Below, piece by piece: positions 1-64,000 of a stretch of DNA of 64,000 nt (position 1 is its first letter; each line of letters starts with the position of its first letter). The position numbers were made by a program, and so were the translations under genes. Under the pieces are notes generated by a model. It saw nothing but the letters and a program-made list of their open reading frames with translations. It had not been told where the DNA came from and ran no database searches. The DNA is from Patescibacteria group bacterium. Its GTDB lineage: Bacteria; Patescibacteriota; Patescibacteriia; Patescibacteriales; UBA12465. The DNA is taken from positions 93,459-157,458 of the forward strand of contig JBBACQ010000001.1 of NCBI GenBank assembly GCA_041656935.1. The letters run 5' to 3'.

Positions 1-680
1 GTTGGAATAACAATTATCTGATACATTAAATTTTCTCCTCGACGTAAAGTACTACATAATTCCATCAACCCCGCCATCGGATCCCTAAAAACTGTTTCTT
101 CTGGCCCTAAACGGTGTTCAAATTCTCGATAAAGCTTAATAGGATACATGTAATGGGCCGAATGAATAAATTCTGAGCCCCAAATATCATATTCTTCATC
201 AGGAAACTTACGGGGAAAGCTTTCACAATAATCATCCACCTCAACAATTTCAGCATCGGGATATTGAGAATAAACAGCTGATTCTACTAAGTTTCTAAAA
301 TGGGCTGGAGTCCTGATTAAAAACTGAGTGTATCCTTCTAAGCTAACTATTTCAAAGCTAAAAGATAGTTGAAACTCTCCTGAAAACCATTTATCAAAAA
401 AACTTTGAGTACCATGAGCTCCACCTAGATAAGTAAAAAGGTTTTCTACCGCTTGAGGAGATTGAATATTCCCTTTAGGAATATCAATTGCCAAGAGAAT
501 AAATTTAAAATTTTTAAACCATTTAGCTCTAATATAGTTTAACCAAAAATCCTTAACAACTAATAAAAACATTATGGCTATAATAACCCAACCAAAATTA
601 GCCATAAAACGCCATAACATAACATCTGGTGGCAAATTAAAAAAATCTTGAATTTTACTAAAATTAACAATTATGTTCAT
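1..680 (-). CDS. hypothetical membrane-anchored protein, N-terminal part (gene runs off left edge of window)
   Basis: Not in the supplied ORF track (no stop inside the window). Hand translation from ATG (680-678) stays open to position 1: MNIIVNFSKIQDFFNLPPDVMLWRFMANFGWVIIAIMFLLVVKDFW...LLAIDIPKGNIQSPQAVENLFTYLGGAHG...RRGENLMYQIIVIP. It has one N-terminal hydrophobic helix and no in-frame stop over about 226 codons. Confidence 0.55.
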   Translation of the reverse strand, partial: MNIIVNFSKIQDFFNLPPDVMLWRFMANFGWVIIAIMFLLVVKDFWLNYIRAKWFKNFKFILLAIDIPKGNIQSPQAVENLFTYLGGAHGTQSFFDKWFSGEFQLSFSFEIVSLEGYTQFLIRTPAHFRNLVESAVYSQYPDAEIVEVDDYCESFPRKFPDEEYDIWGSEFIHSAHYMYPIKLYREFEHRLGPEETVFRDPMAGLMELCSTLRRGENLMYQIIVIP

Positions 681-877
681 AAAAACAAAAAAAATAATTT
701 TTATATCTTTTAATATTCTAACATATTTTAATAAAAAAACCAATATATTCTACGAAGATGATAAAGACAAGAAAGTTTACTTAAAATAAGAGATTTAATC
801 ATATAATACTGTCTGTTTTTAGATAAAAAAATAAAGCTCTAGCTAGAGCTTTACTTCTATATCTTCTAATTAATAAA

Positions 878-1906
878 TTATTTTCCCCAATCTTTTAAAG
901 AGTAAATTCCTCTATCTACTAGAATATAACGATCGTCCAATATTAATTCATTATGGACCGAGCCTTGGCTAACCTTTTTATGGTCGAAACCGGTTTCATT
1001 TATCTTTTCAGTTATTTTAGAAAAGTGCATTGGTTTCTCTTCATTTTTTAATATTAAATATATTTTATCGGCGATTCTCTTTGGTTTTATTTCGGCTGAA
1101 TCATCACTTCCCCAATGACCAAAGATATTAGGATTAATTCCCTTAACTGCTTGCATAAAAGAATAAAAAGACTTGTTTTTATTTATAATATCAGCCCATT
1201 CTGGGAAAATTTCATCTTTAAAAATATATTTTAAATCTAATTCCTTACCAGCCTTATTCAAAAGATTGTTTTTATAATCTGAAAAAGATTTTAATCCTCG
1301 CAACACCTCAACCAACTCTTCAAAGTGCATGGTTTTTTTAATGTCTTTTATCTTGTCTTTTAATTCATCGGCCATCTTTTCAAAATATTCAATCGCCTGA
1401 TCTTTAATTTTGTAAGAAACGGCAAACTTATCAGAATTATCAACTTTATCAATATGATCATCTAAAATTTCTGATAATATAAAATCTAAATTATTTTTAT
1501 AAATTTTTCTATCAAAACCAACTGTAGAACCATTAGCCTTGATGAATAGAACTGACAAAATATCTAATAAAAAATCTTTTTCCATCAAACCCCCATGTTC
1601 TTCTAATAACTTAGATACTAAATCTCGCATAACATCTAAATGTTCGCTCAATTCTTCTATCTTTTTTAATTTTTTTAAACTAGATCTTTCTATTTGTCTA
1701 ATTCTCTCCCTAGTTAAATTATGCAAGTTTCCAATTTCTTCTAGGGTTTGATAGTCTTTATCTTTCAAAGCGAAACGACGGGATAAAATATCTTTCTCCC
1801 TTTCTTGAAGTTCTTTAAATAAAACATTAACGATTTCAATAGCGTTTAGTTTCATTAATTCCTTCTCTTTTTTCTCTTTTAACATTTTTTTTAGTAAATT
1901 TTCCAT
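878..1906 (-). CDS. sigma-70 region-4-like HTH protein with C-terminal HARE-HTH-like domain (no region 2 seen)
   Basis: The N-terminal segment LSRRFAL..YQTLEEIGNLHNLTRERIRQIERSSLKKLK matches the sigma-70 region 4 helix-turn-helix pattern. The C-terminal segment KPMHFSKITEKINE...VHNELILDDRYILVDRGIYSLKDW resembles the HARE-HTH of RNAP delta-type proteins. Confidence 0.6.
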   Translation of the reverse strand: MENLLKKMLKEKKEKELMKLNAIEIVNVLFKELQEREKDILSRRFALKDKDYQTLEEIGNLHNLTRERIRQIERSSLKKLKKIEELSEHLDVMRDLVSKLLEEHGGLMEKDFLLDILSVLFIKANGSTVGFDRKIYKNNLDFILSEILDDHIDKVDNSDKFAVSYKIKDQAIEYFEKMADELKDKIKDIKKTMHFEELVEVLRGLKSFSDYKNNLLNKAGKELDLKYIFKDEIFPEWADIINKNKSFYSFMQAVKGINPNIFGHWGSDDSAEIKPKRIADKIYLILKNEEKPMHFSKITEKINETGFDHKKVSQGSVHNELILDDRYILVDRGIYSLKDWGK

Positions 1907-1968
1907 ATATAAAAAATAAATAATAAATAGTTATTATAGATACATTAAAACATATTTTAAATAATAAG

Positions 1969-3003
1969 TCAATATCTATCCATGAAACCCTCTATTTTGT
2001 CAATTATCCCCCTATTTTCGGCTAAATATGGGCTTTTTTTGATAATTTCAGCCCTTAAACCCATTGCTTCTTGAAAGACTTTTCTAGAAAAAATTAGGGC
2101 AAAAAACCAAAGAATAATATATCGACCAGCAGTCAATAATTTTATTTTTGGAGAAAAAGAGAGGTTTTTAGATTTAAACAAAATAATAAATTGATTAAGA
2201 GCTGAATAGTCAGAAATAATTTTCTTCTGCCTAACTTTATTTATTAATTTTTGCCGATAAGAAGATAGCGTTCGATGATGATACATTTTAGCTTCAGGCA
2301 AGAATAATATTTTAGCCCCAAGCAATTGTAAACGATAAGACAAATCAACATCTTCTTTATACATAAACATTCGCTCATCAAAAAATTGATAATAATTATC
2401 AAAACTATAGGCAACTTTCTTTAAAATATTTAGATTTAATAAAGCTCCCGCCCCACTAAAACCAAAGACTTCTTCTTCTAATAAAAAACGATTCTCTCCT
2501 GATTGGCCTTGACCAATATCAAAAAAACGATGAGCCTTATTTAAGCCGACACCACAGCTATCAATTATAGTAGTTTTAACATTGTTCGAAAAATCCCAAT
2601 AGAATATCTTAGGAACCAAAATGGCTATCGTCTCATCCGCTTTGTATTTTTGGACTAAATTGGCTATAAAATCGATATCTAATAAAACATCGGGGTTAAG
2701 CATTAAAAAAAGATTACTTCCCTGTTCAATCGACCAATTCATCATGCAATTATAGGGTTTAGAAAATCCTAAATTCATATCAGATCGCCAAATTTTTCCC
2801 GGCTTATCTTTCTGATAATCAATTAGATAATTATGATTACTGTTAAAATCAGAGTCGCTATTATCAACTGCTAGAAAAAATATTTCTAAATCAGGATTCG
2901 ATATCCGAGCTTTTTCTATCGCTTCAGATAAACTAAATAAAAATAAATTTAAGTATTTATAAGTTGACTGATTATAAGTTATAATTCCAATGCTTAATTT
3001 CAT
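1969..3003 (-). CDS. glycosyltransferase family 2
   Basis: N-terminal LSIGIITYN...AVDNSD and a downstream DxD-like region typical of GT-A fold GT2 enzymes. Ends in TGA. Confidence 0.8.
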   Translation of the reverse strand: MKLSIGIITYNQSTYKYLNLFLFSLSEAIEKARISNPDLEIFFLAVDNSDSDFNSNHNYLIDYQKDKPGKIWRSDMNLGFSKPYNCMMNWSIEQGSNLFLMLNPDVLLDIDFIANLVQKYKADETIAILVPKIFYWDFSNNVKTTIIDSCGVGLNKAHRFFDIGQGQSGENRFLLEEEVFGFSGAGALLNLNILKKVAYSFDNYYQFFDERMFMYKEDVDLSYRLQLLGAKILFLPEAKMYHHRTLSSYRQKLINKVRQKKIISDYSALNQFIILFKSKNLSFSPKIKLLTAGRYIILWFFALIFSRKVFQEAMGLRAEIIKKSPYLAENRGIIDKIEGFMDRY

Positions 3004-3037
3004 TTTTAAAAAATTAGAATATAATTAGATAAATAAT

Positions 3038-3056
3038 AAAGCGCTGACAGCGCTTT
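3038..3056 (-). terminator. putative rho-independent terminator after rpsI
   Basis: AAAGCGC-TGACA-GCGCTTT hairpin. On the minus strand it is followed by a T-rich run, and it lies 55 nt downstream of the rpsI stop. Confidence 0.5.
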
Positions 3057-3110
3057 ATTAGTATTTTAGAATAAAAATGATTAACGTTTTGACACTGTAT
3101 AGAGTGCGCT

Positions 3111-3698
3111 TTAACGTTTACTCCATTGCGGAGCCTTACGCGCTTTCTTAAGCCCCGGTTTCTTTCTTTCTTTCTTACGAGGATCTCTGGTAATATAACC
3201 ACTAACTTTTAAAATTGCCCTAAATTCTGGATCATATTTTACTAAAGCTCGAGCTATTCCGTGTCTAATTGCATCTATCTGACCTAAAACACCACCACCT
3301 TTTACCAGTATTGAAAAATCGAAATCTTTTAATTTAGAAACTAACTTTAGGGGTTGTAGAGCCACACTAGAATTTTCTTCTCTTTTAAAATATTCTAAAG
3401 AGCTAAAACCATTAATAGTAAAATTACCTTGCCCTTTTTCATACATTCTAACTTGAGCTACGGCTGTTTTTCTTCGCCCCACAGCTTCAATATATTTTCC
3501 AGAAATAGTTTTATTTTTAGCAACCACAACATCAGCTACTTCTTTGGTTGAAGGTTTAACAACTTTACTTGTTTTTGCTTTTACTTCTTTTTCTAAAACA
3601 ACCTTATCTTTTTTAATAACTGGTTTTTTAACACTAGGCTTCTTATCAGTTGTCTTACTAATAGTTGTATTCTTCTTGTTTTTTTTGACTTCTGCCAT
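3111..3698 (-). CDS. rpsI: 30S ribosomal protein S9 with a Lys-rich N-terminal extension of about 65 aa
   Basis: Core GRRKTAVAQVRMY...GGGVLGQIDAIRHGIARAL...KKARKAPQWSKR is canonical S9. Preceded by rplM as in the L13-S9 operon. Confidence 0.95.
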   Translation of the reverse strand: MAEVKKNKKNTTISKTTDKKPSVKKPVIKKDKVVLEKEVKAKTSKVVKPSTKEVADVVVAKNKTISGKYIEAVGRRKTAVAQVRMYEKGQGNFTINGFSSLEYFKREENSSVALQPLKLVSKLKDFDFSILVKGGGVLGQIDAIRHGIARALVKYDPEFRAILKVSGYITRDPRKKERKKPGLKKARKAPQWSKR

Positions 3699-3749
3699 TT
3701 TATTGGAAATTAATTTTAATAATTAATAAAAACTGAATTATTCGATTAT

Positions 3750-4106
3750 TTATCTAATAATTAATCTTTTTATAATATCTTTTCTCATTCTAGTTGGGGC
3801 TAACATGTCCAAAACAGCTCGTCTAAGAACATCCCCAGGATTAAGTGCGAAAACATCTTTCATTTTTTTCTCTTTTAATCCTCCCTGATAACCTGAATAA
3901 CTAAAGTATTTTTTTTGATCTATTTTTTTACCAGTAAACTTTACATTTTTAATATTTATAACTTCAACAATATCACCTAAATCTAAGTGCGGAACAAATT
4001 CTGGTTTATTTTTCCCACGTAAAATAGTGGCTATTCTAGTAGCTAAGCGACCGACAGCTTGCCCGTCAGCATCAATTTTATGGATTTTTCTCTCAATATT
4101 TTTCAT
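3750..4106 (-). CDS. rplM: 50S ribosomal protein L13
   Basis: IDADGQAVGRLATRIATILRGKNKPEFVPHLDLGD...YSGYQGGLK matches the L13 pattern. Confidence 0.95.
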   Translation of the reverse strand: MKNIERKIHKIDADGQAVGRLATRIATILRGKNKPEFVPHLDLGDIVEVINIKNVKFTGKKIDQKKYFSYSGYQGGLKEKKMKDVFALNPGDVLRRAVLDMLAPTRMRKDIIKRLIIR

Positions 4107-4127
4107 ATTTATATTTATTACCTTTAA

Positions 4128-4478
4128 TTAAACTAGCTCAATTTGAACTATTTGAGCGCCATCGCCCTGTCTAGCTCCAATTTTTATTATTCGACAATAA
4201 CCACCTGATCGATCTTTATATCTATCACCTAAAACCTCCATCGACTTTTTTATAGCCTGAGGTTGCAAAAGTATTCTTATTAAATTTCTTCTAGCAGTTA
4301 AATCGCCCTTCTTAGACATAGTTATAACCTTTTCCACTAAGGGTTTAACAGCCTTAGCCTTAGCTTCAGATGTTTTAACTTTTTCGTAAATAATAATACT
4401 AGAAGCTAGGTTTCGCAACATTAGTTCTCGTGGTTCTTTTTTTCTATCTAATTTTTTGATTTTATTTTTATGTCTCAT
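4128..4478 (-). CDS. rplQ: 50S ribosomal protein L17
   Basis: MRHKNKIKKLDRKKEPRELMLRNLASS...GGYCRIIKIG..GDGA. Lies in the conserved position downstream of rpoA. Confidence 0.95.
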   Translation of the reverse strand: MRHKNKIKKLDRKKEPRELMLRNLASSIIIYEKVKTSEAKAKAVKPLVEKVITMSKKGDLTARRNLIRILLQPQAIKKSMEVLGDRYKDRSGGYCRIIKIGARQGDGAQIVQIELV

Positions 4479-4503
4479 AATTATAAAAAATAATAAATTT
4501 AAG

Positions 4504-5313
4504 TTACTCTTTCTTCTTTTTCTTAGGTTTTATTGGTTCTTCTTCTTGGTCTTCTTTAATTGATTCTTTCTTCTTTTTTTTCTCGACAACGATTTCGTCT
4601 TTAGAATCAACTTCAACTGAACCATTAACATTAACTAGGGCTTTAAATTGATCAATCAGAATAGCAACCGATTGGTCAAAAGCTTCTTCTAAGGAAATAG
4701 TGCCATCAGTCTTTATTTCTAAAATAAGTTTATCCCAATTAGTCATCTTACCAACACGAACGTTTTCAACTTTATAACTAATACCTAAAATCGGTGAAAA
4801 AATTGAATCTACTTCGATATAATCAACCTCTTTAACATCTTTTTTGGTTTTATCGGCTAAGAAATAACCTCGACCATTAGCTACATAAATCTCCATAATT
4901 AAGCTACCAGTAGGGTCAGTGATATTTCCTAGAACTAAATCGGAGTTAACTATTTCTATTTGACTATCTTTTTTAATATCCTTGGCTGTCACTTGCTTCT
5001 TCCCCTGAACGTTTAATTCTAATTTTAAAATTTCCTCGGTATCAGTTAATATTTTTAATCGTAATTGTTTTAAATTCAAAATAATATCTAAAATATCTTC
5101 CTTAACTCCCGGCAAGGCCATGAATTCATGTTTAGCCCCTTTAATTTTAACCCCTACTACCGCTGAACCTGGTAAAGATGACAATAAAACTCGACGTAGA
5201 GCATTTCCGATTGTATTTCCATACCCAGGATATAATGGTTCCACGATAATTGAGCCATCTAAATTATTATCATGTTTGAAATCAATCTTTTTTGCTAAGG
5301 CTATATTTTCCAT
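4504..5313 (-). CDS. rpoA: DNA-directed RNA polymerase alpha subunit, N-terminal domain only plus K/E-rich tail
   Basis: GYGNTIGNALRRVLLSSLPG.A...HEF..LPGVKEDILDIILNLK is the alpha-NTD. The sequence after ...DQFKALVN is low-complexity (EKKKKKESIKEDQEEEPIKPKKKKKE). Confidence 0.9.
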   Translation of the reverse strand: MENIALAKKIDFKHDNNLDGSIIVEPLYPGYGNTIGNALRRVLLSSLPGSAVVGVKIKGAKHEFMALPGVKEDILDIILNLKQLRLKILTDTEEILKLELNVQGKKQVTAKDIKKDSQIEIVNSDLVLGNITDPTGSLIMEIYVANGRGYFLADKTKKDVKEVDYIEVDSIFSPILGISYKVENVRVGKMTNWDKLILEIKTDGTISLEEAFDQSVAILIDQFKALVNVNGSVEVDSKDEIVVEKKKKKESIKEDQEEEPIKPKKKKKE

Positions 5314-5356
5314 ATTTTTTTTAATTAAAATTAATTAAATTTAAATATTTTAAATT

Positions 5357-5992
5357 TTATTTTGAATAAAACTCAATAATCATGTGGGTCTTAACATTAG
5401 AAGGTAAATCCTGGGGTCTAGGTTCATGCAAAACCTTAGCGGACAACTCTTTAATATCTACAGCTAACCAACTCTTAAGCTCCGGTGATAGATTCTTTAA
5501 TTTTTCTGGTAAATCTCTGAAATACTTATTATTTTTAGAGCTTTTTTTAATTTTAATAATTTGTCCAATTTTAGCTTGATAAGACGGCACATCAACTTTT
5601 CTATCATTAACCGAAAAATGACCATGATTAACTAATTGTCTGGCCAAACTTCTAGAAGAAGCAAAACCAGCTCTATAGATAAGACTGTCTAGACGCATTT
5701 CTAAATGTCTTAAAAAATTAGGACCAACATCACCACCCTTTTTCTGAACTTTATTAAAAGATGTTCTAAATTGATTTTCATTTAAACCATACATCTTTTT
5801 AGTTTTTTGTTTTTCATTTAATTGCAAACCGTAATCACTAGATCGCTTTTTACCCTTAGGTCCATGAAAACCAGGAGGATAATTCCTCTTAACCATCGCG
5901 CATTTAGTTGATAAACAACGCTCTCCTTTCAAAAATAGCTTCTCTCCAATCCGACGACATTGTTTACATTTTGAATCTAGATTTTTTCCCAT
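5357..5992 (-). CDS. rpsD: 30S ribosomal protein S4
   Basis: CKQCRRIGEKLFLKGERC...YGLQLNEKQK...RLDSLIYRAGFASSR..ARQLVNHGH: S4 zinc-ribbon plus S4 RNA-binding domain. Confidence 0.95.
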   Translation of the reverse strand: MGKNLDSKCKQCRRIGEKLFLKGERCLSTKCAMVKRNYPPGFHGPKGKKRSSDYGLQLNEKQKTKKMYGLNENQFRTSFNKVQKKGGDVGPNFLRHLEMRLDSLIYRAGFASSRSLARQLVNHGHFSVNDRKVDVPSYQAKIGQIIKIKKSSKNNKYFRDLPEKLKNLSPELKSWLAVDIKELSAKVLHEPRPQDLPSNVKTHMIIEFYSK

Positions 5993-6015
5993 ATTTATTT
6001 TAAATTAATAGATTA

Positions 6016-6621
6016 TTAAACTCGACGAGGTTTTTTAGGACGACAACCATTATGAGGAACTGCGGTTACGTCTTTAATACTAGAGATAATTAAACCATTA
6101 GCATTCAAAGATCTAATAGCAGATTCTCGACCAGTTCCTACCCCAGCTACAAAAACCTTAACCTCTTCTAAACCGAATTCTTCTTTAGCTTTTAAAACTG
6201 CAATTTTAGCAATAATTTGAGCAGCATACGGAGTAGCTTTTTTAGCTCCCTTAAAGCCAGCCATTCCAGCACTGGCCCAAGAAATAACATTACCGGTTTT
6301 ATCTGTTAAGGAAATAATAGTATTATTATAGGTAGCATTGATATAAGCATGGCCAGATTTTATTTTAACCAGCTCTTTTTTCTTTCTTTTTTTGATTAAT
6401 TTTTTCTTACTTCGAGCCTGTTTATTCTTTTCTAACTTTTGTTTAATTTCTTCTGGTAAATCCTCTATTTCGTTTTTATTTTCTTCTTTAGAAATATCAT
6501 CATCGGAAAACAAATCATCATCAACCGAATCATCTTCCAGCGATTGATCATTTTTATTATCAATATCTTTTATTTCTTCTAAAGATTCATCAATTTTTAT
6601 ATCTTTTTTTTCTTCGGTCAT
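6016..6621 (-). CDS. rpsK: 30S ribosomal protein S11 with an acidic N-terminal extension of about 75 aa
   Basis: Core [41 protein letters not shown]...[11 protein letters not shown]...[15 protein letters not shown] is S11. Confidence 0.95.
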
Positions 6622-6650
6622 ATTTTATTTAAATTAAATTCTATTAAAAA

Positions 6651-7046
6651 TTAAGTTTTTTGAGTAGCTGCCTTGCTTTTACCAGAGCCCATAGTTAATC
6701 TTTTATTACCTCTAACGGTACGACTATTGGTCTTAGTTCTTTGACCTCGGGCGGGCAATCTCTTAGTGTGGCAAACTCCCCTTCTAGCTCCAATTTCTTT
6801 TAATCTTTTAATATTGCTAGCTACCTCTCGACGTAAATCTCCTTCAGTGGTATATTTTTTCTCAATAATATCACGCAAAAGGTTTACTTCATTTTCTTTT
6901 AGGTCTTTTACTCTAATATTGGGATCAACATTAGCTAATTTTAAAATATCTTTAGCAAATTTAGGCCCAACACCAAAAACATAAGTTAAAGCTACTTCTA
7001 CTCTTTTTTCGTTTGGTATTGTTACCCCAGATATTCTTACTATCAT
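6651..7046 (-). CDS. rpsM: 30S ribosomal protein S13
   Basis: RISGVTIPNEKRVEVALTYVFGVG...IKRLKEIGARRGVCH..RLPARGQRTKTNSRT. Confidence 0.95.
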   Translation of the reverse strand: MIVRISGVTIPNEKRVEVALTYVFGVGPKFAKDILKLANVDPNIRVKDLKENEVNLLRDIIEKKYTTEGDLRREVASNIKRLKEIGARRGVCHTKRLPARGQRTKTNSRTVRGNKRLTMGSGKSKAATQKT

Positions 7047-7073
7047 AAATTTATAATTAAATAATTTTAAAAA

Positions 7074-7187
7074 CTAGCCCTGTCTTTGTTTATGTTTAGG
7101 ATTTTTACAAATAACATAAACTCGACCCTTACGGCGAACTATTTTACAATCTTTACATATTTTTTTAGCGCTAGCTCGTACTTTCAT
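7074..7187 (-). CDS. rpmJ: 50S ribosomal protein L36
   Basis: Below the ORF-track size cutoff. Hand translation gives [37 protein letters not shown], in the canonical slot between infA and rpsM. Confidence 0.9.
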
Positions 7188-7246
7188 AAAAATAAAAAAT
7201 TAAAAAATAAAAAACAAAAAGAACTCCAATTAAGACTTCTAATAAA

Positions 7247-7486
7247 TTACAGACGGAAGGTAATACGCCCCTTACTTAAATCATAAGGGCTAATTTGAAC
7301 CTTAACCTTATCACCCGGCAAAAGTCTAATTTTGTTCATTCTCATTTTGCCTGACAAATGACCCAAAATTTCATGCCCATTTTCTAGTCTTATTTTAAAA
7401 CTAGCAGCTGGCATCAATTCCAAAATTTCACCTTTTATTTCAATGAAATCTTTAGAGTCAATTATAGAATCGTTTTTATTATCCAT
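7247..7486 (-). CDS. infA: translation initiation factor IF-1
   Basis: [65 protein letters not shown]. The track start at 7492 is a GTG; the first ATG is at 7486. Confidence 0.9.
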
Positions 7487-7499
7487 CAACACAAAAAAC

Positions 7500-7526
7500 T
7501 TTGATAAAGACTAATTCTTTATCAAA
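7500..7526 (-). terminator. hairpin plus T-run downstream of alaS, just upstream of infA
   Basis: TTTGATAAAG-7 nt-CTTTATCAAA (10-bp stem). On the minus strand it is followed by GTTTTTTGT. Confidence 0.5.
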
Positions 7527-7584
7527 ATCTAAAAAATACAAAAATAAATATTTCTAAAATATTTAATGTAAAATAATTATATAT

Positions 7585-9486
7585 TTATTTACTATTATTG
7601 TCAAGAGGACTAAGAATGGCCTTAATTCGCCTTACCCCGGAAGAAGAGCTTTCTTCTTTTTGTATTTTAAAAACACCCATATCGGCCAAATTATCAACAT
7701 GTGGTCCTCCGCAAATTTCCTTAGAAAAAATCTCTTGACCGACGGATTTAAAATCACCGATAAAATATACTTTTACTTTTTCACTATATTTTTTTTCAAA
7801 AACACCCGTTGCTCCTTTGGCCTTAGCCTCTTCGACGGTCATCTCCTCACATTTGACCTGATATTTTCCGCGAATAACTTCGTTCACTAAATCTTCAACT
7901 TGTTTTTTCTGTTCATCAGTCATTTTTTCACCATGAGAAAAATCAAACCTCAAACGTTCAGCGGTGATATTACTTCCTCGTTGCTCAACTTGAGAACCTA
8001 AAACTCTTCTTAAGGCCTCTAATAATAAATGAGAAGCTGTGTGCAATTTAGTAGTAGCCTCACTTTGATCGGCTAAACCACCCTTAAATTTACCAGCTGA
8101 AGCGGTTTTGGATAGTTCTTGATGCTTAGACATGGCTGATTGATATTCATTCAAAAAATTATCGGAGGGTTTAATGTTTTTCTCGGCCATTATTTCTTGA
8201 GTCATTTCTAACGGATAACCATGACTTTGGAATAGATTAAAAACAATTTCTCCATTAATTACTTCGCCCTTTTCGGCAATTAAACTTAAAACCTTTTCCC
8301 CTTTTTCTATAGTTTTGCCGAATTTCTCTTCTTCTTCCCTAATTGACTGGGAAATAAAATCAGCATTTCTTTGAAGTTCCTGATAGTCACCTCCATAAAA
8401 ATCTATAATTATTTGAGCTAAACTTGCCAACCAATTATCTCTATTAATACCTATTTGACGAGAAGATCTTAAAGCCCGTCTGACCAAACGTCTAATAATA
8501 TAACCTTGATCGGTATTAGAAGGACTGAGTTTTTTATCATCACCTAAAAGAAAAACGGCTGATTTAATATGATCAGCTATTATCTCAAAATGTTTTTTGT
8601 TATCATCATATTTTTTACCAGACAATTCTTCAATTTTTTGGATAATATTTTCTAGAGAATCAATTCTGAAAATATTATCTAAATTATTAACAACCATAGC
8701 TAGTCTTTCTAAACCACCACCAAAATCAACATTTTTATTTTTTAATTCCTCCCAACCATTAACTGTTTTTTGGTATTGCATAAAAACGGAGTTACCAATT
8801 TCTACAAAACGACCGCAATCACAATTTAAATGACAGTGCTCACCAAACTTTGGATCATGTTGTTTTCCGGTATCATAAAAAGTTTCACTATCTGGTCCAC
8901 CTAGCTCCCCTACAGCATCACCTCTCTGCCACCAATTTTTATCACGATAAGCAAAAATTCTTTGGGTTGAAAAATTAATTTCTTCTCCCGAACCACTATC
9001 TCCTTTTTCAGTAGTTTCCGGGCCTTCTTCAACCTCTAAACCATATTTTTTATAAATATTCTTTAAAATTTCTATTGATTCATTATCTTTAGAAATGTTT
9101 TTTCCATCACCAACATAAACGGTTTGATAAATTTTATCTATATCTAATTTAAGTTCATCCATCATAAATTGGAACCACCAATTAAGCTGTTCCTCTTTAA
9201 AATAATCTCCCAAGCTCCAATTTCCTAGCATCTCAAAAAAAGTATTGTGACGACCATCACCAACTTCATCAATATCTTCAGAGCGGAAGCATTTTTGGCT
9301 ATTAACCAATCTAACGCCGGCCGGATGATTTTCACCCAATAAATACGGGACTAAAGGCGACATCCCGGAGTTTACAAAAAGCAAACTGGGATCATTTTCG
9401 GGAATTAAAGAAGCGCTGGAAATAACTTGATGGTTTTTCCCCGCGAAGAATTGTAGGTATTTTTGGCGTATTTCTTTAGTAGTCAT
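7585..9486 (-). CDS. alaS: alanine--tRNA ligase, short form (no C-Ala domain)
   Basis: TTKEIRQKYLQFFAGKNHQVISSASLIP.NDPSLLFVNSGM; editing-domain HTASHLL and CGGPHV motifs are present. 633 aa. Confidence 0.9.
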   Translation of the reverse strand: MTTKEIRQKYLQFFAGKNHQVISSASLIPENDPSLLFVNSGMSPLVPYLLGENHPAGVRLVNSQKCFRSEDIDEVGDGRHNTFFEMLGNWSLGDYFKEEQLNWWFQFMMDELKLDIDKIYQTVYVGDGKNISKDNESIEILKNIYKKYGLEVEEGPETTEKGDSGSGEEINFSTQRIFAYRDKNWWQRGDAVGELGGPDSETFYDTGKQHDPKFGEHCHLNCDCGRFVEIGNSVFMQYQKTVNGWEELKNKNVDFGGGLERLAMVVNNLDNIFRIDSLENIIQKIEELSGKKYDDNKKHFEIIADHIKSAVFLLGDDKKLSPSNTDQGYIIRRLVRRALRSSRQIGINRDNWLASLAQIIIDFYGGDYQELQRNADFISQSIREEEEKFGKTIEKGEKVLSLIAEKGEVINGEIVFNLFQSHGYPLEMTQEIMAEKNIKPSDNFLNEYQSAMSKHQELSKTASAGKFKGGLADQSEATTKLHTASHLLLEALRRVLGSQVEQRGSNITAERLRFDFSHGEKMTDEQKKQVEDLVNEVIRGKYQVKCEEMTVEEAKAKGATGVFEKKYSEKVKVYFIGDFKSVGQEIFSKEICGGPHVDNLADMGVFKIQKEESSSSGVRRIKAILSPLDNNSK

Positions 9487-9544
9487 TTATTTATTTCTTA
9501 ATAAAAACATTATATTTATTTTTTAATTAATTTGCAAACAAAAA

Positions 9545-10570
9545 CTAGAACACATTAACCTCTTCCTCTAAATCAATACTAAAATTATTCTTAACTTCTC
9601 GCTTTATTTCCCCAACCAAATTCAAAACATCCGCCTGTTTAGCCCCACCATGATTTACAATTATCAAAGCCTGTTTTTCATAAACTCCGACTGGACCAAA
9701 TTTTTTTCCCTTAAAACCACATTGTTCTATCAACCAACCAGCCGGAATCTTAATCCCCCTCTCATCGGGAAAACTTTTAATATCGGGAAACTTTTCTTTT
9801 AAGACTTCAAAATGCTCGGCACTAATTATTGGATTTTTAAAAAATGAACCAGCATTAGCTATGACTGCCGGATTAGGTAATTTACTATCACGAATTTCTC
9901 TGATAATTTCTGTTAGCTCTCTTAAACTCGGCTCCTTAATTCCCCTTTCCGCTAAAACTCGTTGAACATCAGGATAATTTAAATTTAATTTTCCACTACG
10001 ACTAAGCTTAAACTCTACCCACAAGATAAAATATTTTCCTTTTAATTCATTTTTAAAAACACTGTCCCGATAACCAAATTGGCATTCTCTTAAATCGAAA
10101 TGTTTTTTCTCTCCTGTTTTTAAATTTAGGGCGCCTAAATTATAGAAAACATCTTTTATCTCCACCCCGTAAGCCCCAATATTCTGCATTGGCGAGGCCC
10201 CAACTGTTCCGGGAATATAGAAAGTATTTTCTAAACCATACAAATTATTTTCAATCGTAAAGTAAACTAATTTAGACCAAATCTCACCGCTAAAAGACCG
10301 CACAACAACTTCCTTTTCATTCTCTGATATTATTTCTATTCCTTTAATTTCGTTCTTTATAACTAAACCAGAAAAACCTTGATCAGATAATAAAATATTT
10401 GATCCACCACCTAATATAAATATAGCCTCACCCTTTTTATTAGCCCAACTTAAGGCCGTTATCAATTCCTCTTCATTTTTAACCACAACAAAAAACTTAG
10501 CTAAACCACCAATTTTAAAAGTAGTATAATCAGACAATTTTATATTTTCTAAAATTTCTAGATTCATCAA
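9545..10570 (-). CDS. murB: UDP-N-acetylenolpyruvoylglucosamine reductase
   Basis: LSDYTTFKIGGLAKFF...ILGGGSNILLSD; FAD-binding MurB pattern; dcw-cluster context. Confidence 0.9.
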   Translation of the reverse strand: MMNLEILENIKLSDYTTFKIGGLAKFFVVVKNEEELITALSWANKKGEAIFILGGGSNILLSDQGFSGLVIKNEIKGIEIISENEKEVVVRSFSGEIWSKLVYFTIENNLYGLENTFYIPGTVGASPMQNIGAYGVEIKDVFYNLGALNLKTGEKKHFDLRECQFGYRDSVFKNELKGKYFILWVEFKLSRSGKLNLNYPDVQRVLAERGIKEPSLRELTEIIREIRDSKLPNPAVIANAGSFFKNPIISAEHFEVLKEKFPDIKSFPDERGIKIPAGWLIEQCGFKGKKFGPVGVYEKQALIIVNHGGAKQADVLNLVGEIKREVKNNFSIDLEEEVNVF

Positions 10571-10633
10571 ATTAATTATAAATTATAAATTATAAATTTT
10601 CTTCAAAAAATAAGAAAATTTAATTTATTTACA

Positions 10634-12058
10634 TTATTTTCGAATTTTCAATAAATTCTCCCCTACGCGAAAGACATCGCCGGCGCCTAGGAGCAAAATA
10701 ATGTTATCATTCCCTTTGATTTTTCGTAATTCTTTTTCAACCCTCTTCATATCCTTAAAATACTTTAACTCTTGGATAATTTTGCTTTTCAAATTATACT
10801 GCCCTATTTTCTCCATTAAATCAAGACTAGAAAAACCACCAGCCTTTTCTCGAGCTGAAGTATAAATTTCTAATAAATAAACCTTATCTGACTGAGCAAA
10901 ACTTTTGGCAAAATCATTCGCTAACGCCTTAGTTCGACTAATAGTATGCGGATGAAAAACAGTAATTATTTTTTTATTCTTATACTTTTGTTTAACTGCT
11001 TCTAAACAAGCTCTTACTTCGGTTGGATGATGAGCATAATCATCAATAATAATATTGCCCTGAAATTTTCCTAAAACCTCAAAACGACGAGCTGAGCCCG
11101 AAAAGGACCATAAAGCTTTTTTAATATCATCAACCTTAGCACCTAATTTCAATGAAGTAGCAATAACAGCCAAAGCATTAGAAACATTATGACGACCAAA
11201 TAATTTTATTTTAAACTCGCCCAAACTTTTATTATTCTCATAAACCTCAAAAGCTTGATAGCTAGATTCTAATTTTAAATTCTTAGAGAAATAAATTTTA
11301 TATTTTCCTCCCTTAAAATTCTTCCCCATATCATCTAGGCAATATCCAATTATTTTTCCGGCTGAATTTTTAGAAGCCCTGAAAGCTAAACTATTATCTA
11401 AATTAACCACCACAAAACCAGATTTAGGAATTTTTTTTATAAAATCAGCAAAAACCTTATAATACGCTTTTTCATCCTTAAAATAATCAGGATGATCAAA
11501 ATCAATATTATTTAAAACAATAGCTTGGGGATTAAAATACTGGAACTTATTCTGATACTCATCAGATTCGGCAATAAAATATTGGGATTTGCCAATTAAG
11601 GCGCTACCCTTAAATTGTTCAACATAAGAACCAGTCAAAACATTAGGTGAAAGACCGCTTCGTTGTAGAACATAACCCAACCAAGAAGTAACCGTTGTCT
11701 TACCATGGCTACCACAAACTGAAATTCCAAAATAATCACTAAATAAATATCCCAAAGCTTGAGCATAAGAAATTTTAGGAATATTTTTATTCTTAAAATA
11801 CCGCAGTTCAATATTTTCTTTTTCATTAAAAGCTGAAGAATAAATTATTAAATCAATTTTCTCTGGAAAATTTTTGAGTGAAAAACCATTTTTAAATTTA
11901 ATTTTGGCATTAATTAAGGTTTTATCAGTCGGGAAAACATCTTTAATATCCGATCCGCTAACATTAAATCCTTTACTCGCTAAAAACTGAGCTAGCATGG
12001 CCAATCCTACCCCCTTTATCCCTATCATATAAATATTCTTATAATCTTTCAGTTTCAT
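10634..12058 (-). CDS. murC: UDP-N-acetylmuramate--L-alanine ligase
   Basis: IGIKGVGLAMLAQFLASKGFNVSGSD and GSHGKTTVTSW (Mur ligase P-loop); context. Confidence 0.9.
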   Translation of the reverse strand: MKLKDYKNIYMIGIKGVGLAMLAQFLASKGFNVSGSDIKDVFPTDKTLINAKIKFKNGFSLKNFPEKIDLIIYSSAFNEKENIELRYFKNKNIPKISYAQALGYLFSDYFGISVCGSHGKTTVTSWLGYVLQRSGLSPNVLTGSYVEQFKGSALIGKSQYFIAESDEYQNKFQYFNPQAIVLNNIDFDHPDYFKDEKAYYKVFADFIKKIPKSGFVVVNLDNSLAFRASKNSAGKIIGYCLDDMGKNFKGGKYKIYFSKNLKLESSYQAFEVYENNKSLGEFKIKLFGRHNVSNALAVIATSLKLGAKVDDIKKALWSFSGSARRFEVLGKFQGNIIIDDYAHHPTEVRACLEAVKQKYKNKKIITVFHPHTISRTKALANDFAKSFAQSDKVYLLEIYTSAREKAGGFSSLDLMEKIGQYNLKSKIIQELKYFKDMKRVEKELRKIKGNDNIILLLGAGDVFRVGENLLKIRK

Positions 12059-12064
12059 ATTAGG

Positions 12065-13156
12065 TTAATTTAAAATTTGTTTAATTATTTTGACCATATC
12101 ATTATTACCATTTCTAATAACCGAAGAAATTTTTTCACTTAATCTGTTTTTTAATTCAGAATTATTTAAAATATTTCTAACCTCATTAATAAAAATATCA
12201 GGTCGTAAATTATCTTCAGCTAAAACTTTAGCTGCTCCGGCTTGGGCGAATTCTTTAGCATTAAATTCTTGATGAGAATTAGGCATCGGAATTAAAATAG
12301 CTGGTTTTTTGAAAAAAGATAACTCCGTTAATGTTCCTAGACCACAACGAGACACCACTAAATCAGCCACGAATAACAAAGCTAAAATATCTTGATGGGG
12401 AATAAAATCTATCTTTTTATAATTTTTATGGACAAAATGCTTTTGAACATCCCTCTCCTTCTTGCCACTAACATGAAAAACGGTTGAGAAAACAACTAAA
12501 TCTTCCATGGAATCAGAAATTAATCTATTCAAGAAAACTGACCCTGTTCCCCCACCTAAAACTAGAACTAAAGGAAAATTAGATTCTTCTATTTTATATT
12601 TTCTTAAAATAGCCTGCTTATCAAAACTAAAATCTTCTAAATTTGGACCTAAGTTCCCAATTAATTTAGCTTTGGAACTATAATTATCTAAAGATTTAGA
12701 AAATGTTAAGGTCGTTACTTTGGCTACTTTTGACATTATTTTATTAGCCAATCCTGGGGCAACATCTTGTTGATGAACTATAATTGGAATTTTTAAAAAC
12801 CAAGAAGCTAGGGATAATGGGACGGCCACAAAACCACCAGCACTTATAACCAATCCCGGTTTCTCTTTTTTTAGTAAAAATAAAGACTGCCAAAAAGCGA
12901 AAAATATTTTAAAAATATCTAAAAAATTAAATAAGGAAAAATAACGACGCCATTTGCCACTTAAAATTGGCCGATAAGGTATATCTTCTTTTTTAATTAT
13001 TTCTCGTTCGATTCCCTTGTAAGTTCCAACAAATAAAAAATCAAATTCATTTTTTAAATCTTTATGAATTTGAAGTAATGGTGTAACTGAACCACCAGTT
13101 CCGCCACCGCTAAGAATTATCTTAGTTTTTTTAAATTTTACGTTTTCGTTTATCAT
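12065..13156 (-). CDS. murG: undecaprenyldiphospho-muramoylpentapeptide beta-N-acetylglucosaminyltransferase
   Basis: ILSGGGTGGSVTPLL...GGGTGS...SRCGLGTLTEL; GT28 pattern; context. Confidence 0.9.
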   Translation of the reverse strand: MINENVKFKKTKIILSGGGTGGSVTPLLQIHKDLKNEFDFLFVGTYKGIEREIIKKEDIPYRPILSGKWRRYFSLFNFLDIFKIFFAFWQSLFLLKKEKPGLVISAGGFVAVPLSLASWFLKIPIIVHQQDVAPGLANKIMSKVAKVTTLTFSKSLDNYSSKAKLIGNLGPNLEDFSFDKQAILRKYKIEESNFPLVLVLGGGTGSVFLNRLISDSMEDLVVFSTVFHVSGKKERDVQKHFVHKNYKKIDFIPHQDILALLFVADLVVSRCGLGTLTELSFFKKPAILIPMPNSHQEFNAKEFAQAGAAKVLAEDNLRPDIFINEVRNILNNSELKNRLSEKISSVIRNGNNDMVKIIKQILN

Positions 13157-13185
13157 ACGAATGAGAATATAAAAAGATTAATAAT

Positions 13186-14409
13186 CTAAAAATCTTGTTC
13201 CGTTGTTCCTTGGCGACCAATATTTAAAAGTATACCACAAGAAGCTAAAAGCATCATTAAGGACGTTCCTCCGGCACTAACAAAAGGAAGTGGAACTCCA
13301 GTCATAGGGATAAGATTTATCATTCCGCCAATGTTTAAAAAGGCTTGAAAAAATATCCAAACTGATATCCCTACGGCTAAAGATCGACCATACATATCAG
13401 GGGCTCTTTTGGCAATAATCATCCCTTTCATGAAAATAAAGAAATAAATGAAAATAAGAATTATGGAACCAACCAAACCAATCTCTTCAGCAATTATTGG
13501 AAAAATTGAGTCAGACCAAACCTCTGGTAAATAATTAAATTTTTGTAAACTGTTCCCCAATCCTCGACCAAACAAACCGCCAGAACCTACTGCAATTAAT
13601 GATTGATTTATTTGATAACAAGAATCGCGATCAAAATCTGGATCCTGTAAACATTTAACTCGATTTAATTGATATTCTTTTATAAAACTAGAAGAGTTCG
13701 GTTTTTCGGCTTGATAGAAAAAATAAGTTAAAGCTATTATAAAAATCAAGGATGATATTATTATCTGCTTCATATTCCCCCCCGCTACAAAATAAATAGA
13801 TAAAGAGATAATAAAAACTAAAAATAAGGTACCGATATCTGGCTGGGCTAAAAGTAAAATAGCAATAAGACTTAAAACTATCATAAAAGGAAATAAGCCC
13901 TTAGAAAAAATTTTTAAATCATCTTTTCTAATCTCAACCCAAGCCGACAAATAAAAAATAAGAAAAAGTTTAGCTATTTCGGCCGGTTGAATAGAAAAGC
14001 CGAAAATATAAATCCAACTACGAGAAGTTCCAAAGTCCCCCCTAATTCCAGGAATAAAAACTAAAACCAATAAAACGAAAATACTTAAAAGAAAGAAAAG
14101 GGAAAAATTTTTAAAAACTTTATAATTAACCCGAATCAAAACGAGTAAAAAACCTAAACCTAAAAAAAGAGCAAATAATTGTTTTTTAATATAATAATAA
14201 GCATCGCCGGTGCTGGAGTGGGCGGTGACTAAAGAGGCGCTGAACAAAACGACTAATCCAAAAATTAATAAAATTAAAACCACGCCCAATAAATACTTGT
14301 CCACCTTCCCCTTAGCGAGAAAAAAATTCTTAAAACTAAAACCATTCCTGTTTTTAGAGACGCTAGTTACAGCCGGGGCTAATCTTCTTGTTTCTTTTCT
14401 TTTAAACAT
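13186..14409 (-). CDS. ftsW: SEDS-family peptidoglycan glycosyltransferase (FtsW by context)
   Basis: Polytopic membrane protein with QPAEIAKL, QPDIGT and PLPFVSAGGTS motifs. Lies between mraY and murG. Confidence 0.85.
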   Translation of the reverse strand: MFKRKETRRLAPAVTSVSKNRNGFSFKNFFLAKGKVDKYLLGVVLILLIFGLVVLFSASLVTAHSSTGDAYYYIKKQLFALFLGLGFLLVLIRVNYKVFKNFSLFFLLSIFVLLVLVFIPGIRGDFGTSRSWIYIFGFSIQPAEIAKLFLIFYLSAWVEIRKDDLKIFSKGLFPFMIVLSLIAILLLAQPDIGTLFLVFIISLSIYFVAGGNMKQIIISSLIFIIALTYFFYQAEKPNSSSFIKEYQLNRVKCLQDPDFDRDSCYQINQSLIAVGSGGLFGRGLGNSLQKFNYLPEVWSDSIFPIIAEEIGLVGSIILIFIYFFIFMKGMIIAKRAPDMYGRSLAVGISVWIFFQAFLNIGGMINLIPMTGVPLPFVSAGGTSLMMLLASCGILLNIGRQGTTEQDF

Positions 14410-14416
14410 TGCGATT

Positions 14417-15466
14417 TTAATTAAATGTTTTATCAGCTAAGAAAATTAATACACCAATAACAGCCATAACACCGGATATCAACCAAAAACGCATCACGAT
14501 TTTACTTTCTGGCCAGTTCTTAGCCTGAAAATGATGATGAATAGGTGCTGATAAGAAAACTTTTTTCTTCCTTATTTTCCTAGATAAAATTTGAATAATA
14601 ACTGATAAAGATTCAATAACAAATATAAAGCCAATGAAAGGTAAAATTAAAACATTATTAGTTAAAAGAGCAATAATCCCCAGCGTTACCCCTAAACTCA
14701 TTGATCCTGTATCCCCCATATAAAAACGAGCTGGGGGAATATTAAACCATAAAAAGGCTAATAAGGCTCCAATTATAACTCCACAAAAAACCGCCAAATC
14801 ATACCTCCCCATAACAAAAGAAATAATTCCATAAGAGGCAAAGGCCACTAATAAGGCTCCACCGGCTAAACCATCCAGTCCGTCAGTTTCATTAACCGAA
14901 AAAGAAGTCGCTACAATTACAAAAATAAAAACTGGAATATACCACCAACCTATTTGGAAATAACCCAAGAAAGGAACATGAATAGTCGTCCAATCTAATT
15001 TAAAATAAAACCATAAAGCTCCAATCACGGCAATCAAAGTATAGATTAATAAACGATGTCTCATTTTAAGTCCACCTCCGCCGAAAACTCCTCGGTCTCT
15101 AACATCCAACCAATCATCTAATAACCCAATTAAAGCTGAGGCTAATAACGCCCCCAAAGGCAATAATGTTTCTTTTTGTGATAAAAAATTCAAAGCTGAA
15201 CTAAGATCTCCCGGAAAAAGTAGATATAAATAATAGAAGAAAACAGCGAAAATAAGAGTTGTTCCCCAAATTAAAATTCCTCCCATAGTAGGAGTTCCAG
15301 CTTTATGTAAATGTAACTTAGTAAAAATTGGGGTTCCACCTGAATTTCTGATTTTCTTACCTAATTTGTTCTTGTATAAAAAATTAGTTAAAACCGGGGT
15401 CCACAAAAAAGTGAAAACAAAAGCCAAAGTCGATAAAAATAAGATTTTAATAATTTGAAATTCCAT
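14417..15466 (-). CDS. mraY: phospho-N-acetylmuramoyl-pentapeptide transferase
   Basis: HKAGTPTMGG, DDWLDV, NETDGLDGLA and HHHF motifs. Confidence 0.95.
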   Translation of the reverse strand: MEFQIIKILFLSTLAFVFTFLWTPVLTNFLYKNKLGKKIRNSGGTPIFTKLHLHKAGTPTMGGILIWGTTLIFAVFFYYLYLLFPGDLSSALNFLSQKETLLPLGALLASALIGLLDDWLDVRDRGVFGGGGLKMRHRLLIYTLIAVIGALWFYFKLDWTTIHVPFLGYFQIGWWYIPVFIFVIVATSFSVNETDGLDGLAGGALLVAFASYGIISFVMGRYDLAVFCGVIIGALLAFLWFNIPPARFYMGDTGSMSLGVTLGIIALLTNNVLILPFIGFIFVIESLSVIIQILSRKIRKKKVFLSAPIHHHFQAKNWPESKIVMRFWLISGVMAVIGVLIFLADKTFN

Positions 15467-15476
15467 ACTAATATTT

Positions 15477-15890
15477 TTAAAAATTAATTAAATAAACCGA
15501 ATAAAGTGATAGTCCTAAAAAAATATTTAATAAAACCAGAAAAGATAATAAGAAATAAGATAAAAATTTAAAATCATCTTTTTTTATTAAAAACAATAAC
15601 ATAATTTTATTTATTAAAATAAAAATCAGCCCTAATAAAGGAAGTAAAAATAAATATTTTTTATGGCCGATTAAATCTACCCCGAAGTCAACATTATAAT
15701 GTAATATCGCTACATCCTGACCTATTCGGCTATACATGAAATAAGCCCCCCACCATAAAAATAGATTTATTAAGATAATAAATGTAAAATAAACCCTAAC
15801 AAATAAAACTCGATATAAACCAAATAACAAAATCCTACTTTTAGCTAAAAAAATAGTAAATTGGTCATAAATTTGAATAAAAAAATTCAT
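15477..15890 (-). CDS. hypothetical small polytopic membrane protein
   Basis: ATG-initiated ORF 10 nt upstream of mraY with about 4 hydrophobic segments. AT-rich codons could inflate apparent hydrophobicity. Confidence 0.45.
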   Translation of the reverse strand: MNFFIQIYDQFTIFLAKSRILLFGLYRVLFVRVYFTFIILINLFLWWGAYFMYSRIGQDVAILHYNVDFGVDLIGHKKYLFLLPLLGLIFILINKIMLLFLIKKDDFKFLSYFLLSFLVLLNIFLGLSLYSVYLINF

Positions 15891-15994
15891 AAAATTAGAT
15901 AAATTCCGTTATTAAATAGTAATATTCAGTTCTTTAATATTTTAGCACATTTTAAATATAATATAAAATATGCTATAGTTAAATAAATAAAAAT

Positions 15995-16666
15995 ATGATG
16001 ATATTCTCCGTAATACCTGCCTATAATGAAGAAAAAAACATAGCTACAACGGTTATGGATGTTTTAAATTATGTCGATAAAGTTGTAATAGTTGATGATT
16101 GTTCAAAAGATAAAACAATTGAAAAAATTAAAAGTATAAATAATGATAAAATTAAGCTCTTATCTCATCCGATAAACTTAGGCCAAGGAGCAGCCCTTCA
16201 AACCGGGAATGAATATGCCCTAAAAAATGGAGCTGATATTATTGTCCATTTTGATGCTGATGGTCAATTTTTAGCCAAAGAAATTTCTCGAGTAGTAGAA
16301 CCACTAAAACGAGGTGAGACTGATATTGTTTTTGGCTCACGTTTTTTAGAAATTAAATCTGATGTTCCAGCTTTAAAGAAAAAAATTATTATGCCTTTAG
16401 CGAAATTATTTAATTTTATATTTTTTGGCATCAAAACCAGTGATCCCCAAAGTGGTTTTCGAGCCATGACTAAAGAAGTAGCTGAGAAGATTAAAATTGA
16501 AAATAATCGCATGGCTCATTGTACTGAAATTTTAGCCAAGGCCCATAAATATAAATATAAAATTAAGGAGGTTTCAATTACTGTTTTATATGAAGAGTTT
16601 GGCCAGAAATTTTCTGGGGGTTTTAAAATAATTAAGGATTTGCTTTTTAGGAAGATCAGTGGATAA
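15995..16666 (+). CDS. glycosyltransferase family 2 (polyprenol-phosphate sugar synthase-like)
   Basis: SVIPAYNEEKNI...VVIVDDCSKD...FDADGQF...GFRAM pattern of Dpm1/GtrB-type GT2. Confidence 0.8.
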   Translation: MMIFSVIPAYNEEKNIATTVMDVLNYVDKVVIVDDCSKDKTIEKIKSINNDKIKLLSHPINLGQGAALQTGNEYALKNGADIIVHFDADGQFLAKEISRVVEPLKRGETDIVFGSRFLEIKSDVPALKKKIIMPLAKLFNFIFFGIKTSDPQSGFRAMTKEVAEKIKIENNRMAHCTEILAKAHKYKYKIKEVSITVLYEEFGQKFSGGFKIIKDLLFRKISG

Positions 16667-16697
16667 TTTAAATATTTAATAAAATAATTATAAAAAT

Positions 16698-17015
16698 ATG
16701 ATTCAACAAGTAATTGCCATTTTGATTTTAATTTTCTTTATTTTTAAATTAGGCCGAGAATGGAAAAAAAAATCCATTACTATTAATGAATTCTTTTTTT
16801 GGTTAATTTTTTGGTCTATTGGGGTTGTAATTATCCTTTTTATTAAACCGATTGATAAATTAGTAATGGATCTAGGCTTTTCTTCTTCGGGTATTAATTT
16901 GGTCTTCTATGTAGCGGTTTTAATGTTGTTTTATTTAATATTTAGAATGAGGTTAAGGATGGTAAAAATGGAAAAAGATATTACCGAGTTAAGCCGGAAG
17001 ATTAGTTTGAAATAG
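16698..17015 (+). CDS. small membrane protein, DUF2304-like partner of GT2
   Basis: 105 aa with 3 hydrophobic helices and a C-terminal amphipathic tail, immediately downstream of the GT2. Confidence 0.5.
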   Translation: MIQQVIAILILIFFIFKLGREWKKKSITINEFFFWLIFWSIGVVIILFIKPIDKLVMDLGFSSSGINLVFYVAVLMLFYLIFRMRLRMVKMEKDITELSRKISLK

Positions 17016-17036
17016 TTTATCTTAATAATAAAAAAA

Positions 17037-17064
17037 GCCTCGGGTAGTATTAGCAAACCGAGGC
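17037..17064 (-). terminator. rho-independent terminator of the high-GC orphan gene
   Basis: GCCTCGG-14 nt-CCGAGGC. On the minus strand it is followed by TTTTTTT. Sits between convergent genes. Confidence 0.7.
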
Positions 17065-17108
17065 ATAATAATATTAAAAGAGCTTAAAAAAAACAAAGGG
17101 ACAAAGCC

Positions 17109-17768
17109 TTAAGAGCTAATTTGCGAGAGCGCGAAGGCAAAACCGCCAAGACCATTCCACCTGCGACCAGGACCGCTATAGTTCGTACTCAACCAGGAAC
17201 CACCATCAAGGCAATCAACGCGAAGCAATCTCAAGTCGCCATTAGAATCTTTGATGGACTTATGCATGACTGCAATCCATGTCAAACCCATAGCTTCTTC
17301 AAGCTCCTTATCAGAGAAAACCTCACGGATAAGGCAGGCAACTTCAGAGTTGGGTATTTTGAATTTACGCCTAACAGCAAAGGCGCGAATCTTCCTAGTA
17401 ATCCGATCACTATCCTCGAAAAGCAGGCCCTTGAGGACAGCTATCTCAGTTGTCACTCCCGAGGTCGGCTTGAATTCTTTGGAACATAATATTTTCTTAG
17501 CATAATCGCTAACTCGGAACCCTTTGCCTTCCAAGCGGGCAATCCATTCTTCACCAGTAGTACCATCACTGGTGACTGAGAAATAGATGATTCCGTCTTT
17601 CTCACGCCACCTTGGCTTGATTAAGGAAACCTGTAATTCACCAGCGTTCATCATGCGCACGGCTTCTTTGGGATCAATAATCCCGGTTTGCAACATGACA
17701 TTTTTAACCATAGCATTAAGTTTACCGGTTTCAATCCCGGAAATCAAAAAATTAGTTTTATTACTCAT
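17109..17768 (-). CDS. hypothetical protein, compositionally atypical (about 50% GC)
   Basis: 219-aa ORF with a strong SD (AAGGAGG) about 6 nt upstream of the ATG. Hand counts give 30/60 and 31/60 G+C in lines 17101 and 17401, versus 13/60 in flanking line 16741. I recognise no family. Confidence 0.75.
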   Translation of the reverse strand: MSNKTNFLISGIETGKLNAMVKNVMLQTGIIDPKEAVRMMNAGELQVSLIKPRWREKDGIIYFSVTSDGTTGEEWIARLEGKGFRVSDYAKKILCSKEFKPTSGVTTEIAVLKGLLFEDSDRITRKIRAFAVRRKFKIPNSEVACLIREVFSDKELEEAMGLTWIAVMHKSIKDSNGDLRLLRVDCLDGGSWLSTNYSGPGRRWNGLGGFAFALSQISS

Positions 17769-17837
17769 TATAACCTCCTTGCGCTATATTGCGCTTTTTT
17801 AATTTGCCCTATTCCGGAGCCAGAACTACAATCTTTA

Positions 17838-17889
17838 TGATTACAGCTATAAAACACCTTCATAATAAAGAATCTCATAGCTGTAATCA
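17838..17889 (-). promoter_or_regulatory. perfect 13-bp stem hairpin in the 5' leader of the orphan gene
   Basis: TGATTACAGCTAT-26 nt-ATAGCTGTAATCA, located between the predicted promoter and the RBS. Confidence 0.5.
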
Positions 17890-17911
17890 ATTTTTAAAAG
17901 TACAACAAATT

Positions 17912-17940
17912 ATTATAACATAATAGTGATAATAAGTCAA
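17912..17940 (-). promoter_or_regulatory. near-consensus sigma-70-type promoter for the orphan gene
   Basis: On the minus strand: TTGACT (17940-17935), 17-nt spacer, TATAAT (17917-17912), about 145 nt upstream of the ATG. Confidence 0.5.
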
Positions 17941-18016
17941 GTTTAAAAAACAATTAAAATATTTTTTATGATAATTCTTGGAAATATTAAAAAAATATAG
18001 TAAAATTAATTTTTTA

Positions 18017-18090
18017 CTTGCCAGCAATTCAAAATTTCAGGATATTCGCTATAAAATTTTTCATGCCACTTTTTCTAAAAAGTGCCATAA
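18017..18090 (+). repeat. single copy of the 77-nt 'arm + GCCAC hairpin' repeat unit
   Basis: CTTGCCAGCAATTCAAAATTTCAGGATATTCGCTATAAAATTTTTCATGCCACTTTTTCTAAAAAGTGCCATAA is near-identical to the units at 30807-30959. Confidence 0.8.
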
Positions 18091-18094
18091 AAAA

Positions 18095-18838
18095 TTATTT
18101 TCTACAATAATAAGTACGGCTTTGGACGCGGGGTCCACAATAGGTGTCTTCTTTTGTCGCCAAAATCTCAAAACCGCTATCTTCTAAAAACTTTTTCATG
18201 TCTATCTCAGAAATAAAACTCATTTTAATAGGGTAAAGCCCTATTTTTTGATATAAAAACTTTTCCGAAAATCCGATTAACTTTAAGAAATTATATAAAC
18301 GTCGGACCGGATGAAAACGAAAAGCCAGAGGAATCTTGCTCGGTAATTGAAAAACCAAAATACCAGCATTTTTTAGAACTCGCTTAAATTCCAAAATATA
18401 TTTTTTTATCAATTCCCTGCTGGGTAAATGTTGCAAAACTATACCAGAATAAACAAAACTAAATTTATCATCAGAAAAAATTTTTAAATCAGCTTCATTA
18501 ATAAAAAACTCAGCTGATAATCCGCGGTTTATCTCTCTGGCTCTTTCTATCATCGGACGGGAAATATCGGTACCATTATATTTAGAAAAATATTTTAGAA
18601 AATAGCGAGCTAAGCGACCTACCCCGCAACCAAAATCCAACATTTCATCTTTTGCTGGAGCAATATTAATATTTTTAAATTGGGAAAAAATATTTTCTAC
18701 TTCCCTTTCTCCGGTTTTTAAAAATTCCTCTAAATCCCAATTATTAAATCTTTTGGAGTTATCAGACAAAACCGCCCAGAGAGGATCCAGCTCGCCTAAT
18801 TTCTCCCAATTTTTTTTGTGTCTTTCAATTTGGCTCAT
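18095..18838 (-). CDS. class I SAM-dependent methyltransferase
   Basis: MLDFGCGVGRLARYF (motif I), followed by the YSGIVLQHL region. Confidence 0.8.
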   Translation of the reverse strand: MSQIERHKKNWEKLGELDPLWAVLSDNSKRFNNWDLEEFLKTGEREVENIFSQFKNINIAPAKDEMLDFGCGVGRLARYFLKYFSKYNGTDISRPMIERAREINRGLSAEFFINEADLKIFSDDKFSFVYSGIVLQHLPSRELIKKYILEFKRVLKNAGILVFQLPSKIPLAFRFHPVRRLYNFLKLIGFSEKFLYQKIGLYPIKMSFISEIDMKKFLEDSGFEILATKEDTYCGPRVQSRTYYCRK

Positions 18839-18900
18839 ATTTTTGTATTTATATTTATTAAGGAAATTATAGCAATATAAAATTATATTTTCAAATAAAA

Positions 18901-18924
18901 AACCGGCTCTTGCTTGAACCGGTT
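18901..18924 (-). terminator. putative terminator after the beta-barrel-like gene
   Basis: AACCGG-12 nt-CCGGTT, followed by a T-run on the minus strand. Confidence 0.5.
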
Positions 18925-18945
18925 AGATTGATTAGAGTGAGATAA

Positions 18946-19800
18946 CTATAGGTGAACAAATAAACACAAGTTCACTGCTTTGCTCTCGTGTTTATAACCA
19001 AGAGCGAATAGTCCTCCTCCTATTTTTCCAACTTCAAATGCTTTAGAAAATCCAATTTCCATTCTTGGAAAATTAGAAGTTTCGGTTTCGTATCCAGCGT
19101 CCAGATACAATCCGATTCCCTTAGCAATATCGAAATTAGAAAAATTAGCGATTATACTTGAGCCCCCAATGTTCTCAAAGGAAATTACATTATATAATCT
19201 CCCCACTGAGAAAACAGTGGCCACACCTATTTTTTCATCACAGACAGAATAATATGAAGCTAGTTCTATCTTTTTGAAAGAAAACTTGGCATGATATTCC
19301 GCCTTATCACCCCTCTCAGCTATCCCAAGACCGAAAGATGCTCCAGAATTAAAACGATAAGTTGTTTTAATCCCTAAAGCTCCTCCAGGAATTCTGGCCT
19401 GAGACCAAGTCTCAAAGTGGCCGTTGGCCGTAGGAGGAAGTGGTCTCAATTCTGTAGAAAGTGTCGCCATGCGACCAAACTCCACACTAAATTTTTCTTT
19501 TTTATTGTGAAGTTTAACAGAAAAAGAGTTTAAAGGTAGGCTATTACCCCCCGAATAATCAAAAGTACCGAATGACTTTATTTTCAAAAAAGGTAAAGCC
19601 TGCCAAGAAACGATGGCTCCGACACGAAAAGAGTAGAAGCTTTCTTGAAATGGTTTTTCAACTCGAAAAGAAAAACCATTGATTACACCAGCGTAAACGC
19701 TGGTAGTGGCAGTACTATCTTTCGAAACTAGGGGCAGAATCTGAGCCCAGGAAAATTGGGCAACTGCAACAAGAGTAATAATAAAAAGAACTTTTTTCAT
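18946..19800 (-). CDS. secreted protein with porin/OMP-like beta-barrel character
   Basis: Signal peptide MKKVLFIITLVAVAQFSWA|Q. The mature part is Gly/aromatic-rich with alternating hydrophobic dyads (e.g. GALGIKTTYRF, ASFGLGIA, AKFSFKKIELASYY, IGLYLDAGYE, LFALGYKH). No SD upstream. GC is patchily elevated (34/60 in line 19381). Confidence 0.6.
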   Translation of the reverse strand: MKKVLFIITLVAVAQFSWAQILPLVSKDSTATTSVYAGVINGFSFRVEKPFQESFYSFRVGAIVSWQALPFLKIKSFGTFDYSGGNSLPLNSFSVKLHNKKEKFSVEFGRMATLSTELRPLPPTANGHFETWSQARIPGGALGIKTTYRFNSGASFGLGIAERGDKAEYHAKFSFKKIELASYYSVCDEKIGVATVFSVGRLYNVISFENIGGSSIIANFSNFDIAKGIGLYLDAGYETETSNFPRMEIGFSKAFEVGKIGGGLFALGYKHESKAVNLCLFVHL

Positions 19801-20073
19801 GCTATCTATTTTTTAAGTTACGTTAATTAAATTGTTTATAAACTCCACCTAAATCTACTGAATAAAAAAGATGGATTTAATAAACAATTTAATTATTAAA
19901 CTTTTTTGTCGAAGAACTAAATAACCCCATATTATAGCATATATTCATAAATATGTCAAGGATTTAACTAAAAAGAGGTAAACTAAAAACAAAAAACCTC
20001 CCCAATGAGAAGTCTTTAGAGCTAATAAACACTAATTACTATAAAAAAATAATACCCTAATGCCGACCAGATA

Positions 20074-21357
20074 TTACCTCCGACGACGATTAAAATTACC
20101 AGACCGACCCTTCGGTTTCTTGGTAAAAAACTTTTTATTACTTCCTCTATTATTACCAGTACCTCTACTGCTATTACCGCTATTATTACCTCCCTCTTTA
20201 TTCGTTCTATCAACCAATCCACCGTCCAAACTCATTCTTCTAATCGGTAAATTCTTCTTTATTAGTCTCTCTATTTTCTGAATACTTCTGATCTGATTAC
20301 TCAAAGAAAAAGTTATGGCCTTGCCACCCTTCCCAGCTCTAGCTGTTCTACCAATGCGATGAACATAATCCTCAGAATTATCCGGCAAATCATAATTTAA
20401 AACTAATTGAATATCATTAATATCCAATCCCCGCGCCGCAACATCAGTCGCCACCATAATTCTACTAGAAGCATCTTTAAAATCTTGTAAAGATTTTTTT
20501 CTTTGATTAAAAGATAAATTGGAATGAATTTCTACCGATTTAAAACCATTATCATTTAATCGCTTGCACAAGGCACTGGCGCCATATCTAGTCCTAACAA
20601 AAATCAAAACTAATTTTCGATAATCACCTAATATTTTTATTAAATTTTTAAATTTCTCTTCCGATTTAATCAAATAAATTTCTTGATCAATTAAATCCAC
20701 CGTACTACCTGATGGGGCGACCTGAATTTGAAGTGGTGTCTTTAAATATTTCTCCGCTAACTTTATTATAACCGCCGGCATAGTAGCTGAGAATAATAGA
20801 GTCTGACGAGTAGTCGGTATTAATTTTATTAATTCCTCAATTTGTGGAGCAAAGCCCATATCAAACATCATATCGGCCTCATCTAAAACTAAAAAGGAAA
20901 TATCATCTAACCTAATTGTTCTTCTTCGAATATGATCTAATAATCTTCCCGGAGTAGCCACAATAATATTAGGATTTCTTTTCAAAGAAAATAATTGCCG
21001 ATTAAAAGCTTCCCCTCCAATAATAGAAATAGTTCTCATGCCTAAGCCCCCAGCAATTTTCTTTAAATTCTCTTCCACTTGGTTGGCTAGTTCTCTAGTA
21101 GGAAGTAAAACTAAAGCTCGTCCCCGAGAACATAACAAACTTTGAACCAATGGAATACCAAAAGCAAAGGTTTTCCCAGTCCCCGTTTGGGCAACCCCCA
21201 TTAAATCATGCCCCTTGATAGCCGAAGGGATTGATTTTCGTTGTATTAAAGTTGGTTCTATTATTCCGTTTTTTGTTAAAATAGATAAAATCCTTTCATC
21301 AATACCAAGACCAACAAAACCACTGGCTTTTCCATCCTTTTCCTCATTTTTTTGCAT
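20074..21357 (-). CDS. DEAD-box ATP-dependent RNA helicase with RG/N-rich C-terminal tail
   Basis: AQTGTGKT, PTRELA, VLDEADMMFD, SAT and HRIGRTARAG motifs. Confidence 0.9.
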   Translation of the reverse strand: MQKNEEKDGKASGFVGLGIDERILSILTKNGIIEPTLIQRKSIPSAIKGHDLMGVAQTGTGKTFAFGIPLVQSLLCSRGRALVLLPTRELANQVEENLKKIAGGLGMRTISIIGGEAFNRQLFSLKRNPNIIVATPGRLLDHIRRRTIRLDDISFLVLDEADMMFDMGFAPQIEELIKLIPTTRQTLLFSATMPAVIIKLAEKYLKTPLQIQVAPSGSTVDLIDQEIYLIKSEEKFKNLIKILGDYRKLVLIFVRTRYGASALCKRLNDNGFKSVEIHSNLSFNQRKKSLQDFKDASSRIMVATDVAARGLDINDIQLVLNYDLPDNSEDYVHRIGRTARAGKGGKAITFSLSNQIRSIQKIERLIKKNLPIRRMSLDGGLVDRTNKEGGNNSGNSSRGTGNNRGSNKKFFTKKPKGRSGNFNRRRR

Positions 21358-21368
21358 AAAATGTAAAT

Positions 21369-23396
21369 TTAAAATTTAAAGTAAAAAATCATGACTCTAG
21401 AATTATCCACACTATAGACCAGATCAGCTTCTACTCTAACCTCTTCTACGATTTTAGTAAAGCCCCACCAATAATCATTAACCACAAAATAAACACCTTC
21501 AGCCCCAATCTCAGTCATTAATTCTAACATTAATTCCCTGTTAGGGTTCTCAATCATCTTTAAATAGTAGTCATATAATAATCCCCCGGTCTGAACGGAA
21601 TAATAAAGCCAAGGACCGTAATATCTTTTAAAACCATATTCCTTAATAGCGCTAGCCCCTACTTGCTGATTAGCTAAAACAACATAATTATCATTTTCCT
21701 TAACGCTCTCAATAAAGCGCACGGCTGTAAAGTCAGAAGATGAAACTGAAAAAGCACGAGAATTAAAATGATTATCTTTACGGGGATAATTTAAATATAG
21801 CGAGACCAAAAGTAAACCCGATAAAAATATAGAGATAATAATTTTGAAAAGTATTTTTTCTGATTTTATTTTTTTTATAGAACAAATAAAGATCTCATAA
21901 AAAACTGGGATTAAAAACAAAAAAGATAATATTAAAATTCTGCTGGCATAACTCCCTTTATCTATTTGACTTAAAAATGGAAAATCAATAAACAAACTTA
22001 AAAAATATGACAACATTAAAGCCAAAGAATTAAAGTAGAAAATTTTTAATTCCTTAAGGCGATATTTGAAAACAAAAATTGTAGCTAAAGAAAATAGGAT
22101 TAATAAGAACCAATTTTTATTGAGACCAAAAAAATAAATAAAATTTAAAATGGCATTCTCCTGCCCAACTAACCTAGGAACCCAATTAACCAAATTAATA
22201 TTAGGGAAAGAGAATCGGCCACCAGAAAATATTAAAAGTATTGGCAAAACTATAATTTGGCCTAAATAAGCTAAGTATTTTGAAGCATTTAGCAATTTAT
22301 AATTAAATTTTAAGTTCCACTTCCCTATTTTCAGCAAACTTCCATTATTTTTAATAATACCAATGAACAAAATAAAGGTAAAAATAATTGCCGGAACTCC
22401 AGCTAAGGGATGAATAAAAAATATAGCCAAAGCTAAAGAAAATAGAAAGAAAAAATTAGTTTTTTGGGCAACAAAGTTTTTATTAAAAGAAAATATTAAT
22501 AAAATAATTAAAAACAAAAAGGCTAAGTTTTGTGGAACAGTATAAGTAAAAATTGAAAATGGTAAAATTAGAAATAATAATAAGGGCCAAACAGTTTTGT
22601 GGAATCCTCTTTTTTTAAAATTAAAAATAAAGGTTAATGGGATTAATACGGCTGATAAAAATGGAACCAATAATTTATCTAAAGTCTCCAAAGAAAAAGG
22701 CCAAATCTTTAAAAAGAATAATTCTAAGGTATATTGGCCCAGATAATAAATAGTTTTGGGCTCTACAACACCAAATTTTAAAATGTCAGCCAAAACTCGT
22801 TGATGAAGTAATTGATCATAACCAAAGGCAATTTTATAAATAAAAAATGAAACAGAAAAAAATAAGAAATATAACATAAACACAAACAAATATGACCACC
22901 TGCTTTTAAAATAGAAATTTATAAATATGGTTACTATTAAAAGCCAAAGAAAAAACCAGAAATAATTGGGTAAGAATTGCCAAGGAGAAGCAATAGCCGA
23001 GAAACTGCCGGATTTGAAGAAGATTTGAAACAAAAGAAAGAATAGAGATAGAGTTATCACGGGCAAAATAATTTTTAGAAATACAGAAATTCGCAAGGAT
23101 TCGGACAGCGCTGGGGTTCCCTTCCCCTCCCGCGTATAGTCGCTACGCGACATGCGGTCGGCCGGGAATGATAAGGACGGGGAGGGCGAAGCTTGTTGAT
23201 TACCCCTATAAATGCTAAAATAAATAAAGCTATAAGTTAATAATAACGATAAAAATAGAGTAATAATAACCACTAAATCGTTAAATTTATAAAAATAATA
23301 AAAAATAGAGCCGATATTTATAATCAGCGACAAAAATAAAAGGAAAAATAAAAGAAAATTTTTCTTAAAAAGATTTAAAAAAGTATCTAAACTCAT
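21369..23396 (-). CDS. large polytopic membrane protein with C-terminal soluble domain (possible GT-C-like glycan-assembly protein)
   Basis: More than 12 hydrophobic segments, then a soluble tail of about 130 aa. The track start at 23459 overlaps the divergent GT4 gene; I prefer the ATG at 23396 (MSLDTFLNLF...). Contains an in-frame GC-rich insert. Confidence 0.6.
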   Translation of the reverse strand: MSLDTFLNLFKKNFLLFFLLFLSLIINIGSIFYYFYKFNDLVVIITLFLSLLLTYSFIYFSIYRGNQQASPSPSLSFPADRMSRSDYTREGKGTPALSESLRISVFLKIILPVITLSLFFLLFQIFFKSGSFSAIASPWQFLPNYFWFFLWLLIVTIFINFYFKSRWSYLFVFMLYFLFFSVSFFIYKIAFGYDQLLHQRVLADILKFGVVEPKTIYYLGQYTLELFFLKIWPFSLETLDKLLVPFLSAVLIPLTFIFNFKKRGFHKTVWPLLLFLILPFSIFTYTVPQNLAFLFLIILLIFSFNKNFVAQKTNFFFLFSLALAIFFIHPLAGVPAIIFTFILFIGIIKNNGSLLKIGKWNLKFNYKLLNASKYLAYLGQIIVLPILLIFSGGRFSFPNINLVNWVPRLVGQENAILNFIYFFGLNKNWFLLILFSLATIFVFKYRLKELKIFYFNSLALMLSYFLSLFIDFPFLSQIDKGSYASRILILSFLFLIPVFYEIFICSIKKIKSEKILFKIIISIFLSGLLLVSLYLNYPRKDNHFNSRAFSVSSSDFTAVRFIESVKENDNYVVLANQQVGASAIKEYGFKRYYGPWLYYSVQTGGLLYDYYLKMIENPNRELMLELMTEIGAEGVYFVVNDYWWGFTKIVEEVRVEADLVYSVDNSRVMIFYFKF
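23091..23196 (-). repeat. GC-rich palindromic element inserted in-frame in the membrane-protein gene
   Basis: Imperfect terminal inverted repeats CTTCCCCTCCCG (23121-32) and CGGGGAGGGCGAAG (23178-91); inner hairpin CGCGTA-7 nt-TACGCG. Shares 22-nt and 18-nt blocks with 47258-47279 and 47355-47372. Confidence 0.75.
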
Positions 23397-23425
23397 ATCT
23401 ATAATATAGCAAAAAATACAAATAT

Positions 23426-24523
23426 ATGAAAATTGCCCAAGTGGTCTGTGTCTACCCACCCTATGCCGGCGGAATTGGAACCTCGGCCCTAAAATTACAA
23501 AAAACTTTGTCTACCCAACACGACAGCTCTGTTTTTACAATTAGGGACAAACACGGGATAGCCGAAGATGATAAAAAAAATAATATAATCCGATTAAAAC
23601 CATTTCTTAAATTAGGCCATGGAGCAATCTTGTGTTCCCTATTAAAAAGATTAAAAAACTTTGATGTTATTTACTTCCACTACCCTTTTTTTGGAACTGG
23701 AATAATAATCTGGCTATTTAAAATTATACACCCTAAGAAAAAACTGATAATTCATTACCACATGGATGTCCATCACAAAAATGTTTTATTCCAAATATTA
23801 AGCTGGCCCGAAGAAATTATCAAGAAATCATTATTCAAAAAAAGTGAAATCATCGTTAGTGCTTCATTAGATTATATAAAGCACAGTCAAATAAAAAATA
23901 TTTATAAAAAATACCCAGAGAAATTTAGAGAGGTTCCTTTTTCGGTTGACACCAACGAATTCAAACCGCTGGAAATGGATAGAAAAGAAAATATAGTATT
24001 ATTTGTTGGTGGGCTAGACAAGGCTCATTACTTTAAGGGGGTTGATATTTTAATTAAAGCAATAAGCGAAATAAAGGATATTGAGCTAGAATTAAGAATT
24101 ATTGGTGAGGGTGAATTAAAAAATGAATTTAAAAATTTAAGCCGAGATTTAAGCGTTGAAAATAGAATAAAATTTTTAGGAAAACTTGATAAAAAAGGCT
24201 TAATAGAACATTATCAAAAAGCTAAATTTTTGGTTTTGCCATCTATTAACAGTAATGAAGCCTTTGGTATTGTCTTAATAGAAGCTATGGCTTGTGGCAC
24301 TCCAGTTATCGCCTCTGATTTACCGGGAGTCAGAACCGTTTTTGAAAATGAAAAATCGGGATTATTAGTGGAACCAAAAAATATTGAAGATTTAAAAAAT
24401 AAAATTGAGTTAATTTTACAGAATGAAGAAAAACAAAAAAATATGAGCCAAGAGGCCCATAGATTAGCATTAGAAAAATATGCAGAAGATATAATTGACT
24501 CTAAAGTTTTAGAATTATTTTAA
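23426..24523 (+). CDS. glycosyltransferase family 4
   Basis: GT-B fold signature near the C-terminus: LPSINSNEAFGIVLIEAMACGTPVIASDLPG. Confidence 0.85.
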   Translation: MKIAQVVCVYPPYAGGIGTSALKLQKTLSTQHDSSVFTIRDKHGIAEDDKKNNIIRLKPFLKLGHGAILCSLLKRLKNFDVIYFHYPFFGTGIIIWLFKIIHPKKKLIIHYHMDVHHKNVLFQILSWPEEIIKKSLFKKSEIIVSASLDYIKHSQIKNIYKKYPEKFREVPFSVDTNEFKPLEMDRKENIVLFVGGLDKAHYFKGVDILIKAISEIKDIELELRIIGEGELKNEFKNLSRDLSVENRIKFLGKLDKKGLIEHYQKAKFLVLPSINSNEAFGIVLIEAMACGTPVIASDLPGVRTVFENEKSGLLVEPKNIEDLKNKIELILQNEEKQKNMSQEAHRLALEKYAEDIIDSKVLELF

Positions 24524-24548
24524 GTAAAATATATAATAAATAGAAAAA

Positions 24549-24620
24549 TTGTGTTTATCGTGAACATTCAAAAATTTTGGAAAAAATATTTTTTAGGCCA
24601 CTTTTTTAGAAAAAGTGCCA
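24549..24620 (+). repeat. variant copy of the arm + hairpin repeat unit
   Basis: TTGTGTTTATCGTGAACATTCAAAAATTTTGGAAAAAAT resembles 31083-31121. It is followed by GGCCACTTTTTTAGAAAAAGTGCC, ending 10 nt before the GT4 ATG. Confidence 0.7.
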
Positions 24621-24630
24621 TAATAAAACT

Positions 24631-25692
24631 ATGAAAATAGCAATAATCAATAACCTATACAAACCCTATCACAAAGGTGGAGCCGAGAAGGTTTGCGAAA
24701 GACTAATCACCGAATTAGAAAAAAACGGTCATTTTTGTTTTATCGTCACCACTAAACCAAAAATATTAACCGACACAAACCAAAATCCCAAGACCTATTA
24801 CCTCGATTCCAACTATTATAACTTAGGAAAAAAATCACTCCCCTATCGCTTTTTCTGGCAAATCGGAAATATTTTTAATTTTGGCCAAGGAAAAAAATTA
24901 AAAAAAATATTACAACTAGAAAAACCCGACTTAATTATATCTAATAATTTAATGGGCATCGGCTTGAAAACTTTCCAAATTATTAAAAAATTAAACATTA
25001 AACATACCCACATCTTACACGACATTCAATTGATCCACCCCTCTGGTTTAATAATTTTTAAACAAGAAAAAATTATCAACACTCTACCTTCCAAGATTTA
25101 CCAAAACATTAGTCGTTATTTTTCTGGCTCACCAGAAAAAGTAGTTTCCCCTTCTAATTGGCTATTACAAGAACATATTAAAAAAGGCTTTTTCAAGAAA
25201 AGCGAAAAAATAGTTCAGCCCAACCCTCAGCCATTCGGAGAAAAAAAAGAAATTATTAGAGAAAAAAATAAAAACACAACTGACTTTTTATTTATTGGCC
25301 AAATAGAAGAACATAAAGGAATAATTTTCCTAATTGAAACTTTTAAAAAAATAGAAAACGCCAAAATTAATCTTAAGATTATTGGTGACGGAAAATTAAT
25401 AGATAAAATAAAATTAATAGCTCAAGATGATAACCGTATCAAAATTTTAGGACTAAAAAATAAAGAAGATGTGACTAAAGAATTAATCGAAGCTGATTGC
25501 TTAATAGTTCCCTCGCTTTGTTATGAAAACTCCCCTACGGTAATTTACGAAGCTCAGCATTTTAATCTACCGATTATCGCTTCAAATATTGGCGGTATTC
25601 CAGAATTACTACTAAAAGAACCAAACTCATTATTTAAACCCGGGAATGGAAAAGAACTTATCGAGAGAATAAATAAGTTCGCACCGAAATAA
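24631..25692 (+). CDS. glycosyltransferase family 4
   Basis: VPSLCYENSPTVIYEAQHFNLPIIASNIGG: GT4 E-x7-E-like region. Confidence 0.8.
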   Translation: MKIAIINNLYKPYHKGGAEKVCERLITELEKNGHFCFIVTTKPKILTDTNQNPKTYYLDSNYYNLGKKSLPYRFFWQIGNIFNFGQGKKLKKILQLEKPDLIISNNLMGIGLKTFQIIKKLNIKHTHILHDIQLIHPSGLIIFKQEKIINTLPSKIYQNISRYFSGSPEKVVSPSNWLLQEHIKKGFFKKSEKIVQPNPQPFGEKKEIIREKNKNTTDFLFIGQIEEHKGIIFLIETFKKIENAKINLKIIGDGKLIDKIKLIAQDDNRIKILGLKNKEDVTKELIEADCLIVPSLCYENSPTVIYEAQHFNLPIIASNIGGIPELLLKEPNSLFKPGNGKELIERINKFAPK

Positions 25693-25773
25693 GAAGACAC
25701 CGTCCGCCCAGAAAACCTTTACAAAATATAAAATTTATTATACTATTTAATATTAAAAATTAATCTAAAAAAT

Positions 25774-26577
25774 ATGAGCTTTCAAGAAGACCGAATTTTA
25801 GAAAAAATTTTTGGAGAAAAACCCGGGCAGTTAGCTGAAAAAAATTATCTAGGATCTATTAACGAAGCAACCTACAATGAGATAATTAAAGAAAAACTAT
25901 ATACAGAATTTTTAAAAAAAGAAAATTTGAGAATTTTTAATTACTTCGTGAAAGAAACGAAAAATAATGGCTATAAATCTAATACCAGCTCGATTGTTTT
26001 AAACAAAATAAAAATAGAAGTTCCAGAAATATATAAAGATTGCCAAAAAACAATAGAGAAAATAGAAAACCGGATAACTAATCTTATAAAAAATAAAAAT
26101 ATTTTTATAAAAGAAATAAGTATTAACAATCAATTAGAAATAGTAAAAAATAGTCAACCAAACAAAAAAATAGCTGGTGATCCAATAACAGAATTCACTA
26201 AAGACTTGAAAGAAAATATTGTTAATAACTTAGATATTGATCCACTAGATTTAAAATATTATACCGCCGTTGGGTCTCATTTAGACTATTCTAGCGGAAT
26301 AGATGCTTTCTTTAGTTTAGAATATAAAGACGAACAGGGCCGAGGAAGAAATATCTTAATTTTTATAGACATAACCATGGATAACATTATTAACAAAAAT
26401 GAAAAAATAGCGGATAAAGAAAGAAACGGTGGCAAATATTTAGCCGATGTTATCATGTTCGCGGAGGAAGTTGATTATAAAAGAGAGCGAGATATCTTTA
26501 AGCTAAGTTTATACACCCAAAAAATAATTCAACAAATAAAAGAAAAGAAAGAAAAGGACAAATCTTCATTAAATTAA
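25774..26577 (+). CDS. hypothetical protein
   Basis: 267-aa ATG ORF. I recognise no family. The C-terminal half (YYTAVGSHLDYSSGIDAFF...ILIFIDITMD) looks globular. Confidence 0.55.
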   Translation: MSFQEDRILEKIFGEKPGQLAEKNYLGSINEATYNEIIKEKLYTEFLKKENLRIFNYFVKETKNNGYKSNTSSIVLNKIKIEVPEIYKDCQKTIEKIENRITNLIKNKNIFIKEISINNQLEIVKNSQPNKKIAGDPITEFTKDLKENIVNNLDIDPLDLKYYTAVGSHLDYSSGIDAFFSLEYKDEQGRGRNILIFIDITMDNIINKNEKIADKERNGGKYLADVIMFAEEVDYKRERDIFKLSLYTQKIIQQIKEKKEKDKSSLN

Positions 26578-26588
26578 AAAAAATAAAA

Positions 26589-26614
26589 AAAGAGTTTATC
26601 AAAAATAACTCTTT
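26589..26614. terminator. bidirectional rho-independent terminator
   Basis: AAAGAGTT-10 nt-AACTCTTT with an A-run before and a T-run after, between the convergent hypothetical gene and hisS. Confidence 0.65.
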
Positions 26615-26628
26615 TTTTATATCTAAAA

Positions 26629-27912
26629 TTAATTTATTTTTTTTATTTCCTCTTGCCCACTACTCATGTTTTTTATCTTATAAACTCCTTTAGCAAATTC
26701 ATCTTCTCCTAGAATAATAACATAATCTATTTTACTTTTATCAGCATACTCTAAGGCTCGGGAAATCTTATTAAGACCGAAACCTACTTCTACTTTGATT
26801 CCATTCTTTCTCATTTTACTAGCCAACAACAAAGACTCTTTTTCTAAATTATCACTTAAAATTGGGAAAAGGTAAACGTCATCTTTTAAATTATTCTTTG
26901 GTAAAATATCCCAAACAGATAAAAATAATCTAAAAGTTTCATCCCCTGGAGCAAAACCAATGGCTGGGAAATTTTTTACCCCAAAAACACTAGCTAAACC
27001 ATTATAGCGACCACCACCGAACATCGCCCTGTTATTATCAGGGTGAAGATCGAAAACTTCAAAAATTAAACCATCATAATAATCGAACCCTCTAATAATT
27101 TCTGGGCTAAATTTAACATATCCAAGCAAGCCCAAGCCATTTAATTTTTCAAAAATATTAACTAAAGATTGCCAACCACTACTGTCTTTTAACTCTGGAA
27201 TTTTATCAACTAACATTTCTATATTTTCCGAGGTCAAAAATTTAAAAATTAGATCGATTTGATCACTCTCTAAACCAATTTCCTTCATTCTAGAGATTAA
27301 CTCATCTTGGGACATTTTATTATATTTATCCATTAGTCTCATTAGACCAATTTTCATATTTTCTTCAATCTTTAAGAGAGAGAATAATGAATCTAATAAT
27401 TGCCGATGACTTACCTTTAAAATAAAAGAATCTTTAGGTGGATTAAAAGAAGAAACCAAATCGATAGAAAGTTGCAATATTTCTAAATCTGATTGAATAC
27501 TATCATCGCCAAAAATATCACAATTCAGTTGCCAAAATTCACGATTACGACCTCGTTGAGGTTTTTCGTTACGAAAAAAATTGGCCAACGAAAACAATCT
27601 TAAGGGTTTAGAAGCCGTTGGATAAATTTTCGAAACCAGGCGAACGACACTCGGTGTCATCTCTGGTCTAATCGCTAATTCCCGATCACCTTGATCAACA
27701 AAAACCATTAACTCCTTTCCACCAATGTCTTCACCCGACTTAGCCCGATAAATATCAGCATTTTCTAATAACGGAGTTAAATATTCTAAAAAACCATACG
27801 ACAAACACACCTGTCGCCACTTATCAAAAATATATTTTCTAATACCAAACTCCTCTGGAAGCCAATCTTTAGTTCCTTTTACTTCTTGATTAGAAATTTT
27901 TTTATCAGTCAT
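26629..27912 (-). CDS. hisS: histidine--tRNA ligase
   Basis: KGTKDWLPEE...LAIRPEMTPSVVRL...FRNEKPQRGRNREFWQ...GGGRYN: class II HisRS motifs. Confidence 0.9.
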   Translation of the reverse strand: MTDKKISNQEVKGTKDWLPEEFGIRKYIFDKWRQVCLSYGFLEYLTPLLENADIYRAKSGEDIGGKELMVFVDQGDRELAIRPEMTPSVVRLVSKIYPTASKPLRLFSLANFFRNEKPQRGRNREFWQLNCDIFGDDSIQSDLEILQLSIDLVSSFNPPKDSFILKVSHRQLLDSLFSLLKIEENMKIGLMRLMDKYNKMSQDELISRMKEIGLESDQIDLIFKFLTSENIEMLVDKIPELKDSSGWQSLVNIFEKLNGLGLLGYVKFSPEIIRGFDYYDGLIFEVFDLHPDNNRAMFGGGRYNGLASVFGVKNFPAIGFAPGDETFRLFLSVWDILPKNNLKDDVYLFPILSDNLEKESLLLASKMRKNGIKVEVGFGLNKISRALEYADKSKIDYVIILGEDEFAKGVYKIKNMSSGQEEIKKIN

Positions 27913-27937
27913 ATTATTAAAATTATATTTTAAATAA

Positions 27938-28663
27938 TTAAATAACTAATTTATCTTGTAATTTTTCCTTAGCCAAAATCTGAGCTTCTAATAAACTATC
28001 AAAGGTCCCAGCATCAATCCAAGCCCCATTTACCATGGCAACATCTAATTCGCCCTTCTCTAAATATATTCGGTTAACATCGGTAATTTCTAATTCTCCG
28101 CGTTCTGATGGTTTCAAATTTTTTGCTATTTCTACTATGCTACTATCATAAACATACAAACCAGTAACACAATAATTAGATTTCGGATTTTTTGGCTTTT
28201 CTTCAATAGAAATAGCTCGATTATTAGAATCAAACTCAACTACGCCAAATCTTTCAGGGTCAGGGACATGTTTAGCAAAAATTTTAGCCCCACTTTTAAA
28301 ATTTTTAATATCGTCGGAAAAATCATCTTCAAAAATGTTATCGCCCAAAATCATACAAACATTGTCGTTATCAATAAACTTTTGCCCAATAATAAAAGAC
28401 TGAGCCAAGCCTTCAGGTTTATCTTGAATTTCATAAGTAAATTTTACTCCAAACTCTCGACCACTACCCAATAAGTTTAAGTAATGGCCCGCCTGCTCGG
28501 GGGAAACAATTATTAAAATATCTTTAATTCCCGCCTTTATCAAAGTGTTCAAGGGATAATAAATCATTGGTCGATTATAAACTGGTAGTAATTGTTTAGA
28601 TGTTACCTTGGTACAAGGTCTAAGACGAGTTGCACTTCCCCCTGATAAAATAATTCCTTTCAT
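27938..28663 (-). CDS. rfbA: glucose-1-phosphate thymidylyltransferase (short form)
   Basis: [18 protein letters not shown]...[16 protein letters not shown]; adjacent to rmlD and rmlB. Confidence 0.75.
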
Positions 28664-28753
28664 GTTTTTATTGGCCGTAATTTTGTTTCTGTGTTTTTAG
28701 ATAAAAATATTTAAAACAAACAGAAAGACAAAAGTTGGATTAATTAATTTATA

Positions 28754-29674
28754 TTATTTTAAATTACTTGAATATTCCTTAAGCGCTTCTTTCCATGATC
28801 TCAAGGCTGGTAATTTAGAATTAGCTAAAACTGAATATTTAGGTCGTTTAGCTGGACGAGGAAACTTATCAGCTGGAACTGGTCTTATTTTAATATTAAT
28901 CTTTTTCAATCTAAATAACTCTTTAGCAGCATCATACCAAATCGCTGGGTCACTATTTCTTACATGATAAAAACCAAAATCATTTTTGCTCTCTAAAATT
29001 TCTCTGGTTTGTCGAGCTAGATCCGGAGTATAGGTAAAACAACTCAATTCTTCGCTAACCACTTTAATCTCTCTTTTCCCCTTAGCTATTCGCCAAATTA
29101 AATCAAAAAAATTCTCTTTAGAATCAACTGATTCTCCCTTAGGACCAAAAAGTTTAGAGGTTCTAATAACATAATATTTTAACTTTTTATTAACCAATCT
29201 TTGAATTTCAACTTCTCCGGCCATCTTAGTCAAACCATATTTATTTATCGGACATCTTTCATCATCCTCTAAAAAACCACCCTTCTCTTTAAATTTTAAA
29301 AGACATTCATTATTACAATCATTTTCGTGACAAATATCTCCCCCAAAAACATAATCACTAGAATAATGAATCAAGATTGAGTTATTAACAATCGCGGCCT
29401 TACCGATATATCTCAAAGCATCTCCATTAATTTTGCTCGCTAATTTAAATTCATCTTCAAACTCCTCACATCTATCAACCGCATTATAGGCAGCTGTATT
29501 TATAATGATGTCTGGTTTAATTTTGTTAATTTTCGGAACAATTAAATCATACTCTAACAGATTTAAATCGTTTTTATCATAATTAATAATCTGATAATCT
29601 GAAAAATTAGAAAATTCCTTATTTAATTGATCAGCTAGATTTCCGCCAGCTCCTAAAATCAAAACTTTTTTCAT
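28754..29674 (-). CDS. rfbD: dTDP-4-dehydrorhamnose reductase
   Basis: ILGAGGNLADQL, SSDYVFGG, YGLTKMAGE. Contains a Cys-rich insert between YVF and YG. Confidence 0.85.
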   Translation of the reverse strand: MKKVLILGAGGNLADQLNKEFSNFSDYQIINYDKNDLNLLEYDLIVPKINKIKPDIIINTAAYNAVDRCEEFEDEFKLASKINGDALRYIGKAAIVNNSILIHYSSDYVFGGDICHENDCNNECLLKFKEKGGFLEDDERCPINKYGLTKMAGEVEIQRLVNKKLKYYVIRTSKLFGPKGESVDSKENFFDLIWRIAKGKREIKVVSEELSCFTYTPDLARQTREILESKNDFGFYHVRNSDPAIWYDAAKELFRLKKINIKIRPVPADKFPRPAKRPKYSVLANSKLPALRSWKEALKEYSSNLK

Positions 29675-29678
29675 AATT

Positions 29679-30647
29679 CTATTTTTTTAATTTTTGCCAC
29701 CACGAAGGGTTCTCTTTATACCAATTAATTGTTTTTTCTAAACCAACAATAAAGTCTATTTGAGGAGCCCAACCTAATTCTCGCTTAATTTTAGAAAAAT
29801 CAATGGCATAACGCCAATCATGACCTGGTCTATCAGCGACATATTCAATCATTTCGTCTTTCTCATCCATTAATTTTAAAATATTTAATGTAATATCAAT
29901 ATTTTTAATTTCATTATCGCCACCCAAACAATAAGTTTCGCCAATCTTTCCTTTTTTAATAATCATTTCTACCCCACGATTATGATCATCAACGTGAATC
30001 CAATCACGAATATTTTCTCCTTGACCATAAACGGGAATCTTTTTCCCTTCGATAAGATTAGTAATAAAAAGTGGAATTAATTTTTCTGGATACTGATAAG
30101 GACCATAATTATTAGAACAATTGGAAATGGTAATTGGTAGTTTATGAGTATGAAAATAAGCTCGAACTAAGTGATCGGAACTAGCCTTGGAAGCACTATA
30201 AGGTGAACGAGGGTCATAAGGTGTTTTTTCATTAAATTTAGGATCATTTAATTCTAGAGAACCAAAAACTTCATCAGTCGAAACATGATGAAAACGAATA
30301 TTGCCATTATTTTTAGCACAATCTAATAAAATACGAGTTCCCTCGACATTGGTTTTTATAAAATCAGCACTATTCTCTATAGATCTATCAACATGACTCT
30401 CGGCCGCGAAATGAACAATCAGATCAACCTCTTTGACAATACCATTAACTAAATTATAATCGCAAATATCTCCCTGAATAAATTTGTAATTCTCTCCTTC
30501 TTGAATATCTTTTAAATTTTCTAAGTTTCCAGCGTAAGTTAATTTATCTAGGTTAATAATATTATCTTTAGGGTTAGATTTAAGCCAGTATCTAATGAAA
30601 TTAGAGCCAATAAAACCAGCTCCGCCGGTTACCAAAATTCTAGCCAT
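29679..30647 (-). CDS. rfbB: dTDP-glucose 4,6-dehydratase
   Basis: ILVTGGAGFIGSNF, HFAAESHVDRS, STDEVFG, YSASKASSDH. Confidence 0.9.
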   Translation of the reverse strand: MARILVTGGAGFIGSNFIRYWLKSNPKDNIINLDKLTYAGNLENLKDIQEGENYKFIQGDICDYNLVNGIVKEVDLIVHFAAESHVDRSIENSADFIKTNVEGTRILLDCAKNNGNIRFHHVSTDEVFGSLELNDPKFNEKTPYDPRSPYSASKASSDHLVRAYFHTHKLPITISNCSNNYGPYQYPEKLIPLFITNLIEGKKIPVYGQGENIRDWIHVDDHNRGVEMIIKKGKIGETYCLGGDNEIKNIDITLNILKLMDEKDEMIEYVADRPGHDWRYAIDFSKIKRELGWAPQIDFIVGLEKTINWYKENPSWWQKLKK

Positions 30648-30806
30648 AATGGTTTGTTTTAATAATAATTAGTTATTTTATTATACTATAATAAAGTTTT
30701 GGAGTAAAGAATAACCTTTTTGTGCTATTTTTTTAGGAAAAATACCCACTTGACCATCTCTGGCGAAAAAAATTAGCAAACTAAAGTTTTTTTTAAAAAT
30801 AATAAT

Positions 30807-30959
30807 TTTTTCATGCCACTTTTTTAGAAAAAGTGGCCCAAAAATCGCCAGCAATTCAAAATTTCAGGACATTCGCTATAAAGTTTTTCATGCCACTTTT
30901 TTAGAAAAAGTGGCCCAAAAATCGCCAGCAATTCAAAATTTCAGGACATTCGCTATAAA
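30807..30959 (+). repeat. tandem duplication, 2 x 77 nt (arm + GCCAC hairpin)
   Basis: 71 nt starting at CATGCCAC (30812 and 30889) are identical by my alignment. Each unit has the hairpin GCCACTTTTT-TAG-AAAAAGTGGC (30815-30837 and 30892-30914). Confidence 0.9.
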
Positions 30960-31062
30960 AGCTAGTAAAATTTAGAACTCGGATGAGCTTCGCTCATCCT
31001 CAAACAGCTAAATTTTACACGCTTTTTACGCTTATGTCTAATCTGAAATTTTTCAAAGCTGG
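30925..31062. repeat. extended imperfect palindrome A (about 138 nt), candidate MITE or structured RNA
   Basis: Outer arms CCAGCAATTCAAAATTTCAGGACATTCGC / ACGCTTATGTCTAATCTGAAATTTTTCAAAGCTGG; inner stem 30965-30975/31008-31018 (11 bp, all Watson-Crick); apical hairpin GGATGAG-CTTCG-CTCATCC. Confidence 0.7.
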
Positions 31063-31090
31063 CAAGTAAAAAAAATTAATTTCTTGTTTT

Positions 31091-31225
31091 CTTGCGAACA
31101 TTAAAAAATTTTGGGGAAATTGCGAGTGTAGAAACCTTGCAAAATTTGGTTGTTTGAGGCGTAGCCGAGTTCTAAATTTTGCTAGGTTTCATAACGAGCA
31201 ATCCAAAATTTTTTAGTTCGCTAAG
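31091..31225. repeat. extended imperfect palindrome B (about 135 nt), inverted homologue of A
   Basis: Outer arms 31091-31114/31203-31225; inner stem 31131-31147/31174-31190 (17 bp, 1 mismatch). The reverse complement aligns to A through AAAATTTAGAACTCGG...CCTCAAACA.C.AAATTTT. Confidence 0.7.
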
Positions 31226-31344
31226 TTTTTTTGGACACTTTTTTTGTTAAAAAAAGTGTCTTAATAAATAAGTAAGTATACAAAAAACTTTAGTTCGCTA
31301 TTTTTTGGATGCTTTTTTTATTAAAAAAGTGTCTTAATAAATAA
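31214..31344 (+). repeat. diverged tandem repeat, again with 77-nt period, each unit carrying a hairpin variant
   Basis: TAGTTCGCTA at 31214 and 31291. Hairpins GACACTTTTTTT..AAAAAAAGTGTC (31234-31260) and GATGCTTTTTTT..AAAAAAGTGTC (31308-31333); both are followed by TTAATAAATAA. Confidence 0.75.
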
Positions 31345-31383
31345 TTCAAGTTTTAAATATTCGTAAGAAAAATATTTAAATCA

Positions 31384-31836
31384 CTATGAAATAGTATAAG
31401 GAGAATCTTTATCATCTTCCCAACGGATTTCATCAATTTCTTCTTTCTTGCCCTCTCCCTTATACAACTTATCTGGAAAATTTAGACAATATGAGTCACC
31501 GGGGCCCAAGGCCTTATAACCATGAACCACTCCCGGTGGAACAACAATTAAAGTCGGCTCCCCTTCTCCAGCTTCAATACTTAGATGTTCCCCCTTAGTT
31601 TCACTGTCTTCTCGTCGGTCCCAAAGATGAAGACTAAACTTTCCCGGACCAACAAAAACAAAACAATCACTCTGATTTTTGTGCTCATGCGGACCACGAA
31701 TAACTCCCGGCTTAGTAACACTGATATAGGCCATTTCTGGCCGATAATCAAATTCATCGGACCGATAAACCTCACTCAACCAACCACGATCATCGTGATA
31801 TTGGTCTAATTTTTTAATAATTACTCCATTTATCAT
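31384..31836 (-). CDS. rfbC: dTDP-4-dehydrorhamnose 3,5-epimerase (short cupin form)
   Basis: HDDRGWLSEVYR...IRGPHEHK...LIVVPPGVVHGYKA: cupin epimerase pattern; rml context. Confidence 0.8.
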   Translation of the reverse strand: MINGVIIKKLDQYHDDRGWLSEVYRSDEFDYRPEMAYISVTKPGVIRGPHEHKNQSDCFVFVGPGKFSLHLWDRREDSETKGEHLSIEAGEGEPTLIVVPPGVVHGYKALGPGDSYCLNFPDKLYKGEGKKEEIDEIRWEDDKDSPYTIS

Positions 31837-31986
31837 ATTTTTATAATTAATTATAAATATTTTTATTACTTAGATTCTAACATTTAATCTCCCTAAAAAC
31901 AAGTTAATCTAAAAATCAAAATCTTACCCCCGACCACCAAAAAGAGATAAAAATGTTCAACATATATAAATATTTCTGTCAAAACC

Positions 31987-32015
31987 TTGCTTTATTTTAA
32001 TACTTATGATATCAT
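31987..32015 (+). promoter_or_regulatory. candidate extended -10 promoter for rpmE
   Basis: TTGCTT (31987-92), 17-nt spacer containing the extended -10 TG (32007-08), then TATCAT (32010-15), about 50 nt upstream of the ATG. Confidence 0.3.
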
Positions 32016-32067
32016 CAAGAACATCCATTAAACATAATGGTTTTATTATTTACATTATAAAATAAAT

Positions 32068-32340
32068 ATGAAAAAAGATATTCATCCTAAATACAATCAC
32101 AAAATAAAAGCTAGTTGTGCTTGTGGTTTTTCTTTCACCACTGGATCAACTGAAACGGAAATAAAAACCGAGCTATGTTCAGCTTGCCATCCTTTTTATA
32201 CTGGAAAACAAAAATTAGTTGATACCGCTAATAGAGTCGGAAAATTCAAAGCCAAATTAGAAAAAAAAGATGATACCCGATCAGGTAAAAAAGCCAAAAG
32301 AACTGCTAAATCTAAAAAACAAGCCGAAAAAAATAAATAA
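32068..32340 (+). CDS. rpmE: 50S ribosomal protein L31 with K-rich C-terminal tail
   Basis: MKKDIHPKY...CACG...[13 protein letters not shown]. Confidence 0.9.
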
Positions 32341-32362
32341 CAACTCTAAATAAAAAAATAAG

Positions 32363-32390
32363 GGCTCCATTTGGGGGCTTTTATTTTATC
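32363..32390 (+). terminator. possible terminator after rpmE
   Basis: GGCUCC-AUUUG-GGGGCU (includes G-U pairs), followed by UUUAUUUUAU. Confidence 0.35.
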
Positions 32391-32413
32391 CAAAAATAAA
32401 CTAAACTAAAGAT

Positions 32414-33457
32414 ATGACTATCCTAGAAATAAAAACTAAATATAATGAGCTAGAGGCTAAATTATCTGACCCCGAAATAATATCCAATCATGAAAAAATA
32501 AGCCAAATCGCTAAAGAACACTCGGGATTAAAAAAATCTTATGATTTAATATTGGAAATAGAAAAAATAGAAAAAAATATTATTGATAACCAAGAATTAA
32601 TTGACAACGACCCCGCCTCAGAATTAGGAAAAATCGCCGAAGAAGAATTAAAAGAATTGAAAGAAAAAAAAGAAAAATTAGAGCAAGAATTACATGCTGA
32701 ATTAAATCCCGCTGACCCCAATGATAAAAGAAGCGTCATTGTTGAAATTAGAGCTGGAGCCGGAGGAGATGAAGGCGCCTTATTCACGGCTGAATTATTC
32801 AGAATGTATTTGCGTTTTGCTGAGAAGATGAATTGGAAAACTGAAATATTAAGCTCTAGTGAAATTGGAATTGGTGGCTACAAGGAAATAATATTTTCCA
32901 TCGAAGGGAATAATGTTTACGGTTATTTAAAATATGAAGCCGGAACTCATCGAGTTCAAAGAGTCCCGGAAACTGAAAAACAAGGACGAGTTCACACCTC
33001 TACTTCTACTGTAATGGTTTTTCCAGAAGCCGAAGAGGTAGATGTTAAAATAGAGCCAAGTGATATTAGAATTGATACCTTCTGCTCTTCTGGCCCTGGC
33101 GGACAAAGCGTTAACACTACTTATTCAGCTATTCGTATTACTCACCTTTCCACCGGACTGGTAGTTAGTTGCCAAGATCAAAAGTCGCAACATCAAAACA
33201 AAGAAAAAGCTATGCAAATTTTACGCTCTCGTTTATTAGCTAAAATTGAGGAAGAAAAATCAGCCAAAGAATCACAAGAAAGAAAAGAACAAGTTGGTAA
33301 AGGTGATCGAAGCGATAAAATTCGTACTTATAATTTCCCCCAAAATCGAATCACTGATCATCGAGCCAATAAATCTTGGCACAATATTGATGAAATAATG
33401 AATGGAAATATTGAAGAAATGATAATAGAAATAAAAAATGAAAAGAATAAAAATTAA
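32414..33457 (+). CDS. prfA: peptide chain release factor 1
   Basis: RVQRVPETEKQGRVHTS (PxT motif) and SGPGGQSVNTT (GGQ). Confidence 0.9.
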   Translation: MTILEIKTKYNELEAKLSDPEIISNHEKISQIAKEHSGLKKSYDLILEIEKIEKNIIDNQELIDNDPASELGKIAEEELKELKEKKEKLEQELHAELNPADPNDKRSVIVEIRAGAGGDEGALFTAELFRMYLRFAEKMNWKTEILSSSEIGIGGYKEIIFSIEGNNVYGYLKYEAGTHRVQRVPETEKQGRVHTSTSTVMVFPEAEEVDVKIEPSDIRIDTFCSSGPGGQSVNTTYSAIRITHLSTGLVVSCQDQKSQHQNKEKAMQILRSRLLAKIEEEKSAKESQERKEQVGKGDRSDKIRTYNFPQNRITDHRANKSWHNIDEIMNGNIEEMIIEIKNEKNKN

Positions 33458-33460
33458 AAA

Positions 33461-34339
33461 ATGAAAATATCAGAAATAATATCAGAAATAGTAAACGATT
33501 TCAAAAAAAATAATATTAATAATCCTCAATTAGAAGCTTTAGCGATTGCTTCTTTTGTTTTAAAAATAACACCAGAGAAAATAATTGGCCATTCAGAAAA
33601 AAAAATAAATCCTCAATCAATAAAAAAAATAAGGAAAATTTATAAAAAAAGATTGGAAAACTGGCCGTTAGCCTACTTAATAGGTAAGAAAAATTTTTAC
33701 AACCTAGAGTTTAAAGTTGATAAAAATGTTCTTATTCCTAGACCAGAAAGCGAATTAATAATTGATGAGGTTTTAAAAAACGACTTCTCCAAAGAAAAAA
33801 CAATAATTATAGATGTCGGCACAGGGTCTGGCTGTCTTATTATTACTTTAGCTGATCTTCTAAAAAAAGACGGAAATATTTGTTTTCTAGCCATCGATAA
33901 GAGCAGAAAAGCCCTAAAAATAGCCCGACAAAACGCCAAAAAACATAATTTAAGGGATAAAATAAAGTTTATCAAAGGCAATTTACTGAAACCGATTGAT
34001 AAAAAAATAATAGAAAAAGAAACAAACATTATAATAATAGCTAATTTGCCCTACTTAACTAAAAAGGAGATTAGAAATTCTGCCAGCATTAAAAAAGAAC
34101 CCCGGAAGGCTCTATATGGTGGAAGAGATGGACTAAAATATTATGAAAAATTATGGAAACAAATCAAAAAATTAAAGAACAAAAATTCTAAGATAATTGT
34201 TTATCAAGAAATAAATGATTGGCAAGTAGAAAATTTAGAAAAAATTATTACAAAAAAAATGAAGCCAACAAAACCTCATTCTAAAATAACGGAAGATTTA
34301 TTTAAACAACGAAGATTAATAATCACCACATTGGAATAA
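33461..34339 (+). CDS. prmC: release factor glutamine N5-methyltransferase
   Basis: IIDVGTGSGCL (SAM motif) and ANLPY (variant NPPY); downstream of prfA. Confidence 0.85.
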   Translation: MKISEIISEIVNDFKKNNINNPQLEALAIASFVLKITPEKIIGHSEKKINPQSIKKIRKIYKKRLENWPLAYLIGKKNFYNLEFKVDKNVLIPRPESELIIDEVLKNDFSKEKTIIIDVGTGSGCLIITLADLLKKDGNICFLAIDKSRKALKIARQNAKKHNLRDKIKFIKGNLLKPIDKKIIEKETNIIIIANLPYLTKKEIRNSASIKKEPRKALYGGRDGLKYYEKLWKQIKKLKNKNSKIIVYQEINDWQVENLEKIITKKMKPTKPHSKITEDLFKQRRLIITTLE

Positions 34340-34355
34340 TTAGAATCTTTATTTT

Positions 34356-35573
34356 TTAAAGACTATTTAGTTCTCTTAAAGTGTCTTCGGCGCATTTTCT
34401 CCAACTGAAATTACTGGATCGATGAGATCCTTTTTTTATTAAATCCTCTCTTAAAGCCTTATTTTCAATAATATCTTTTATCTTTTGCGCTAAATCATAG
34501 GGATTAAGTCTATCGAAAAATAAAGCCGAATCTTGAGCGACTTCATGTAAGACTTTAATGTCTGACAATACAACTGGTGTCCCGCAAGCCATCGCTTGTA
34601 AAACTGGAATACCAAAACCTTCATAAAGCGAAGGAAAAATAAAGGCTTCCGCTGAACCAAAAATATAAGGTAAATCAGCTTCCTCTACCCAACCTAAAAT
34701 CATAACATCTTGGTCAACGCCTAATTCTTCAATCATATACCTCATTTCATCGTAACCAAAACCAGCACTACCAACTAAAATTAATTTTTCTTTGCTATCT
34801 TTATTATTTTCCTTAAAAATAGCAAACCCCTCTATCAAATTATAAATATTTTTTTTTCTTTCTATTCTTCCCACAGACAACAGAAAGGGTGAATCAATCC
34901 CATATTTATCTAAAACAATTTTTTTACTCTCTTCATCTTCTATTATCTTGTATAAAATATTATTAAAACCATTATGAACAACTTTAATTTTATCCTCTTT
35001 GGTTTTAGAATAGTTTTCTAAAATTTCTTCTTTGGTAAAATTAGAAACAGTAATTATTTTTTTAGCTCGCTTCAAGGCAAATTTGGTTGCCCAATTTAAA
35101 TATTCAGTTGACTTAAGATGATATTTACCAAAAGTTAAAAATTTTACCAAAAAACTAAAAACTTTATCAAAAAAATTAGAATTATCAGTTAAAACTTCTT
35201 GATCATACAAAAAATTATTTTTTACAAAAGCAATATCATGAATAGTATTAACTGTTTTTTTAGGAAAAAATAATGGTAAGGAATGAGCCGGAACAAACAA
35301 GACATCAGGACGACAAAAAATCATTTCCAAAGTCAATCGACCTAAGGTCCATAAATATCTAAAGGGCCATTTTAAAATTTTTATCCTAACATTTTTATTA
35401 AATTCCAAATTTAAATCATTTAAAAAAGCCCGACCTAAGGGCTTATCTGAATATAAAATATATTTATTTTTTCTATCTATCTGAACTAAATTCACAATTA
35501 AATAATAAGAGTACCATTCGGTACCAGTTTTAAAATCTTTATTAGCTCGTGAAGCATCTATTCCAATAGTCAT
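34356..35573 (-). CDS. glycosyltransferase family 4
   Basis: FPSLYEGFGIPVLQAMACGTPVVLSD: GT-B signature. Confidence 0.85.
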   Translation of the reverse strand: MTIGIDASRANKDFKTGTEWYSYYLIVNLVQIDRKNKYILYSDKPLGRAFLNDLNLEFNKNVRIKILKWPFRYLWTLGRLTLEMIFCRPDVLFVPAHSLPLFFPKKTVNTIHDIAFVKNNFLYDQEVLTDNSNFFDKVFSFLVKFLTFGKYHLKSTEYLNWATKFALKRAKKIITVSNFTKEEILENYSKTKEDKIKVVHNGFNNILYKIIEDEESKKIVLDKYGIDSPFLLSVGRIERKKNIYNLIEGFAIFKENNKDSKEKLILVGSAGFGYDEMRYMIEELGVDQDVMILGWVEEADLPYIFGSAEAFIFPSLYEGFGIPVLQAMACGTPVVLSDIKVLHEVAQDSALFFDRLNPYDLAQKIKDIIENKALREDLIKKGSHRSSNFSWRKCAEDTLRELNSL

Positions 35574-35603
35574 AATACTAAAAATATTTAAAAAATTCCT
35601 TAT

Positions 35604-36617
35604 TTATTTGGTTGCTAAAATACTTCTCTTATAAGAATCTAAATTGTCTAGAGCGATACCCGTTCCTTTGGCTACACATAATAAAGGATCATCAGCAATA
35701 TAAGCTGACACACCTAAAGCTTGAGCAAATAATTGATCGATATTCCTCAACAAAGCAGTTCCACCAGTTAAAACTATGCCCTTATCAATAATATCAGCTA
35801 TTAACTCAGGTGGTGTTTGTTGAAGTATTTTTTTAGCTGTATTTAGAACAACTTCTAATTCTCCAGAAATAGCTGAGGTAACATCATTACTATTAACCTC
35901 GATGGTTTTTGGAAGACCACTAACAACATCCCGACCATTTATTTCCATAAATAACTTATTTTCTTCATCTAAAAACAAGGCTGACCCAACTTTTATTTTC
36001 ATTTCCTCGGCGGTTCTTTCTCCAACAACTAAACCATATTTTTTTCGGACATACTCTAAAATAGCTAAATCTAATTTATTTCCACCCACCCGAACGGAGG
36101 TTGATGAAACTACCCCACCTAAAGAAATAACAGCCATTTCTGAGGTTCCGCCACCAATATCAACCACCATGTGACCAGTGGCCGAACTAATAGGAATATT
36201 AGCTCCGATGGCCGCCGCTACCGGCTCTTTGATAATATAGGCCGCCTTAGCTCCCGCTGCGATAGTAGCCTCAATAACTGCCCGTCTTTCCGTTGATGAA
36301 ATACCAGCCGGAACAGCTACCATGACCTCAGGCCTAAAGATTCTGATTTTCCCTAAAGTTTTATTAATAAAATAACGAATCATCGCTTCAGTAGTACGAT
36401 AATCAGCAATAACTCCCTCTTTTAATGGTTTCAAGGCCACAATAGTATCAGGAGTTCTACCTAACATATCTTTAGCTTCGTTCCCGACTGCTAAAACTTT
36501 ATTATCGCCAATAGAAACAGCTACGACACTCGGTTCGTTGATAACCACACCTCTTTTAGGTAGATATACTAAGGTATAAGTTGTGCCTAAATCTATTCCG
36601 ATTCTTTTAACCCACAT
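35604..36617 (-). CDS. mreB: rod-shape-determining actin homologue MreB, second paralogue
   Basis: IGIDLGTTYTLVY...NEPSVVA...MVVDIGGGTSEMAVISLGG...VLTGGTALL. Confidence 0.9.
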   Translation of the reverse strand: MWVKRIGIDLGTTYTLVYLPKRGVVINEPSVVAVSIGDNKVLAVGNEAKDMLGRTPDTIVALKPLKEGVIADYRTTEAMIRYFINKTLGKIRIFRPEVMVAVPAGISSTERRAVIEATIAAGAKAAYIIKEPVAAAIGANIPISSATGHMVVDIGGGTSEMAVISLGGVVSSTSVRVGGNKLDLAILEYVRKKYGLVVGERTAEEMKIKVGSALFLDEENKLFMEINGRDVVSGLPKTIEVNSNDVTSAISGELEVVLNTAKKILQQTPPELIADIIDKGIVLTGGTALLRNIDQLFAQALGVSAYIADDPLLCVAKGTGIALDNLDSYKRSILATK

Positions 36618-36673
36618 AAATTTTAAATTAATATAAATACATATTAACGGTTTATTAGGTTTTAGTCAATAAA

Positions 36674-37930
36674 TTATTCTTTTCTGAGGGCCTCTACTGG
36701 GTCAAGTTTGCCAGCTTTTCTGGCTGGAAGAAGACCAAATAGAACTCCAAAAAACAAGCCGAACAAAATAGCAACCACCAAGGCCTTTAAAGGCACGATA
36801 AATTTCCAATCTAAACCAAAATAATTAGCTCCTAAAAAAATTAAAAAAGAAAAAACCACTCCCAAGACAATCCCCAAAAAAGAACCAATTAAAGTAATGA
36901 GAATTGATTCAATTAAAAATTGGCGCATGATATCAGAAAATTTGGCTCCCACAGCCTTGCGCAAGCCAATCTCTGAGGTTCTTTCAGAAACGATAACATA
37001 CATCACATTTAAAATACCCACTCCGCCAACAACCAAAGAAACCGTAACTATTAATAACAACAAAATAGTAATACTATTAGTTATATCTTTAGATGTTTTT
37101 AACATCTCTTTCATGGTGGTAACTCTAAAATCATCTCTATCGGGATCGGTAATATTATGATTTTCTCGAAGAATTTCTTTCACCACTTCAGAGGTTTCTT
37201 CAGCTAATTCTGGCTCAATTATTTTATGAACCATATACATAAAATAATCAATCCCCATTATTTTTTTCTGTAAAGTTCTTACTGGAAGAAAGACCATAGA
37301 ATCAAAATCGAAACCAATCATAGCTCCCCTTTCCTTCAAAACTCCAACCACCTGATACCGACCTCTTTTTATTGTAATATTTTTACCAATTGGATCTTCC
37401 TCTTTAAAAATATCGCTCGCTACTTTACTACCTAGAACAACTACTTGCGACAAAGAATTATTATCGCTATCAGTAAAAAAATAGCCACTGCTAATTTCTG
37501 ACTTATCAATATTTATATAATCAGGCCCTACCCCAAATAAAAAAATCTTTTTAGTTTCATTTAAATAGGTTAATGTTTCTTGACTGAGTATAGCCCCATA
37601 CCCAGAGGAAACATTATCTAATTTTTTTATATCCTCTAAATCTTTTTCTTTCATGGTAGTAACTTGGACACCACTGGCAATGGCACTGGCGCTATCAGAT
37701 TCAGCTTGCATCCCTTTTTTAGAGCTAGGAACTTTTATTTCGGTTTGAATAATATCGGTCCCGAAGGCTTCTATCTGCCCAATTATCAAACTTCTGATAC
37801 CCTCCCCAGCTGAGAAAACAATAACAATACTAGCAATACCAATAACCATCCCTAAAACAGTTAAGGTGGTTCTCATTTTATTTTTTATCATTGAAATTAA
37901 TGATAATCGGACAATTTCTTTTATTCTCAT
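36674..37930 (-). CDS. ABC transporter permease, MacB/FtsX type
   Basis: N-terminal TM, large extracytoplasmic domain, C-terminal FtsX 3-TM bundle with RTSEIGLRKAVGA. Confidence 0.85.
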   Translation of the reverse strand: MRIKEIVRLSLISMIKNKMRTTLTVLGMVIGIASIVIVFSAGEGIRSLIIGQIEAFGTDIIQTEIKVPSSKKGMQAESDSASAIASGVQVTTMKEKDLEDIKKLDNVSSGYGAILSQETLTYLNETKKIFLFGVGPDYINIDKSEISSGYFFTDSDNNSLSQVVVLGSKVASDIFKEEDPIGKNITIKRGRYQVVGVLKERGAMIGFDFDSMVFLPVRTLQKKIMGIDYFMYMVHKIIEPELAEETSEVVKEILRENHNITDPDRDDFRVTTMKEMLKTSKDITNSITILLLLIVTVSLVVGGVGILNVMYVIVSERTSEIGLRKAVGAKFSDIMRQFLIESILITLIGSFLGIVLGVVFSFLIFLGANYFGLDWKFIVPLKALVVAILFGLFFGVLFGLLPARKAGKLDPVEALRKE

Positions 37931-37936
37931 AAAAAA

Positions 37937-39193
37937 TTATTCATAACTTAAGGCTTCTACTGGCTCTAATTTACTAGCTCGCCCAGCAGGATATAATCCG
38001 AAAACTAACCCTACCAGAGCTGAAATAAATACGGCCAATAAAACAGACACTAAACTAACCACAAAAGACCAATCATATTTTAAAAATGACATCACAACCG
38101 AAATAAGCCAAGAGACAAAAACACCTAAAATAATCCCAATAATTCCTCCTATTAAGGTTAGAAACACAGCTTCTAGTAAAAACTGGCTGATAATATTCTT
38201 GTTAGAGGCCCCAATAGCTTTTCTAATACCAATTTCTCTGGTTCTTTCATTAACGCTAATAAGCATAATATTCATAATTCCAATTCCACCAACAACTAAA
38301 GATATGCCTGCCATTAAAGCTAAAAAATATCTTAAAGCATCAGTGACAGTTTTAACTAAATCTAATAATTCAGTTAAGCTCCTAGCTGAAAAATCATCAC
38401 TGTCACCACTTTGGTCAATTATACCATGATTATCCCTAAGTATTTTTTCAACTTCAGAAATAATTAAATCAACATCAGCTGACTCTTCGGGCTTAAGAGT
38501 AATCATATTTAAATAATTTATTCCAGCAATTGTTTTTTGCATTGTTTTTAATGGCAACAAAACTTTATTATCATAATCGCTAAAAGCAACTTGACCTCTT
38601 TCTTCTAAAACACCAATAACTGTAAAAATCTGTCGATTTATTTTTACTCTTTGACCCACAGCAGTAGAATCACCAAAAATTTCATTTTTCACAGTGCTTC
38701 CTAAAATCACTACCTTGCTCAAAGCATCATTCTCCTCACTACTAAAAAACCTCCCGGAAGATAATTCTCCTCCTTGCGTATCTAAATATCCTTCAGTTAC
38801 TCCCTCTAAATTAGTATCATACGAATTATTTTGAAAAGAAACTGTACCAACTCCATTTACATAGGCCACCATCGAAGAAACTCCAATATTATTTTTATTT
38901 TTTTCTAAATCAACTAAATCATCTAATACTAAAGATGTCACTACTATACCCAAAACTGAAGTTGGCGGGCCCTTATCATCTGATTTTCCAGGAGTAATTG
39001 AGATGGTGTTAGAACCAATTCCTTCAATTTGACCTAAAATTAAACTTTGAGCTCCAGCTCCAACTGACATGATAATAATAACCGAGGCTACTCCGATTAT
39101 TATTCCTAACATGGTTAAAAAACTTCTGACTTTGTTGGCCAGAAGAGATTTAATAGAAGTCCTAAGGGATTGTTTTAAAGATAAAATGTCCAT
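37937..39193 (-). CDS. ABC transporter permease, MacB/FtsX type
   Basis: Same architecture as its neighbour; RTREIGIRKAIGA. Confidence 0.85.
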   Translation of the reverse strand: MDILSLKQSLRTSIKSLLANKVRSFLTMLGIIIGVASVIIIMSVGAGAQSLILGQIEGIGSNTISITPGKSDDKGPPTSVLGIVVTSLVLDDLVDLEKNKNNIGVSSMVAYVNGVGTVSFQNNSYDTNLEGVTEGYLDTQGGELSSGRFFSSEENDALSKVVILGSTVKNEIFGDSTAVGQRVKINRQIFTVIGVLEERGQVAFSDYDNKVLLPLKTMQKTIAGINYLNMITLKPEESADVDLIISEVEKILRDNHGIIDQSGDSDDFSARSLTELLDLVKTVTDALRYFLALMAGISLVVGGIGIMNIMLISVNERTREIGIRKAIGASNKNIISQFLLEAVFLTLIGGIIGIILGVFVSWLISVVMSFLKYDWSFVVSLVSVLLAVFISALVGLVFGLYPAGRASKLEPVEALSYE

Positions 39194-39198
39194 TTTTT

Positions 39199-39912
39199 TT
39201 ATTTAATAAGCATACTATCTCGGGCTAATTTTCTATTCCTAACCACTTCATCACTAGTTATTAACCCATCTTTTATTTTTATAATCCTTTTAGCATGTTC
39301 AGCCGTATGCGTTTCGTGAGTAACCAAAATAATAGTATTCCCCTCATCATTCAATTTTTGTAAAATCTCCATAATCTGAGTACCAGATTTAGAATCTAGG
39401 TTCCCGGTTGGTTCATCAGCAAAGATTACTGACGGATTATTCACTAAAGCCCGAGCAATAGCTACTCGTTGTTTTTCACCACCAGAAATTTGATTAGTAT
39501 AATAATCTAAGCGATGGTCTAACCCCACACTAGCCAAAACTTTTTTAGCTCGCTCCCCCATTTTCTTTCTATTAGACGAATAAGTTAAGGGTAAAATTAC
39601 ATTATCTAAAACCGAAGTTTTAGGAAGCAGGTTAAAAGATTGAAAAACGAAACCAATTTTTTCATTACGAAAAACGGCTAATTGGTCATCATCGAAATCA
39701 CTAACATTCTGCCCCTCAAATTCATAACTACCACTACTCAACCTATCTAATAATCCTAAAATATGCATTAAAGTTGATTTTCCTGATCCTGAAGGACCCA
39801 TAATAGAAACAAATTCTCCTTTATCAATATTAAAAGAAACGCCATGCAGAACTTTAGTCACAACATCGCCCGAATTAAATTCTTTTTTTAAGTCCTTAAT
39901 TTTTATTAACAT
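39199..39912 (-). CDS. ABC transporter ATP-binding protein (MacB/LolD type)
   Basis: [37 protein letters not shown]. Confidence 0.9.
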
Positions 39913-39915
39913 AAA

Positions 39916-41826
39916 TTATTTCTTGATTGAAGAGATGACTAAATCACCCTCTTTTATCTCTTCAGAAAAAATTTCAATCACTGCTTGGTCTCCTGAAATA
40001 CCAACGGTAACTGGAATTTCTTGAATATCTTTACCGTTCAAAACTCTAATATAGCGTTCCCCATCATTTCTTAATAAAACTGAACGACTAGGAACTGTTA
40101 AAACATCTTTTTTGTAATTAGTTATAATATCAATATTGGCCGTCATCCCCGATTTAATAACAAAACCATTTTTTTCTAATTCATCTTCTGTGAAACTTAT
40201 TTTTATTTTGTAATAAATAACATCAGAAATAGAAGTCGAAGCTGGCTCAATAAAATAAACCTGACCATTAATTTTATAATCATCTCCGAAGGCATCGAAA
40301 GTCACTTTGGCATCATTACCTATTTTTATTTTAGAAATATCAGATTCAGAAATAAAAACCTCAATCTCAAAATTATTTTCCGTTAACAAACTAATAACGG
40401 CCTGACTACTATTAACCTGCTCTCCAACTTCATAATTTATTTTTACTATTTTACCATTTATCGGAGATTTTATTATATTATCCTCTATTTGTTTTTGAAT
40501 TAAATCTAAATTAGCCATCGCCTGATCAACTTGGGCTTGGGCTAATTTTAGGTCATCTGATTTAGCCGGAGTTTTTAACTTCTTTAATTGCAAATCAACT
40601 ACTTCATAATTTTTCTTAGCCGAATCCAATCGAGCTTCAGCTGAAAGTATCTGCTGATTACCATTTATTCTAGCTAATGACAAAGTATTTTCGGCGGTAG
40701 TTATGGTATCGCTTAAAGTTGTCTCCGCTCTTTTTACGGCATCCTCGGCACTAGCGATATTAGTATCATAGCTCAAGAGAGCGCTGGTATAAGAAAAATA
40801 GGCACCCTGAACAGCCGTAATAGAAGCGCTAATTAAACTCTTATTAGTATTGACATTAGCCTTGAAACCATCCAAAGATGCTTGAGAAAAAGAAGAAGAA
40901 ATAATGGAATTTTCTAAAGCACTAAAACAATAACCTAAAGTAGAGAAGGTTTTATCTAAAAGAATATTTAACTCATCCGATGCTTTTTCGATATTAGTAT
41001 TACTAGGATTAGCTTTAGCAATTTTTATATAATTATCAACTACTGGTAAAATACCGACAGCTTGGTTATAAGATTTTTCGGTTTCTGATTTGTAAATAAG
41101 ATTTTTAACACTAAAAATATTTTCTATATCTTCATCATCCATAATTCTTTTAGTGGAATCTAAAGCTGACCGAGCAACTGAATAATTATATTCCAAAGAA
41201 GATAGCAAAGAATCTCTGGTATTATTAATAGTTTGCTGAGACGTTTTTTTAACATTATCTAAATTTATTCTAGCTGAATCAACCGCTTGTTTAACCGACA
41301 TTGGAGCTAAAAGATTAGAAGCTTTCAGATCATTAAGATTCTTTTCAGCCTGAGAAATATTTTCAGCAACAATCTTATTAACTTGTTCTAAATCATTCAA
41401 AGAAGAGTTATAAGAACTTTTGGCTTGACTAACTTGAGCTTCCAACACAGCAATATCCTCATAAGACGCTCCTTTAATTAATTTAGTCTGATTTGTTTTG
41501 GCAATATTTAACATTGCATTTATTTCCTCTTTTTTTATAAGCAAGGAAGAATAATCTAATTCCGCTAAAACATCTCCCTCCTTAACTTGATCGCCAACTT
41601 CGACATAAACCAAATTAAGCTTACCAATCTGAGAAAAATTTAAACCGATTTCTTGACTAGCTTTAACGGTGCCAATTTCACTAACTGTTTGAGTAATATC
41701 TTGTTTCTGCAGTTCCGTAGTAACATATTCAACTTTTTCTTTTCTAAAGAATAAAGAAAAAATAATAATTAACAAAACTAAAAAACCAGCACCAATAATA
41801 AAAATTCTCCTTTTTTTTATAGACAT
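39916..41826 (-). CDS. HlyD/MacA-type membrane-fusion adaptor with an unusually long coiled-coil region
   Basis: N-terminal TM; lipoyl-like halves (VKEGDVLAELD ... SPINGKIVKINYEVGEQV); about 360 aa of A/S/N/L/K/Q-rich helical sequence between them. 636 aa. Confidence 0.8.
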   Translation of the reverse strand: MSIKKRRIFIIGAGFLVLLIIIFSLFFRKEKVEYVTTELQKQDITQTVSEIGTVKASQEIGLNFSQIGKLNLVYVEVGDQVKEGDVLAELDYSSLLIKKEEINAMLNIAKTNQTKLIKGASYEDIAVLEAQVSQAKSSYNSSLNDLEQVNKIVAENISQAEKNLNDLKASNLLAPMSVKQAVDSARINLDNVKKTSQQTINNTRDSLLSSLEYNYSVARSALDSTKRIMDDEDIENIFSVKNLIYKSETEKSYNQAVGILPVVDNYIKIAKANPSNTNIEKASDELNILLDKTFSTLGYCFSALENSIISSSFSQASLDGFKANVNTNKSLISASITAVQGAYFSYTSALLSYDTNIASAEDAVKRAETTLSDTITTAENTLSLARINGNQQILSAEARLDSAKKNYEVVDLQLKKLKTPAKSDDLKLAQAQVDQAMANLDLIQKQIEDNIIKSPINGKIVKINYEVGEQVNSSQAVISLLTENNFEIEVFISESDISKIKIGNDAKVTFDAFGDDYKINGQVYFIEPASTSISDVIYYKIKISFTEDELEKNGFVIKSGMTANIDIITNYKKDVLTVPSRSVLLRNDGERYIRVLNGKDIQEIPVTVGISGDQAVIEIFSEEIKEGDLVISSIKK

Positions 41827-41857
41827 ACAAGTAAAATATAAAGTATAAATTATAAAA

Positions 41858-42295
41858 TTAATCCATCACTAAATCCTCGGCATCCTCTAAATTATCAGAA
41901 TCTTCGAAGGTCTTATCTCCTCGTGACATTATTCGCATTACTTTATTAGAAAAAGTATAAATATCAAACTCATTCTTCATAAAATAATAATTAGCTCCTA
42001 AACCAACGCTTCGACTTCGACCATCTTCTTCACTTAAATCAGTAAATATGTATATTTCCACTCCCCTCAAATCATCATCGCTCTTCACTCTCTTCATAAT
42101 TTCTGAACCATCTATCTTAGGTAGAACGATATCCAAAATCACAATATCGGGCTTAAATTTTTTTATCCTATCCATTAAATCTTCCAACTCTTCATTAGAG
42201 TCGCTAATTTCTACTCCATAATCATTAGAAGAGAAAATGTCTTTTAAACCATACAAAATATTTAAATCATCTTCAATTATAAAAATATTTTTCAT
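41858..42295 (-). CDS. stand-alone response-regulator receiver domain protein
   Basis: IFIIEDD...PDIVILDIVLPKIDG...: CheY-like fold, no output domain. Confidence 0.8.
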   Translation of the reverse strand: MKNIFIIEDDLNILYGLKDIFSSNDYGVEISDSNEELEDLMDRIKKFKPDIVILDIVLPKIDGSEIMKRVKSDDDLRGVEIYIFTDLSEEDGRSRSVGLGANYYFMKNEFDIYTFSNKVMRIMSRGDKTFEDSDNLEDAEDLVMD

Positions 42296-42322
42296 ATTTT
42301 TTAGATTAATTTTTAAAATATA

Positions 42323-42718
42323 TTAACTTAATAATTTAGCTAAAACATTCTCTACCTCTTTTTGAGAATAATCTCCGTGAGGCCATAATTCTAAACCATC
42401 ATTTTCTTCTCTGGGAATGATATGAAAATGGAGATGCTCAATAACTTGACCGGCTATTCTACCATTGTTTTGAATAACATTACAAGCCGAAACTCCCAAT
42501 TTATCTTTTAATTTTTGAACAATCATCTTAACCACGACCATTAGATTTTTCAATTCTCCCTCTGGAATATCGTAAATATTAGAATAATGATTTTTAGGAA
42601 CAACCAAACTATGACCTAAAACAACTGGAGCGATATCTAAAAAAGCTAAAGAAGAATCATCTTCATAAAACTTACGAGCGGGAATTTCATCTTTAATTAT
42701 TTGGCAAAAAATACACAT
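42323..42718 (-). CDS. HIT-family (histidine triad) protein
   Basis: CIFCQI...GQVIEHLHFHIIPR. Confidence 0.85.
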   Translation of the reverse strand: MCIFCQIIKDEIPARKFYEDDSSLAFLDIAPVVLGHSLVVPKNHYSNIYDIPEGELKNLMVVVKMIVQKLKDKLGVSACNVIQNNGRIAGQVIEHLHFHIIPREENDGLELWPHGDYSQKEVENVLAKLLS

Positions 42719-42723
42719 AGAAA

Positions 42724-43707
42724 TTATTTAGCTAATAATTTTTTAGAGGTTAATAATCCATTCTGAGCCCCAGACTTAGAAACTACCGAGGCCACATTTT
42801 TAACTCCTAAAAACATGGCTTTTTTGTAATCACCATTAAATCTGTCTAAAAAAGCAACCACCGTGGAACCAAAAGCATCCCCTACCCCAGTAGTATCAAT
42901 TCTGTTTTGGTTTTTTATTATTTTCTGATGGTAAAAATTATTTCCATCGTAGAAATAAGCTCCATTAATTCCATCAGTTAAAATAACTATTTGAGGACCT
43001 AACTTTTTCAAAATTTGAATTAAATTTTCACTTTTATTTAAAAATTCGTCACTCTTTTTCTTAAATCTTTTATCTTTTTTAACAATTTCCAAACCCTCAT
43101 CTTTATTTATTACTAAAATCTCCGTCTTCTTTAAAAAATATTCTATTTTTTTAATTCCGCCCGATAATTGATTTAATCCTGGATTCCAGGCTATCTTGTT
43201 TTTAAAAGCAAAAATATGTTTTAAACTATTTAAATAATTATCCGGCAAGGAAGTTAAATAAACCCATCTAGAGTTTTCAATAATTTTACGATTCTGGGGA
43301 CCAATTACTAAAGAATCGTTAACTCCTCGATAGGTAAAAATAATCCGATCTTTCTTATTATTTAAGATAAAAGAAAAACCGGTACTCTCCTTTTTATTTA
43401 TTGTAATATTAGAAATATCAACCTTATTTTTCTTAAGATTATCTAAAACCCGAGCAGTTCTGTCGTCTTTACCAACAACCGCTAAAACAGCGACTTTAAA
43501 GCCCATTTTGCTAAAATTAACAGCTGTATTAGAAGCCCCGCCACCGAAATAACGACCGAACTCTTTAATGTTTATTTTAGCTCCATATTCAAAAGCTAAT
43601 AACTTCTGCCTTAATAAATCCTTATTATTATCAACTAAAACACCATCGGAAGTAAAAAAAACAATATCTTCCGTTATTCCCCCAATTGTTAAAAAATCGT
43701 TTAACAT
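42724..43707 (-). CDS. PfkB-family carbohydrate kinase
   Basis: GGGASNTAV...DTTGVGDAFGS (PfkB signature 2). Confidence 0.8.
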   Translation of the reverse strand: MLNDFLTIGGITEDIVFFTSDGVLVDNNKDLLRQKLLAFEYGAKINIKEFGRYFGGGASNTAVNFSKMGFKVAVLAVVGKDDRTARVLDNLKKNKVDISNITINKKESTGFSFILNNKKDRIIFTYRGVNDSLVIGPQNRKIIENSRWVYLTSLPDNYLNSLKHIFAFKNKIAWNPGLNQLSGGIKKIEYFLKKTEILVINKDEGLEIVKKDKRFKKKSDEFLNKSENLIQILKKLGPQIVILTDGINGAYFYDGNNFYHQKIIKNQNRIDTTGVGDAFGSTVVAFLDRFNGDYKKAMFLGVKNVASVVSKSGAQNGLLTSKKLLAK

Positions 43708-43750
43708 AATATTTAAAAAAATAATAAACCACTATAATAATAGCATAAAA

Positions 43751-44281
43751 TCATCTTTTTTCAAAAACTAAACCACTAGAAACTCCTTTATTAGAACCGA
43801 AAAAATAAAAAGATAAAATCATGAAAAAGGCAATCCAAATAAATTCTAGAAAAAGATTAAGCCAAAAAAATCTATTAAACCAAAAAACTCCAAAATAATT
43901 TTTCTCAAATAAAAATATCAAAAAATAAAGAAAAATATTATAGAAGAAAACTAGAAAAAAACTAAGAGATAAAAAAGAATAAATAGAACGATTAGTAAAA
44001 AAATTATTCCAAACAAAATCAGCTAAAAATAAGGTACATAAAAAAGAAAGGGTGAATAAACCGAAGGGATAGAAGGAAAATATATCCATTACTAAACCAG
44101 AGCATAAAGCGAATATTAAGGAACTCTTATAACCACTAAAAACAAAAAATAGGATAATTATTAATAAGAATAAGTTAATACGGCTAGTAACGCCAGAAAA
44201 GGATCCTAAAAATGATACTTGAAATAAAAAAACCAAAAGGGAAAGAAAGAACAAAATAATAATTCTTCTGTATCTAATCAT
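43751..44281 (-). CDS. mreD: rod-shape-determining protein MreD
   Basis: Small polytopic membrane protein directly after mreC. The track start at 44317 overlaps mreC; the ATG at 44281 (MIRYRR...) leaves a 10-nt gap. Ends in TGA. Confidence 0.6.
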   Translation of the reverse strand: MIRYRRIIILFFLSLLVFLFQVSFLGSFSGVTSRINLFLLIIILFFVFSGYKSSLIFALCSGLVMDIFSFYPFGLFTLSFLCTLFLADFVWNNFFTNRSIYSFLSLSFFLVFFYNIFLYFLIFLFEKNYFGVFWFNRFFWLNLFLEFIWIAFFMILSFYFFGSNKGVSSGLVFEKR

Positions 44282-44291
44282 TTTAAAAAAA

Positions 44292-45095
44292 TTAATTAGG
44301 AATAATAACGGCCACAATATTTAAATTATTAATATTAAACAGGGGTTCCGCACTAATATTTTGCCAAATATCATTAATTTCTTGATTTACATAATTAACC
44401 CGCCCTAAAGCTAAGCCACGCGGAACATCTCTTTCTAAGCCGGAAGTAATTATTCTATCTCCAACACTCACTACTTCTCCTTGAGAAATAAAATTTAGTT
44501 TTATAGATAATCCCAAATTACCTTCAGCTAATCCAACGCTACCAGAAGAATTATTAATGGAAACAGCCATTTTACAAAAATTATTATTAATAAGACAAAT
44601 TCTAGAATTTTTTTCATTAACCTCCACTACTTTTCCAACTATAACTCCCGATTCATTTACTACCGCCAAACCGCTTCTTAATCCCGCCTGCTCTCCTTTA
44701 TTTATAACTAGATTTTGATTATAGTTAGAGAAATTTAAAAGATTGTCTTGCCAAACAATGTTGGCTAAAACATAATCGAAAGAACTATCATCGAAAAAAT
44801 TTAAATATTCCCTCAACTTTTTATTTTCCTCTTCTAACGAATATAATTTAGCTAAATCAACTTCTTCTAATTCTAATTTTTTTTCTAAAATTGTTATTTC
44901 TTCCAATAATTTAGATTTGCTTTTGGTTTTATTATTTAAATTCTTGGATAACTTTTGACCCAGAAAACTAATTGGATGGACTATTTTGGCTAACATTCTT
45001 TGACCCAAGGAAGAAAAACCAACTATATTTAAAAAAACAAGCAGTAAAAAAACCGCTAGAAAAAATTTATATTTTTTGGGATCAATTAGTTTCAT
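44292..45095 (-). CDS. mreC: rod-shape-determining protein MreC
   Basis: N-terminal TM, coiled coil (LEEENKKLREYL), beta-rich C-terminal domain (ITSGLERDVPRGLALGRV). Confidence 0.8.
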   Translation of the reverse strand: MKLIDPKKYKFFLAVFLLLVFLNIVGFSSLGQRMLAKIVHPISFLGQKLSKNLNNKTKSKSKLLEEITILEKKLELEEVDLAKLYSLEEENKKLREYLNFFDDSSFDYVLANIVWQDNLLNFSNYNQNLVINKGEQAGLRSGLAVVNESGVIVGKVVEVNEKNSRICLINNNFCKMAVSINNSSGSVGLAEGNLGLSIKLNFISQGEVVSVGDRIITSGLERDVPRGLALGRVNYVNQEINDIWQNISAEPLFNINNLNIVAVIIPN

Positions 45096-45102
45096 AAAAA
45101 GA

Positions 45103-46146
45103 TTATAAATCTAAAACCATCGTTATCTTTTTTAATAATTCTTCATTAGCAAAGAGACTGCCAGCTCCTCGGACCATAGCTGATAATGGATCTTCAACTA
45201 CGATTACCGGAATTTTAGCTGCTTTAGAAATTAATTTATCTAAACCATAAAGCAAGGCTCCGCCTCCACTCAAATACAAACCATGTTCATAAATATCAGC
45301 CACTAATTCTGGCGGAGTTTCTTCTAAGGTTAATTTAATATTCTCAACCATTTTTACAATTGTCTTTTTTATAGCTTCTCTGATTTGACTGTCGGTAATA
45401 GTTATAGCTGTCGGCAATCCGTTAATGAGATCCTTTCCCCTAATTTCCATGGCTCTTTCTTCGGCAAAAGGAATAATTGAAGCTAAATTTATTTTTATTT
45501 TTTCAGCTAATTGTTCTCCAATTAAAACATTAAAATTATCTCTTATATAATCAATAATATTATTATCCAATTCATTTCCAGCTAGTCTAAGGGACTTCCA
45601 AGAAACAACACCTGATAGAGAAATAACAGCAATATCGGTAGTTCCACCACCAATATCAACTATCATGTTAGCTCTAGGACTGTCCACCGGTAACCCGGCT
45701 CCCAAGGCGGCCGCCATGACTTCTTCGATTAAATAGACCTTACGAGCTCCAGCTGATTTAGCCGCGTCTTCAACCGCTTTTTTTTCTACTTCAGTGATGT
45801 CTAAGGGGATACCAATAATAACTCGGGGACGAGGTAAAAAAGAAAAGCCCTCGCCATGGACTTTATTAATAAAATGTTTAAGCATTTTTTCGGTTATTTC
45901 AAAATCAGAAATAACCCCATCAACTAAGGGTTTAATGGCCTGAATATGACTAGGTGTCTTCCCAACCATTTTTTTAGCATCATGACCGATTTCTAAAATT
46001 TCAGTAGTTTTGGTGTTAATAGCTACTACACTAGGCTCATTAACTACAATTCCTTTTTTATCAACATAAACTAAGGTGTTTTTAGTGCCTAAATCAACGG
46101 CAATATCGTAACCAAAGCTTCCAATTTTTTTGAAAATATTAAACAT
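45103..46146 (-). CDS. mreB: rod-shape-determining protein MreB
   Basis: IAVDLGTKNTLVY..NEPSVVA...IVDIGGGTTDIAVISLSG...YLSGGGALL; heads the mreBCD operon. Confidence 0.9.
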   Translation of the reverse strand: MFNIFKKIGSFGYDIAVDLGTKNTLVYVDKKGIVVNEPSVVAINTKTTEILEIGHDAKKMVGKTPSHIQAIKPLVDGVISDFEITEKMLKHFINKVHGEGFSFLPRPRVIIGIPLDITEVEKKAVEDAAKSAGARKVYLIEEVMAAALGAGLPVDSPRANMIVDIGGGTTDIAVISLSGVVSWKSLRLAGNELDNNIIDYIRDNFNVLIGEQLAEKIKINLASIIPFAEERAMEIRGKDLINGLPTAITITDSQIREAIKKTIVKMVENIKLTLEETPPELVADIYEHGLYLSGGGALLYGLDKLISKAAKIPVIVVEDPLSAMVRGAGSLFANEELLKKITMVLDL

Positions 46147-46338
46147 AAATATTTAAAAAATTAAATTTAATTTAGATAAAAACCCTGATATTCGGGATAA
46201 TCCTAATAATCGTACCTAGTTTAGAGAAATTAATTATTCTTATTTAATGACCTATCCTTTTTCTGTTGTTTTTAATAATAAAACACCAAAAAACTCAAAT
46301 AATTTGGTCAGTTAGATACTATTATCATATCTAAAAAA

Positions 46339-46363
46339 AATGCTTTTGTAAATACTAAGCATT
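46339..46363 (-). terminator. rho-independent terminator after ruvA
   Basis: AATGCTT-11 nt-AAGCATT; on the minus strand it is followed by T8. Confidence 0.6.
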
Positions 46364-46419
46364 TTTTCTCCGATTAAACTTAGAATAATAATACTATATA
46401 AAATTAGGTAAAGAAATAT

Positions 46420-46992
46420 TTATTTCGACATCCTTTTAAGAGCCTCTTTTATCTTTTCGCCACTATCAACAATGTTTTTATCTACCTTATTCAAGGCCTC
46501 GCGGGCCTCCGGCAAAGAATAACCTAGGGCCATCAAAGCATCAATTTCATCAGCCGAGCTTCCACTACTAGATAAATCATAATCGCCACCTAGTTTAAAT
46601 AATTTATCCTTTAGTTCTAAAACGACTCTTTCGGCTATTTTTTTGCCAATCCCAGAAACTTTAGTAAGTAAATGGGAATCCCCTCGAACAATCGACTCTT
46701 TAATATCAGATAATTTGGCAATTCCTAAAACTGACAAGGCCGATTTTGGACCAATCCCAGAAATAGAAATGAGTAACTCAAAAAAACTTAATTCTTCTAA
46801 AGTTTTAAAACCATATAAATCTAAGGCTTCTTCTCGAACATACTGATGAGTAAAAATTTCTAATTCTTGGCCAACTTTTAATTCATTTAGAAAATTTTCG
46901 CCAACAAAAACACTATAGCCGATATTATTAACCTCGATTAAAACGGAATTTTTTAATTTAAAGGAAATTTTTCCTTTTAGATATGAAATCAT
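46420..46992 (-). CDS. ruvA: Holliday junction branch-migration complex subunit RuvA
   Basis: MISYLKGKI...GYSVFV...FELLISISGIGPKSALSVL...VSGIGKKIAERVVLELKDK. Confidence 0.9.
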   Translation of the reverse strand: MISYLKGKISFKLKNSVLIEVNNIGYSVFVGENFLNELKVGQELEIFTHQYVREEALDLYGFKTLEELSFFELLISISGIGPKSALSVLGIAKLSDIKESIVRGDSHLLTKVSGIGKKIAERVVLELKDKLFKLGGDYDLSSSGSSADEIDALMALGYSLPEAREALNKVDKNIVDSGEKIKEALKRMSK

Positions 46993-47009
46993 ATTTTTTT
47001 ATTTATGGT

Positions 47010-47083
47010 ACCTCCGGCGAGACATTGCAAAACAATGACGCCCTCTGCGCACCTCCGGCGAGATATTGCAAAGCAATGACGCC
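47010..47083. repeat. GC-rich tandem direct repeat, 41-nt period, 2 units
   Basis: ACCTCCGGCGAGACATTGCAAAACAATGACGCC (47010-42) versus ACCTCCGGCGAGATATTGCAAAGCAATGACGCC (47051-83); 2 mismatches. Confidence 0.85.
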
Positions 47084-47094
47084 CCCCCTACGTC

Positions 47095-47262
47095 ATTCCC
47101 GCGAAAGCGGGAATCCAGGGTTAATCCGAAAAACGAAAAAATACTATTTAAAAATAATTAACTCAATATAAATATTATTATTAAAATTACTATCCAGTTG
47201 GTAAATCAAATCTACAAAAATTTATCAAACATTTTAATAATAGGGATTAACCCTGGATTCCC
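47095..47262. repeat. GAAA-loop hairpin plus perfect 19-bp inverted repeat bracketing an AT-rich spacer
   Basis: ATTCCCGC-GAAA-GCGGGAAT (47095-47114); GGGAATCCAGGGTTAATCC (47109-27) versus GGATTAACCCTGGATTCCC (47244-62). Confidence 0.85.
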
Positions 47263-47372
47263 TTCCCCTCCCGCGTATAAAAATTAACAAACTATTATTG
47301 TGATCTTCTTTGTTTTAATTAATTAAACAAGATCTTATGTAATCAAAATTTTACGCGGTCGGCCGGGAATGA
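47258..47372 (-). repeat. split copy of the 23.1-kb GC-rich element
   Basis: TTCCCTTCCCCTCCCGCGTATA (47258-79) and GCGGTCGGCCGGGAATGA (47355-72) are identical to 23117-38 and 23154-71. Here they are separated by about 75 nt of AT-rich sequence containing its own hairpin. Confidence 0.8.
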
Positions 47373-48614
47373 AGCGGGAATAGTAAATCTTCTTAAAACG
47401 GCTAACTCTGGAATTATTTTGGTAGCTAAAATTTCTAAAATAATCTCCTGGCCACCACCTCCACCATGGGCTTCATTTATCTTTTGTTTAGTTTTAAGAT
47501 CTAACATCTCTTTTAAACCTAATTTTATTATATCATAATTTGGCAAAATTATCTCTACCCGATCTCCAGCTTTAATAGTATTATGAACCTTAATTATTAA
47601 TCTATTTCGATATTTATTACCCTCTTTTTTAGACTGATTTCGAATAACCTGACCACAAAACTCCCAATTTGGAATAAAATGAGAGTTTTCGATATTCTGT
47701 TCCCCCTTTTTACCTAACAAAAAACCAGTAGTGTAACCACGATGAGTTATCTTATTAAATAACTCTTTATACAAAAAATTTATTTTTTTAGGGTTTTCTA
47801 AGGCCTGTTTATAGATACCAACAACATTGGCTAAATAATAAACACTTTTAGCTCGCCCCTCAATTTTAAAACTAGTTATCCCCGCTTTTATCAATTCGGG
47901 TATATTTTTTATTAAACATAAATCTTTTGAATTTAATAAATAAGAACCGTGCTCCTCCTTAACCAGCTCCAATTCTTCGTTCTTGCCCTTGGCTTTGATA
48001 AAAACATCATACTCCCAACGACAAGGTTGGACACAATCGCCTAAATTAGCGCTTCGTTGAATAAAATCTTTAGACAAAAAACAACGCCCCGAATAACTCA
48101 TACACATAGCTCCATGAACAAAATATTCCAATTCCATTTTGGGACATTTTCTATGTATTTCCCCTATCTCTTTCAAGGTCGTTTCCCGCCCTAAAATTAT
48201 CCTTGTAATTCCCTGACTTTGCCAAAACTTAACAGCTTCGTAATTAGTGCAATTAGCCTGAGTTGATAAATGTAAATTAATTTTAGGACAATATTTTCGA
48301 ATTAAATTCAAAATACCCGGATCAGAAAAAATTAAACCATCGGGCTGAAGTTTATTTATTAATTTTAAATATTCAGGTATATTTTCGATATGCTTATTAT
48401 GAGCAAAAATATTTACCGTCACATAAACCTTTTTCTTATTTTCGTGCGCATAATCTATGGCTTCTTTTAAAGATTTAAGAGAAAAATTATTTATTCTAAC
48501 CCTTAAAGAAAAATCAGGAATACCTAAATAAACCGCATCGGCCCCATGAGCTAAAGCGGTTTTCATTTTAATTAAATCTCCAGCTGGAGCTATTAATTCT
48601 ATTTTTTTATTCAT
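47343..48614 (-). CDS. peptidase U32 family protein
   Basis: IELIAPAGDL...GADAVYLG...; E-x-F-x-HGAMC-x-SYSGRC pattern (EYFVHGAMCMSYSGRCF). The last 13 or so codons lie in the GC-rich repeat. Confidence 0.85.
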   Translation of the reverse strand: MNKKIELIAPAGDLIKMKTALAHGADAVYLGIPDFSLRVRINNFSLKSLKEAIDYAHENKKKVYVTVNIFAHNKHIENIPEYLKLINKLQPDGLIFSDPGILNLIRKYCPKINLHLSTQANCTNYEAVKFWQSQGITRIILGRETTLKEIGEIHRKCPKMELEYFVHGAMCMSYSGRCFLSKDFIQRSANLGDCVQPCRWEYDVFIKAKGKNEELELVKEEHGSYLLNSKDLCLIKNIPELIKAGITSFKIEGRAKSVYYLANVVGIYKQALENPKKINFLYKELFNKITHRGYTTGFLLGKKGEQNIENSHFIPNWEFCGQVIRNQSKKEGNKYRNRLIIKVHNTIKAGDRVEIILPNYDIIKLGLKEMLDLKTKQKINEAHGGGGGQEIILEILATKIIPELAVLRRFTIPASFPADRVKF

Positions 48615-48651
48615 ACAATAATAAAAATCAGTCTATCCAAAATCAAAAAAA

Positions 48652-49701
48652 TTATTTTTTATAAAGAATCTCCGATTCCTCAAAATAATTTCTATTATTA
48701 AAATAATTATTTGTTTTATTTATAATTTTTCTCATCATCGCTACTGTCTCCACTGGATAAGCTCCCACCGCCGTCTCGTCCGACAACATTAAAGCATCAG
48801 CTCCATCAAAAATAGCATTAGCCACATCACTAACTTCGGCTCTGGTCGGTCGATAATAATCCACCATCGAGGCCATCATTTGAGTGGCTACAATAGCTGG
48901 TTTATTATGCCAATGAGCGTGTCTAACTAGGTTTTTTTGAATAATCGGTAAATCTTCTAACGGAACTTCAATCCCTAAATCACCCCGAGCAATCATAATA
49001 GCATCAGAGACCTTAATGATATCATCAATATTCCTCAAAGCAATCTCTCTTTCTATTTTTGAAATTATTTTTATTTTATCATTATCTAATTTCTTTTTAA
49101 CTTGTAGAATGTCGTTTGAATTTTGCACAAAAGACACCGCCACAAAATCAGGCGGATTTTTTTTAGCAAATTCAATATCTAATAGATCTTTAGCCGTAAG
49201 AATATCTCTATTAAAAACCGTATTAGGAACATTAACTCCTTTGCGAGATAATAAGGGGCCCCCTCGCTCTACTTTAGCCATAAACTTTTTTCCTAATAAA
49301 TCTACCTCAATTATTTTCAATTCTATTGAGCCATTGTCTAAAAATAAAAGATCACCCAAAACCAAATCATTTATCAATTCACTATCATCAATTGTAATTT
49401 CTAAATTATCAATATTCCCTTTATTATAAAAAAAGGTATAAATTTCACCTTCACTCATAATAATTTCATGTTTTAGTTTCCCAATTCTAATTCTAGGCCC
49501 CTGTAAATCAAAAATTATTTTAATAGTTATTCCTAACTCTTCTTTTATTTTATCAATGTTCTCTTTAATCTTATAATACTGCTCATATTTAGCATGAGAA
49601 AAGTTTAACCTAATAATATCTAAGCCACTTAAAGCCATCGACTTTAAAATATTATAATCCTCAGATTTAGGGCCAACTGTTGCAATTATTTTAGTATCCA
49701 T
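48652..49701 (-). CDS. pyk: pyruvate kinase, short form lacking the C-terminal domain
   Basis: TKIIATVGP...IIRLNFSH...GPRIRIG...IMIARGDLGIE...ATQMM.SM. 349 aa. Confidence 0.85.
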   Translation of the reverse strand: MDTKIIATVGPKSEDYNILKSMALSGLDIIRLNFSHAKYEQYYKIKENIDKIKEELGITIKIIFDLQGPRIRIGKLKHEIIMSEGEIYTFFYNKGNIDNLEITIDDSELINDLVLGDLLFLDNGSIELKIIEVDLLGKKFMAKVERGGPLLSRKGVNVPNTVFNRDILTAKDLLDIEFAKKNPPDFVAVSFVQNSNDILQVKKKLDNDKIKIISKIEREIALRNIDDIIKVSDAIMIARGDLGIEVPLEDLPIIQKNLVRHAHWHNKPAIVATQMMASMVDYYRPTRAEVSDVANAIFDGADALMLSDETAVGAYPVETVAMMRKIINKTNNYFNNRNYFEESEILYKK

Positions 49702-49725
49702 TTTTATATTATTAATTATTTAAAT

Positions 49726-50625
49726 TTAACTTTGAATCCCTCGTAGAGCTCTAATCCGATCCTCTACTGGTGGATGAGTCATAAAAGCCTTAGCTAAAAA
49801 ACCCTTTTTATTTTTCTCTTTTAAGGGAGAAGCAATATAGAGATGCGCGGTAGCCCGATTAACGGCCCTGAGTTTATTAGGATCAGCTGAAATTTTTTCC
49901 AAAGCTCGCGCTAAGCCTTCGGGATAACGAGTTATAAGAGCCCCGTCAGCGTCAGCCAAAAATTCTCTTTTACGAGAAATAGCAAATTGCATAATATAGG
50001 CAAATAATGGAGATAAAATAGATAAAATTATTGCAACTATGATAATAATAGCTCCCCCTTTATTATTATCACGAGATCGGCCCGCCCCCGAATAGAAAGC
50101 CCAACGACGAAACCAATCGGCCAGCAAGACTATCATCCCTACCAAAACTGTTGTTAAGGTGGCAATTAAAATATCATAATTTTTAACATGCGAAAGCTCA
50201 TGGGCTATTACTCCTTCTAACTCAGTTCTATCTAATTTATCTAAAAGTCCAGTTGTCACCGCTACTACCGCTTTTTGAGGATTTCTACCGGTAGCGAAAG
50301 CATTAGGGGCTGGATCATTAATAATATAAATTCGAGGTAAAGGTAATCCAACAGCGATACAAAGATTTTCAACTAATCGATAAAGTTCTTTATTGTCTTC
50401 GAATTTTAATTCTTTAGCATTGCTCATTTTTAAAACAATTTTATCACTAAACCAATAAGCGATAAAAGAAGAAAGAACACTAAAGAAAACAACAATATAA
50501 AGAATAGTTGAACTGGCGAAAGCTAAGCTAAAAAAATAACCAATTAGTATAGTAATGATTAAAAAACCAGAAAAAAGAAACCAAGTTTTTCTCTTATTAG
50601 AATCACTGTGATTATATAAAGTCAT
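49726..50625 (-). CDS. htpX: M48-family zinc metalloprotease HtpX
   Basis: NAFATG...GVIAHELSHVKNYD...EFLADADGA. Confidence 0.9.
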   Translation of the reverse strand: MTLYNHSDSNKRKTWFLFSGFLIITILIGYFFSLAFASSTILYIVVFFSVLSSFIAYWFSDKIVLKMSNAKELKFEDNKELYRLVENLCIAVGLPLPRIYIINDPAPNAFATGRNPQKAVVAVTTGLLDKLDRTELEGVIAHELSHVKNYDILIATLTTVLVGMIVLLADWFRRWAFYSGAGRSRDNNKGGAIIIIVAIILSILSPLFAYIMQFAISRKREFLADADGALITRYPEGLARALEKISADPNKLRAVNRATAHLYIASPLKEKNKKGFLAKAFMTHPPVEDRIRALRGIQS

Positions 50626-50699
50626 ATTTACTAAAAATCCAACTTAAAGAATTAAGTTAGATTATTATTTAAATCTATTTCTATTTTAAATTTATATTT

Positions 50700-50849
50700 T
50701 TAATTAAAAAAATATTTGTAAGCCAAAAAAACAACTACCCCGCCAACCACTACCAAGGCTAATATTGGCCACAGCAAAGATGAACTACTAGCAGTTGCCG
50801 GCTCTGATACCGAAATAAAATTTATTCCAAAACTTTTATCAGGTGACAT
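50700..50849 (-). CDS. possible 49-aa single-pass membrane protein
   Basis: Below the track cutoff. Hand translation gives MSPDKSFGINFISVSEPATASSSSLLWPILALVVVGGVVVFLAYKYFFN*. The ATG is 5 nt after the lemA stop, and the segment is locally GC-richer than the flanks. Confidence 0.35.
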   Translation of the reverse strand: MSPDKSFGINFISVSEPATASSSSLLWPILALVVVGGVVVFLAYKYFFN

Positions 50850-50854
50850 AAAAA

Positions 50855-51421
50855 TTAAAATTTAACTTCAATATTTTCTCTCTGGGAAGATTCTTCTATT
50901 TCAAAAAACATACGAGAAGAGAAACCTAATTGTTTAGCAATTATATTAGTCGGGAAAACTTCTATCTTAGTATTAAAATCCTTGACGTTACTGTTATAAA
51001 AACGACGAGAAGCCTGAATTTTATTCTCAGTATCAGATAATTCTTTTTGTAATTCCAAGAAATTTTGGTTAGCTTTTAAATCAGGGTAACCTTCACTAAG
51101 AGCAAAAATTGATTTTAAAGTTGAAGACAAGGTATTCTCGGCTTGTAACTTTCCCTCAATGTCAGAACTATTTTGCATCGACATAGCCGAATTTCTAGCT
51201 TGAATTACTTTTTCTAAGGTTTCTCTTTCATGCCCAGCATATCCTTTAACGGTTTCAATTAAATTAGGAATTAAATCGTAACGTCTTTTAAGCTGAACAT
51301 CAATATCGCTCCAAGCTTCATCAACTCGATTTTTTAAACGAATTAATCCATTATACATGGAGATAATCATGACGATCAAGACAAAAAGGATCGCTAAAAT
51401 TATCCATAAAAATAAAGACAT
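50855..51421 (-). CDS. lemA: LemA family protein
   Basis: N-terminal TM, then YNGLIRLKNRVDEAWSDIDVQLKRRYDLIPNL...RRFYN. Confidence 0.9.
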   Translation of the reverse strand: MSLFLWIILAILFVLIVMIISMYNGLIRLKNRVDEAWSDIDVQLKRRYDLIPNLIETVKGYAGHERETLEKVIQARNSAMSMQNSSDIEGKLQAENTLSSTLKSIFALSEGYPDLKANQNFLELQKELSDTENKIQASRRFYNSNVKDFNTKIEVFPTNIIAKQLGFSSRMFFEIEESSQRENIEVKF

Positions 51422-51496
51422 AATTTTAAAAGTTAATTATAAACTGATTTTATTATAGCAAAAATTAGCCTAAAAGACAAACCGAAAAAAGAAAAA

Positions 51497-54430
51497 TTAA
51501 GAACTACTATCTAAACCAATAAACAAAGATTCATTGTCAATTTTAAACTCCTGCTTGTCTATTTTCTCTAATATCTCTCCCAAAACTACATCAGAACTAG
51601 AGGTTTCCTTTTTAATCTCCTCTTTAAATTTATCTAAAACCTCAGATATGAAAGAATTATTAGATTGAATAATAACTTTAGCTTGATCGTTAATAGATAA
51701 ACTTAAATCCTTCCTCCTTAAGTTTATGAAACGAACCAACTCTCTTTTAATCCCCTCTAATTTTAATTCCGGACTTATATTAAGATCAAGTTCCACTCTA
51801 ACATCACCCTCTTCTTCAACGGTCTCAATCTTTTTAATATTTAACTCCTCAACCACTAAATCTAAATATTCTTTATGCTCCGTTATTTTTAAACCCTTAG
51901 CAAAAACTTGAGCTTGGCCTAAAATCTGTCTAACTTTAATCCCAGCCTTATCACGCTCAGCTAAACCTAATTCTACAACCTTTCTAACTTCAATCATTTT
52001 TTCTATAACCTCATCAGCTTGAACATCAACCTGATAACTCGGCCAATCTTCTAAATGAACACTCTTATCTTTTTCTGAATAATTATAGCCACTAATCTTT
52101 TGCCATAAATCTTCGGCGATAAACGGCATAAATGGAGCCATTACTTTAGCCAGATTTAAAAAGACAAAACGCATCGTTGATAAGGCCATTAATTTATCAT
52201 TGTCATCAGCACCTTTCAGCCGATCACGACTGCGACGTAAATACCAAGTAGAAAATTCATCGATAAATTCAGTTATCGGACGCATGGATTTATTTAAATT
52301 ATAATTAGACATCGCCGTTTCTACTTCTTCAATCAATTTATTTATTTTTACTAAAATCCATTTATCTAAAACATTTTGGCTCTCTTGATGCTTATTCCAA
52401 AAATCTTCGACTAAACTTTCAGCATACATTTGATAAAAATTATAAATATTATTTAAGAGCATTATATTTTTTCTAAGCGCCTCTTCTACCCCCTTTTCAG
52501 AAAAATTTAAATTTTCCGCCTGAGCTACTGGTGATGATAATAAATAGGCTCGTAAAGAATCAGCCCCATATTTATCAATAATCAACATTGGGTCAGGATA
52601 ATTCTTTAATCTTTTACTCATTTTTTTACCATCTTCCGCCAAAACAATCCCATTTACAACTACGTTTTTATAAGCATGACTACTTTTAACTCCGCCCGAA
52701 ATAACATGCAAATAATAAAACCAAGTTCGAGTTTGATCAACTCCCTCAGCGATAAATTCCGCTGGAAAATTTTTCTCAAACTTTTCCTTATTACTAAAAG
52801 GATAATGAAATTGAGCGTAAGGCATAGACCCGCTCTCAAACCAACAATCAAGAACATCCGGAATTCTCTTCATCGAACCCGAGCAAGTAGGACAAGGGAA
52901 AGAAATTCTATCAACTACATCCTTGTGAATATCAGTTATTTTCTGACCACTTAAACCCTCCAACTCTTCAACGCTACCAATAACTTTCCGCTCGCCACAA
53001 GAACACTCCCAAACTGGCATAGCGCTAGCCCAAAACCGCTGACGAGAAATTGACCAATCACGGGCTCCTTCCAACCAATTACCAAATCTTCCCTTTTTTA
53101 AATGACTAGGAGACCAATTAATATTTTCCGCTGATTTCAAAAGCTGGTCTTTTATTTTACTCACCGCCACAAACCAAGAAGTAGTAGCATAATTTATTAA
53201 AGGAGTTTCACAGCGCCAACAATGCGGATAACTGTGCTCATATTTTTCCTTAGAGAAAAGAAGATTTTCTTTGGCTAAGTATTTAATAATTTCAATATCA
53301 GTTGACATATGATCGCCACTGGGCTTAACATTTAAACCTTTAAAATCAGATACTTTGTCTTTGAAAGAACCATCAATATTAACATGCTGAATAAAGGGCA
53401 ATTTCTTTTCTTTTCCTAAATTCATATCATCTTGACCAAAGGCTGGCGCAATATGAACTACCCCAGTTCCATCTTCAGTGGTAACAAAATCAGCCGAATA
53501 AATTTTCCAAGCATTTTCTTTATTAATTAATTTTTCATCATCAAGATAATAATTAAATAAAGGTTTATAGGACTTCCCTAATAATTTAGACCCCTTAAAT
53601 TCTTCTTCTATTTTATATTCCCTATCCTTTAAAATATCAGTTAATCTTTCCTTGGCTAAAATATATTTTTGGATAACTCCGTCTTCCTTGGTATGAGAAG
53701 TTTTTACATAATCAATATCTTCCCCTACCGCTAAAGCAGTATTACCAATCAAGGTCCAAGGAGTCGTCGTCCAAGCCAAAACAAAGGTCTCCGGCTCAGC
53801 TACTAATTCAAATTTAGCTGTACAAGACAAATCTTTAATATCTTCATAACCCTCGGCCACTTCTGATTGCGACAAAGTGGTTTCACAACGCGGACAAACA
53901 TGCATCGAACGATAATCTTTATAAATTAAATCCCTATCCCATAATTGTTTAAATACCCACCAAATTGATTCCATAAAAGAAAGATCCATCGTATGATAGG
54001 CGTTTTTTTTATCAACAAAACGGCCTAGTTTATCGGAAGTTTTATACCACTCTTCAGCATATTCTAAAACCTTAGAACGACAAGTTTTATTAAACTTTTC
54101 TATCCCAATTTTTTCAATATCTTTTTTAGTTTTAATTCCTAACTCTTTCTCCACTATATTTTCAATCGGCAAACCATGACAATCCCAACCCCATTTTCTT
54201 TCTACCCGATAACCCTTCATGGTAAAAAATCTTGGAAAAACATCTTTCATAATTTGACCAATAATATGACCATAATGTGGTGTCCCGGTAGCGAAGGGTG
54301 GGCCATCATAAAAAACATAATCTCCCTGAGGGGCAGATTTATAAATTGATTTTTGAAAAATTTGATTTCTCTCCCAAAAATCTAAAACCTGATCTTCCAT
54401 CTTAACTTTTTGTTCTTCTGTTTTATTCAT
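51497..54430 (-). CDS. ileS: isoleucine--tRNA ligase (type 2-like)
   Basis: YDGPPFATGTPHYGHI (HIGH), KMSKRLKN (KMSKS), CP1 editing region. Confidence 0.95.
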   Translation of the reverse strand: MNKTEEQKVKMEDQVLDFWERNQIFQKSIYKSAPQGDYVFYDGPPFATGTPHYGHIIGQIMKDVFPRFFTMKGYRVERKWGWDCHGLPIENIVEKELGIKTKKDIEKIGIEKFNKTCRSKVLEYAEEWYKTSDKLGRFVDKKNAYHTMDLSFMESIWWVFKQLWDRDLIYKDYRSMHVCPRCETTLSQSEVAEGYEDIKDLSCTAKFELVAEPETFVLAWTTTPWTLIGNTALAVGEDIDYVKTSHTKEDGVIQKYILAKERLTDILKDREYKIEEEFKGSKLLGKSYKPLFNYYLDDEKLINKENAWKIYSADFVTTEDGTGVVHIAPAFGQDDMNLGKEKKLPFIQHVNIDGSFKDKVSDFKGLNVKPSGDHMSTDIEIIKYLAKENLLFSKEKYEHSYPHCWRCETPLINYATTSWFVAVSKIKDQLLKSAENINWSPSHLKKGRFGNWLEGARDWSISRQRFWASAMPVWECSCGERKVIGSVEELEGLSGQKITDIHKDVVDRISFPCPTCSGSMKRIPDVLDCWFESGSMPYAQFHYPFSNKEKFEKNFPAEFIAEGVDQTRTWFYYLHVISGGVKSSHAYKNVVVNGIVLAEDGKKMSKRLKNYPDPMLIIDKYGADSLRAYLLSSPVAQAENLNFSEKGVEEALRKNIMLLNNIYNFYQMYAESLVEDFWNKHQESQNVLDKWILVKINKLIEEVETAMSNYNLNKSMRPITEFIDEFSTWYLRRSRDRLKGADDNDKLMALSTMRFVFLNLAKVMAPFMPFIAEDLWQKISGYNYSEKDKSVHLEDWPSYQVDVQADEVIEKMIEVRKVVELGLAERDKAGIKVRQILGQAQVFAKGLKITEHKEYLDLVVEELNIKKIETVEEEGDVRVELDLNISPELKLEGIKRELVRFINLRRKDLSLSINDQAKVIIQSNNSFISEVLDKFKEEIKKETSSSDVVLGEILEKIDKQEFKIDNESLFIGLDSSS

Positions 54431-54443
54431 ATTTTTATTTTAT

Positions 54444-55625
54444 TTATTTAAAATTTAAATTTTTAAATTTTGGATTTTTTAAACCATCCGGTAAATACTT
54501 TTGATCAGAGCTATCCATCTCCGGAGTATATTTATAATTTTTACCATAATCTAAACTTTTCATCAATTGAGTACTAGCATTTCTTAAATGCAAAGGAACT
54601 GGGAGCGAACCACTCTGATTTATTTCATCTAAGGTAATATTATAGGCCTTATAAACAGCAATACTCTTTTTAGATTTAGCTAAATAAATTACACATTGAG
54701 CTAAAGCTAAATTACATTCCGGCAAACCAATCTTAGCACAAGCTTCATGGGCTGAAGTAGCCAACATTAAGGCGCTATTATTGGCTAAACCAATATCTTC
54801 ACTAGCAAAACGAATCAAACGACGTGCGATGAACAAAGGGTCTTCACCTGATTCAATCATTCTAATTAACCAATAAAGAGAGGCTTGGGCATCCCCACCG
54901 CGCATTGATTTATGTAAAGCTGATATTATATTATAATGTTCTTCCCCATTTTTATCATAATTTAATTTTGGCTTATTGGCAATATTTTTAATTAAACTGA
55001 TGGAAATTTCTTTTCCAGAATTAAAAACGTCTTCTAAAATATTTAAAGCTCGACGAGCATCACCTCCGCTAATTTGAGCTATAAATCTAGCTTCTTTATC
55101 CTTTATTTTAATCTTTAATTCCTTGCCACCTCGATGAATTATTTTCATTAAGGCCTGATCGTCTAAACTTTCTAACACGATAGTTTTTAATCGAGAGAGC
55201 AAGGCCGAATTAATAGCAAAACTAGGATTCTCGGTAGTAGCACCAATCAAAATTAAAAGACCATTTTCAATATAGGGTAAAAGAGCGTCTTGCTGACTTT
55301 TATTCCACCGATGAATTTCATCAACAAAAAGAACGGTTCTCCCCCCTAAGCGTTTACTCGTTTCGGCTTGCTTTATAATTTCGCGCAAATCTTTTAAACC
55401 ACTATCAACCGCCGATAGAGCTTTAAACTCAGCCTTGGTTTCTTTGGCAATAATAAAAGCTAAGGTAGTTTTACCAGAACCAGGTGGTCCCCAAAAAATT
55501 AAAGAAGTAACCTGATCTTTTTGAATAACACTTCTTAACCAGGTTTCTTTACCAATAATTTTTTCTTGACCAAAAAAATTGTCTAAACTTTGTGGGCGAA
55601 GCAAAGTCGCCAAAGGAGTTTCCAT
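54444..55625 (-). CDS. rarA: replication-associated recombination protein A (AAA+ ATPase)
   Basis: FWGPPGSGKTTLA, LFVDEIHRWNK, MgsA C-terminal region HYNIISALHKSMRGGD. Confidence 0.9.
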   Translation of the reverse strand: METPLATLLRPQSLDNFFGQEKIIGKETWLRSVIQKDQVTSLIFWGPPGSGKTTLAFIIAKETKAEFKALSAVDSGLKDLREIIKQAETSKRLGGRTVLFVDEIHRWNKSQQDALLPYIENGLLILIGATTENPSFAINSALLSRLKTIVLESLDDQALMKIIHRGGKELKIKIKDKEARFIAQISGGDARRALNILEDVFNSGKEISISLIKNIANKPKLNYDKNGEEHYNIISALHKSMRGGDAQASLYWLIRMIESGEDPLFIARRLIRFASEDIGLANNSALMLATSAHEACAKIGLPECNLALAQCVIYLAKSKKSIAVYKAYNITLDEINQSGSLPVPLHLRNASTQLMKSLDYGKNYKYTPEMDSSDQKYLPDGLKNPKFKNLNFK

Positions 55626-55647
55626 TTTTTTAAAAAATTAAAAATAT

Positions 55648-58188
55648 TTATTTCTCTTCTACTAATTTATTATTTTTATTTCGATAATACATTAATTTAA
55701 CAATCTCAGAACAAACAATATAAACAATTGCTACTCCAAATATAATTATTAAATGCTTGACACTCGGAGCGGTAAAATGGAAAAATTTCTGACCGAAACT
55801 AGTAAAAGGAATAATAACAGTAATAATAACAGCCAAGCCAGTTAAAAACAAAACCATAAACGATGGTCGGTTGCCTTTGAAAATTGGTTTTTTAGTTCTA
55901 ATAGAAAATAAAAATAATAACTCAGTAATAATACTAGAAATAAACCAATTGGTCTGCAAAACTTCGGGAGAAATCCGATAAAACATAGCAAAATATATAA
56001 AATCAAAAATTGAACTAACCACTCCTAAAATTATAGCAATGATTATAATATCATTAATTTTATACTTCTTCGGAGAGAGCAATTCTTCTTTATCAACCTT
56101 ATCAGTCGCGATAGCAATCATCGGAAAATCTGATAATAAATTTAATAATAAAATCTGTAGGGGCAACATCGGCAAAAAATCTATTAATAAAGAAGCTATA
56201 GCAACGGCATAAAAATTACCAAAATTAGAAGCTAAGGTCGCTTTTATGTATTTACTACTATTAGCGAAAATCTTCCGACCCTCTTTAACCCCTTCAATAA
56301 TTACATTTAAATCATTAGCTAACAGAACGATATCGGCTGTTTCTCGAGCAATATCGGAGGCGGATTCTACGGCCAAAGACACACCGGCCACTTTAAGAGC
56401 CGGAGCATCATTTATCCCGTCTCCTAAATAACCGATACTATATCTTTCTTGAAGAGATTTGATTATATCAAATTTCTGTTCGGGCAAGACACGAGCAAAA
56501 ACTTGATACTCATCTAAAATCTTATCTCTCTCCTCCTCTGATAACCCAACTAAATCTTTTCCTAAGAAAACTTTTTTAGGATCATCTATTAATCCAATTT
56601 GATAGGCTACCGAACCGGCTACCTCGGGGCTATCACCGGTAATTATTTTAATTCCAACATTTAATTCTTTAGCATCTATAATCGCCTGGCTAACAGATTT
56701 TTTAATAGGATCGGCCAAAGATATTACTCCTAAAAAATCTAAATCCTTTTCAAAACTAACTAAATTATTTTTTAAATCATCTAAGGCTATCTCTCTAACA
56801 TCTTTTTTAGCTACCGCTAAAACTCTTCGCCCTAAATTTCCTTGTTCTAAAATCCATTTTTTAATATTTTCTATCTCCTGGTCATTTATATTACCACACA
56901 AATCGAATAAAGCTTCTGGGGCCCCTCGAACAATAAAATCAACCTCATCTTCTATTTTCACTAAAACATTATTCCTCTGTCTTTGAGGATCAAAAGGAGT
57001 ATCAAGAATAAAACTAAAGGCTGATAAATCTTTTTTATCTTCGTCATCCATCTTCTCCAACAAAGCAATATCAAAGGGTTCTTTATTATTACTGGAGCGA
57101 GACGAAGCCAAATTAGCATAGAGTAATATTTCTTTAACTGAGGAAGAGGAACTATAGAAATCTAGCACTGTTAATTTATTCTCGGTCAGGGTTCCAGTTT
57201 TATCAGAACATAGAATATCAATGTTCCCCAAATCTTCAACCGAAGAAAGTCTTTTAACTACTACTTTTTTCTTAGCTAGATTCATCGCTCCTTTAGAAAA
57301 AGAAAAGGTCATTACTAAGGGCAAAGCCTCCGGAATAACAGATATCGCTAAAGCAATAGAAAATATTACCAACTCTAAAATATTTAATCCCTCTTTTAAA
57401 AAAGCATTAAAAACGAAAACGAAAATTAAGGTTACTAAAACCAATTTTAAAATAAAGGAGGAAAATTTGGAAATCCCTTTTTCAAAATCGCTAACTTTTT
57501 TAGTTTGCGAAGTTAATTTAGTAACACCGCCTAAAAAAGTATCTGCTCCTGTGGCTATCACTATCGCCTTAGCCTTACCGCTAGCTACTATTGTTCCAGA
57601 AAAACATAAATTAGAAGAGGAGAAAAGATCAATATTCTCTTCCATTATAATTTCCCCTTGCTTAGAGGTTAAAACAGATTCTCCAGTTAAAATTGACTCA
57701 TCTATACTTAAATCATGCGACTCAATGATTCTTAGGTCAGCGCTAATCTTATCGCCGGTTTCTAAGATAACAATATCTCCTTTCACTAAATTTTCACTAT
57801 CAATAAATTTTTCTTGACCATCACGAATTACTCTGGTCTGAATCTTTATATATTTCTTCAATAATTTAACAGTGTTCTCTGAGCGATATTCTTGAAAAAA
57901 ACCCAAAAGAGTATTAATAATTATAAAAAGTAAAATCATTGACCCTTCAATCTCCTGCTTTAGAAGAAACGACAAGGCTGAAGCCACCAATAATAAAAAA
58001 ATAAAAGGAGATTTAAATTGCTTTAGAAGAATTCTCCACCACTTTAAATCTTTTTCGGGGATATTATTCCAACCATACTTATTTATTCTAATTTGAGACT
58101 CAGCCGAACTCAACCCTTTATCAACGTCAACTCCTAATTCCAGGGCAATATCGCTAGAATCTTTTTTAGAAAATTTTAAAATTTCCAT
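55648..58188 (-). CDS. P-type cation-transporting ATPase (P2/P3-like)
   Basis: CSDKTGTLT, TGDS, GDGINDAPAL. I prefer the start at ATG 58188 (MEILKF...), which is preceded by AGGA; the track start at 58248 adds 20 aa. Confidence 0.9.
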   Translation of the reverse strand: MEILKFSKKDSSDIALELGVDVDKGLSSAESQIRINKYGWNNIPEKDLKWWRILLKQFKSPFIFLLLVASALSFLLKQEIEGSMILLFIIINTLLGFFQEYRSENTVKLLKKYIKIQTRVIRDGQEKFIDSENLVKGDIVILETGDKISADLRIIESHDLSIDESILTGESVLTSKQGEIIMEENIDLFSSSNLCFSGTIVASGKAKAIVIATGADTFLGGVTKLTSQTKKVSDFEKGISKFSSFILKLVLVTLIFVFVFNAFLKEGLNILELVIFSIALAISVIPEALPLVMTFSFSKGAMNLAKKKVVVKRLSSVEDLGNIDILCSDKTGTLTENKLTVLDFYSSSSSVKEILLYANLASSRSSNNKEPFDIALLEKMDDEDKKDLSAFSFILDTPFDPQRQRNNVLVKIEDEVDFIVRGAPEALFDLCGNINDQEIENIKKWILEQGNLGRRVLAVAKKDVREIALDDLKNNLVSFEKDLDFLGVISLADPIKKSVSQAIIDAKELNVGIKIITGDSPEVAGSVAYQIGLIDDPKKVFLGKDLVGLSEEERDKILDEYQVFARVLPEQKFDIIKSLQERYSIGYLGDGINDAPALKVAGVSLAVESASDIARETADIVLLANDLNVIIEGVKEGRKIFANSSKYIKATLASNFGNFYAVAIASLLIDFLPMLPLQILLLNLLSDFPMIAIATDKVDKEELLSPKKYKINDIIIIAIILGVVSSIFDFIYFAMFYRISPEVLQTNWFISSIITELLFLFSIRTKKPIFKGNRPSFMVLFLTGLAVIITVIIPFTSFGQKFFHFTAPSVKHLIIIFGVAIVYIVCSEIVKLMYYRNKNNKLVEEK

Positions 58189-58276
58189 AAAATTATTCCT
58201 TATAAATATAATAGGATTATATAATAAAAAAAGGCCTTTGTCCATCAAAAAGCCCCAATTTTAGATATCTGAAATA

Positions 58277-59218
58277 TTAACTAATAGGAAATAAAAGCCT
58301 AAATTTAGTTCCCTCGCCTAAAATACTACTAACCGAAATTTCTCCCTTAAAATCAACCTCAACAGCGGTTTTCACTAATGATAAGCCAATACCACAATGC
58401 TGAGTTTCTGAACTGTTTTTAGAAGAAAAGAAGGGGTCAAAAATCTTTTTTAAATTAGCCGAAGATATTCCCACCCCATTATCTTTAATTATCAACTCAA
58501 TCTTATCTTCTTTTTTTTCTAAAATAACTATAATCTTTTTATCTTTATTATTTTTGGGGAAAGATTCAATGGCATTACTTATTAAATTAGTCACGATTTG
58601 GCTAAATTTTATAGAATCTCCAGATATCTTTATATTATCCCTAATTTTTAACTCCAGCTCAATATTATTCTTTATAAAATAAAAATTCAAAATAATTAAA
58701 GATCTCTTTATCTCCTCCGATAAAGAAAAAATCTTTTTTTCTCCGCCTTTTTGACATTGTTTTTTAAATGATTTTAATAAATTAACCGCCCGATTATTAA
58801 TATAAATAAATCTCTTAATTAAACCCTCAATTTTACTATTATTACCAATATTTTCCGAAACCTCGTTTAAAAGAAGGCTGGAGGTAGTTAAAATATTAGC
58901 TAAATCATGATAAACACCCAGAGAAATTCTGCTAGCCTCAATTAAATTATAAGAATCGGCTATCTTTTCGAAACATTCCTTAATTTTATCTGAAAAGTCA
59001 GCTTCCAGTTTTTTTAGTTTGTTTTTATTATCTTTTAATTTAGCTAATAAACAAAAAGACAAAAAATTAATAGCTGACAGTCCGACCAAACAAATTAAGA
59101 ATAAGGAAAAAAAATGATCATTTTTATAATAATTATAACAAGACCATAGGGCTAAAAAGATTAAAAAATTTAATAATATTAAACCAAAGAAAAACCGAAT
59201 ATATTTACAAACAGTCAT
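58277..59218 (-). CDS. membrane sensor histidine kinase (two TM helices, no obvious extracytoplasmic sensor domain)
   Basis: H-box LGVYHDLANIL; N/G boxes NLISNAIES, DNGVGI, GIGLSLV. Confidence 0.8.
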   Translation of the reverse strand: MTVCKYIRFFFGLILLNFLIFLALWSCYNYYKNDHFFSLFLICLVGLSAINFLSFCLLAKLKDNKNKLKKLEADFSDKIKECFEKIADSYNLIEASRISLGVYHDLANILTTSSLLLNEVSENIGNNSKIEGLIKRFIYINNRAVNLLKSFKKQCQKGGEKKIFSLSEEIKRSLIILNFYFIKNNIELELKIRDNIKISGDSIKFSQIVTNLISNAIESFPKNNKDKKIIVILEKKEDKIELIIKDNGVGISSANLKKIFDPFFSSKNSSETQHCGIGLSLVKTAVEVDFKGEISVSSILGEGTKFRLLFPIS

Positions 59219-59494
59219 AACAAAATTTAAAATTAAAAATTAGATAATTTCATTACTTAAATTATAAAATAATATTACCTTTACTATTATAAAATAAAGA
59301 TAAAAAAGATATAAACACAAGATAAAAATTGAGGAATAAATAAATGTCAGAAAGAGAGCAGAGTTTATTATTAAACAACTATTAACACTAGATTTGGATA
59401 AAATAAAATTGCCCGAAAGCAACAAATATTCTAAACCAGCTGATTAATATAAAAAAGTAATATTCTTAAAATATTGAAGACTATTCTAAATGTG

Positions 59495-59568
59495 AGCCGC
59501 CTGTCGGGTTCGAACCGACGACCTACTGTTTACAAGACAGTCGCTCTAGCCAACTGAGCTAAGGCGGC
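59495..59568 (-). tRNA. tRNA-Thr (anticodon UGU)
   Basis: Hand-folded cloverleaf: acceptor GCCGCCT/AGGCGGC, D arm GCTC/GAGC, anticodon stem ACTGT/ACAGT with loop CTTGTAA, T arm GTCGG-TTCGAAC-CCGAC. CCA is not encoded. Confidence 0.9.
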
Positions 59569-59573
59569 GAGAA

Positions 59574-59685
59574 TTCAATTATCAATTATCAATTACCAAT
59601 TATCAATTATTTAGTCGCGTGTCATATAACGAATTCGGGGGCTATACTCGGCAATTAATTGAAAATTGAAAATTGATAATTGAAC
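59574..59685. repeat. heptamer-repeat inverted repeat in the tRNA-Lys/tRNA-Thr spacer
   Basis: Five TCAATTA-type heptamers (59574-59610) face TTGAAAA/TTGATAA heptamers (59651-59685). The first 14 bp pair perfectly, giving an imperfect stem of about 27 bp. Confidence 0.7.
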
Positions 59686-59696
59686 ATTCACTAAAG

Positions 59697-59769
59697 TGCG
59701 CCCAGCAGGATTCGGACCTGCGACCTTCTGCTTAAAAGGCAGCTGCTCTACCAGCTGAGCTATAGGCGC
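59697..59769 (-). tRNA. tRNA-Lys (anticodon UUU)
   Basis: Acceptor GCGCCTA/TGGGCGC, D arm GCTC/GAGC, anticodon loop CTTTTAA, T arm GCAGG-TCCGAAT-CCTGC. CCA is not encoded. Confidence 0.9.
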
Positions 59770-59939
59770 AAATTTATCTAAATAAAACAAATTAGACCAA
59801 CGGTCTATTTATTTAGATTATAATTAAAAAATAAAAATAAATCAATAGTTTTTAGATTAACCATAAACTATGGATAAAAAGTGAATTAATAGTGGAAAAC
59901 AAACTTGATTTAAAAAAGCAGTTAAGATATTATATAAAC

Positions 59940-61325
59940 ATGTCAGAAAAAAATATAAACAACTTAGAGAAACTTCCTCCACAAAACATTGAGGCCGAAC
60001 AGTCGTTATTGGGCTGTTTATTATTGGATAAAGAGGCAATTTTCAAAATAATTGACATTATCCAAGCCGAAGATTTCTATCATAATAATCATAAATTCAT
60101 CTTTGAATCGATGCTTGATTTATTTAATAATCAAGAACCCATAGATATAGTAACCTTATCAAACCGGCTAGAGGAAAAAAAGATGATTCAAAACGTTGGT
60201 GGACGAACTTATTTAGCTCAATTATCGAACACCGTGGCAACCTCAGCCAATACTACTTATTATGCCAACTTAATTCAAAAAAAGGCTACTCTTAGAAGAT
60301 TGCAAGTTTCCGCTAGCGAAATAATGGACCTAAGCTTTGAAGAAGAAAGAGAAATTGATGATGTTTTAGACCAAGCTGAGAAAAAGATATTTGGCGTATC
60401 CAGAAAATATTTAAAAAATTCCTTTTTAGGTATCGATAGCTTATTAACCGAAGCCTTCGAAAGAATAGATGAACTGCATAAAAGAAGCGGAAATTTAAGA
60501 GGGCTTTCAACTGGGTTTTACGATTTAGACAATTTATTAGCTGGTTTACAAAAATCAGATTTAGTAATATTGGCCGCTCGGCCTAGTGTTGGTAAAACAG
60601 CTTTAGCCATGGATATAGCTCGCCAAGCAGCTATAAAAAACAAGGCAGGAGTAGGAATTTTCTCTTTAGAAATGAGCAAGGAACAATTAGTAGATAGAAT
60701 GCTCTGTGCTCAAGCTAATGTTAATTTATGGAAAATGAGAACTGGAAATTTGTCTGATAAAGATGAGGACAGCGATTTTTCAAAAATTGCCGATGCGATG
60801 GGACTATTATCAGAAGCTCCTATTTATATTGATGACTCCCCTAACATCTCAGTTATGGAAATTAGAGCTAAATCAAGAAGACTACAATCAGAAAAAGGAT
60901 TAGGTTTAGTAGTGGTAGATTATTTACAATTAATGGAAGGCCGAGGAAAATACAGTGATAATTGAGTTCAAGAAATATCCGAAATAAGTCGCGGTCTAAA
61001 AGGTATCGCCCGTGAACTGAATATCCCCGTTTTAGCCCTAGCCCAATTATCAAGAGCCGCCGAACAGCAAAGCGGACCAGCCATCCCTAAACTGTCTCAT
61101 CTCAGAGACTCCGGTTCTATTGAACAAGATGCTGATGTAGTAATGTTTATATACCGTAAGGCTGCCGATCGAGCCTATAATATCCAAGATCTCCCTATGG
61201 ACGAGAGATATAAAGCTGAAATCCATATCGCTAAACACCGTAATGGACCTACCGGAAAGATTGATTTGTTCTTTTCTGAAGAAACTGCTAGTTTCAAAAA
61301 TATCAGCAAAACTGGAGACAATTAA
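59940..61325 (+). pseudogene. dnaB: replicative DNA helicase DnaB, single frame interrupted by one in-frame TGA (60963-60965)
   Basis: PPQNIEAEQSLLGCLLLD..., Walker A ARPSVGKTALAMD, VVVDYLQLM, then TGA, then VQEISEISRGLKGIAREL...LAQLSR...LRDSGSIEQDAD...KHRNGPTG. Track ORFs 59892..60965 and 61143..61325 share the frame. The likely true start is ATG 59940. Confidence 0.85.
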
Positions 61326-61380
61326 AATTAATACAGTGGTTACTAACTCAAAAATATTATTTATAATTAAATAGAAAATT

Positions 61381-61656
61381 ATGTTCGGAAAATTAAAACA
61401 ATTAAAAGATTTACGCAGTCAGGCCAAAACTATGCAAAGTGCCTTATCAGAAGAAAAAATTGAAATGGAAAAAAATGGGATTAAACTAAGCATGAATGGC
61501 AATATGGAAATTACTGATTTAAAAATTACTTCCGATTTAAGCAAAGAAGAAATTGCTCGAACTAGTAAAGATCTTTTTAATGAGGCTATCAAAAAAACCC
61601 AAAGGATAATGGCCAAAAAAATGCAAGAAATGGGTGGTTTTCCAGGATTAAATTAG
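61381..61656 (+). CDS. ybaB: YbaB/EbfC family nucleoid-associated protein
   Basis: 91 aa: KQLKDLRSQAKTMQSAL...LFNEAIKKTQ...MGGFPGL; typical size and position next to recR. Confidence 0.85.
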   Translation: MFGKLKQLKDLRSQAKTMQSALSEEKIEMEKNGIKLSMNGNMEITDLKITSDLSKEEIARTSKDLFNEAIKKTQRIMAKKMQEMGGFPGLN

Positions 61657-61666
61657 AGAATAAAAA

Positions 61667-61686
61667 ATCGCACTTTTGGGTGCGAT
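61667..61686. terminator. terminator hairpin between ybaB and the convergent orphan gene
   Basis: ATCGCAC-6 nt-GTGCGAT. T6 follows on the minus strand; AAAATTTT follows on the plus strand. Confidence 0.6.
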
Positions 61687-61692
61687 AAAATT

Positions 61693-62022
61693 TTAAAAAC
61701 AGTTCGCCATTCTTAATACTTGAACTGAAATTTCTTTATCTTGAAATTTTTTATTTTTTGTTGTCAGATCAATTTCTTTTCTAATAATTTTATAATTACT
61801 CCCAGGAGTTAAAGAATTAAAGTTAGAAAAGGCTTTATTATATTGAGATGATTGCTGAGGTCCAATATATTTGACCTCCGACCCGTTCTTAGTATGTCTA
61901 AATTCCTCGAGGTTAATCACCCCCTTGATCTTTCTTCTTTTTCTGGAAAAAAAATTAATGGGCAAAGAGACCTCTTCTCCTAAATTATTCAAAATTACAA
62001 AACGGTCAAAATTGTTGTTCAT
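61693..62022 (-). CDS. hypothetical protein
   Basis: 109-aa ORF with a strong SD (AAGGAG) 7 nt upstream of the ATG and a terminator downstream. I recognise no family. Confidence 0.6.
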   Translation of the reverse strand: MNNNFDRFVILNNLGEEVSLPINFFSRKRRKIKGVINLEEFRHTKNGSEVKYIGPQQSSQYNKAFSNFNSLTPGSNYKIIRKEIDLTTKNKKFQDKEISVQVLRMANCF

Positions 62023-62083
62023 AGAATCTCCTTTGTTCTTTTATTGTTAAAGTAAAAATCTATTTTATATTAATATCTAAAAA

Positions 62084-62698
62084 ATGTCAATACAATATCC
62101 CCAATCTATAGAAAATTTAATAAAACAATTCTCTAAATTGCCTAGTGTTGGAAGAAAAACAGCCGAACGCTATGTTTTTTATCTATTAAATCAAAAAACA
62201 GACCAACTAAGATCTTGGGCCAAGAATATTAATGAAGTATCGGCCGGTTTAAAATTCTGCCAAAAATGTTTTAATTTATCAGAAAAAAGTCCTTGCCAAA
62301 TATGTTCTGATAATAAAAGAAAAGAAAATTTAATTTGTTTAGTAGCTAATCCCCAGGATTTAGTGGCGATAGAAAATACCAAACAATACGAAGGTAAATA
62401 TTTTGTTTTAGGCGGATTAATAAACTCTATAGAAAATTTTGGACCAGAAAAATTGAATATTAAAGCCCTAATTAAAGAAATAAATTCTAAATTAAAAAAT
62501 AATCAAAAAATAGAGATAATATTAGCCCTCAGTCCAACAATTGAAGGAGAGGCGACTTGTTTATACTTACAGAAAATTTTAAAAAATCCTAAAATAAAAA
62601 TAAGTAAATTAGCCCGAGGATTATCAACTGGCGCCAGTTTAGAATACGCTGATGAAAATACCTTAGCTAACGCCCTAAAATTTCGTAGAGATATTTAG
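62084..62698 (+). CDS. recR: recombination protein RecR
   Basis: LPSVGRKTAERYVFYL (HhH), CQKCFNLSEKSPCQICSD (Zn finger), Toprim region. Confidence 0.9.
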   Translation: MSIQYPQSIENLIKQFSKLPSVGRKTAERYVFYLLNQKTDQLRSWAKNINEVSAGLKFCQKCFNLSEKSPCQICSDNKRKENLICLVANPQDLVAIENTKQYEGKYFVLGGLINSIENFGPEKLNIKALIKEINSKLKNNQKIEIILALSPTIEGEATCLYLQKILKNPKIKISKLARGLSTGASLEYADENTLANALKFRRDI

Positions 62699-62703
62699 AA
62701 AAC

Positions 62704-62733
62704 AAAAAAGACTTTTTCCGAAAAGTCTTTTTT
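62704..62733. terminator. bidirectional terminator between recR and rplU
   Basis: AAAAAAGACTTTT-TCCG-AAAAGTCTTTTTT. Confidence 0.65.
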
Positions 62734-62745
62734 GTTTGAAAAATA

Positions 62746-63060
62746 TTAAGAAATTTTTTCTACTTTTATTTGAGTAAATTCTTGACGATGACCAACTGTT
62801 TTTTTATATCTAGTTTTACTCTTATATTTTACAACTAGAACCTTTTTATTTTTTCCTCTAGTTAAAACCTCAGCTTCAACCTTTTCTCCTAAAGATGGTT
62901 TGCCTAAATCAATAACACTCCCGTCGGTTTCGGCTGTCATCAAAGTTTCAAATTTCACCTTTTTTCCAGGTTCAGTGGAGAGTTTTTCTATTTTTAAAAC
63001 ATCACCCTCTTTAACCTTATATTGTTTTCCTCCTGTTTTAATTATTGCTATCTTAGCCAT
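62746..63060 (-). CDS. rplU: 50S ribosomal protein L21
   Basis: MAKIAIIKTGGKQYKVKEGDVLKIEKL...GHRQEFTQIKV. Confidence 0.9.
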   Translation of the reverse strand: MAKIAIIKTGGKQYKVKEGDVLKIEKLSTEPGKKVKFETLMTAETDGSVIDLGKPSLGEKVEAEVLTRGKNKKVLVVKYKSKTRYKKTVGHRQEFTQIKVEKIS

Positions 63061-63103
63061 AAATTTTTAAGTTATTTTTAATAACCATATAATAAAGGAA
63101 ACC

Positions 63104-64000
63104 TTAATTATTGTCAACTCTCACTATGTCAGCCCCCAATTTTCTAAGGCGCTCATCAATTTTTTCATAGCCTCGATCAATCTGATAAATATTATCTATT
63201 TCCGTGGTTCCTTTGGCTATTAAGGCTGCGATAACTAAACCAATCCCGGCCCTAATATCAGGACTAATAAGCTTCTTGCCGTAGAGCTTACTAGGACCAG
63301 CGATAACGACCCGGTGAGGATCGCACATAGTAACATTAGCTCCCATTTGAGATAACATATCAGTCCAAATTAAACGACGATCATAAATGGTTTCATGAAT
63401 TAAGGACATTCCCTTAGCTTGGGTCATTAAAACCGCATAAGGAGACTGCAAATCGGTAGGAAATCCTGGATATTCATGCGTTTGAATGCTATAAGGACTA
63501 AGATTACTGCTTTTTTTAATCTTTATCCAATTTTTTCCAATAGAAAAATTTACTCCGATTTTTTTAAAAACACTTAACAACACCGCCAAGTGTTCGGGCT
63601 CACAATTTTTGATAGTTATGTCCGAGTTTGTCGCCACAGCCATAATAGCGAAAGAGCCAGCCTCAATTCGATCAGGCATAATATTTATATCGCCACCCCT
63701 TATTTTTTTAACTCCCACTATAGTTATCGTTGAGGTCCCAGCTCCACTAATTTTAGCTCCACATTTATTTAAATAATCAGCTAAATATTTTATTTCTGGC
63801 TCCATAGCACAATTTTTTAAAACAGACTTCCCCTCAGCTAAACAAGCTGTCATCATCAAACTTTCAGTCCCAGTAACCGAAACTTTAGGAAAGAAAAAAT
63901 TTCCAGCTTTTAATTTTTTAGCTTTAATGCTATAAAAACGATCTTCAATTTTTATTTCAGCTCCCAAGGCAGAAAAACCGTCTAAAAACAAATCGATCGG
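63104..64000 (-). CDS. murA: UDP-N-acetylglucosamine 1-carboxyvinyltransferase, C-terminal part (5' end beyond window)
   Basis: VSVTGTESLMMTA..., HEYPGFPTDLQ, IYDRRL, IDRGYEKIDERLRKLGA. The frame stays open to position 64000; the track 'M' at 63991 is a TTG. Confidence 0.9.
   Translation of the reverse strand, partial: PIDLFLDGFSALGAEIKIEDRFYSIKAKKLKAGNFFFPKVSVTGTESLMMTACLAEGKSVLKNCAMEPEIKYLADYLNKCGAKISGAGTSTITIVGVKKIRGGDINIMPDRIEAGSFAIMAVATNSDITIKNCEPEHLAVLLSVFKKIGVNFSIGKNWIKIKKSSNLSPYSIQTHEYPGFPTDLQSPYAVLMTQAKGMSLIHETIYDRRLIWTDMLSQMGANVTMCDPHRVVIAGPSKLYGKKLISPDIRAGIGLVIAALIAKGTTEIDNIYQIDRGYEKIDERLRKLGADIVRVDNN

Follow-up and report, generated by a model that had tools for sequence, protein, structure and literature searches.

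The element described here lies at positions 30712-31362 of the window, the term used for the whole 64,000-nucleotide stretch of Patescibacteria (CPR) DNA that was analysed, and occupies the spacer between rmlC and rmlB; no strand is assigned to it, nor to those features below that are given without one. The gene order PrmC-RF1-L31 and rmlC-rmlB-rmlD-rmlA-HisS is kept among relatives, where (RmlC 79% identical) the rmlC-rmlB spacer measures 59-75 nt and contains a promoter only. The site is empty in loci L030-L037 and L039, and in the window it carries two inverted copies, A and B, of an extended hairpin termed E. Locus L038 has a 297-nt spacer with a single copy made up of an arm, a short hairpin termed H and E, which is 80% identical to A and in which H and E are inverted relative to the genes when compared with the window. 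Loci L028 and L029 hold a partial copy, H with a B-type arm, that continues up to the contig end. Because the relatives have just a 59-75-nt spacer at the same position, the element is an insertion with respect to related genomes. A and B belong to a single composite palindrome, of which they form the two inverted and now diverged halves. Three Logan contigs end within the element, and no database record matches the window's RmlB protein exactly.

A promoter-like site for rmlB (TTTACT-17-TATAAT, 30680-30708, minus strand) lies outside the element, and L030 and L034, whose sites are empty, have a homologous TTTACG-17-TATAAT there; judged by sequence, the site is one retained from the uninterrupted spacer. 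The junctions carry a candidate direct repeat of 8 bp, which is imperfect (GTAAAGAA at 30704-30711, GTAAGAAA at 31363-31370) and shares bases with the -35 box as well as with an arm-like motif. No target-site duplication is visible at the L038 insertion, and terminal inverted repeats separate from the overall palindrome were not found in the window element. With an ambiguous duplication and no such terminal repeats, the suggestion of the earlier note that A and B may be a MITE pair was not upheld in its plain form.

Architecture of the composite element

Positions 30792-31357 form one imperfect palindrome of 566 nt (blastn against its own reverse complement: 66% over 598 aligned positions, E 3.5e-53), of which A and B are the inner halves. 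The order of parts is H-H-A-B-H-H over ~650 bp, where E is a hairpin of 135-140 nt and H is a short hairpin of the T-run/A-run type, four of which flank the A/B pair. The H hairpins have cores of 23-27 nt and extended stems of 37-43 nt, and six are found at three loci within the 64-kb window. The centre of symmetry (31064-31090) lies between the feet of A and B, which are 27 nt apart, and includes the palindrome AAATTAATTT (31073-31082); the inverted repeat I9 (arms 31046-31073 and 31084-31111) spans it, and its GCTGGCAAGTAAAAAA..TTAATTT recurs, inverted, at 18003-18025.

On the rmlB side, the H hairpin adjoining A (30885-30921, core GCCACTTTTTTAGAAAAAGTGGC at 30892-30914, inverted repeat I22) is connected to the foot of A by the linker CCAAAAATC, and a second, duplicated H hairpin is found at 30808-30844 (core 30815-30837, inverted repeat I21). 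There are two tandem 77-nt units here (30804-30880 and 30881-30957, plus strand, family D1), which are 99% identical and each consist of an H hairpin and the left arm of E (GCCAGCAATTCAAAATTTCAGGACATTCGCTATA). The rmlB-side end holds a degenerate H-like half (30713-30741, repeats D2 and D3) and the motif CCCACTTGACCATCTCTGGCG (30745-30765), which is inverted at the rmlC side in L028 and L029.

The H hairpin adjoining B on the rmlC side (31226-31268, core GACACTTTTTTTGTTAAAAAAAGTGTC at 31234-31260, inverted repeat I17) is separated at its core from the foot of B by a T7 run that starts immediately past the foot. The outer H hairpin (31301-31341, plus strand, core 31309-31333, repeat D4) is degenerate, and its two G.T pairs (31310/31331 and 31311/31330) form on the plus strand only, the minus strand having A.C instead, just as the earlier note had claimed. 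The terminal arm-like motif at the rmlC-side junction (31348-31371, minus strand CTTACGAATATTTAAAAC) is 83% complementary to 31087-31110 (I14) and resembles the foot of B (CTTGCGAACATTAAAAAA) as well as the motif that comes first in the L038 insertion. The region is AT-rich, its short T-run/A-run repeats yielding many weak self-matches, and a promoter scan reports weak promoter-like sites inside the element.

Related modules are found at other loci of the window, which has one apex-bearing locus. An E-arm (GCCAGCAATTCAAAATTTCAGGATATTCGCTATAAA) with an H hairpin and no apex lies immediately 3' of a methyltransferase gene (18003-18093, plus strand, 89% over 75 nt). A separate module, a B-type arm (GTGAACATTCAAAAATTTTGG) with an H hairpin (24554-24627, plus strand), ends ~10 nt upstream of the start codon of a glycosyltransferase gene, and the same combination of arm and H also opens the L038 insertion.

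Folding and covariation of the hairpins

Hairpin A (30924-31063) has an RNA minimum free energy of -54.6 kcal/mol on the plus strand and -59.6 kcal/mol on the minus strand (z -10.7 and -8.4), so that by minimum free energy the minus, or ‘anti’, strand is the better-folding one. The inverted hairpin B (31091-31225) folds better on the plus strand (-52.0 kcal/mol, against -44.0 kcal/mol on the minus strand; z -7.6 and -8.0), and none of 200 shuffles reaches the folding of either hairpin. A on the plus strand and B as its reverse complement can be aligned along AAAATTTAGAACTCGG...CCTCAAACA(G/A)C(T/C)AAATTTT, with a whole-element identity of just 59%. The folding and the alignment thus bear out two homologous hairpins of ~135 nt in inverted orientation.

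The lower apex stem of A pairs 30965-30975 with 31008-31018 over 11 bp and carries the loops AACTC (30976-30980) and TCAAACAG (31000-31007), both written on the plus strand, around the apical hairpin GGATGAGC-TTC-GCTCATCC (30981-30999); the stem and apical hairpin are as originally described. In B the stem (31139-31149/31172-31182) leads to the loops TTGTTTGA (31150-31157) and GAGTT (31167-31171), with an apical GGC-GTA-GCC (31158-31166). The 17-bp stem assigned to B at 31131-31147/31174-31190 is present, but it has 16 pairs and a T.T mismatch at 31138/31183. The compensatory change between A and B, a T-A pair replaced by C-G, is genuine, and so is the plus-strand bias of the wobble pairing in B, since the G.T pair at 31148/31173 would be A.C on the minus strand.

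Seven to nine copies entered the covariation analysis; their sources were a CPR relative, a single metagenome contig and four species of Avibacterium. Covariation is seen in the apex stems: in alignment A2, 98.8% of cells are paired and seven of 14 pairs are changed on both sides, a result that none of 500 shuffles equals and to which slid controls come nowhere near. The idea that pairing rather than sequence is preserved, put forward from two copies, thereby holds in the wider alignment of homologues, with covariation above that of every shuffle. Both unpaired apex loops, AACTC and TCAAACA, are invariant in this set, and the spacing of the two conserved apex blocks varies from 5 to 17 nt, which argues that a folded single strand is recognised and not duplex DNA.

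The strand reading ..TGTTTGA-stem-GAGTT.. gives the better fold, by 4-10 kcal/mol, in eight of eight copies, and it contains 0, 1, 1, 2, 5, 2, 2 and 2 G.U pairs per copy as against 0, 0, 0, 0, 0, 1, 1 and 1 on the other strand. In these eight copies the asymmetry is independent of the direction of the flanking genes, and the E hairpin of Pasteurella multocida shows it too; in the ..TGTTTGA.. orientation E is followed in every case by a T-rich linker and then H. Taken together, the invariant loops, the covarying stems, the apical hairpin that is free in length and sequence, and the better folding of one strand place the constraint on a folded single strand and not on the duplex. Selection on a folded form, as the earlier note had it, is supported by the covariation, but compensatory change alone cannot tell an RNA from a DNA palindrome or cruciform.

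Homologues outside the Patescibacteria

The apex order of stem, AACTC, variable hairpin, TCAAACA and stem also occurs in Avibacterium and in one metagenome contig. The same apex is found in a ~135-nt hairpin beside H in the leuB-leuC spacer of Avibacterium paragallinarum, volantium, avium and endocarditidis, where A. paragallinarum has two copies of E in inverted orientation and each of the other three species has one. There is one apex locus per Avibacterium genome and it is stable across the genus, a pattern that suits a functional element under maintenance better than a repeat that is active. CPR and Avibacterium share the 16-nt and 9-nt blocks of the apex and, with them, the pairing partner of the stem, whereas the arms of E are not conserved. 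Only 26 nt separate H from the leuC ATG in Avibacterium, and for this reason leuC must be read through E and H; the interval from H to leuC is too short for a promoter, and any terminator-like action must be weak.

The arrangement H, E, inverted E, H is found both in A. paragallinarum and in Pasteurella multocida, where the composite sits in the dapF-yigA spacer and the E hairpins have like arms and different loops. The Avibacterium H with its linker CAAAAGAAA is matched, with ~91% identity, at ~40 places per replicon in Paraburkholderia, where H sits at the ends of palindromic elements of ~606 nt. The H region is also matched in Ralstonia, Burkholderia and Pseudoalteromonas, and in Caballeronia and other Burkholderia ~70 nt of the element ends are conserved around a different interior. 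Homology between CPR and proteobacterial H is putative: they agree in position, in structure and in a short consensus, C[CT]AC-T run...A run-GT[GA]G, and no significant alignment joins them.

Homologues were sought by regular expression plus pairing, as MAFFT misplaces a one-base indel in the 3' loop. The metagenome scan returned 21 loci, and the apex stem closes only in L023; L011, where the apex blocks match and the stem does not, was excluded. By blastn the window element has no match among plasmids and phages, nor does the Avibacterium element among phages or the Paraburkholderia H among E. coli genomes. Three matches to viral contigs, all of them to one tail-fibre coding sequence, are ascribed to chance because the hairpin is not closed. 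A link to the IS1595-family gene near the Avibacterium locus in L003, the only transposase seen in the fetched loci, was rejected since its ends are unrelated.

Comparison with known elements

The element resembles the REP/BIME/REPIN repeats of Gammaproteobacteria, which are associated with the Y1 transposase RAYT, in its extragenic position within operon spacers and in its mosaic of short imperfect palindromes in alternating orientation, the inverted doublets of which fold as one long hairpin. Strand-specific features, a hairpin-associated GT[AG]G and presence or absence among relatives are further likenesses. The H hairpins are themselves REP-like, being short (~20-40 nt) imperfect extragenic palindromes, whereas E is far larger: it measures 135-140 nt and the composites 400-650 nt, while a REP has 20-40 nt and a REPIN ~100 nt. 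Unlike a REP, E is most conserved at its internal apex loop, and the GTGG (CPR) or GTAG (Proteobacteria) of the H 3' arm is paired with CCAC or CTAC, whereas the REP tetranucleotide lies 5' of the foot. REPs and REPINs reach tens to hundreds of copies per genome as against the low apex copy number in Avibacterium; H itself is counted six times in the 64-kb window and at ~40 places per replicon in Paraburkholderia. Unlike RAYT-associated REPs, the element has no RAYT gene near it in the window.

Elements of 100-170 nt such as ERIC/IRU (127 bp), RU-2/RU-3, Correia (NEMIS) and RUP are comparable as imperfect palindromes in transcribed spacers that occur in either orientation, with sites filled or empty in related species, cross-genus sequence conservation and compensatory changes that keep the hairpin. 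For ERIC-type elements an action on mRNA processing and stability has been proposed. There is no sequence similarity to any of them, nor a TA or other clear target duplication, and the present element differs in always being accompanied by H hairpins, in tending to inverted pairs and in being shared by two distant phyla, Patescibacteria and Pseudomonadota. PMC2759123 gives a description of the RU family. As with MITEs, filled sites (L038, L028/L029 and the window) and empty ones (L030-L037, L039) exist among relatives. However, the ends of E are not its best conserved part, although the H-bearing composites of Burkholderiaceae do have conserved ends and variable interiors. Conservation of the apex of E and not of its ends is, as far as sequence comparison can speak, the opposite of what a transposase-bound MITE would display.

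The intergenic dyad sequences of Haemophilus influenzae, reportedly described by Read and Farley in 1997 and by Read and colleagues in 2000 as conserved extragenic elements, probably resemble the element and may be the same as the H and E of Avibacterium and Pasteurella. They share a Pasteurellaceae host and extended dyad symmetry in intergenic spacers. The modules flank glycan genes and their junctions are dynamic, an observation that fits a statement on the Haemophilus dyads in a citing paper. A literature search by sequence strings, SRA run and topic, its coverage stopping short of the Haemophilus dyad papers, found no description of the element.

Integron attC sites are likewise recognised as folded single strands; they are strand-selective and consist of a paired base, an internal spacer left unpaired and a variable terminal structure whose length is free. 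Nevertheless, the attC boxes R'' (RYYYAAC) and R' (GTTRRRY) are absent, the feet being GCCAGC/GCTGGC and CTTGCGAAC/GTTCGCTAAG and the loop GTTTGAG failing GTTRRRY; the conserved residues are in the internal loop and not the basal stem, and there are no integrase and no cassettes. The foldback elements of eukaryotes (FB/Galileo) also consist of one long palindrome with tandem sub-repeats in the arms, comparable to the 77-nt units, but they are eukaryotic, kilobase-scale and transposase-associated, and we know of no established bacterial counterpart.

Several other classes were set aside. The region has no tRNA or tmRNA origin, and Rfam 15 at the gathering score identifies tRNAs only in the window; relaxing the cut-off to E<=10 adds only chance matches to generic long hairpins of the miRNA type, and the Avibacterium spacer has no match. 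A terminator scan finds no rho-independent terminator in the element, in which an A-run comes after H on either strand, and E with its T-run bears only a loose likeness to one. A CRISPR-repeat-like unit was rejected, as the copies do not form direct repeats set apart by spacers and cas genes are absent. The defining consensus positions of an IHF site are lacking, the loops permit the tandem G.A pairs of a K-turn without its bulge geometry, and a 28-codon ORF from the apex of A is not conserved in B or L038.

Interpretation and alternative explanations

The explanation that we hold to be probable, with some reserve, is that of a composite palindromic intergenic repeat, REP/BIME/ERIC-like in kind, which is constrained in its folded single-stranded form and whose mechanism we infer. 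Its insertion or expansion took place in the short rmlC-rmlB spacer of the Patescibacteria lineage, tandem duplication later reshaped it, and the layouts seen in relatives point to inverted duplication and recombination among its own inverted copies. It may persist and spread as selfish DNA through its hairpin form, with recognition in trans by an enzyme whose gene would lie outside the window, a role for which the RAYT-type single-strand transposase offers a precedent. The 64-kb window lacks genes for a transposase, a Y1/HUH enzyme or a recombinase, and none of its ORFs of at least 120 aa has a Y1_Tnp or other transposase domain. Lying inside a co-directional gene row, the element is probably transcribed, and its hairpins would then act in the processing, stability or insulation of the rml mRNA, with rmlB likely to retain its own promoter 3' of the insertion.

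A reading confined to DNA, which has a limited chance of being correct, holds that the hairpins extrude in the single-stranded DNA of the replication fork as the substrate of a trans-acting HUH/Y1 enzyme (RAYT-, IS200/IS605-like) or a structure-specific recombinase; the apex loops, or the H hairpins with their GT[AG]G, would be the putative recognition site and any effect through RNA incidental. The variable 5-17-nt spacing implies recognition of a fold, G.T pairs are tolerated in DNA hairpins too and so the strand asymmetry fits, and the tetranucleotide in the H 3' arm recalls that conserved in REPs, although it is placed within the H stem and not 5' of the foot. Inverted doublets have arisen in both phyla, Paraburkholderia has ~40 copies per replicon with conserved ends and variable interiors, and presence, absence and inversion occur at one locus among CPR relatives, yet no candidate enzyme gene accompanies the element in the window or the fetched loci, the sole transposase (IS1595-family, L003) has unrelated ends, and Avibacterium genomes keep a single stable locus. 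The chance is smaller that E is an sRNA gene on the ..UGUUUGA-stem-GAGUU.. strand, with A (minus) and B (plus) diverging from the centre and ending at the U-run after the foot, and with loops that bind a protein or a target RNA. The covarying stems and invariant loops, the strand asymmetry with its G.U pairs in all eight copies and the T-run after E on the better-folding strand of every copy would suit such a gene; residues GA...GA by the apical stem could, from their sequence, make tandem sheared G.A pairs, and the central palindrome AAATTAATTT supplies, 8-9 nt ahead of either foot, a hexamer TAATTT. However, no acceptable -35/-10 pair lies 5' of A or B, whose feet leave 27 nt between them, the Avibacterium and L038 copies lack a conserved promoter, and Rfam has no match even at E<=10, so that the structured RNA proposed in the earlier note is not supported in the shape of two free-standing genes. 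Moreover, copy number and orientation vary among close relatives, the locus is absent from those with 79% identity, and the P. multocida E, with the same arms but other loops, indicates that the loops are not universally required.

It is highly improbable that the inverted copies are recombination sites of an invertible, phase-variable switch for rmlB and the downstream glycan genes. The position upstream of rhamnose and glycan genes, the inversion of H and E relative to the genes in L038, unlike the window, and the breaking of Logan assemblies within the element would be in keeping with a switch, but the rmlB promoter is outside the palindrome and in the same place in element-free relatives, no recombinase gene is nearby, the inverted copies share just 54-59% identity, and the same architecture is found at leuB-leuC and dapF-yigA, where phase variation is not expected. 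Equally little credence is given to a by-product without function or mobility, that is, AT-rich low-complexity DNA made palindromic by replication slippage or template switching; the AT-rich region with its many weak T-run/A-run self-matches would allow this, but z-scores of -7 to -11, the recurrence of the 16-nt and 9-nt apex blocks with their stem partner in another phylum within the same architecture, and covariation beyond all shuffles already disfavour it.

A bolder reading, one we would advance only as speculation and consider unlikely, is that the apex of ~50 nt (stem, AACUC, free hairpin, UCAAACA, stem) is a discrete functional module that moved between Patescibacteria and Pasteurellaceae without its arms. 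It might be the recognition site of undescribed trans-acting machinery that copies hairpins into the centres of palindromes already present, or a conserved protein-binding RNA motif, and the H-bounded composites would then be an unnamed cross-phylum class of bacterial foldback element acting as single strands.

Significance

To our knowledge few repeat families have been described in Patescibacteria, which have small compact genomes. In this CPR genome a 650-bp composite palindrome now occupies what was a 60-75-nt operon spacer, and its apex is near-identical to that in the Avibacterium leu operon, which implies either horizontal movement of a tiny structured module or a strong shared folding constraint. 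The H, E, inverted E, H composites of Pasteurella, together with the H-ended palindromes that Paraburkholderia carries, hint that foldback repeats of this class are widespread in bacteria, and no description of this possible wider class was found in the literature searched. Since Avibacterium is cultivable, action as RNA or as single-stranded DNA and recognition of the loops are directly testable there. Such elements break short-read assemblies and may mark recombination-prone junctions in glycan loci.

Hairpins A and B within a composite palindrome

Hairpins A (30924-31063) and B (31091-31225) share a 736-nt spacer (30648-31383) that is flanked by two genes of the minus strand, namely rmlC (31384-31836; so called here, dTDP-sugar epimerase-like, 150 aa) and rmlB (29679-30647), the latter being followed by rmlD, rmlA and hisS. 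Each forms one extended hairpin on either strand, with folding energies of -44 to -60 kcal/mol across both strands against -18 to -28 for shuffles (z -7.6 to -10.7), in a window of about 31% G+C. The long hairpins described in the earlier note are thus borne out, as is their homology, since plus-strand A and the reverse complement of B can be aligned across the apex that was named there. The inner stems, the apical hairpin, the T-A/C-G compensatory double change and the plus-strand G.T pairs are likewise present. The '17-bp' stem of B does exist, although it contains a T.T mismatch and is not an uninterrupted 17 bp.

A and B are not isolated but are the inner parts of a larger structure, as 30792-31357 constitutes a single imperfect palindrome with its centre near 31075; in blastn it matches itself at 66% over 598 aligned positions (E 3.5e-53). 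A short T-run/A-run hairpin, H, with the sequence GCCAC-T6-AGA-A5-GTGGC, occurs twice outside A, contained in two 77-nt tandem units that are 99% identical, and the B side carries two further H, GACAC-T7-GTT-A7-GTGTC and one degenerate copy. This gives the order H-H-A-B-H-H. Incomplete modules, consisting of H and an arm of the extended hairpin (E) without the apex, occur at 18003-18093 and 24554-24627. Within 24599-24630, an H ends about 10 nt ahead of a glycosyltransferase ATG (gene at 24631) and that of Avibacterium 26 nt ahead of the leuC ATG, so that H often occupies the position of a ribosome-binding site. No transposase or recombinase was found among the window ORFs of at least 120 aa, all of which are housekeeping or glycan-related.

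Other repeats and hairpins are present in the window. AT-rich octamers (AATTATCA... / ...TTGAAAAT) form arrays in inverted orientation at 59574-59688, with 29-nt arms that are 90% complementary, between tRNA-Thr (59494-59568) and tRNA-Lys (59696-59769). Two other strong hairpins lie in spacers, at 19824-19895 and 62691-62746; one has 27-nt arms of 89% complementarity and the other, after recR, is bidirectional terminator-like (A6-GACTTTT...AAAAGTC-T6). Within 59892-62083, a DnaB-like ORF ends at 60965, covering positions 1-144 only of the 255-position DnaB_C profile, and is separated from recR (62084) by about 1.1 kb in which no ORF reaches 120 aa; it could represent a split, interrupted or frameshifted dnaB.

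Constraint on the fold

The apex of E consists of a stem, the loop AACTC, a variable apical hairpin, the loop TCAAACA and the returning stem. Both unpaired loops are invariant in the seven tabulated apex copies, a table that leaves out A. avium and A. endocarditidis (both TCAGACA). Substitutions in the lower and apical stems are paired changes, and the apical hairpin is free in both length and sequence. In the apex alignment used for covariation counts, 98.8% of cells are paired and double-sided change is seen in 7 of 14 pairs, a result reached by none of 500 shuffles; slid controls fall to 18-62% paired. Because the separation of the two conserved blocks varies from 5 to 17 nt, the simplest view is that they would be recognised in folded form rather than in duplex DNA. 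The strand reading ..TGTTTGA-stem-GAGTT.. folds better by 4-10 kcal/mol in all eight copies and holds nearly all G.U pairs, and here a T-rich linker, then H, invariably comes after E. The asymmetry recurs in P. multocida and tracks the element, not the flanking genes.

Insertion between rmlC and rmlB

The window RmlC homologues bear Patescibacteria names (Falkowbacteria, Parcubacteria), which places the window in a CPR bacterium. In relatives L030-L037 and L039 (RmlC identity 79%), the gene order is unchanged and the rmlC-rmlB spacer is 59-75 nt, containing only a promoter, TTTACG-17-TATAAT, which the window retains at 30708-30680. Locus L038 (83%) has a 297-nt spacer with one arm+H+E copy, the copy being 80% identical to A and 62% to B and, compared with A, inverted relative to the genes, and the 736-nt window spacer has two E copies inverted to each other. 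The insertions of L038 and the window start alike, with a common arm motif that opens a few to about 17 bases past the rmlC stop, which suggests one ancestral insertion, rearranged later, behind both forms. The junctions show a possible 8-bp duplication, imperfect and ambiguous. In L028 and L029 (85%), H and a B-type arm follow rmlC before the contig ends. Short-read Logan contigs of three samples end within the element, L001 (window 31043-32094) at 31043 and L028 and L029 at 97 nt past rmlC; the repeat evidently breaks assemblies.

Relatives in other bacteria

An exact-pattern scan of one genome per species detected the apex in only Avibacterium paragallinarum and A. volantium. The match exceeds the search pattern, including the stem pairing partner, an extended hairpin of ~135 nt (z -6 to -7) and an adjoining H-like hairpin. 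The leuB-leuC spacer of A. paragallinarum also holds a second, diverged, inverted E and a second H, giving [H][E][inverted E][H] as in the window. A. avium and A. endocarditidis have a single-copy form with the one loop change, and the element is absent from the corresponding leuB-leuC locus of Pasteurella canis. A. paragallinarum also has, 3 kb upstream of its leuB-leuC element, an IS1016/IS1595-family insertion sequence (L003, 2211-2929) with perfect inverted ends of 19 bp (GGGGCTGTAGTAGATTAGC) and a 219-aa DDE_Tnp_IS1595 protein; no sequence link connects the two.

In Pasteurella multocida CIRMBP-0884 (NZ_CP020346.1; L046, 1500-1920), dapF is separated from the DUF484(yigA)-xerC genes by an [H][E][inverted E][H] composite with arms resembling those of Avibacterium E and different apex loops, CAGACTAC and TTCGCTGACG. 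The apex is also present in metagenome contig L023, its stem having two A-T to T-A swaps. Another metagenome contig, L011 (27% G+C), has at 770-960 a partial E-apex match (GGCTTCGCC, then TCAAACA) with an unclosed lower stem, and on each side of it a G+C hairpin that runs into TCTCAAAA(A/G)TAGTAGTCG; this may represent a different repeat family.

Avibacterium H with its CAAAAGAAA linker is matched at about 91% identity in Paraburkholderia, at about 40 places per replicon, where H is located at either end of ~606-nt palindromic elements. One such element (Paraburkholderia sp. PGU16 plasmid p1, L047, 1471-2076; also L049-L052) has 170-nt arms that are 92% complementary and is present at about 40 sites on each megaplasmid, with additional repeats (GCTGGCATCCGCG.., TTTGCTTTTGC tandems) in the flanks. 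The H region is also matched in Ralstonia, Burkholderia and Pseudoalteromonas, and Caballeronia and other Burkholderia conserve the ~70-nt ends of the element around interiors that differ.

Nature of the element

The composite is probably, with modest confidence, an intergenic repeat, palindromic and mosaic, of the REP/BIME/REPIN or ERIC type, of which A and B are best read as old, diverged inverted halves. The inverted E halves are 59% identical in the window and 54% in A. paragallinarum, and orthologues are 80-90% identical. The strand asymmetry fits RNA or single-stranded DNA alike. That the element is purely a DNA-level substrate of a hairpin-specific enzyme is unlikely, and that A and B are independent small RNA genes is somewhat more doubtful still; curated RNA families gave no match. 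An invertible switch is highly improbable.

The insertion of this intergenic repeat, its rearrangement, its recurrence across taxa and the constraint on its fold are demonstrated; what copies it, and its effect once transcribed, are matters of inference. A strong terminator role is unlikely, as the space between H and leuC in Avibacterium is too short for leuC to have a promoter there. Literature searches by sequence or topic found no description of the element. Haemophilus 'intergenic dyad sequences' may be of the same class. The element is distinctive in the conserved hairpin apex common to Patescibacteria and Pasteurellaceae, and in its recurrent, H-bounded foldback architecture.

Follow-up and report, generated by a model that had tools for sequence, protein, structure and literature searches.

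A probable mosaic of dRS3/NTS-type hairpin repeats inserted between the U32 peptidase and ruvA genes of an AT-rich Patescibacterium

The Neisseria Transformation Sequence (NTS) is a single-stranded DNA hairpin that is bound and cut by the SsnA GIY-YIG nucleases (PMC11893778). The Neisseria intergenic mosaic elements (NIMEs) are built from 20-bp dRS3 palindromes (ATTCCC N8 GGGAAT) flanking RS blocks of 50-150 bp, and were stated in 2007 to be absent outside that genus (PMC1797815). In this study, a contiguous stretch of 64,000 nucleotides (hereafter the window, 31% GC) from a Falkowbacteria-like, AT-rich Patescibacterium was analysed, with emphasis on the spacer between ruvA and a U32 peptidase gene (46993-47384). 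The spacer is a NIME/BIME-like repeat mosaic, a known repeat type in an unusual host, and not an RNA gene. It is probably a non-coding mosaic, specific to this lineage, in which GC-rich hairpin repeats of the dRS3/NTS type (Ssn-related motifs, SRMs) are combined, and it was inserted at an ancestrally tight junction.

Composition of the U32-ruvA spacer

In a GC profile of the spacer, repeats of 55-60% GC alternate with AT-rich blocks of 12-25%. Read from U32 towards ruvA, the parts are an element termed E23 with a 75-nt loop block, a 116-nt block, an NTS in the opposite orientation, and two tandem mini-hairpins (Table 1). Every repeat that a previous sequence-only reading had listed was recovered where it had been placed, at a level far beyond chance.

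Table 1. Features of the U32-ruvA spacer, the adjoining genes and the second E23 locus (window coordinates).
Feature	Position	Strand	Description
ruvA	46420..46992	-	Pfam RuvA_N, HHH_5, RuvA_C; gene downstream of the insertion
Tandem 34-nt units	47010-47043 and 47051-47084 (span 47010..47084)	-	Direct repeats, 41-nt period, 2 mismatches
Canonical NTS	47091..47118	+	CGTCATTCCCGCGAAAGCGGGAATCCAG; agrees with the published consensus CGTCATTCCCGCGMAVGCGGGAATCYRG at 28/28 positions
19-bp inverted repeat, left arm	47109..47127	+	NTS 3' half GGGAATCCAG plus extension GGTTAATCC
AT-rich core, 116 nt	47128..47243	.	Between two tail-to-tail hairpin elements; comparable to a NIME RS block
E23, NTS-like variant	47244..47373	-	TCATTCCC-GGCCGACCGCGTA-75-nt AT-rich block (47280-47354)-TACGCGGGAGGGGAA-GGGAATCCAGGGTTAATCC
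Extra half-stem	47374..47381	+	GCGGGAAT (ATTCCCGC on the - strand); adjoins E23
U32 recoded C-terminal tail	47343..47384	-	FTIPASFPADRVKF*; last 14 codons, translated out of the inserted element
U32 peptidase gene	47343..48614	-	Pfam Peptidase_U32, E 9e-85; gene upstream of the insertion
Second E23 copy	23088..23199	-	GC-rich island that keeps the frame of a 675-aa multi-pass membrane protein (gene 21369-23396) and lies in one of its loops

Judged by sequence, the 28 bases of the NTS are letter-perfect with respect to the Neisseria "NTS/dRS3" motif recognised by Ssn nucleases. They also fit the degenerate SRM pattern HGTCWYN(0-2)YYVSBRHN(0-5)WNVSBRGN(0-2)RNCYNB, and they contain the bases relevant to cleavage and binding by SsnA, namely GTC on the 5' side of the palindrome and C on its 3' side. 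An NTS covariance model gave 47.4 bits (E 7e-12) at this position, which was its only significant match in the window. The core of the NTS (47095-47114) is the dRS3 palindrome ATTCCCGC-GAAA-GCGGGAAT, previously noted as a GAAA-loop hairpin and unique within the 64 kb. As single-stranded DNA the NTS is predicted to form a hairpin with an 8-bp stem (-9.6 kcal/mol, z -3.4). Matches of the spacer to other phyla were limited to the NTS and came from Neisseria, Azospirillum, Sphingomonas, Sphingopyxis, Photobacterium, and Aeromonas; the Azospirillum copy carries the extension CCAGGGCTCATC, similar to GGTTAATCC in the spacer. The sequence-only reading had also named GGGAAT/ATTCCC as the recurring core, and this hexamer was found 5 times in 392 nt versus an expectation of 0.19 based on the remainder of the window (Poisson P ~2e-6). 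The motif does mark a family, the dRS3/NTS repeat.

E23 has the ends of the NTS, TCATTCCC ... GGGAATCCAG, around an enlarged interior, and both TCATTCCC and GGGAATCCAGGGTTAATCC are common to E23 and the adjoining NTS. The element had been described as a split copy of a sequence at 23.1 kb, and this holds: the two copies, approximately 24 kb apart, agree exactly in two blocks, 47258-47279 with 23117-23138 (22/22) and 47355-47372 with 23154-23171 (18/18), the gap between the blocks being 75 nt in the spacer versus 15 nt at 23.1 kb. The spacer copy is predicted to fold into a three-tier interrupted hairpin. Of the separate hairpin attributed to the 75-nt block, only an imperfect 17-nt palindrome (82%) is present, and the block as a whole folds no better than shuffled sequences (z -0.28). 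The reading frame is common to both copies (..SFPADR..). An alignment of 11 homologues of the membrane protein placed the second copy in a loop that exceeds that of the closest homologue, P0001 (67% identity), by approximately 20-30 residues. E23 both lengthens a membrane protein loop and encodes the final 14 codons of U32, which is an in-frame behaviour like that of the Rickettsia palindromic elements (RPEs).

On the minus strand each of the tandem units reads GGGCGTCATTG-YTTTG-CAATRTCTCGCCGGAGGT, with a CGTCATT leader ahead of a 5-bp hairpin, and the previously described blocks at a 41-nt period were thereby confirmed with a unit length of 34 nt. Their hairpins have low predicted stability (-5.5 and -5.9 kcal/mol). 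The window contains four CGTCATT heptamers, three of them in the spacer, and this leader is all that the unit has in common with the NTS. Neither the SRM pattern nor the NTS covariance model matched the 34-nt units or E23; as the model misses both, it is only by their shared ends that they are assigned to the family. Searches with the patterns of both elements gave no copies beyond those described here, and a protein search with peptides encoded by the repeats in two frames, a route unsuited to short spurious open reading frames, yielded no candidates.

The perfect 19-bp inverted repeat around 116 nt, likewise borne out, has its right arm at 47244-47262, which is the 3' tail of E23. As the NTS and E23 are opposite in orientation, their identical 3' tails produce the inverted repeat, which is the tail common to the two elements facing each other. 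The perfect arms, the sharply bounded AT-rich core, and a size typical of MITEs would also suit a 154-nt unit (19-bp terminal inverted repeats plus the 116-nt core) that had been mobilised by a transposase and came to lie beside pre-existing repeats. Such a MITE is nevertheless very unlikely. A target-site duplication is missing (flanks ..CGAAAGC versus TTCCCCT..), and the arms are continuous with larger hairpins, the NTS and E23, which account for the inverted repeat. Neither the arm nor the core recurs in the window, in the relatives, or in the viral collection, the last of these scanned with the exact 19-nt arm pattern. No transposase was present among the genes examined, which comprised the small open reading frames and the genes flanking both loci.

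The earlier proposal that one element family had been nested repeatedly into itself was not borne out. The 116-nt and 75-nt AT-rich blocks are unique and not family members, the 34-nt unit shares only CGTCATT, and the NTS model fails to detect either this unit or E23. The 116-nt core showed no significant similarity within the window, to the spacers of relatives, or to other loci, and it folds no better than shuffled sequences (z -0.25). Both blocks were without a significant match in the window and in every fetched locus, and local alignments of the AT-rich blocks with the spacers of relatives scored no better than shuffles.

The junction in related genomes

Synteny of U32 and ruvA was found in 24 relatives; in 16 of them ruvA begins only 4-23 nt beyond the end of the U32 match. 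Compared with the syntenic relatives, the window contains approximately 370 nt of extra DNA and a new U32 tail. The empty sites agree with the suggestion that the spacer had been inserted, and show that it is a lineage-specific insertion and not ancestral. The U32 proteins of relatives end in ...VLRRKL*/KI* or ...VLRRLVV*, versus FTIPASFPADRVKF* here, and their tblastn matches stop at residues 409-412 of 423. The mechanically called U32 open reading frame has its stop at 47343, and its frame passes smoothly into the element. Since the repeat provides the last 14 codons, the insertion proper spans approximately 47008-47378. For annotation, the U32 tail and spurious open reading frames such as 46983-47171 are best treated as derived from the repeats.

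Different DNA occupies the same junction in several other relatives (L002/L003/L129, L012, L019, L022, and L028). In L012 two variant NTS hairpins lie tail-to-tail and were acquired independently, the junction of its sister L017 being empty. The insert of L002, L003, and L129 is an AT-rich element that is unrelated. A reverse-transcriptase cassette is situated upstream of ruvA in L131-L133. In L134, the closest relative by RuvA (91%), the 94 nt available upstream on the contig are different again and are devoid of the 34-nt unit. These cases support the notion of an insertion hotspot and show that the junction is plastic and was hit repeatedly in other lineages.

As the genome is metagenome-assembled and repeats are known to break short-read assemblies, the mosaic might have been a chimera in which reads containing repeats were wrongly joined. 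In an independently assembled Logan contig, ruvA and 126 nt of the spacer are exactly the same, with the two 34-nt units and the NTS identical at every base, and the contig stops where the NTS ends. The stop could be seen as a sign of such an artefact, but it may also be an effect of coverage, because another contig from the same sample breaks inside U32. With a break in unique sequence in the same sample, the stop at the NTS was also dropped as proof of multi-copy status. Together with the smooth continuation of the U32 frame into the element and the presence of E23 inside an intact open reading frame at 23.1 kb, the independent contig makes an assembly artefact extremely improbable. Exact-protein look-ups for sequence beyond the window returned short Logan/ENA contigs only, all of them within the span of the window.

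The spacer might alternatively encode a functional structured RNA or a cis-regulatory leader, acting as a terminator, a stabiliser, or an element of the ruvA 5' untranslated region. In line with this, both strands fold far better than shuffled sequences (z -5.3 and -5.8); the region lies within a co-directional gene pair and is probably transcribed, and the AT-rich core contains weak promoter-like sites. However, the inverted repeats at the DNA level explain the folding signal, and the counts of promoters and terminators are at shuffle expectation. An Rfam search of the whole window at the gathering threshold returned two tRNAs only. In a permissive search the best Rfam score within the spacer was 20 bits for FtrB, against a threshold of 66 bits, and it arose from a shared GTCATTCCCGCG..GCGGGAATC hairpin. 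None of the relatives has the region, the junction measuring 4-23 nt in most of them, so that neither conservation nor covariation is seen. An RNA function is thus highly improbable, and the structured non-coding locus offered by the sequence-only reading as one explanation found no support.

Origin and spread of the repeats

According to the preferred reading, that of an inserted mosaic of hairpin repeats, the elements would be selfish or neutral palindromes. Their single-stranded hairpins may be recognised by an Ssn-type GIY-YIG nuclease or by another hairpin-specific enzyme, which could be encoded elsewhere in the genome or in the donor DNA. Spread and rearrangement would proceed through nicking of single-stranded DNA and recombination during replication or natural transformation, and copies would survive where they are harmless, such as the junction of unrelated genes or a variable protein loop. 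The effect on the host is probably incidental, amounting to an uncoupling of ruvA from U32 and strong hairpins in the transcript. The locus illustrates how a streamlined genome tolerates repeats, at the junction of unrelated genes and in frame within a variable loop and a protein C terminus. In the relative L018 an SRM also lies inside an open reading frame; the linker region concerned is variable across all homologues.

In an attempt to find a matching nuclease, GIY-YIG genes were sought by Pfam on small open reading frames, a motif scan, and jackhmmer; neither the window nor the 10-kb flanks of the relatives yielded one, the jackhmmer seed being of the YhbQ type with limited sensitivity for Ssn (cd10448, single-domain GIY-YIG), a protein whose gene often has the motif at its flanks. 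The window contains one canonical NTS, and 442 kb of sequence from relatives contain two NTS-like variants; with these numbers a multi-copy family in the clade is not demonstrated.

The sparseness of NTS-like copies in the clade could also point to captured foreign DNA, in which fragments of a GC-richer bacterium, the NTS among them, were taken up by a competent cell and patched in by illegitimate recombination, with no mobility within the genome. The identity of the NTS to the consensus of Proteobacteria fits this origin, as does the GC content of the repeats (55-60%) relative to that of the genome (31%), and natural competence has been reported for Patescibacteria (PMC12455944). Conversely, the window has two copies of E23 whose surroundings are unrelated and whose blocks agree at 22/22 and 18/18 positions, which argues for duplication within the genome, and the acquisition of NTS-like hairpins at the same junction by L012 was independent. 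The plasmid, viral, and metagenome collections searched contained no match to the 34-nt unit or E23: exact-pattern scans with the 34-nt unit gave 0 matches in the viral and metagenome collections, and the E23 18-mer gave 0 in the viral collection. The 40 metagenome matches to this 18-mer were all rejected as chance hits in GC-rich contigs without the second block. Capture of foreign DNA is therefore regarded as unlikely.

A wider form of the inserted-mosaic reading is rather unlikely: Patescibacteria might carry an active NTS/Ssn-type system that cuts hairpins in incoming or replicating single-stranded DNA, the elements might be mobile and enter genes in frame, thereby remodelling proteins, and a divergent Ssn-like enzyme might have E23 and the 34-nt unit as new substrates particular to this lineage. 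With their reliance on natural DNA uptake, Patescibacteria would offer a natural testing ground for the control of transformation by Ssn.

Comparison with described repeat systems

The REP/BIME clusters of enterobacteria, whose RAYT enzymes are IS200/IS605-like, are also discussed in PMC11893778. They resemble the spacer in that short hairpin repeats alternate in orientation where a gene ends. The differences are that the sequences are unrelated and no RAYT gene was seen here. The GC clusters of yeast mitochondria are likewise GC-rich palindromes in a very AT-rich, compact genome, located in spacers and occasionally in genes, but they are organellar, with another sequence and another proposed mechanism. 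RPEs (reviewed in PMC10969869) are also palindromic, occur both between genes and in frame within them, and add a peptide at a tolerant loop or terminus; they measure approximately 150 bp and have no known sequence relation to the elements described here, of which there are only two in-frame cases.

With NIMEs the spacer shares ATTCCC/GGGAAT palindromes that alternate with AT-richer blocks, here of 75 and 116 nt, a wave-like GC profile, and an intergenic position (PMC1797815). It contains one complete dRS3, whereas the second is split by 102 nt between ATTCCC (47257) and GGGAAT (47365). It is also a single small array that runs into coding sequence, and its AT-rich blocks do not belong to repeat families as RS blocks do.

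A further comparison is with the NTS/dRS3/SRM system (PMC11893778). The host differs, being an AT-rich Patescibacterium and not a member of the Pseudomonadati. So does the abundance, with one canonical copy in 64 kb, where a Neisseria genome has hundreds; the neighbourhood showed no ssn gene, and the enlarged E23 and the mini 34-nt unit alongside are outside the SRM definition. What is the same is the identical 28 nt, with an oriented CGTC leader, an 8-bp stem, a C after the palindrome, and a predicted single-stranded DNA hairpin. A non-coding 28-base motif known from Neisseria and other Proteobacteria recurs unchanged in an ultra-small, AT-rich bacterium of the candidate phyla radiation, which extends the reach of Ssn/NTS.

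Composition of the spacer

The spacer lies among minus-strand genes for pyruvate kinase, U32 peptidase, ruvA, mreB and mreC. Every repeat listed in the sequence-only reading was recovered, all between U32 and ruvA: a pair of tandem blocks, a GAAA-loop hairpin with no second occurrence in the window, a perfect inverted repeat, and a split copy of the 23.1-kb element (E23) whose two blocks are both identical to a GC-rich island. GGGAAT/ATTCCC, proposed as the recurring core, occurs 5 times in 392 nt, where 0.19 occurrences would be expected. In a window of 31% GC, the spacer alternates between repeats of 55-60% and two AT-rich blocks of 12-25%; relatives of these blocks were searched for and none was detectable. 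One ORF of 62 aa is read wholly from repeats (..RHSRESGNPG..), and the remaining frames give LDSRFRGND, WIPAFAGMT and VIPAKAGIQ. ORFs of this kind derive from the repeats and do not merit annotation as genes. The neighboring ruvA-mreB spacer is extremely AT-rich and likewise long for this genome.

Coordinates of the spacer components and related features (window positions unless a locus from another genome, L, is named)
Feature	Position	Strand	Remark
U32 peptidase	47343-48614	minus	
ruvA	46420-46992	minus	
Tandem blocks	47010-47043, 47051-47084		34-nt direct repeats, 41-nt period, 2 mismatches
C-rich run	47083-47090		CCCCCCCTA
Canonical NTS	47091-47118	plus	CGTCATTCCCGCGAAAGCGGGAATCCAG
GAAA-loop hairpin	47095-47114		ATTCCCGC-GAAA-GCGGGAAT
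Inverted-repeat arms	47109-47127, 47244-47262		19 bp, 116 nt apart
E23, spacer copy	47244-47373	minus	47258-47279 = 23117-23138; 47355-47372 = 23154-23171
E23, second copy	within 23088-23199	minus	
Repeat-read ORF	46983-47171	plus	
ruvA-mreB spacer	46147-46419		274 nt, 8-30% GC
Long intergenic region	30647-31384		
Tandem duplication	30807-30959		77 nt, perfect
Repeat	31227-31377		74 nt x2
Terminator-like hairpins	24599 (24599-24617), 30817, 30894, 31236		CACTTTTTT..AAAAAGTG
Variant NTS pair	L012 11210-11331		
NTS-like hairpin	L018 1327-1354		TGTCATTCTCGCAAAAGCCAGAATCTGG
Junction insert	L022 11219-11385		GC-rich palindrome
Junction insert	L028 8022-8147		near-perfect AT-rich palindrome, ~100 nt
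Reverse transcriptase (RVT_1)	L131 1-1815; L132 and L133 1-300		
bAvd gene	L129 6386-6579		

A Neisseria Transformation Sequence and NTS-like elements

A full-text literature search with the hairpin sequence led to a 2025 description of the Ssn nucleases, in which the Neisseria Transformation Sequence (NTS) is defined as CGTCATTCCCGCGMAVGCGGGAATCYRG, an oriented 28-nt repeat enclosing the 20-bp dRS3 palindrome ATTCCC-N8-GGGAAT; SsnA, a 94-aa GIY-YIG protein, binds and cuts it solely as single-stranded DNA (PMC11893778). The window hairpin with its flanks matches the NTS at 28 of 28 positions, fits the degenerate Ssn-related motif (SRM) pattern of that paper, and retains the palindrome's three 5'-flanking bases, which control cleavage, as well as the 3' cytosine that governs binding. 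A covariance model trained on the window copy, three from N. gonorrhoeae and two variants found in relatives scored the window copy at 47.4 bits (E 7e-12, that copy itself being in the model) and found nothing else significant in the window. Canonical copies are sparse, at 1 in 64 kb; across 442 kb of relatives, 2 variants occur. The NTS is preceded by a C-rich run here and, at the equivalent positions in L125 and L126, in N. gonorrhoeae (GACCCCGAC) and Azospirillum (CTCCCCCGG); the C-rich region before the NTS is the reported SsnA cutting region (PMC11893778). Neither the window nor the relatives' flanks yielded a GIY-YIG gene.

When the spacer was compared by blastn with 72,556 plasmid records, matches were obtained solely for 47091-47134, in Neisseria gonorrhoeae (each record with 16-18 sites), Azospirillum, Sphingomonas, Sphingopyxis, Photobacterium and Aeromonas. 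Rfam gave no family at threshold anywhere in the spacer, and a functional RNA leader is considered a less likely reading than a mosaic of repeats. A weak match to Francisella FtrB was rejected because that model includes the same hairpin.

On the minus strand, both E23 copies start with TCATTCCC, the NTS 5' end minus its first bases, and the spacer copy ends with GGGAATCCAGGGTTAATCC, the NTS 3' end plus a 9-nt extension identical to that following the canonical NTS. In place of the NTS interior GCGAAAGC, E23 has GGCCGACCGC...GCGGGAGGGGAA, enclosing 15 nt at 23.1 kb versus a 75-nt AT-rich block in the spacer. The two arms of the inverted repeat are simply the 3' tail of the canonical NTS (plus strand) and the identical tail of E23 (minus strand), face to face over the 116-nt AT-rich block. 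An Azospirillum NTS carries a similar tail, CCAGGGCTCATC, and the 3' extension is therefore not confined to this locus. The 34-nt units read GGGCGTCATTG-YTTTG-CAATRTCTCGCCGGAGGT on the minus strand and share with NTS-type elements a CGTCATT leader, followed by a 5-bp hairpin; 3/4 of the CGTCATT heptamers in the 64-kb window fall in the spacer. E23 and the 34-nt unit both fall outside the SRM pattern and the covariance model; they are therefore classed as NTS-like rather than demonstrated members, a weaker link than for the NTS itself. Exact-pattern scans of viral and metagenome collections yielded no further copy of either, and none of the 19-nt arm turned up in the viral collection; a transposase-driven MITE is considered less likely than the mosaic. 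Forty metagenome matches of an E23 18-mer were dismissed as chance matches in GC-rich contigs.

Insertion at the junction and within genes

A scan of one genome per species gave 80 loci with U32 relatives, the closest of which (70-82% identity) are Patescibacteria, one named Candidatus Falkowbacteria. The order U32 then ruvA is kept in 24 relatives, and the proposed search for an empty site succeeded: in 16 of them the U32 match ends 4-23 nt from the ruvA start, typically ...GTTTTAAGAAGAAAATTATAAAAATATG, with U32 ending ...VLRRKL*. The window has ~370 nt between ...AGAAGATT and ACCATAAATAAAAAAATATG, and its U32 C terminus, now ...VLRRFTIPASFPADRVKF*, is read from E23. Relative to these short junctions, the spacer is an insertion. 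An independently assembled Logan contig contains ruvA and 126 nt of the spacer exactly, which supports the window assembly, and an assembly chimera is the less likely explanation. The end of that contig coincides with the final NTS base; as evidence for repeat-induced breakage this is weak, since a second contig from the sample is broken within unique sequence.

L002, L003 and L129, which group as sister to the window in a neighbor-joining tree of U32 and RuvA, carry at this junction an AT-rich element with a terminator-like hairpin at its end. The element is 85-90% identical to window 31087-31275 and so represents another repeat family, AT-rich and common to these genomes. The final ~20 nt before the window ruvA start resemble the end of this element, and the mosaic probably replaced it. 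The long intergenic region of the window also holds two further repeats, and terminator-like hairpins recur in the window. In L012, two variant NTS hairpins lie tail-to-tail at the U32-ruvA junction (TGTCATTTCCGCGAAAGAGAGAGTCCAG, 12 nt, then a reverse copy with a 20-nt interruption); the junction of its close sister L017 is empty, and the L012 hairpins were therefore acquired independently. Unrelated inserts of other kinds occur in L019, L022 and L028, those in L022 and L028 being palindromes. In L131-L133, a reverse-transcriptase cassette with an AAC-rich, template-repeat-like segment before it lies directly upstream of ruvA (RuvA 86-88% identical); these look like diversity-generating retroelement cassettes, and a bAvd gene occurs nearby in L129. 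The suggestion of an insertion hotspot is borne out to the extent that assorted inserts occur in several lineages; the junction therefore tolerates small structured inserts, or may even be a favored site for them.

The gene that carries the 23.1-kb E23 copy in its open frame encodes a multi-pass membrane protein of 675 aa, which has >1,000 homologues. In an alignment with 11 of these, the E23-encoded segment extends a variable loop that follows predicted transmembrane helix 2; compared with the closest homologue (67% identity), the loop is longer by ~20-30 residues. Both E23 copies are translated in the same frame (SFPADR). At L018, an SRM-matching, NTS-like hairpin occupies a GC-rich stretch of a 321-aa ORF, within its variable linker; variability of this linker throughout the homologues prevents the demonstration of a clean insertion.

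Comparison with known mosaic elements

The best reading of the spacer is a small mosaic of dRS3/NTS-type hairpin repeats, similar to a NIME (Neisseria intergenic mosaic element) or BIME, inserted in a tolerant gene junction; capture of foreign DNA is considered a less likely origin. On the Neisseria analogy, an Ssn-type nuclease would recognize the hairpins as single-stranded DNA, and the hairpins would engage in recombination with DNA that is being taken up or replicated; natural competence has been reported for Patescibacteria (PMC12455944). The in-gene behavior of E23 and the SRM hairpin resembles that described for Rickettsia palindromic elements (PMC10969869). In published NIMEs, dRS3 palindromes flank 50-150-bp blocks and GC content forms a "wave" peaking at dRS3 (PMC1797815). 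This layout fits the spacer well, although the spacer blocks do not form repeat families and one of the dRS3 palindromes is interrupted. The central motif and this kind of structure are already known, the NTS/SRM motif having been reported across phyla (PMC11893778); new are the AT-rich patescibacterial host, the NTS-like variants, both enlarged and miniature, and the in-frame incorporation into two genes.

Follow-up and report, generated by a model that had tools for sequence, protein, structure and literature searches.

An in-frame TGA at a conserved arginine codon of dnaB in a Patescibacteria assembly is most probably a private, non-programmed single-base state

The replicative DNA helicase gene dnaB is essential, and in the assembly considered here its reading frame is interrupted by a TGA codon. 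The gene lies in a 64,000-nucleotide stretch of a Patescibacteria genome (the window, by which we mean the whole stretch of DNA that was analysed), and it raises a simple question. Is this TGA an evolved feature—a recoded codon, a read-through site, or the boundary between two parts of a divided helicase—or does it reflect a decaying gene, a genuine nonsense allele, or a mistaken base?

Direct reading of the frame from position 59892 gives 357 codons, the TGA at 60963-60965, 119 further sense codons and a TAA at 61323-61325; beyond the TGA, the frame contains neither a second stop nor a frameshift before the TAA. The claim of the first-pass annotation that dnaB is a single frame interrupted by one TGA is thus confirmed, the TGA being the sole stop before the TAA. 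The gene boundaries proposed there require adjustment. The two open reading frames (ORFs) that it listed do share a frame, but the start of dnaB is almost certainly the ATG at 59940 and not the GTG at 59892, because close DnaB homologues all begin at the equivalent of ATG 59940 (MSEKN...) and are all 459-462 aa in length. The gene call on a closely related contig (L001, positions 218-1603; see below) corresponds to window positions 59940-61325. The second listed ORF, 61143..61325, is merely the part of the 119-codon open stretch 60966..61322 that follows its first ATG. The features of the locus are as follows.

59940..61325, plus strand: dnaB, replicative DNA helicase; 461 codons with codon 342 counted as sense, ending in TAA at 61323-61325
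60963..60965, plus strand: in-frame TGA, codon 342; its first base, 60963, is T in the window and C in relatives (CGA, Arg)
59940..60962, plus strand: upstream piece of dnaB, 341 codons; N-terminal domain, linker, Walker A and Walker B
60966..61322, plus strand: downstream piece of dnaB, 119 codons in the same frame; H3, H4 and K432/R434
60591-60599, plus strand: Walker A (GKT), from translation and alignment to 2r6a
60918-60920, plus strand: Walker B Asp327, from translation and alignment to 2r6a
61044-61055, plus strand: H3 (QLSR), from translation and alignment to 2r6a/2vye
61104-61136, plus strand: H4 (RDSGSIEQDAD), from translation and alignment to 2r6a/2vye
61233-61241, plus strand: K432/R434 pair, aligning with Geobacillus K418/R420
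61143..61325, plus strand: second ORF of the first-pass annotation; begins with an ATG, the first in-frame start after the TGA, 60 codons downstream
59892..59939, plus strand: upstream in-frame extension from the GTG start of the first-pass annotation; probably untranslated

Apart from its open frame, the gene is an ordinary dnaB and a regular member of the DnaB family. Entered with X at codon 342, the read-through translation reaches 542 bits with the NCBIfam equivalog TIGR00665 (cutoff 385.25) and spans profile positions 1-434 of 435; with NF004384 it reaches 535.1 bits (cutoff 525). The upstream and downstream pieces occupy contiguous parts of the TIGR00665 profile (positions 1-323 and 328-434, respectively) and score 376.8 and 152.7 bits; either piece alone falls below the equivalog cutoff, and only the joined read-through protein passes it. 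A 461-aa database protein, P0001, for which the domains PF00772 and PF03796 are recorded, is 99% identical to the read-through DnaB; Patescibacteria/Falkowbacteria DnaB proteins of 459-469 aa that are 75-90% identical to it number in the hundreds. Where the nearest database proteins are named, they are called replicative DNA helicase and assigned to 'Patescibacteria group' or 'Candidatus Falkowbacteria'. Among solved structures, the top match is Geobacillus DnaB (2r6a, E = 4e-127), and the DnaB proteins of Thermus, Vibrio and E. coli are also among the best. The N-terminal DnaB domain, the RecA-like C-terminal domain and all of the named motifs are present in the translation; the single departure is that they are not carried by one uninterrupted ORF.

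The neighbourhood of the gene is likewise conserved: it reads tRNA - dnaB - ybaB - (109-aa ORF) - recR - rplU, and relatives carry an intact dnaB in the dnaB-ybaB-recR-rplU context. The 109-aa ORF (61693..62022, minus strand) is flanked by ybaB and recR, is oriented opposite to them, and has no Pfam match. It is called identically in four related contigs (L001 1972-2301, L002 573-902, L003 740-1069 and L004 610-939), and is absent from a more distant relative, L012, in which ybaB and recR abut.

What would the interruption mean for the protein? We infer that truncation at codon 341 would leave an inactive product, one from which H3, H4 and the equivalents of Geobacillus K418/R420 would all be missing; Geobacillus R420, to which window R434 corresponds, we take to be the arginine finger. 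An active DnaB could hypothetically be restored if the 341-aa N-terminal product were joined by a separately initiated C-terminal product, and both pieces are indeed intact and contiguous in the family profile. However, no in-frame ATG, GTG or TTG occurs for 60 codons after the TGA, and the first such codon (61143) lies past H3 and H4; a product initiated there would be without both motifs, and is therefore not a credible second helicase piece. Further, such a division would fall inside the RecA-like core and separate Walker B from H3, and dnaB is unsplit in a contig that is otherwise identical in sequence (L003/L005, described below).

Nor is there a sign of the same split in other genomes. 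When 185,579 species genomes were scanned with the TGA-specific degenerate pattern AAY TGA NNN CAR GAR RTN NNN GAR ATH WSN MG, no other genome split at this site was found. Recurrent splitting was also considered in the form of short DnaB_C proteins on long contigs, and was rejected: where checked, the short DnaB_C fragments in the database are contig-edge partials, the one example examined (P0164) starting at base 8 of its contig. A protein search whose 141-aa query had the site at its centre brought up fragments alone, none more than 90% identical, and added no observation of the same strain; the 123-aa fragment encoded by L003 is absent from the protein collection. We regard a two-piece helicase as the least credible of all the explanations weighed here.

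Comparison with other DnaB proteins establishes which residue the TGA replaces. The codon aligns with R335 of Geobacillus DnaB and with R357 of E. coli DnaB (6bbm_A), in which the sequence at the site is IDYLQLMRVPALSDNRTLEIAEISRSLK; the aligned stretch around the TGA in the Geobacillus/E. coli DnaB comparison is ...SDNRTLEIAEISRSLK... Arginine occupies the equivalent position in 29/29 aligned relatives (74-99% identity), and also in the Geobacillus, Thermus and E. coli DnaB structures. The first-pass annotation had placed the TGA at a conserved arginine by comparison with the equivalent stretch of E. coli DnaB, and this assignment is borne out.

The ancestral state of the codon can be read from contigs of the same or closely related strains. 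The most informative is JGI contig Ga0172381_10269349 (L003 = L005, sample 3300014204), which spans window positions 60954..62310 and is identical to the window at 1356/1357 bases. Its sole mismatch falls at position 60963, where the window has T and the contig has C, giving CGA; the frame is open from the first base of the contig to the normal TAA. This contig, which begins just 9 nt upstream of the site, is the only otherwise identical one to reach 60963. A slightly more distant sequence, Logan contig L001 (SRR27710297, 4070 nt, carrying the gene for P0001), shows 98.16% DNA identity to window positions 59723..63791; it too has CGA at the site, and its dnaB is uninterrupted and full length. 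Within dnaB, L001 and the window differ at 22 positions: 19 differences are synonymous, two are missense, and one is the nonsense change. Three other contigs match the window strain fully—L002 (2086/2086) and L011 (3808/3808), both from SRR18595299 and together matching at 5894/5894 bases, and L004 (1227/1227, from ERZ27247350)—over stretches that do not extend to position 60963. Run SRR18595299 evidently contains the exact window strain.

The endpoints of these contigs show some regularity. The short same-strain contigs all break within or just past dnaB, and L003 (60954..62310) and L004 (61084..62310) both stop at window position 62310; since they end at the same position, these two may not be mutually independent. 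The shared contig ends suggest that close strains occur together or that related read sets were re-assembled.

Taken together, the contigs show that CGA is the ancestral codon at 60963-60965 and that the lesion is one base. Because the otherwise identical L003/L005 sequence carries CGA, the TGA is a private one-base state of the window assembly on an otherwise invariant background. The first-pass annotation had read the change as a single CGA-to-TGA transition, and the CGA found in both L003/L005 and L001 agrees with that reading; the comparison with dnaB orthologues of close relatives, proposed in the same place, finds them unsplit, with CGA or Arg at the site.

These contigs also bear on whether dnaB is an ordinary decaying pseudogene, the cell being served by a working dnaB elsewhere in the genome. 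The gene is, formally, interrupted. However, the lesion is single: downstream of the TGA the window and L003/L005 do not differ at all, and the differences from L001 amount to seven synonymous changes and one conservative replacement (the last residue, N to D). The downstream codons are thus without the decay of an old pseudogene, as the first-pass annotation had noted from the sequence. In addition, the gene holds the conserved position that carries intact dnaB in relatives. An old decaying pseudogene was rejected, as several lesions and relaxed constraint after the stop are expected of it and neither is seen; we consider a pseudogene of this ordinary kind highly improbable.

Could the TGA instead be read as an amino acid by design? 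The phylum includes lineages with reassigned UGA, and programmed recoding might take the form of (i) selenocysteine insertion, (ii) genetic code 25, as in Gracilibacteria/Absconditabacteria, (iii) the Mycoplasma code 4, or (iv) a dedicated read-through signal. Such a proposal gains some appeal from stop codon usage: across the 62 ORFs of the window, stops are distributed as 50 TAA, 8 TAG and 4 TGA, and TGA is the rarest, with three true uses among 61 genes once dnaB is set aside. The four TGA stops are those of dnaB, a GT2 glycosyltransferase gene (1969), the ORF at 43751 and a U32 gene (47343); this count matches exactly the first-pass statement that TGA is a rare terminator here, used only at the last three positions besides dnaB. 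The ORF at 43751 (43751..44317), which was called mreD in the first-pass annotation, has no Pfam match.

Stop usage also speaks against recoding. Three window genes genuinely end at TGA, and their extensions past it run for 3, 39 and 7 codons to the next stop. TGA occurs in frame only once in about 19,000 codons of the window: a six-frame stop-to-stop scan of the 64 kb finds no real gene other than dnaB in which two long open stretches are split by one TGA, the remaining TGA-separated pairs being antisense to real genes. A reassigned code (table 4 or 25) was rejected, since it needs many in-frame TGAs at Trp or Gly positions and a TGA that is unused as a stop. The site is Arg in all relatives, not Gly, Trp or Cys; and with CGA in the closest relatives, UGA is not conserved even within the strain. 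A selenocysteine or programmed read-through site was rejected on two grounds, the non-conservation of the UGA and the lack of a stem-loop: the 90 nt from about the UGA fold at -12.2 kcal/mol, against -11.8 ± 2.5 kcal/mol for shuffled sequences (z = -0.15).

Searches for the machinery and for precedents point the same way. The only tRNAs in the window are tRNA-Thr(UGU) and tRNA-Lys(UUU); neither tRNA-Sec nor any tRNA with anticodon UCA was found there. The stretch at 32414..34339 (plus strand) holds prfA, which matches the RF1 equivalog at 485.6 bits and has the PET and GGQ motifs, and prmC, which begins 3 nt after prfA in the same frame; no prfB lies within the 64-kb window. The TGA-specific scan of species genomes described above yielded 5 hits, about the chance estimate, and none in the dnaB frame or context. 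A 35-nt pattern of the site in which C or T was allowed is absent from GTDB representative genomes, and has one match only in JGI metagenomes, the CGA contig. A literature search retrieved no precedent for programmed stops in cellular dnaB, nor for UGA/RF2 peculiarities in Patescibacteria. We consider programmed recoding close to refuted.

In other respects, the window (31% GC) is densely filled with housekeeping genes, whose frames are intact when read with the standard bacterial code. Several of these genes show features of their own. The ORF for ribosomal protein S9 (3111..3698, minus strand) is 195 aa long, with the S9 domain only at residues 74-195, and that for ribosomal protein S11 (6016..6621, minus strand) is 201 aa long, with the S11 domain at residues 90-200; either these proteins have long N-terminal extensions, or their start codons have been called too far upstream. 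The alanyl-tRNA synthetase (7585..9486, minus strand) has only 633 aa, with the catalytic and second additional domains present; bacterial alanyl-tRNA synthetases are typically roughly 870 aa. A 696-aa ORF with a GTG start (21369..23459, minus strand) has no Pfam match at E <= 1e-5, and its 5' end overlaps that of a divergent GT1 glycosyltransferase gene (23426..24523) by 34 nt; one start codon of this pair has probably been called too far upstream. There are two full-length MreB paralogues (35604..36617 and 45103..46146, both on the minus strand), the second of which adjoins mreC (44292..45095). Between the MreB genes lie a MacB-type ABC transporter and two adjacent 418-aa FtsX-family permease paralogues (36674..39193).

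One part of the window stands out as non-coding. Between rmlB-like and rmlC-like genes is a 737-nt stretch, 30648..31383, in which we found no ORF of at least 60 aa and no Rfam match. It contains a 77-nt tandem duplication (30804-30880 and 30881-30957, 99% identical) with the hairpin GCCACTTTTTTAGAAAAAGTGGC in each copy, further repeats with 73-77 nt spacing at 31201-31344, and nested imperfect inverted arms centred near 31075. One possibility is a repeat or MITE-like element; another is a terminator cluster.

We now turn to the nature of the TGA allele itself. It may be both real and predominant in the sampled population, the cells surviving by leaky UGA read-through, by a second DnaB-type helicase, or by extra wild-type genome copies. 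Several observations are in keeping with this. The assembly itself reports T at 60963, and the rest of the 64 kb shows no signs of sequencing error; C-to-T change at CGA is common as a spontaneous mutation, and dnaB has four CGA codons; and the complete absence of downstream decay fits an event only generations old. UGA is, moreover, the leakiest of the bacterial stop codons. Against these stand (i) the CGA in the otherwise identical sequence of another sample (L003/L005), (ii) the Pfam scan of the 60 other window ORFs, which found no second DnaB_C protein, and (iii) the retention of Arg342 in all of the aligned relatives and in distant DnaB proteins, such that Trp inserted by read-through would probably harm function.

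A fourth argument comes from exact look-ups of the products that a predominant TGA allele would leave in sequence databases. Neither the 341-aa product (from ATG 59940), the 357-aa product (from GTG 59892) nor the 60-aa tail has a record in the collection; that is, among 153 billion gene positions, there is no recorded product ending in ...YSDN and no 60-aa tail. With no truncated product on record, the TGA allele is therefore untraceable to any other assembly. (Exact look-ups of a neighbouring histidine-kinase-like ORF and of IleRS also gave no record, probably owing to differing start-codon calls.)

On balance, we think it unlikely that the nonsense allele is real and predominant. More specific still, and very unlikely in our estimation, is a TGA that truly predominates in living cells which make the helicase only through low-level UGA read-through or suppression at the conserved Arg codon. 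Were it true, a natural bacterium would be briefly (or stably) dependent on the leakiness of a stop codon for its replication, a dependence possibly tolerated owing to the very slow growth of Patescibacteria.

The explanation that we prefer is that the stop is a private, non-programmed single-base state and not an evolved feature, to which we assign a probability of roughly 0.85. The functional gene would encode a 461-aa DnaB with Arg342, in a low-GC, Falkowbacteria-like Patescibacteria genome; in the window assembly alone, a C-to-T change at 60963 would have turned the conserved Arg342 codon from CGA to TGA. Two causes can be envisaged. Firstly, the T may have entered as an error in the consensus or base call, or as a minority allele taken up by the assembler; this is somewhat the more likely cause, and by itself carries rather more than half of the total probability. 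Secondly, the T may belong to a real nonsense allele that arose extremely recently in the population sampled; this cause carries a little over a quarter.

The preference for an error or a minority allele follows from selection: under purifying selection, a null allele of an essential gene is very unlikely to be predominant, and as dnaB is essential, a fixed real allele is the less likely for it. Neither is such an error far-fetched, given that 5.8% of random substitutions in dnaB create a stop and that random error is blind to function. What weighs against a simple error is the clean remainder of the window, in which no other gene is broken, as would not be expected if the assembly were error-prone throughout. 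The position of the ancestral site in TCGA also led us to consider a hot spot of mutation or a miscall related to methylation; TCGA is moderately under-represented (132 observed vs about 185 expected). The ranking of the first-pass annotation, in which a base-call error or strain variant and a recent nonsense mutation stood ahead of read-through and a two-piece helicase, is supported by these results, the last two having found no support.

The biological weight of this private TGA is small, and its value lies in annotation quality: the gene is best annotated as a dnaB with a probable single-base error or very recent nonsense variant. The TGA should not be cited in favour of an alternative genetic code, of recoding, or of a lineage that has lost DnaB. 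Should the allele prove fixed, it would be a modestly interesting case of an essential gene relying on UGA leakiness.

Three comparisons place the locus among known systems. When set beside the DnaB family (TIGR00665; PF00772 and PF03796; Geobacillus stearothermophilus 2r6a/4esv, E. coli 6bbm), the window protein is alike in length and two-domain layout, and has Walker A, Walker B, H3, H4 and the K/R pair near the C-terminus; the sole difference is that the Arg342 codon reads TGA in the window assembly. With code 25 of Gracilibacteria/Absconditabacteria and with bacterial selenocysteine, the locus shares an in-frame UGA in a conserved gene of a Patescibacteria-type genome. It differs from them in that UGA ends three genes of the window and stands in frame once, replaces Arg and not Gly or Cys, is followed by no hairpin, and is absent from the closest relatives. 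Finally, beside the single-base nonsense lesions of metagenome-assembled genomes, the locus has nothing distinctive: there is one transition at a CGA codon, no further damage, and an intact allele in another sample. The lesion type—a CGA-to-TGA transition—is a familiar one and involves no new biological mechanism; the case is notable only in that the gene hit is an essential one.
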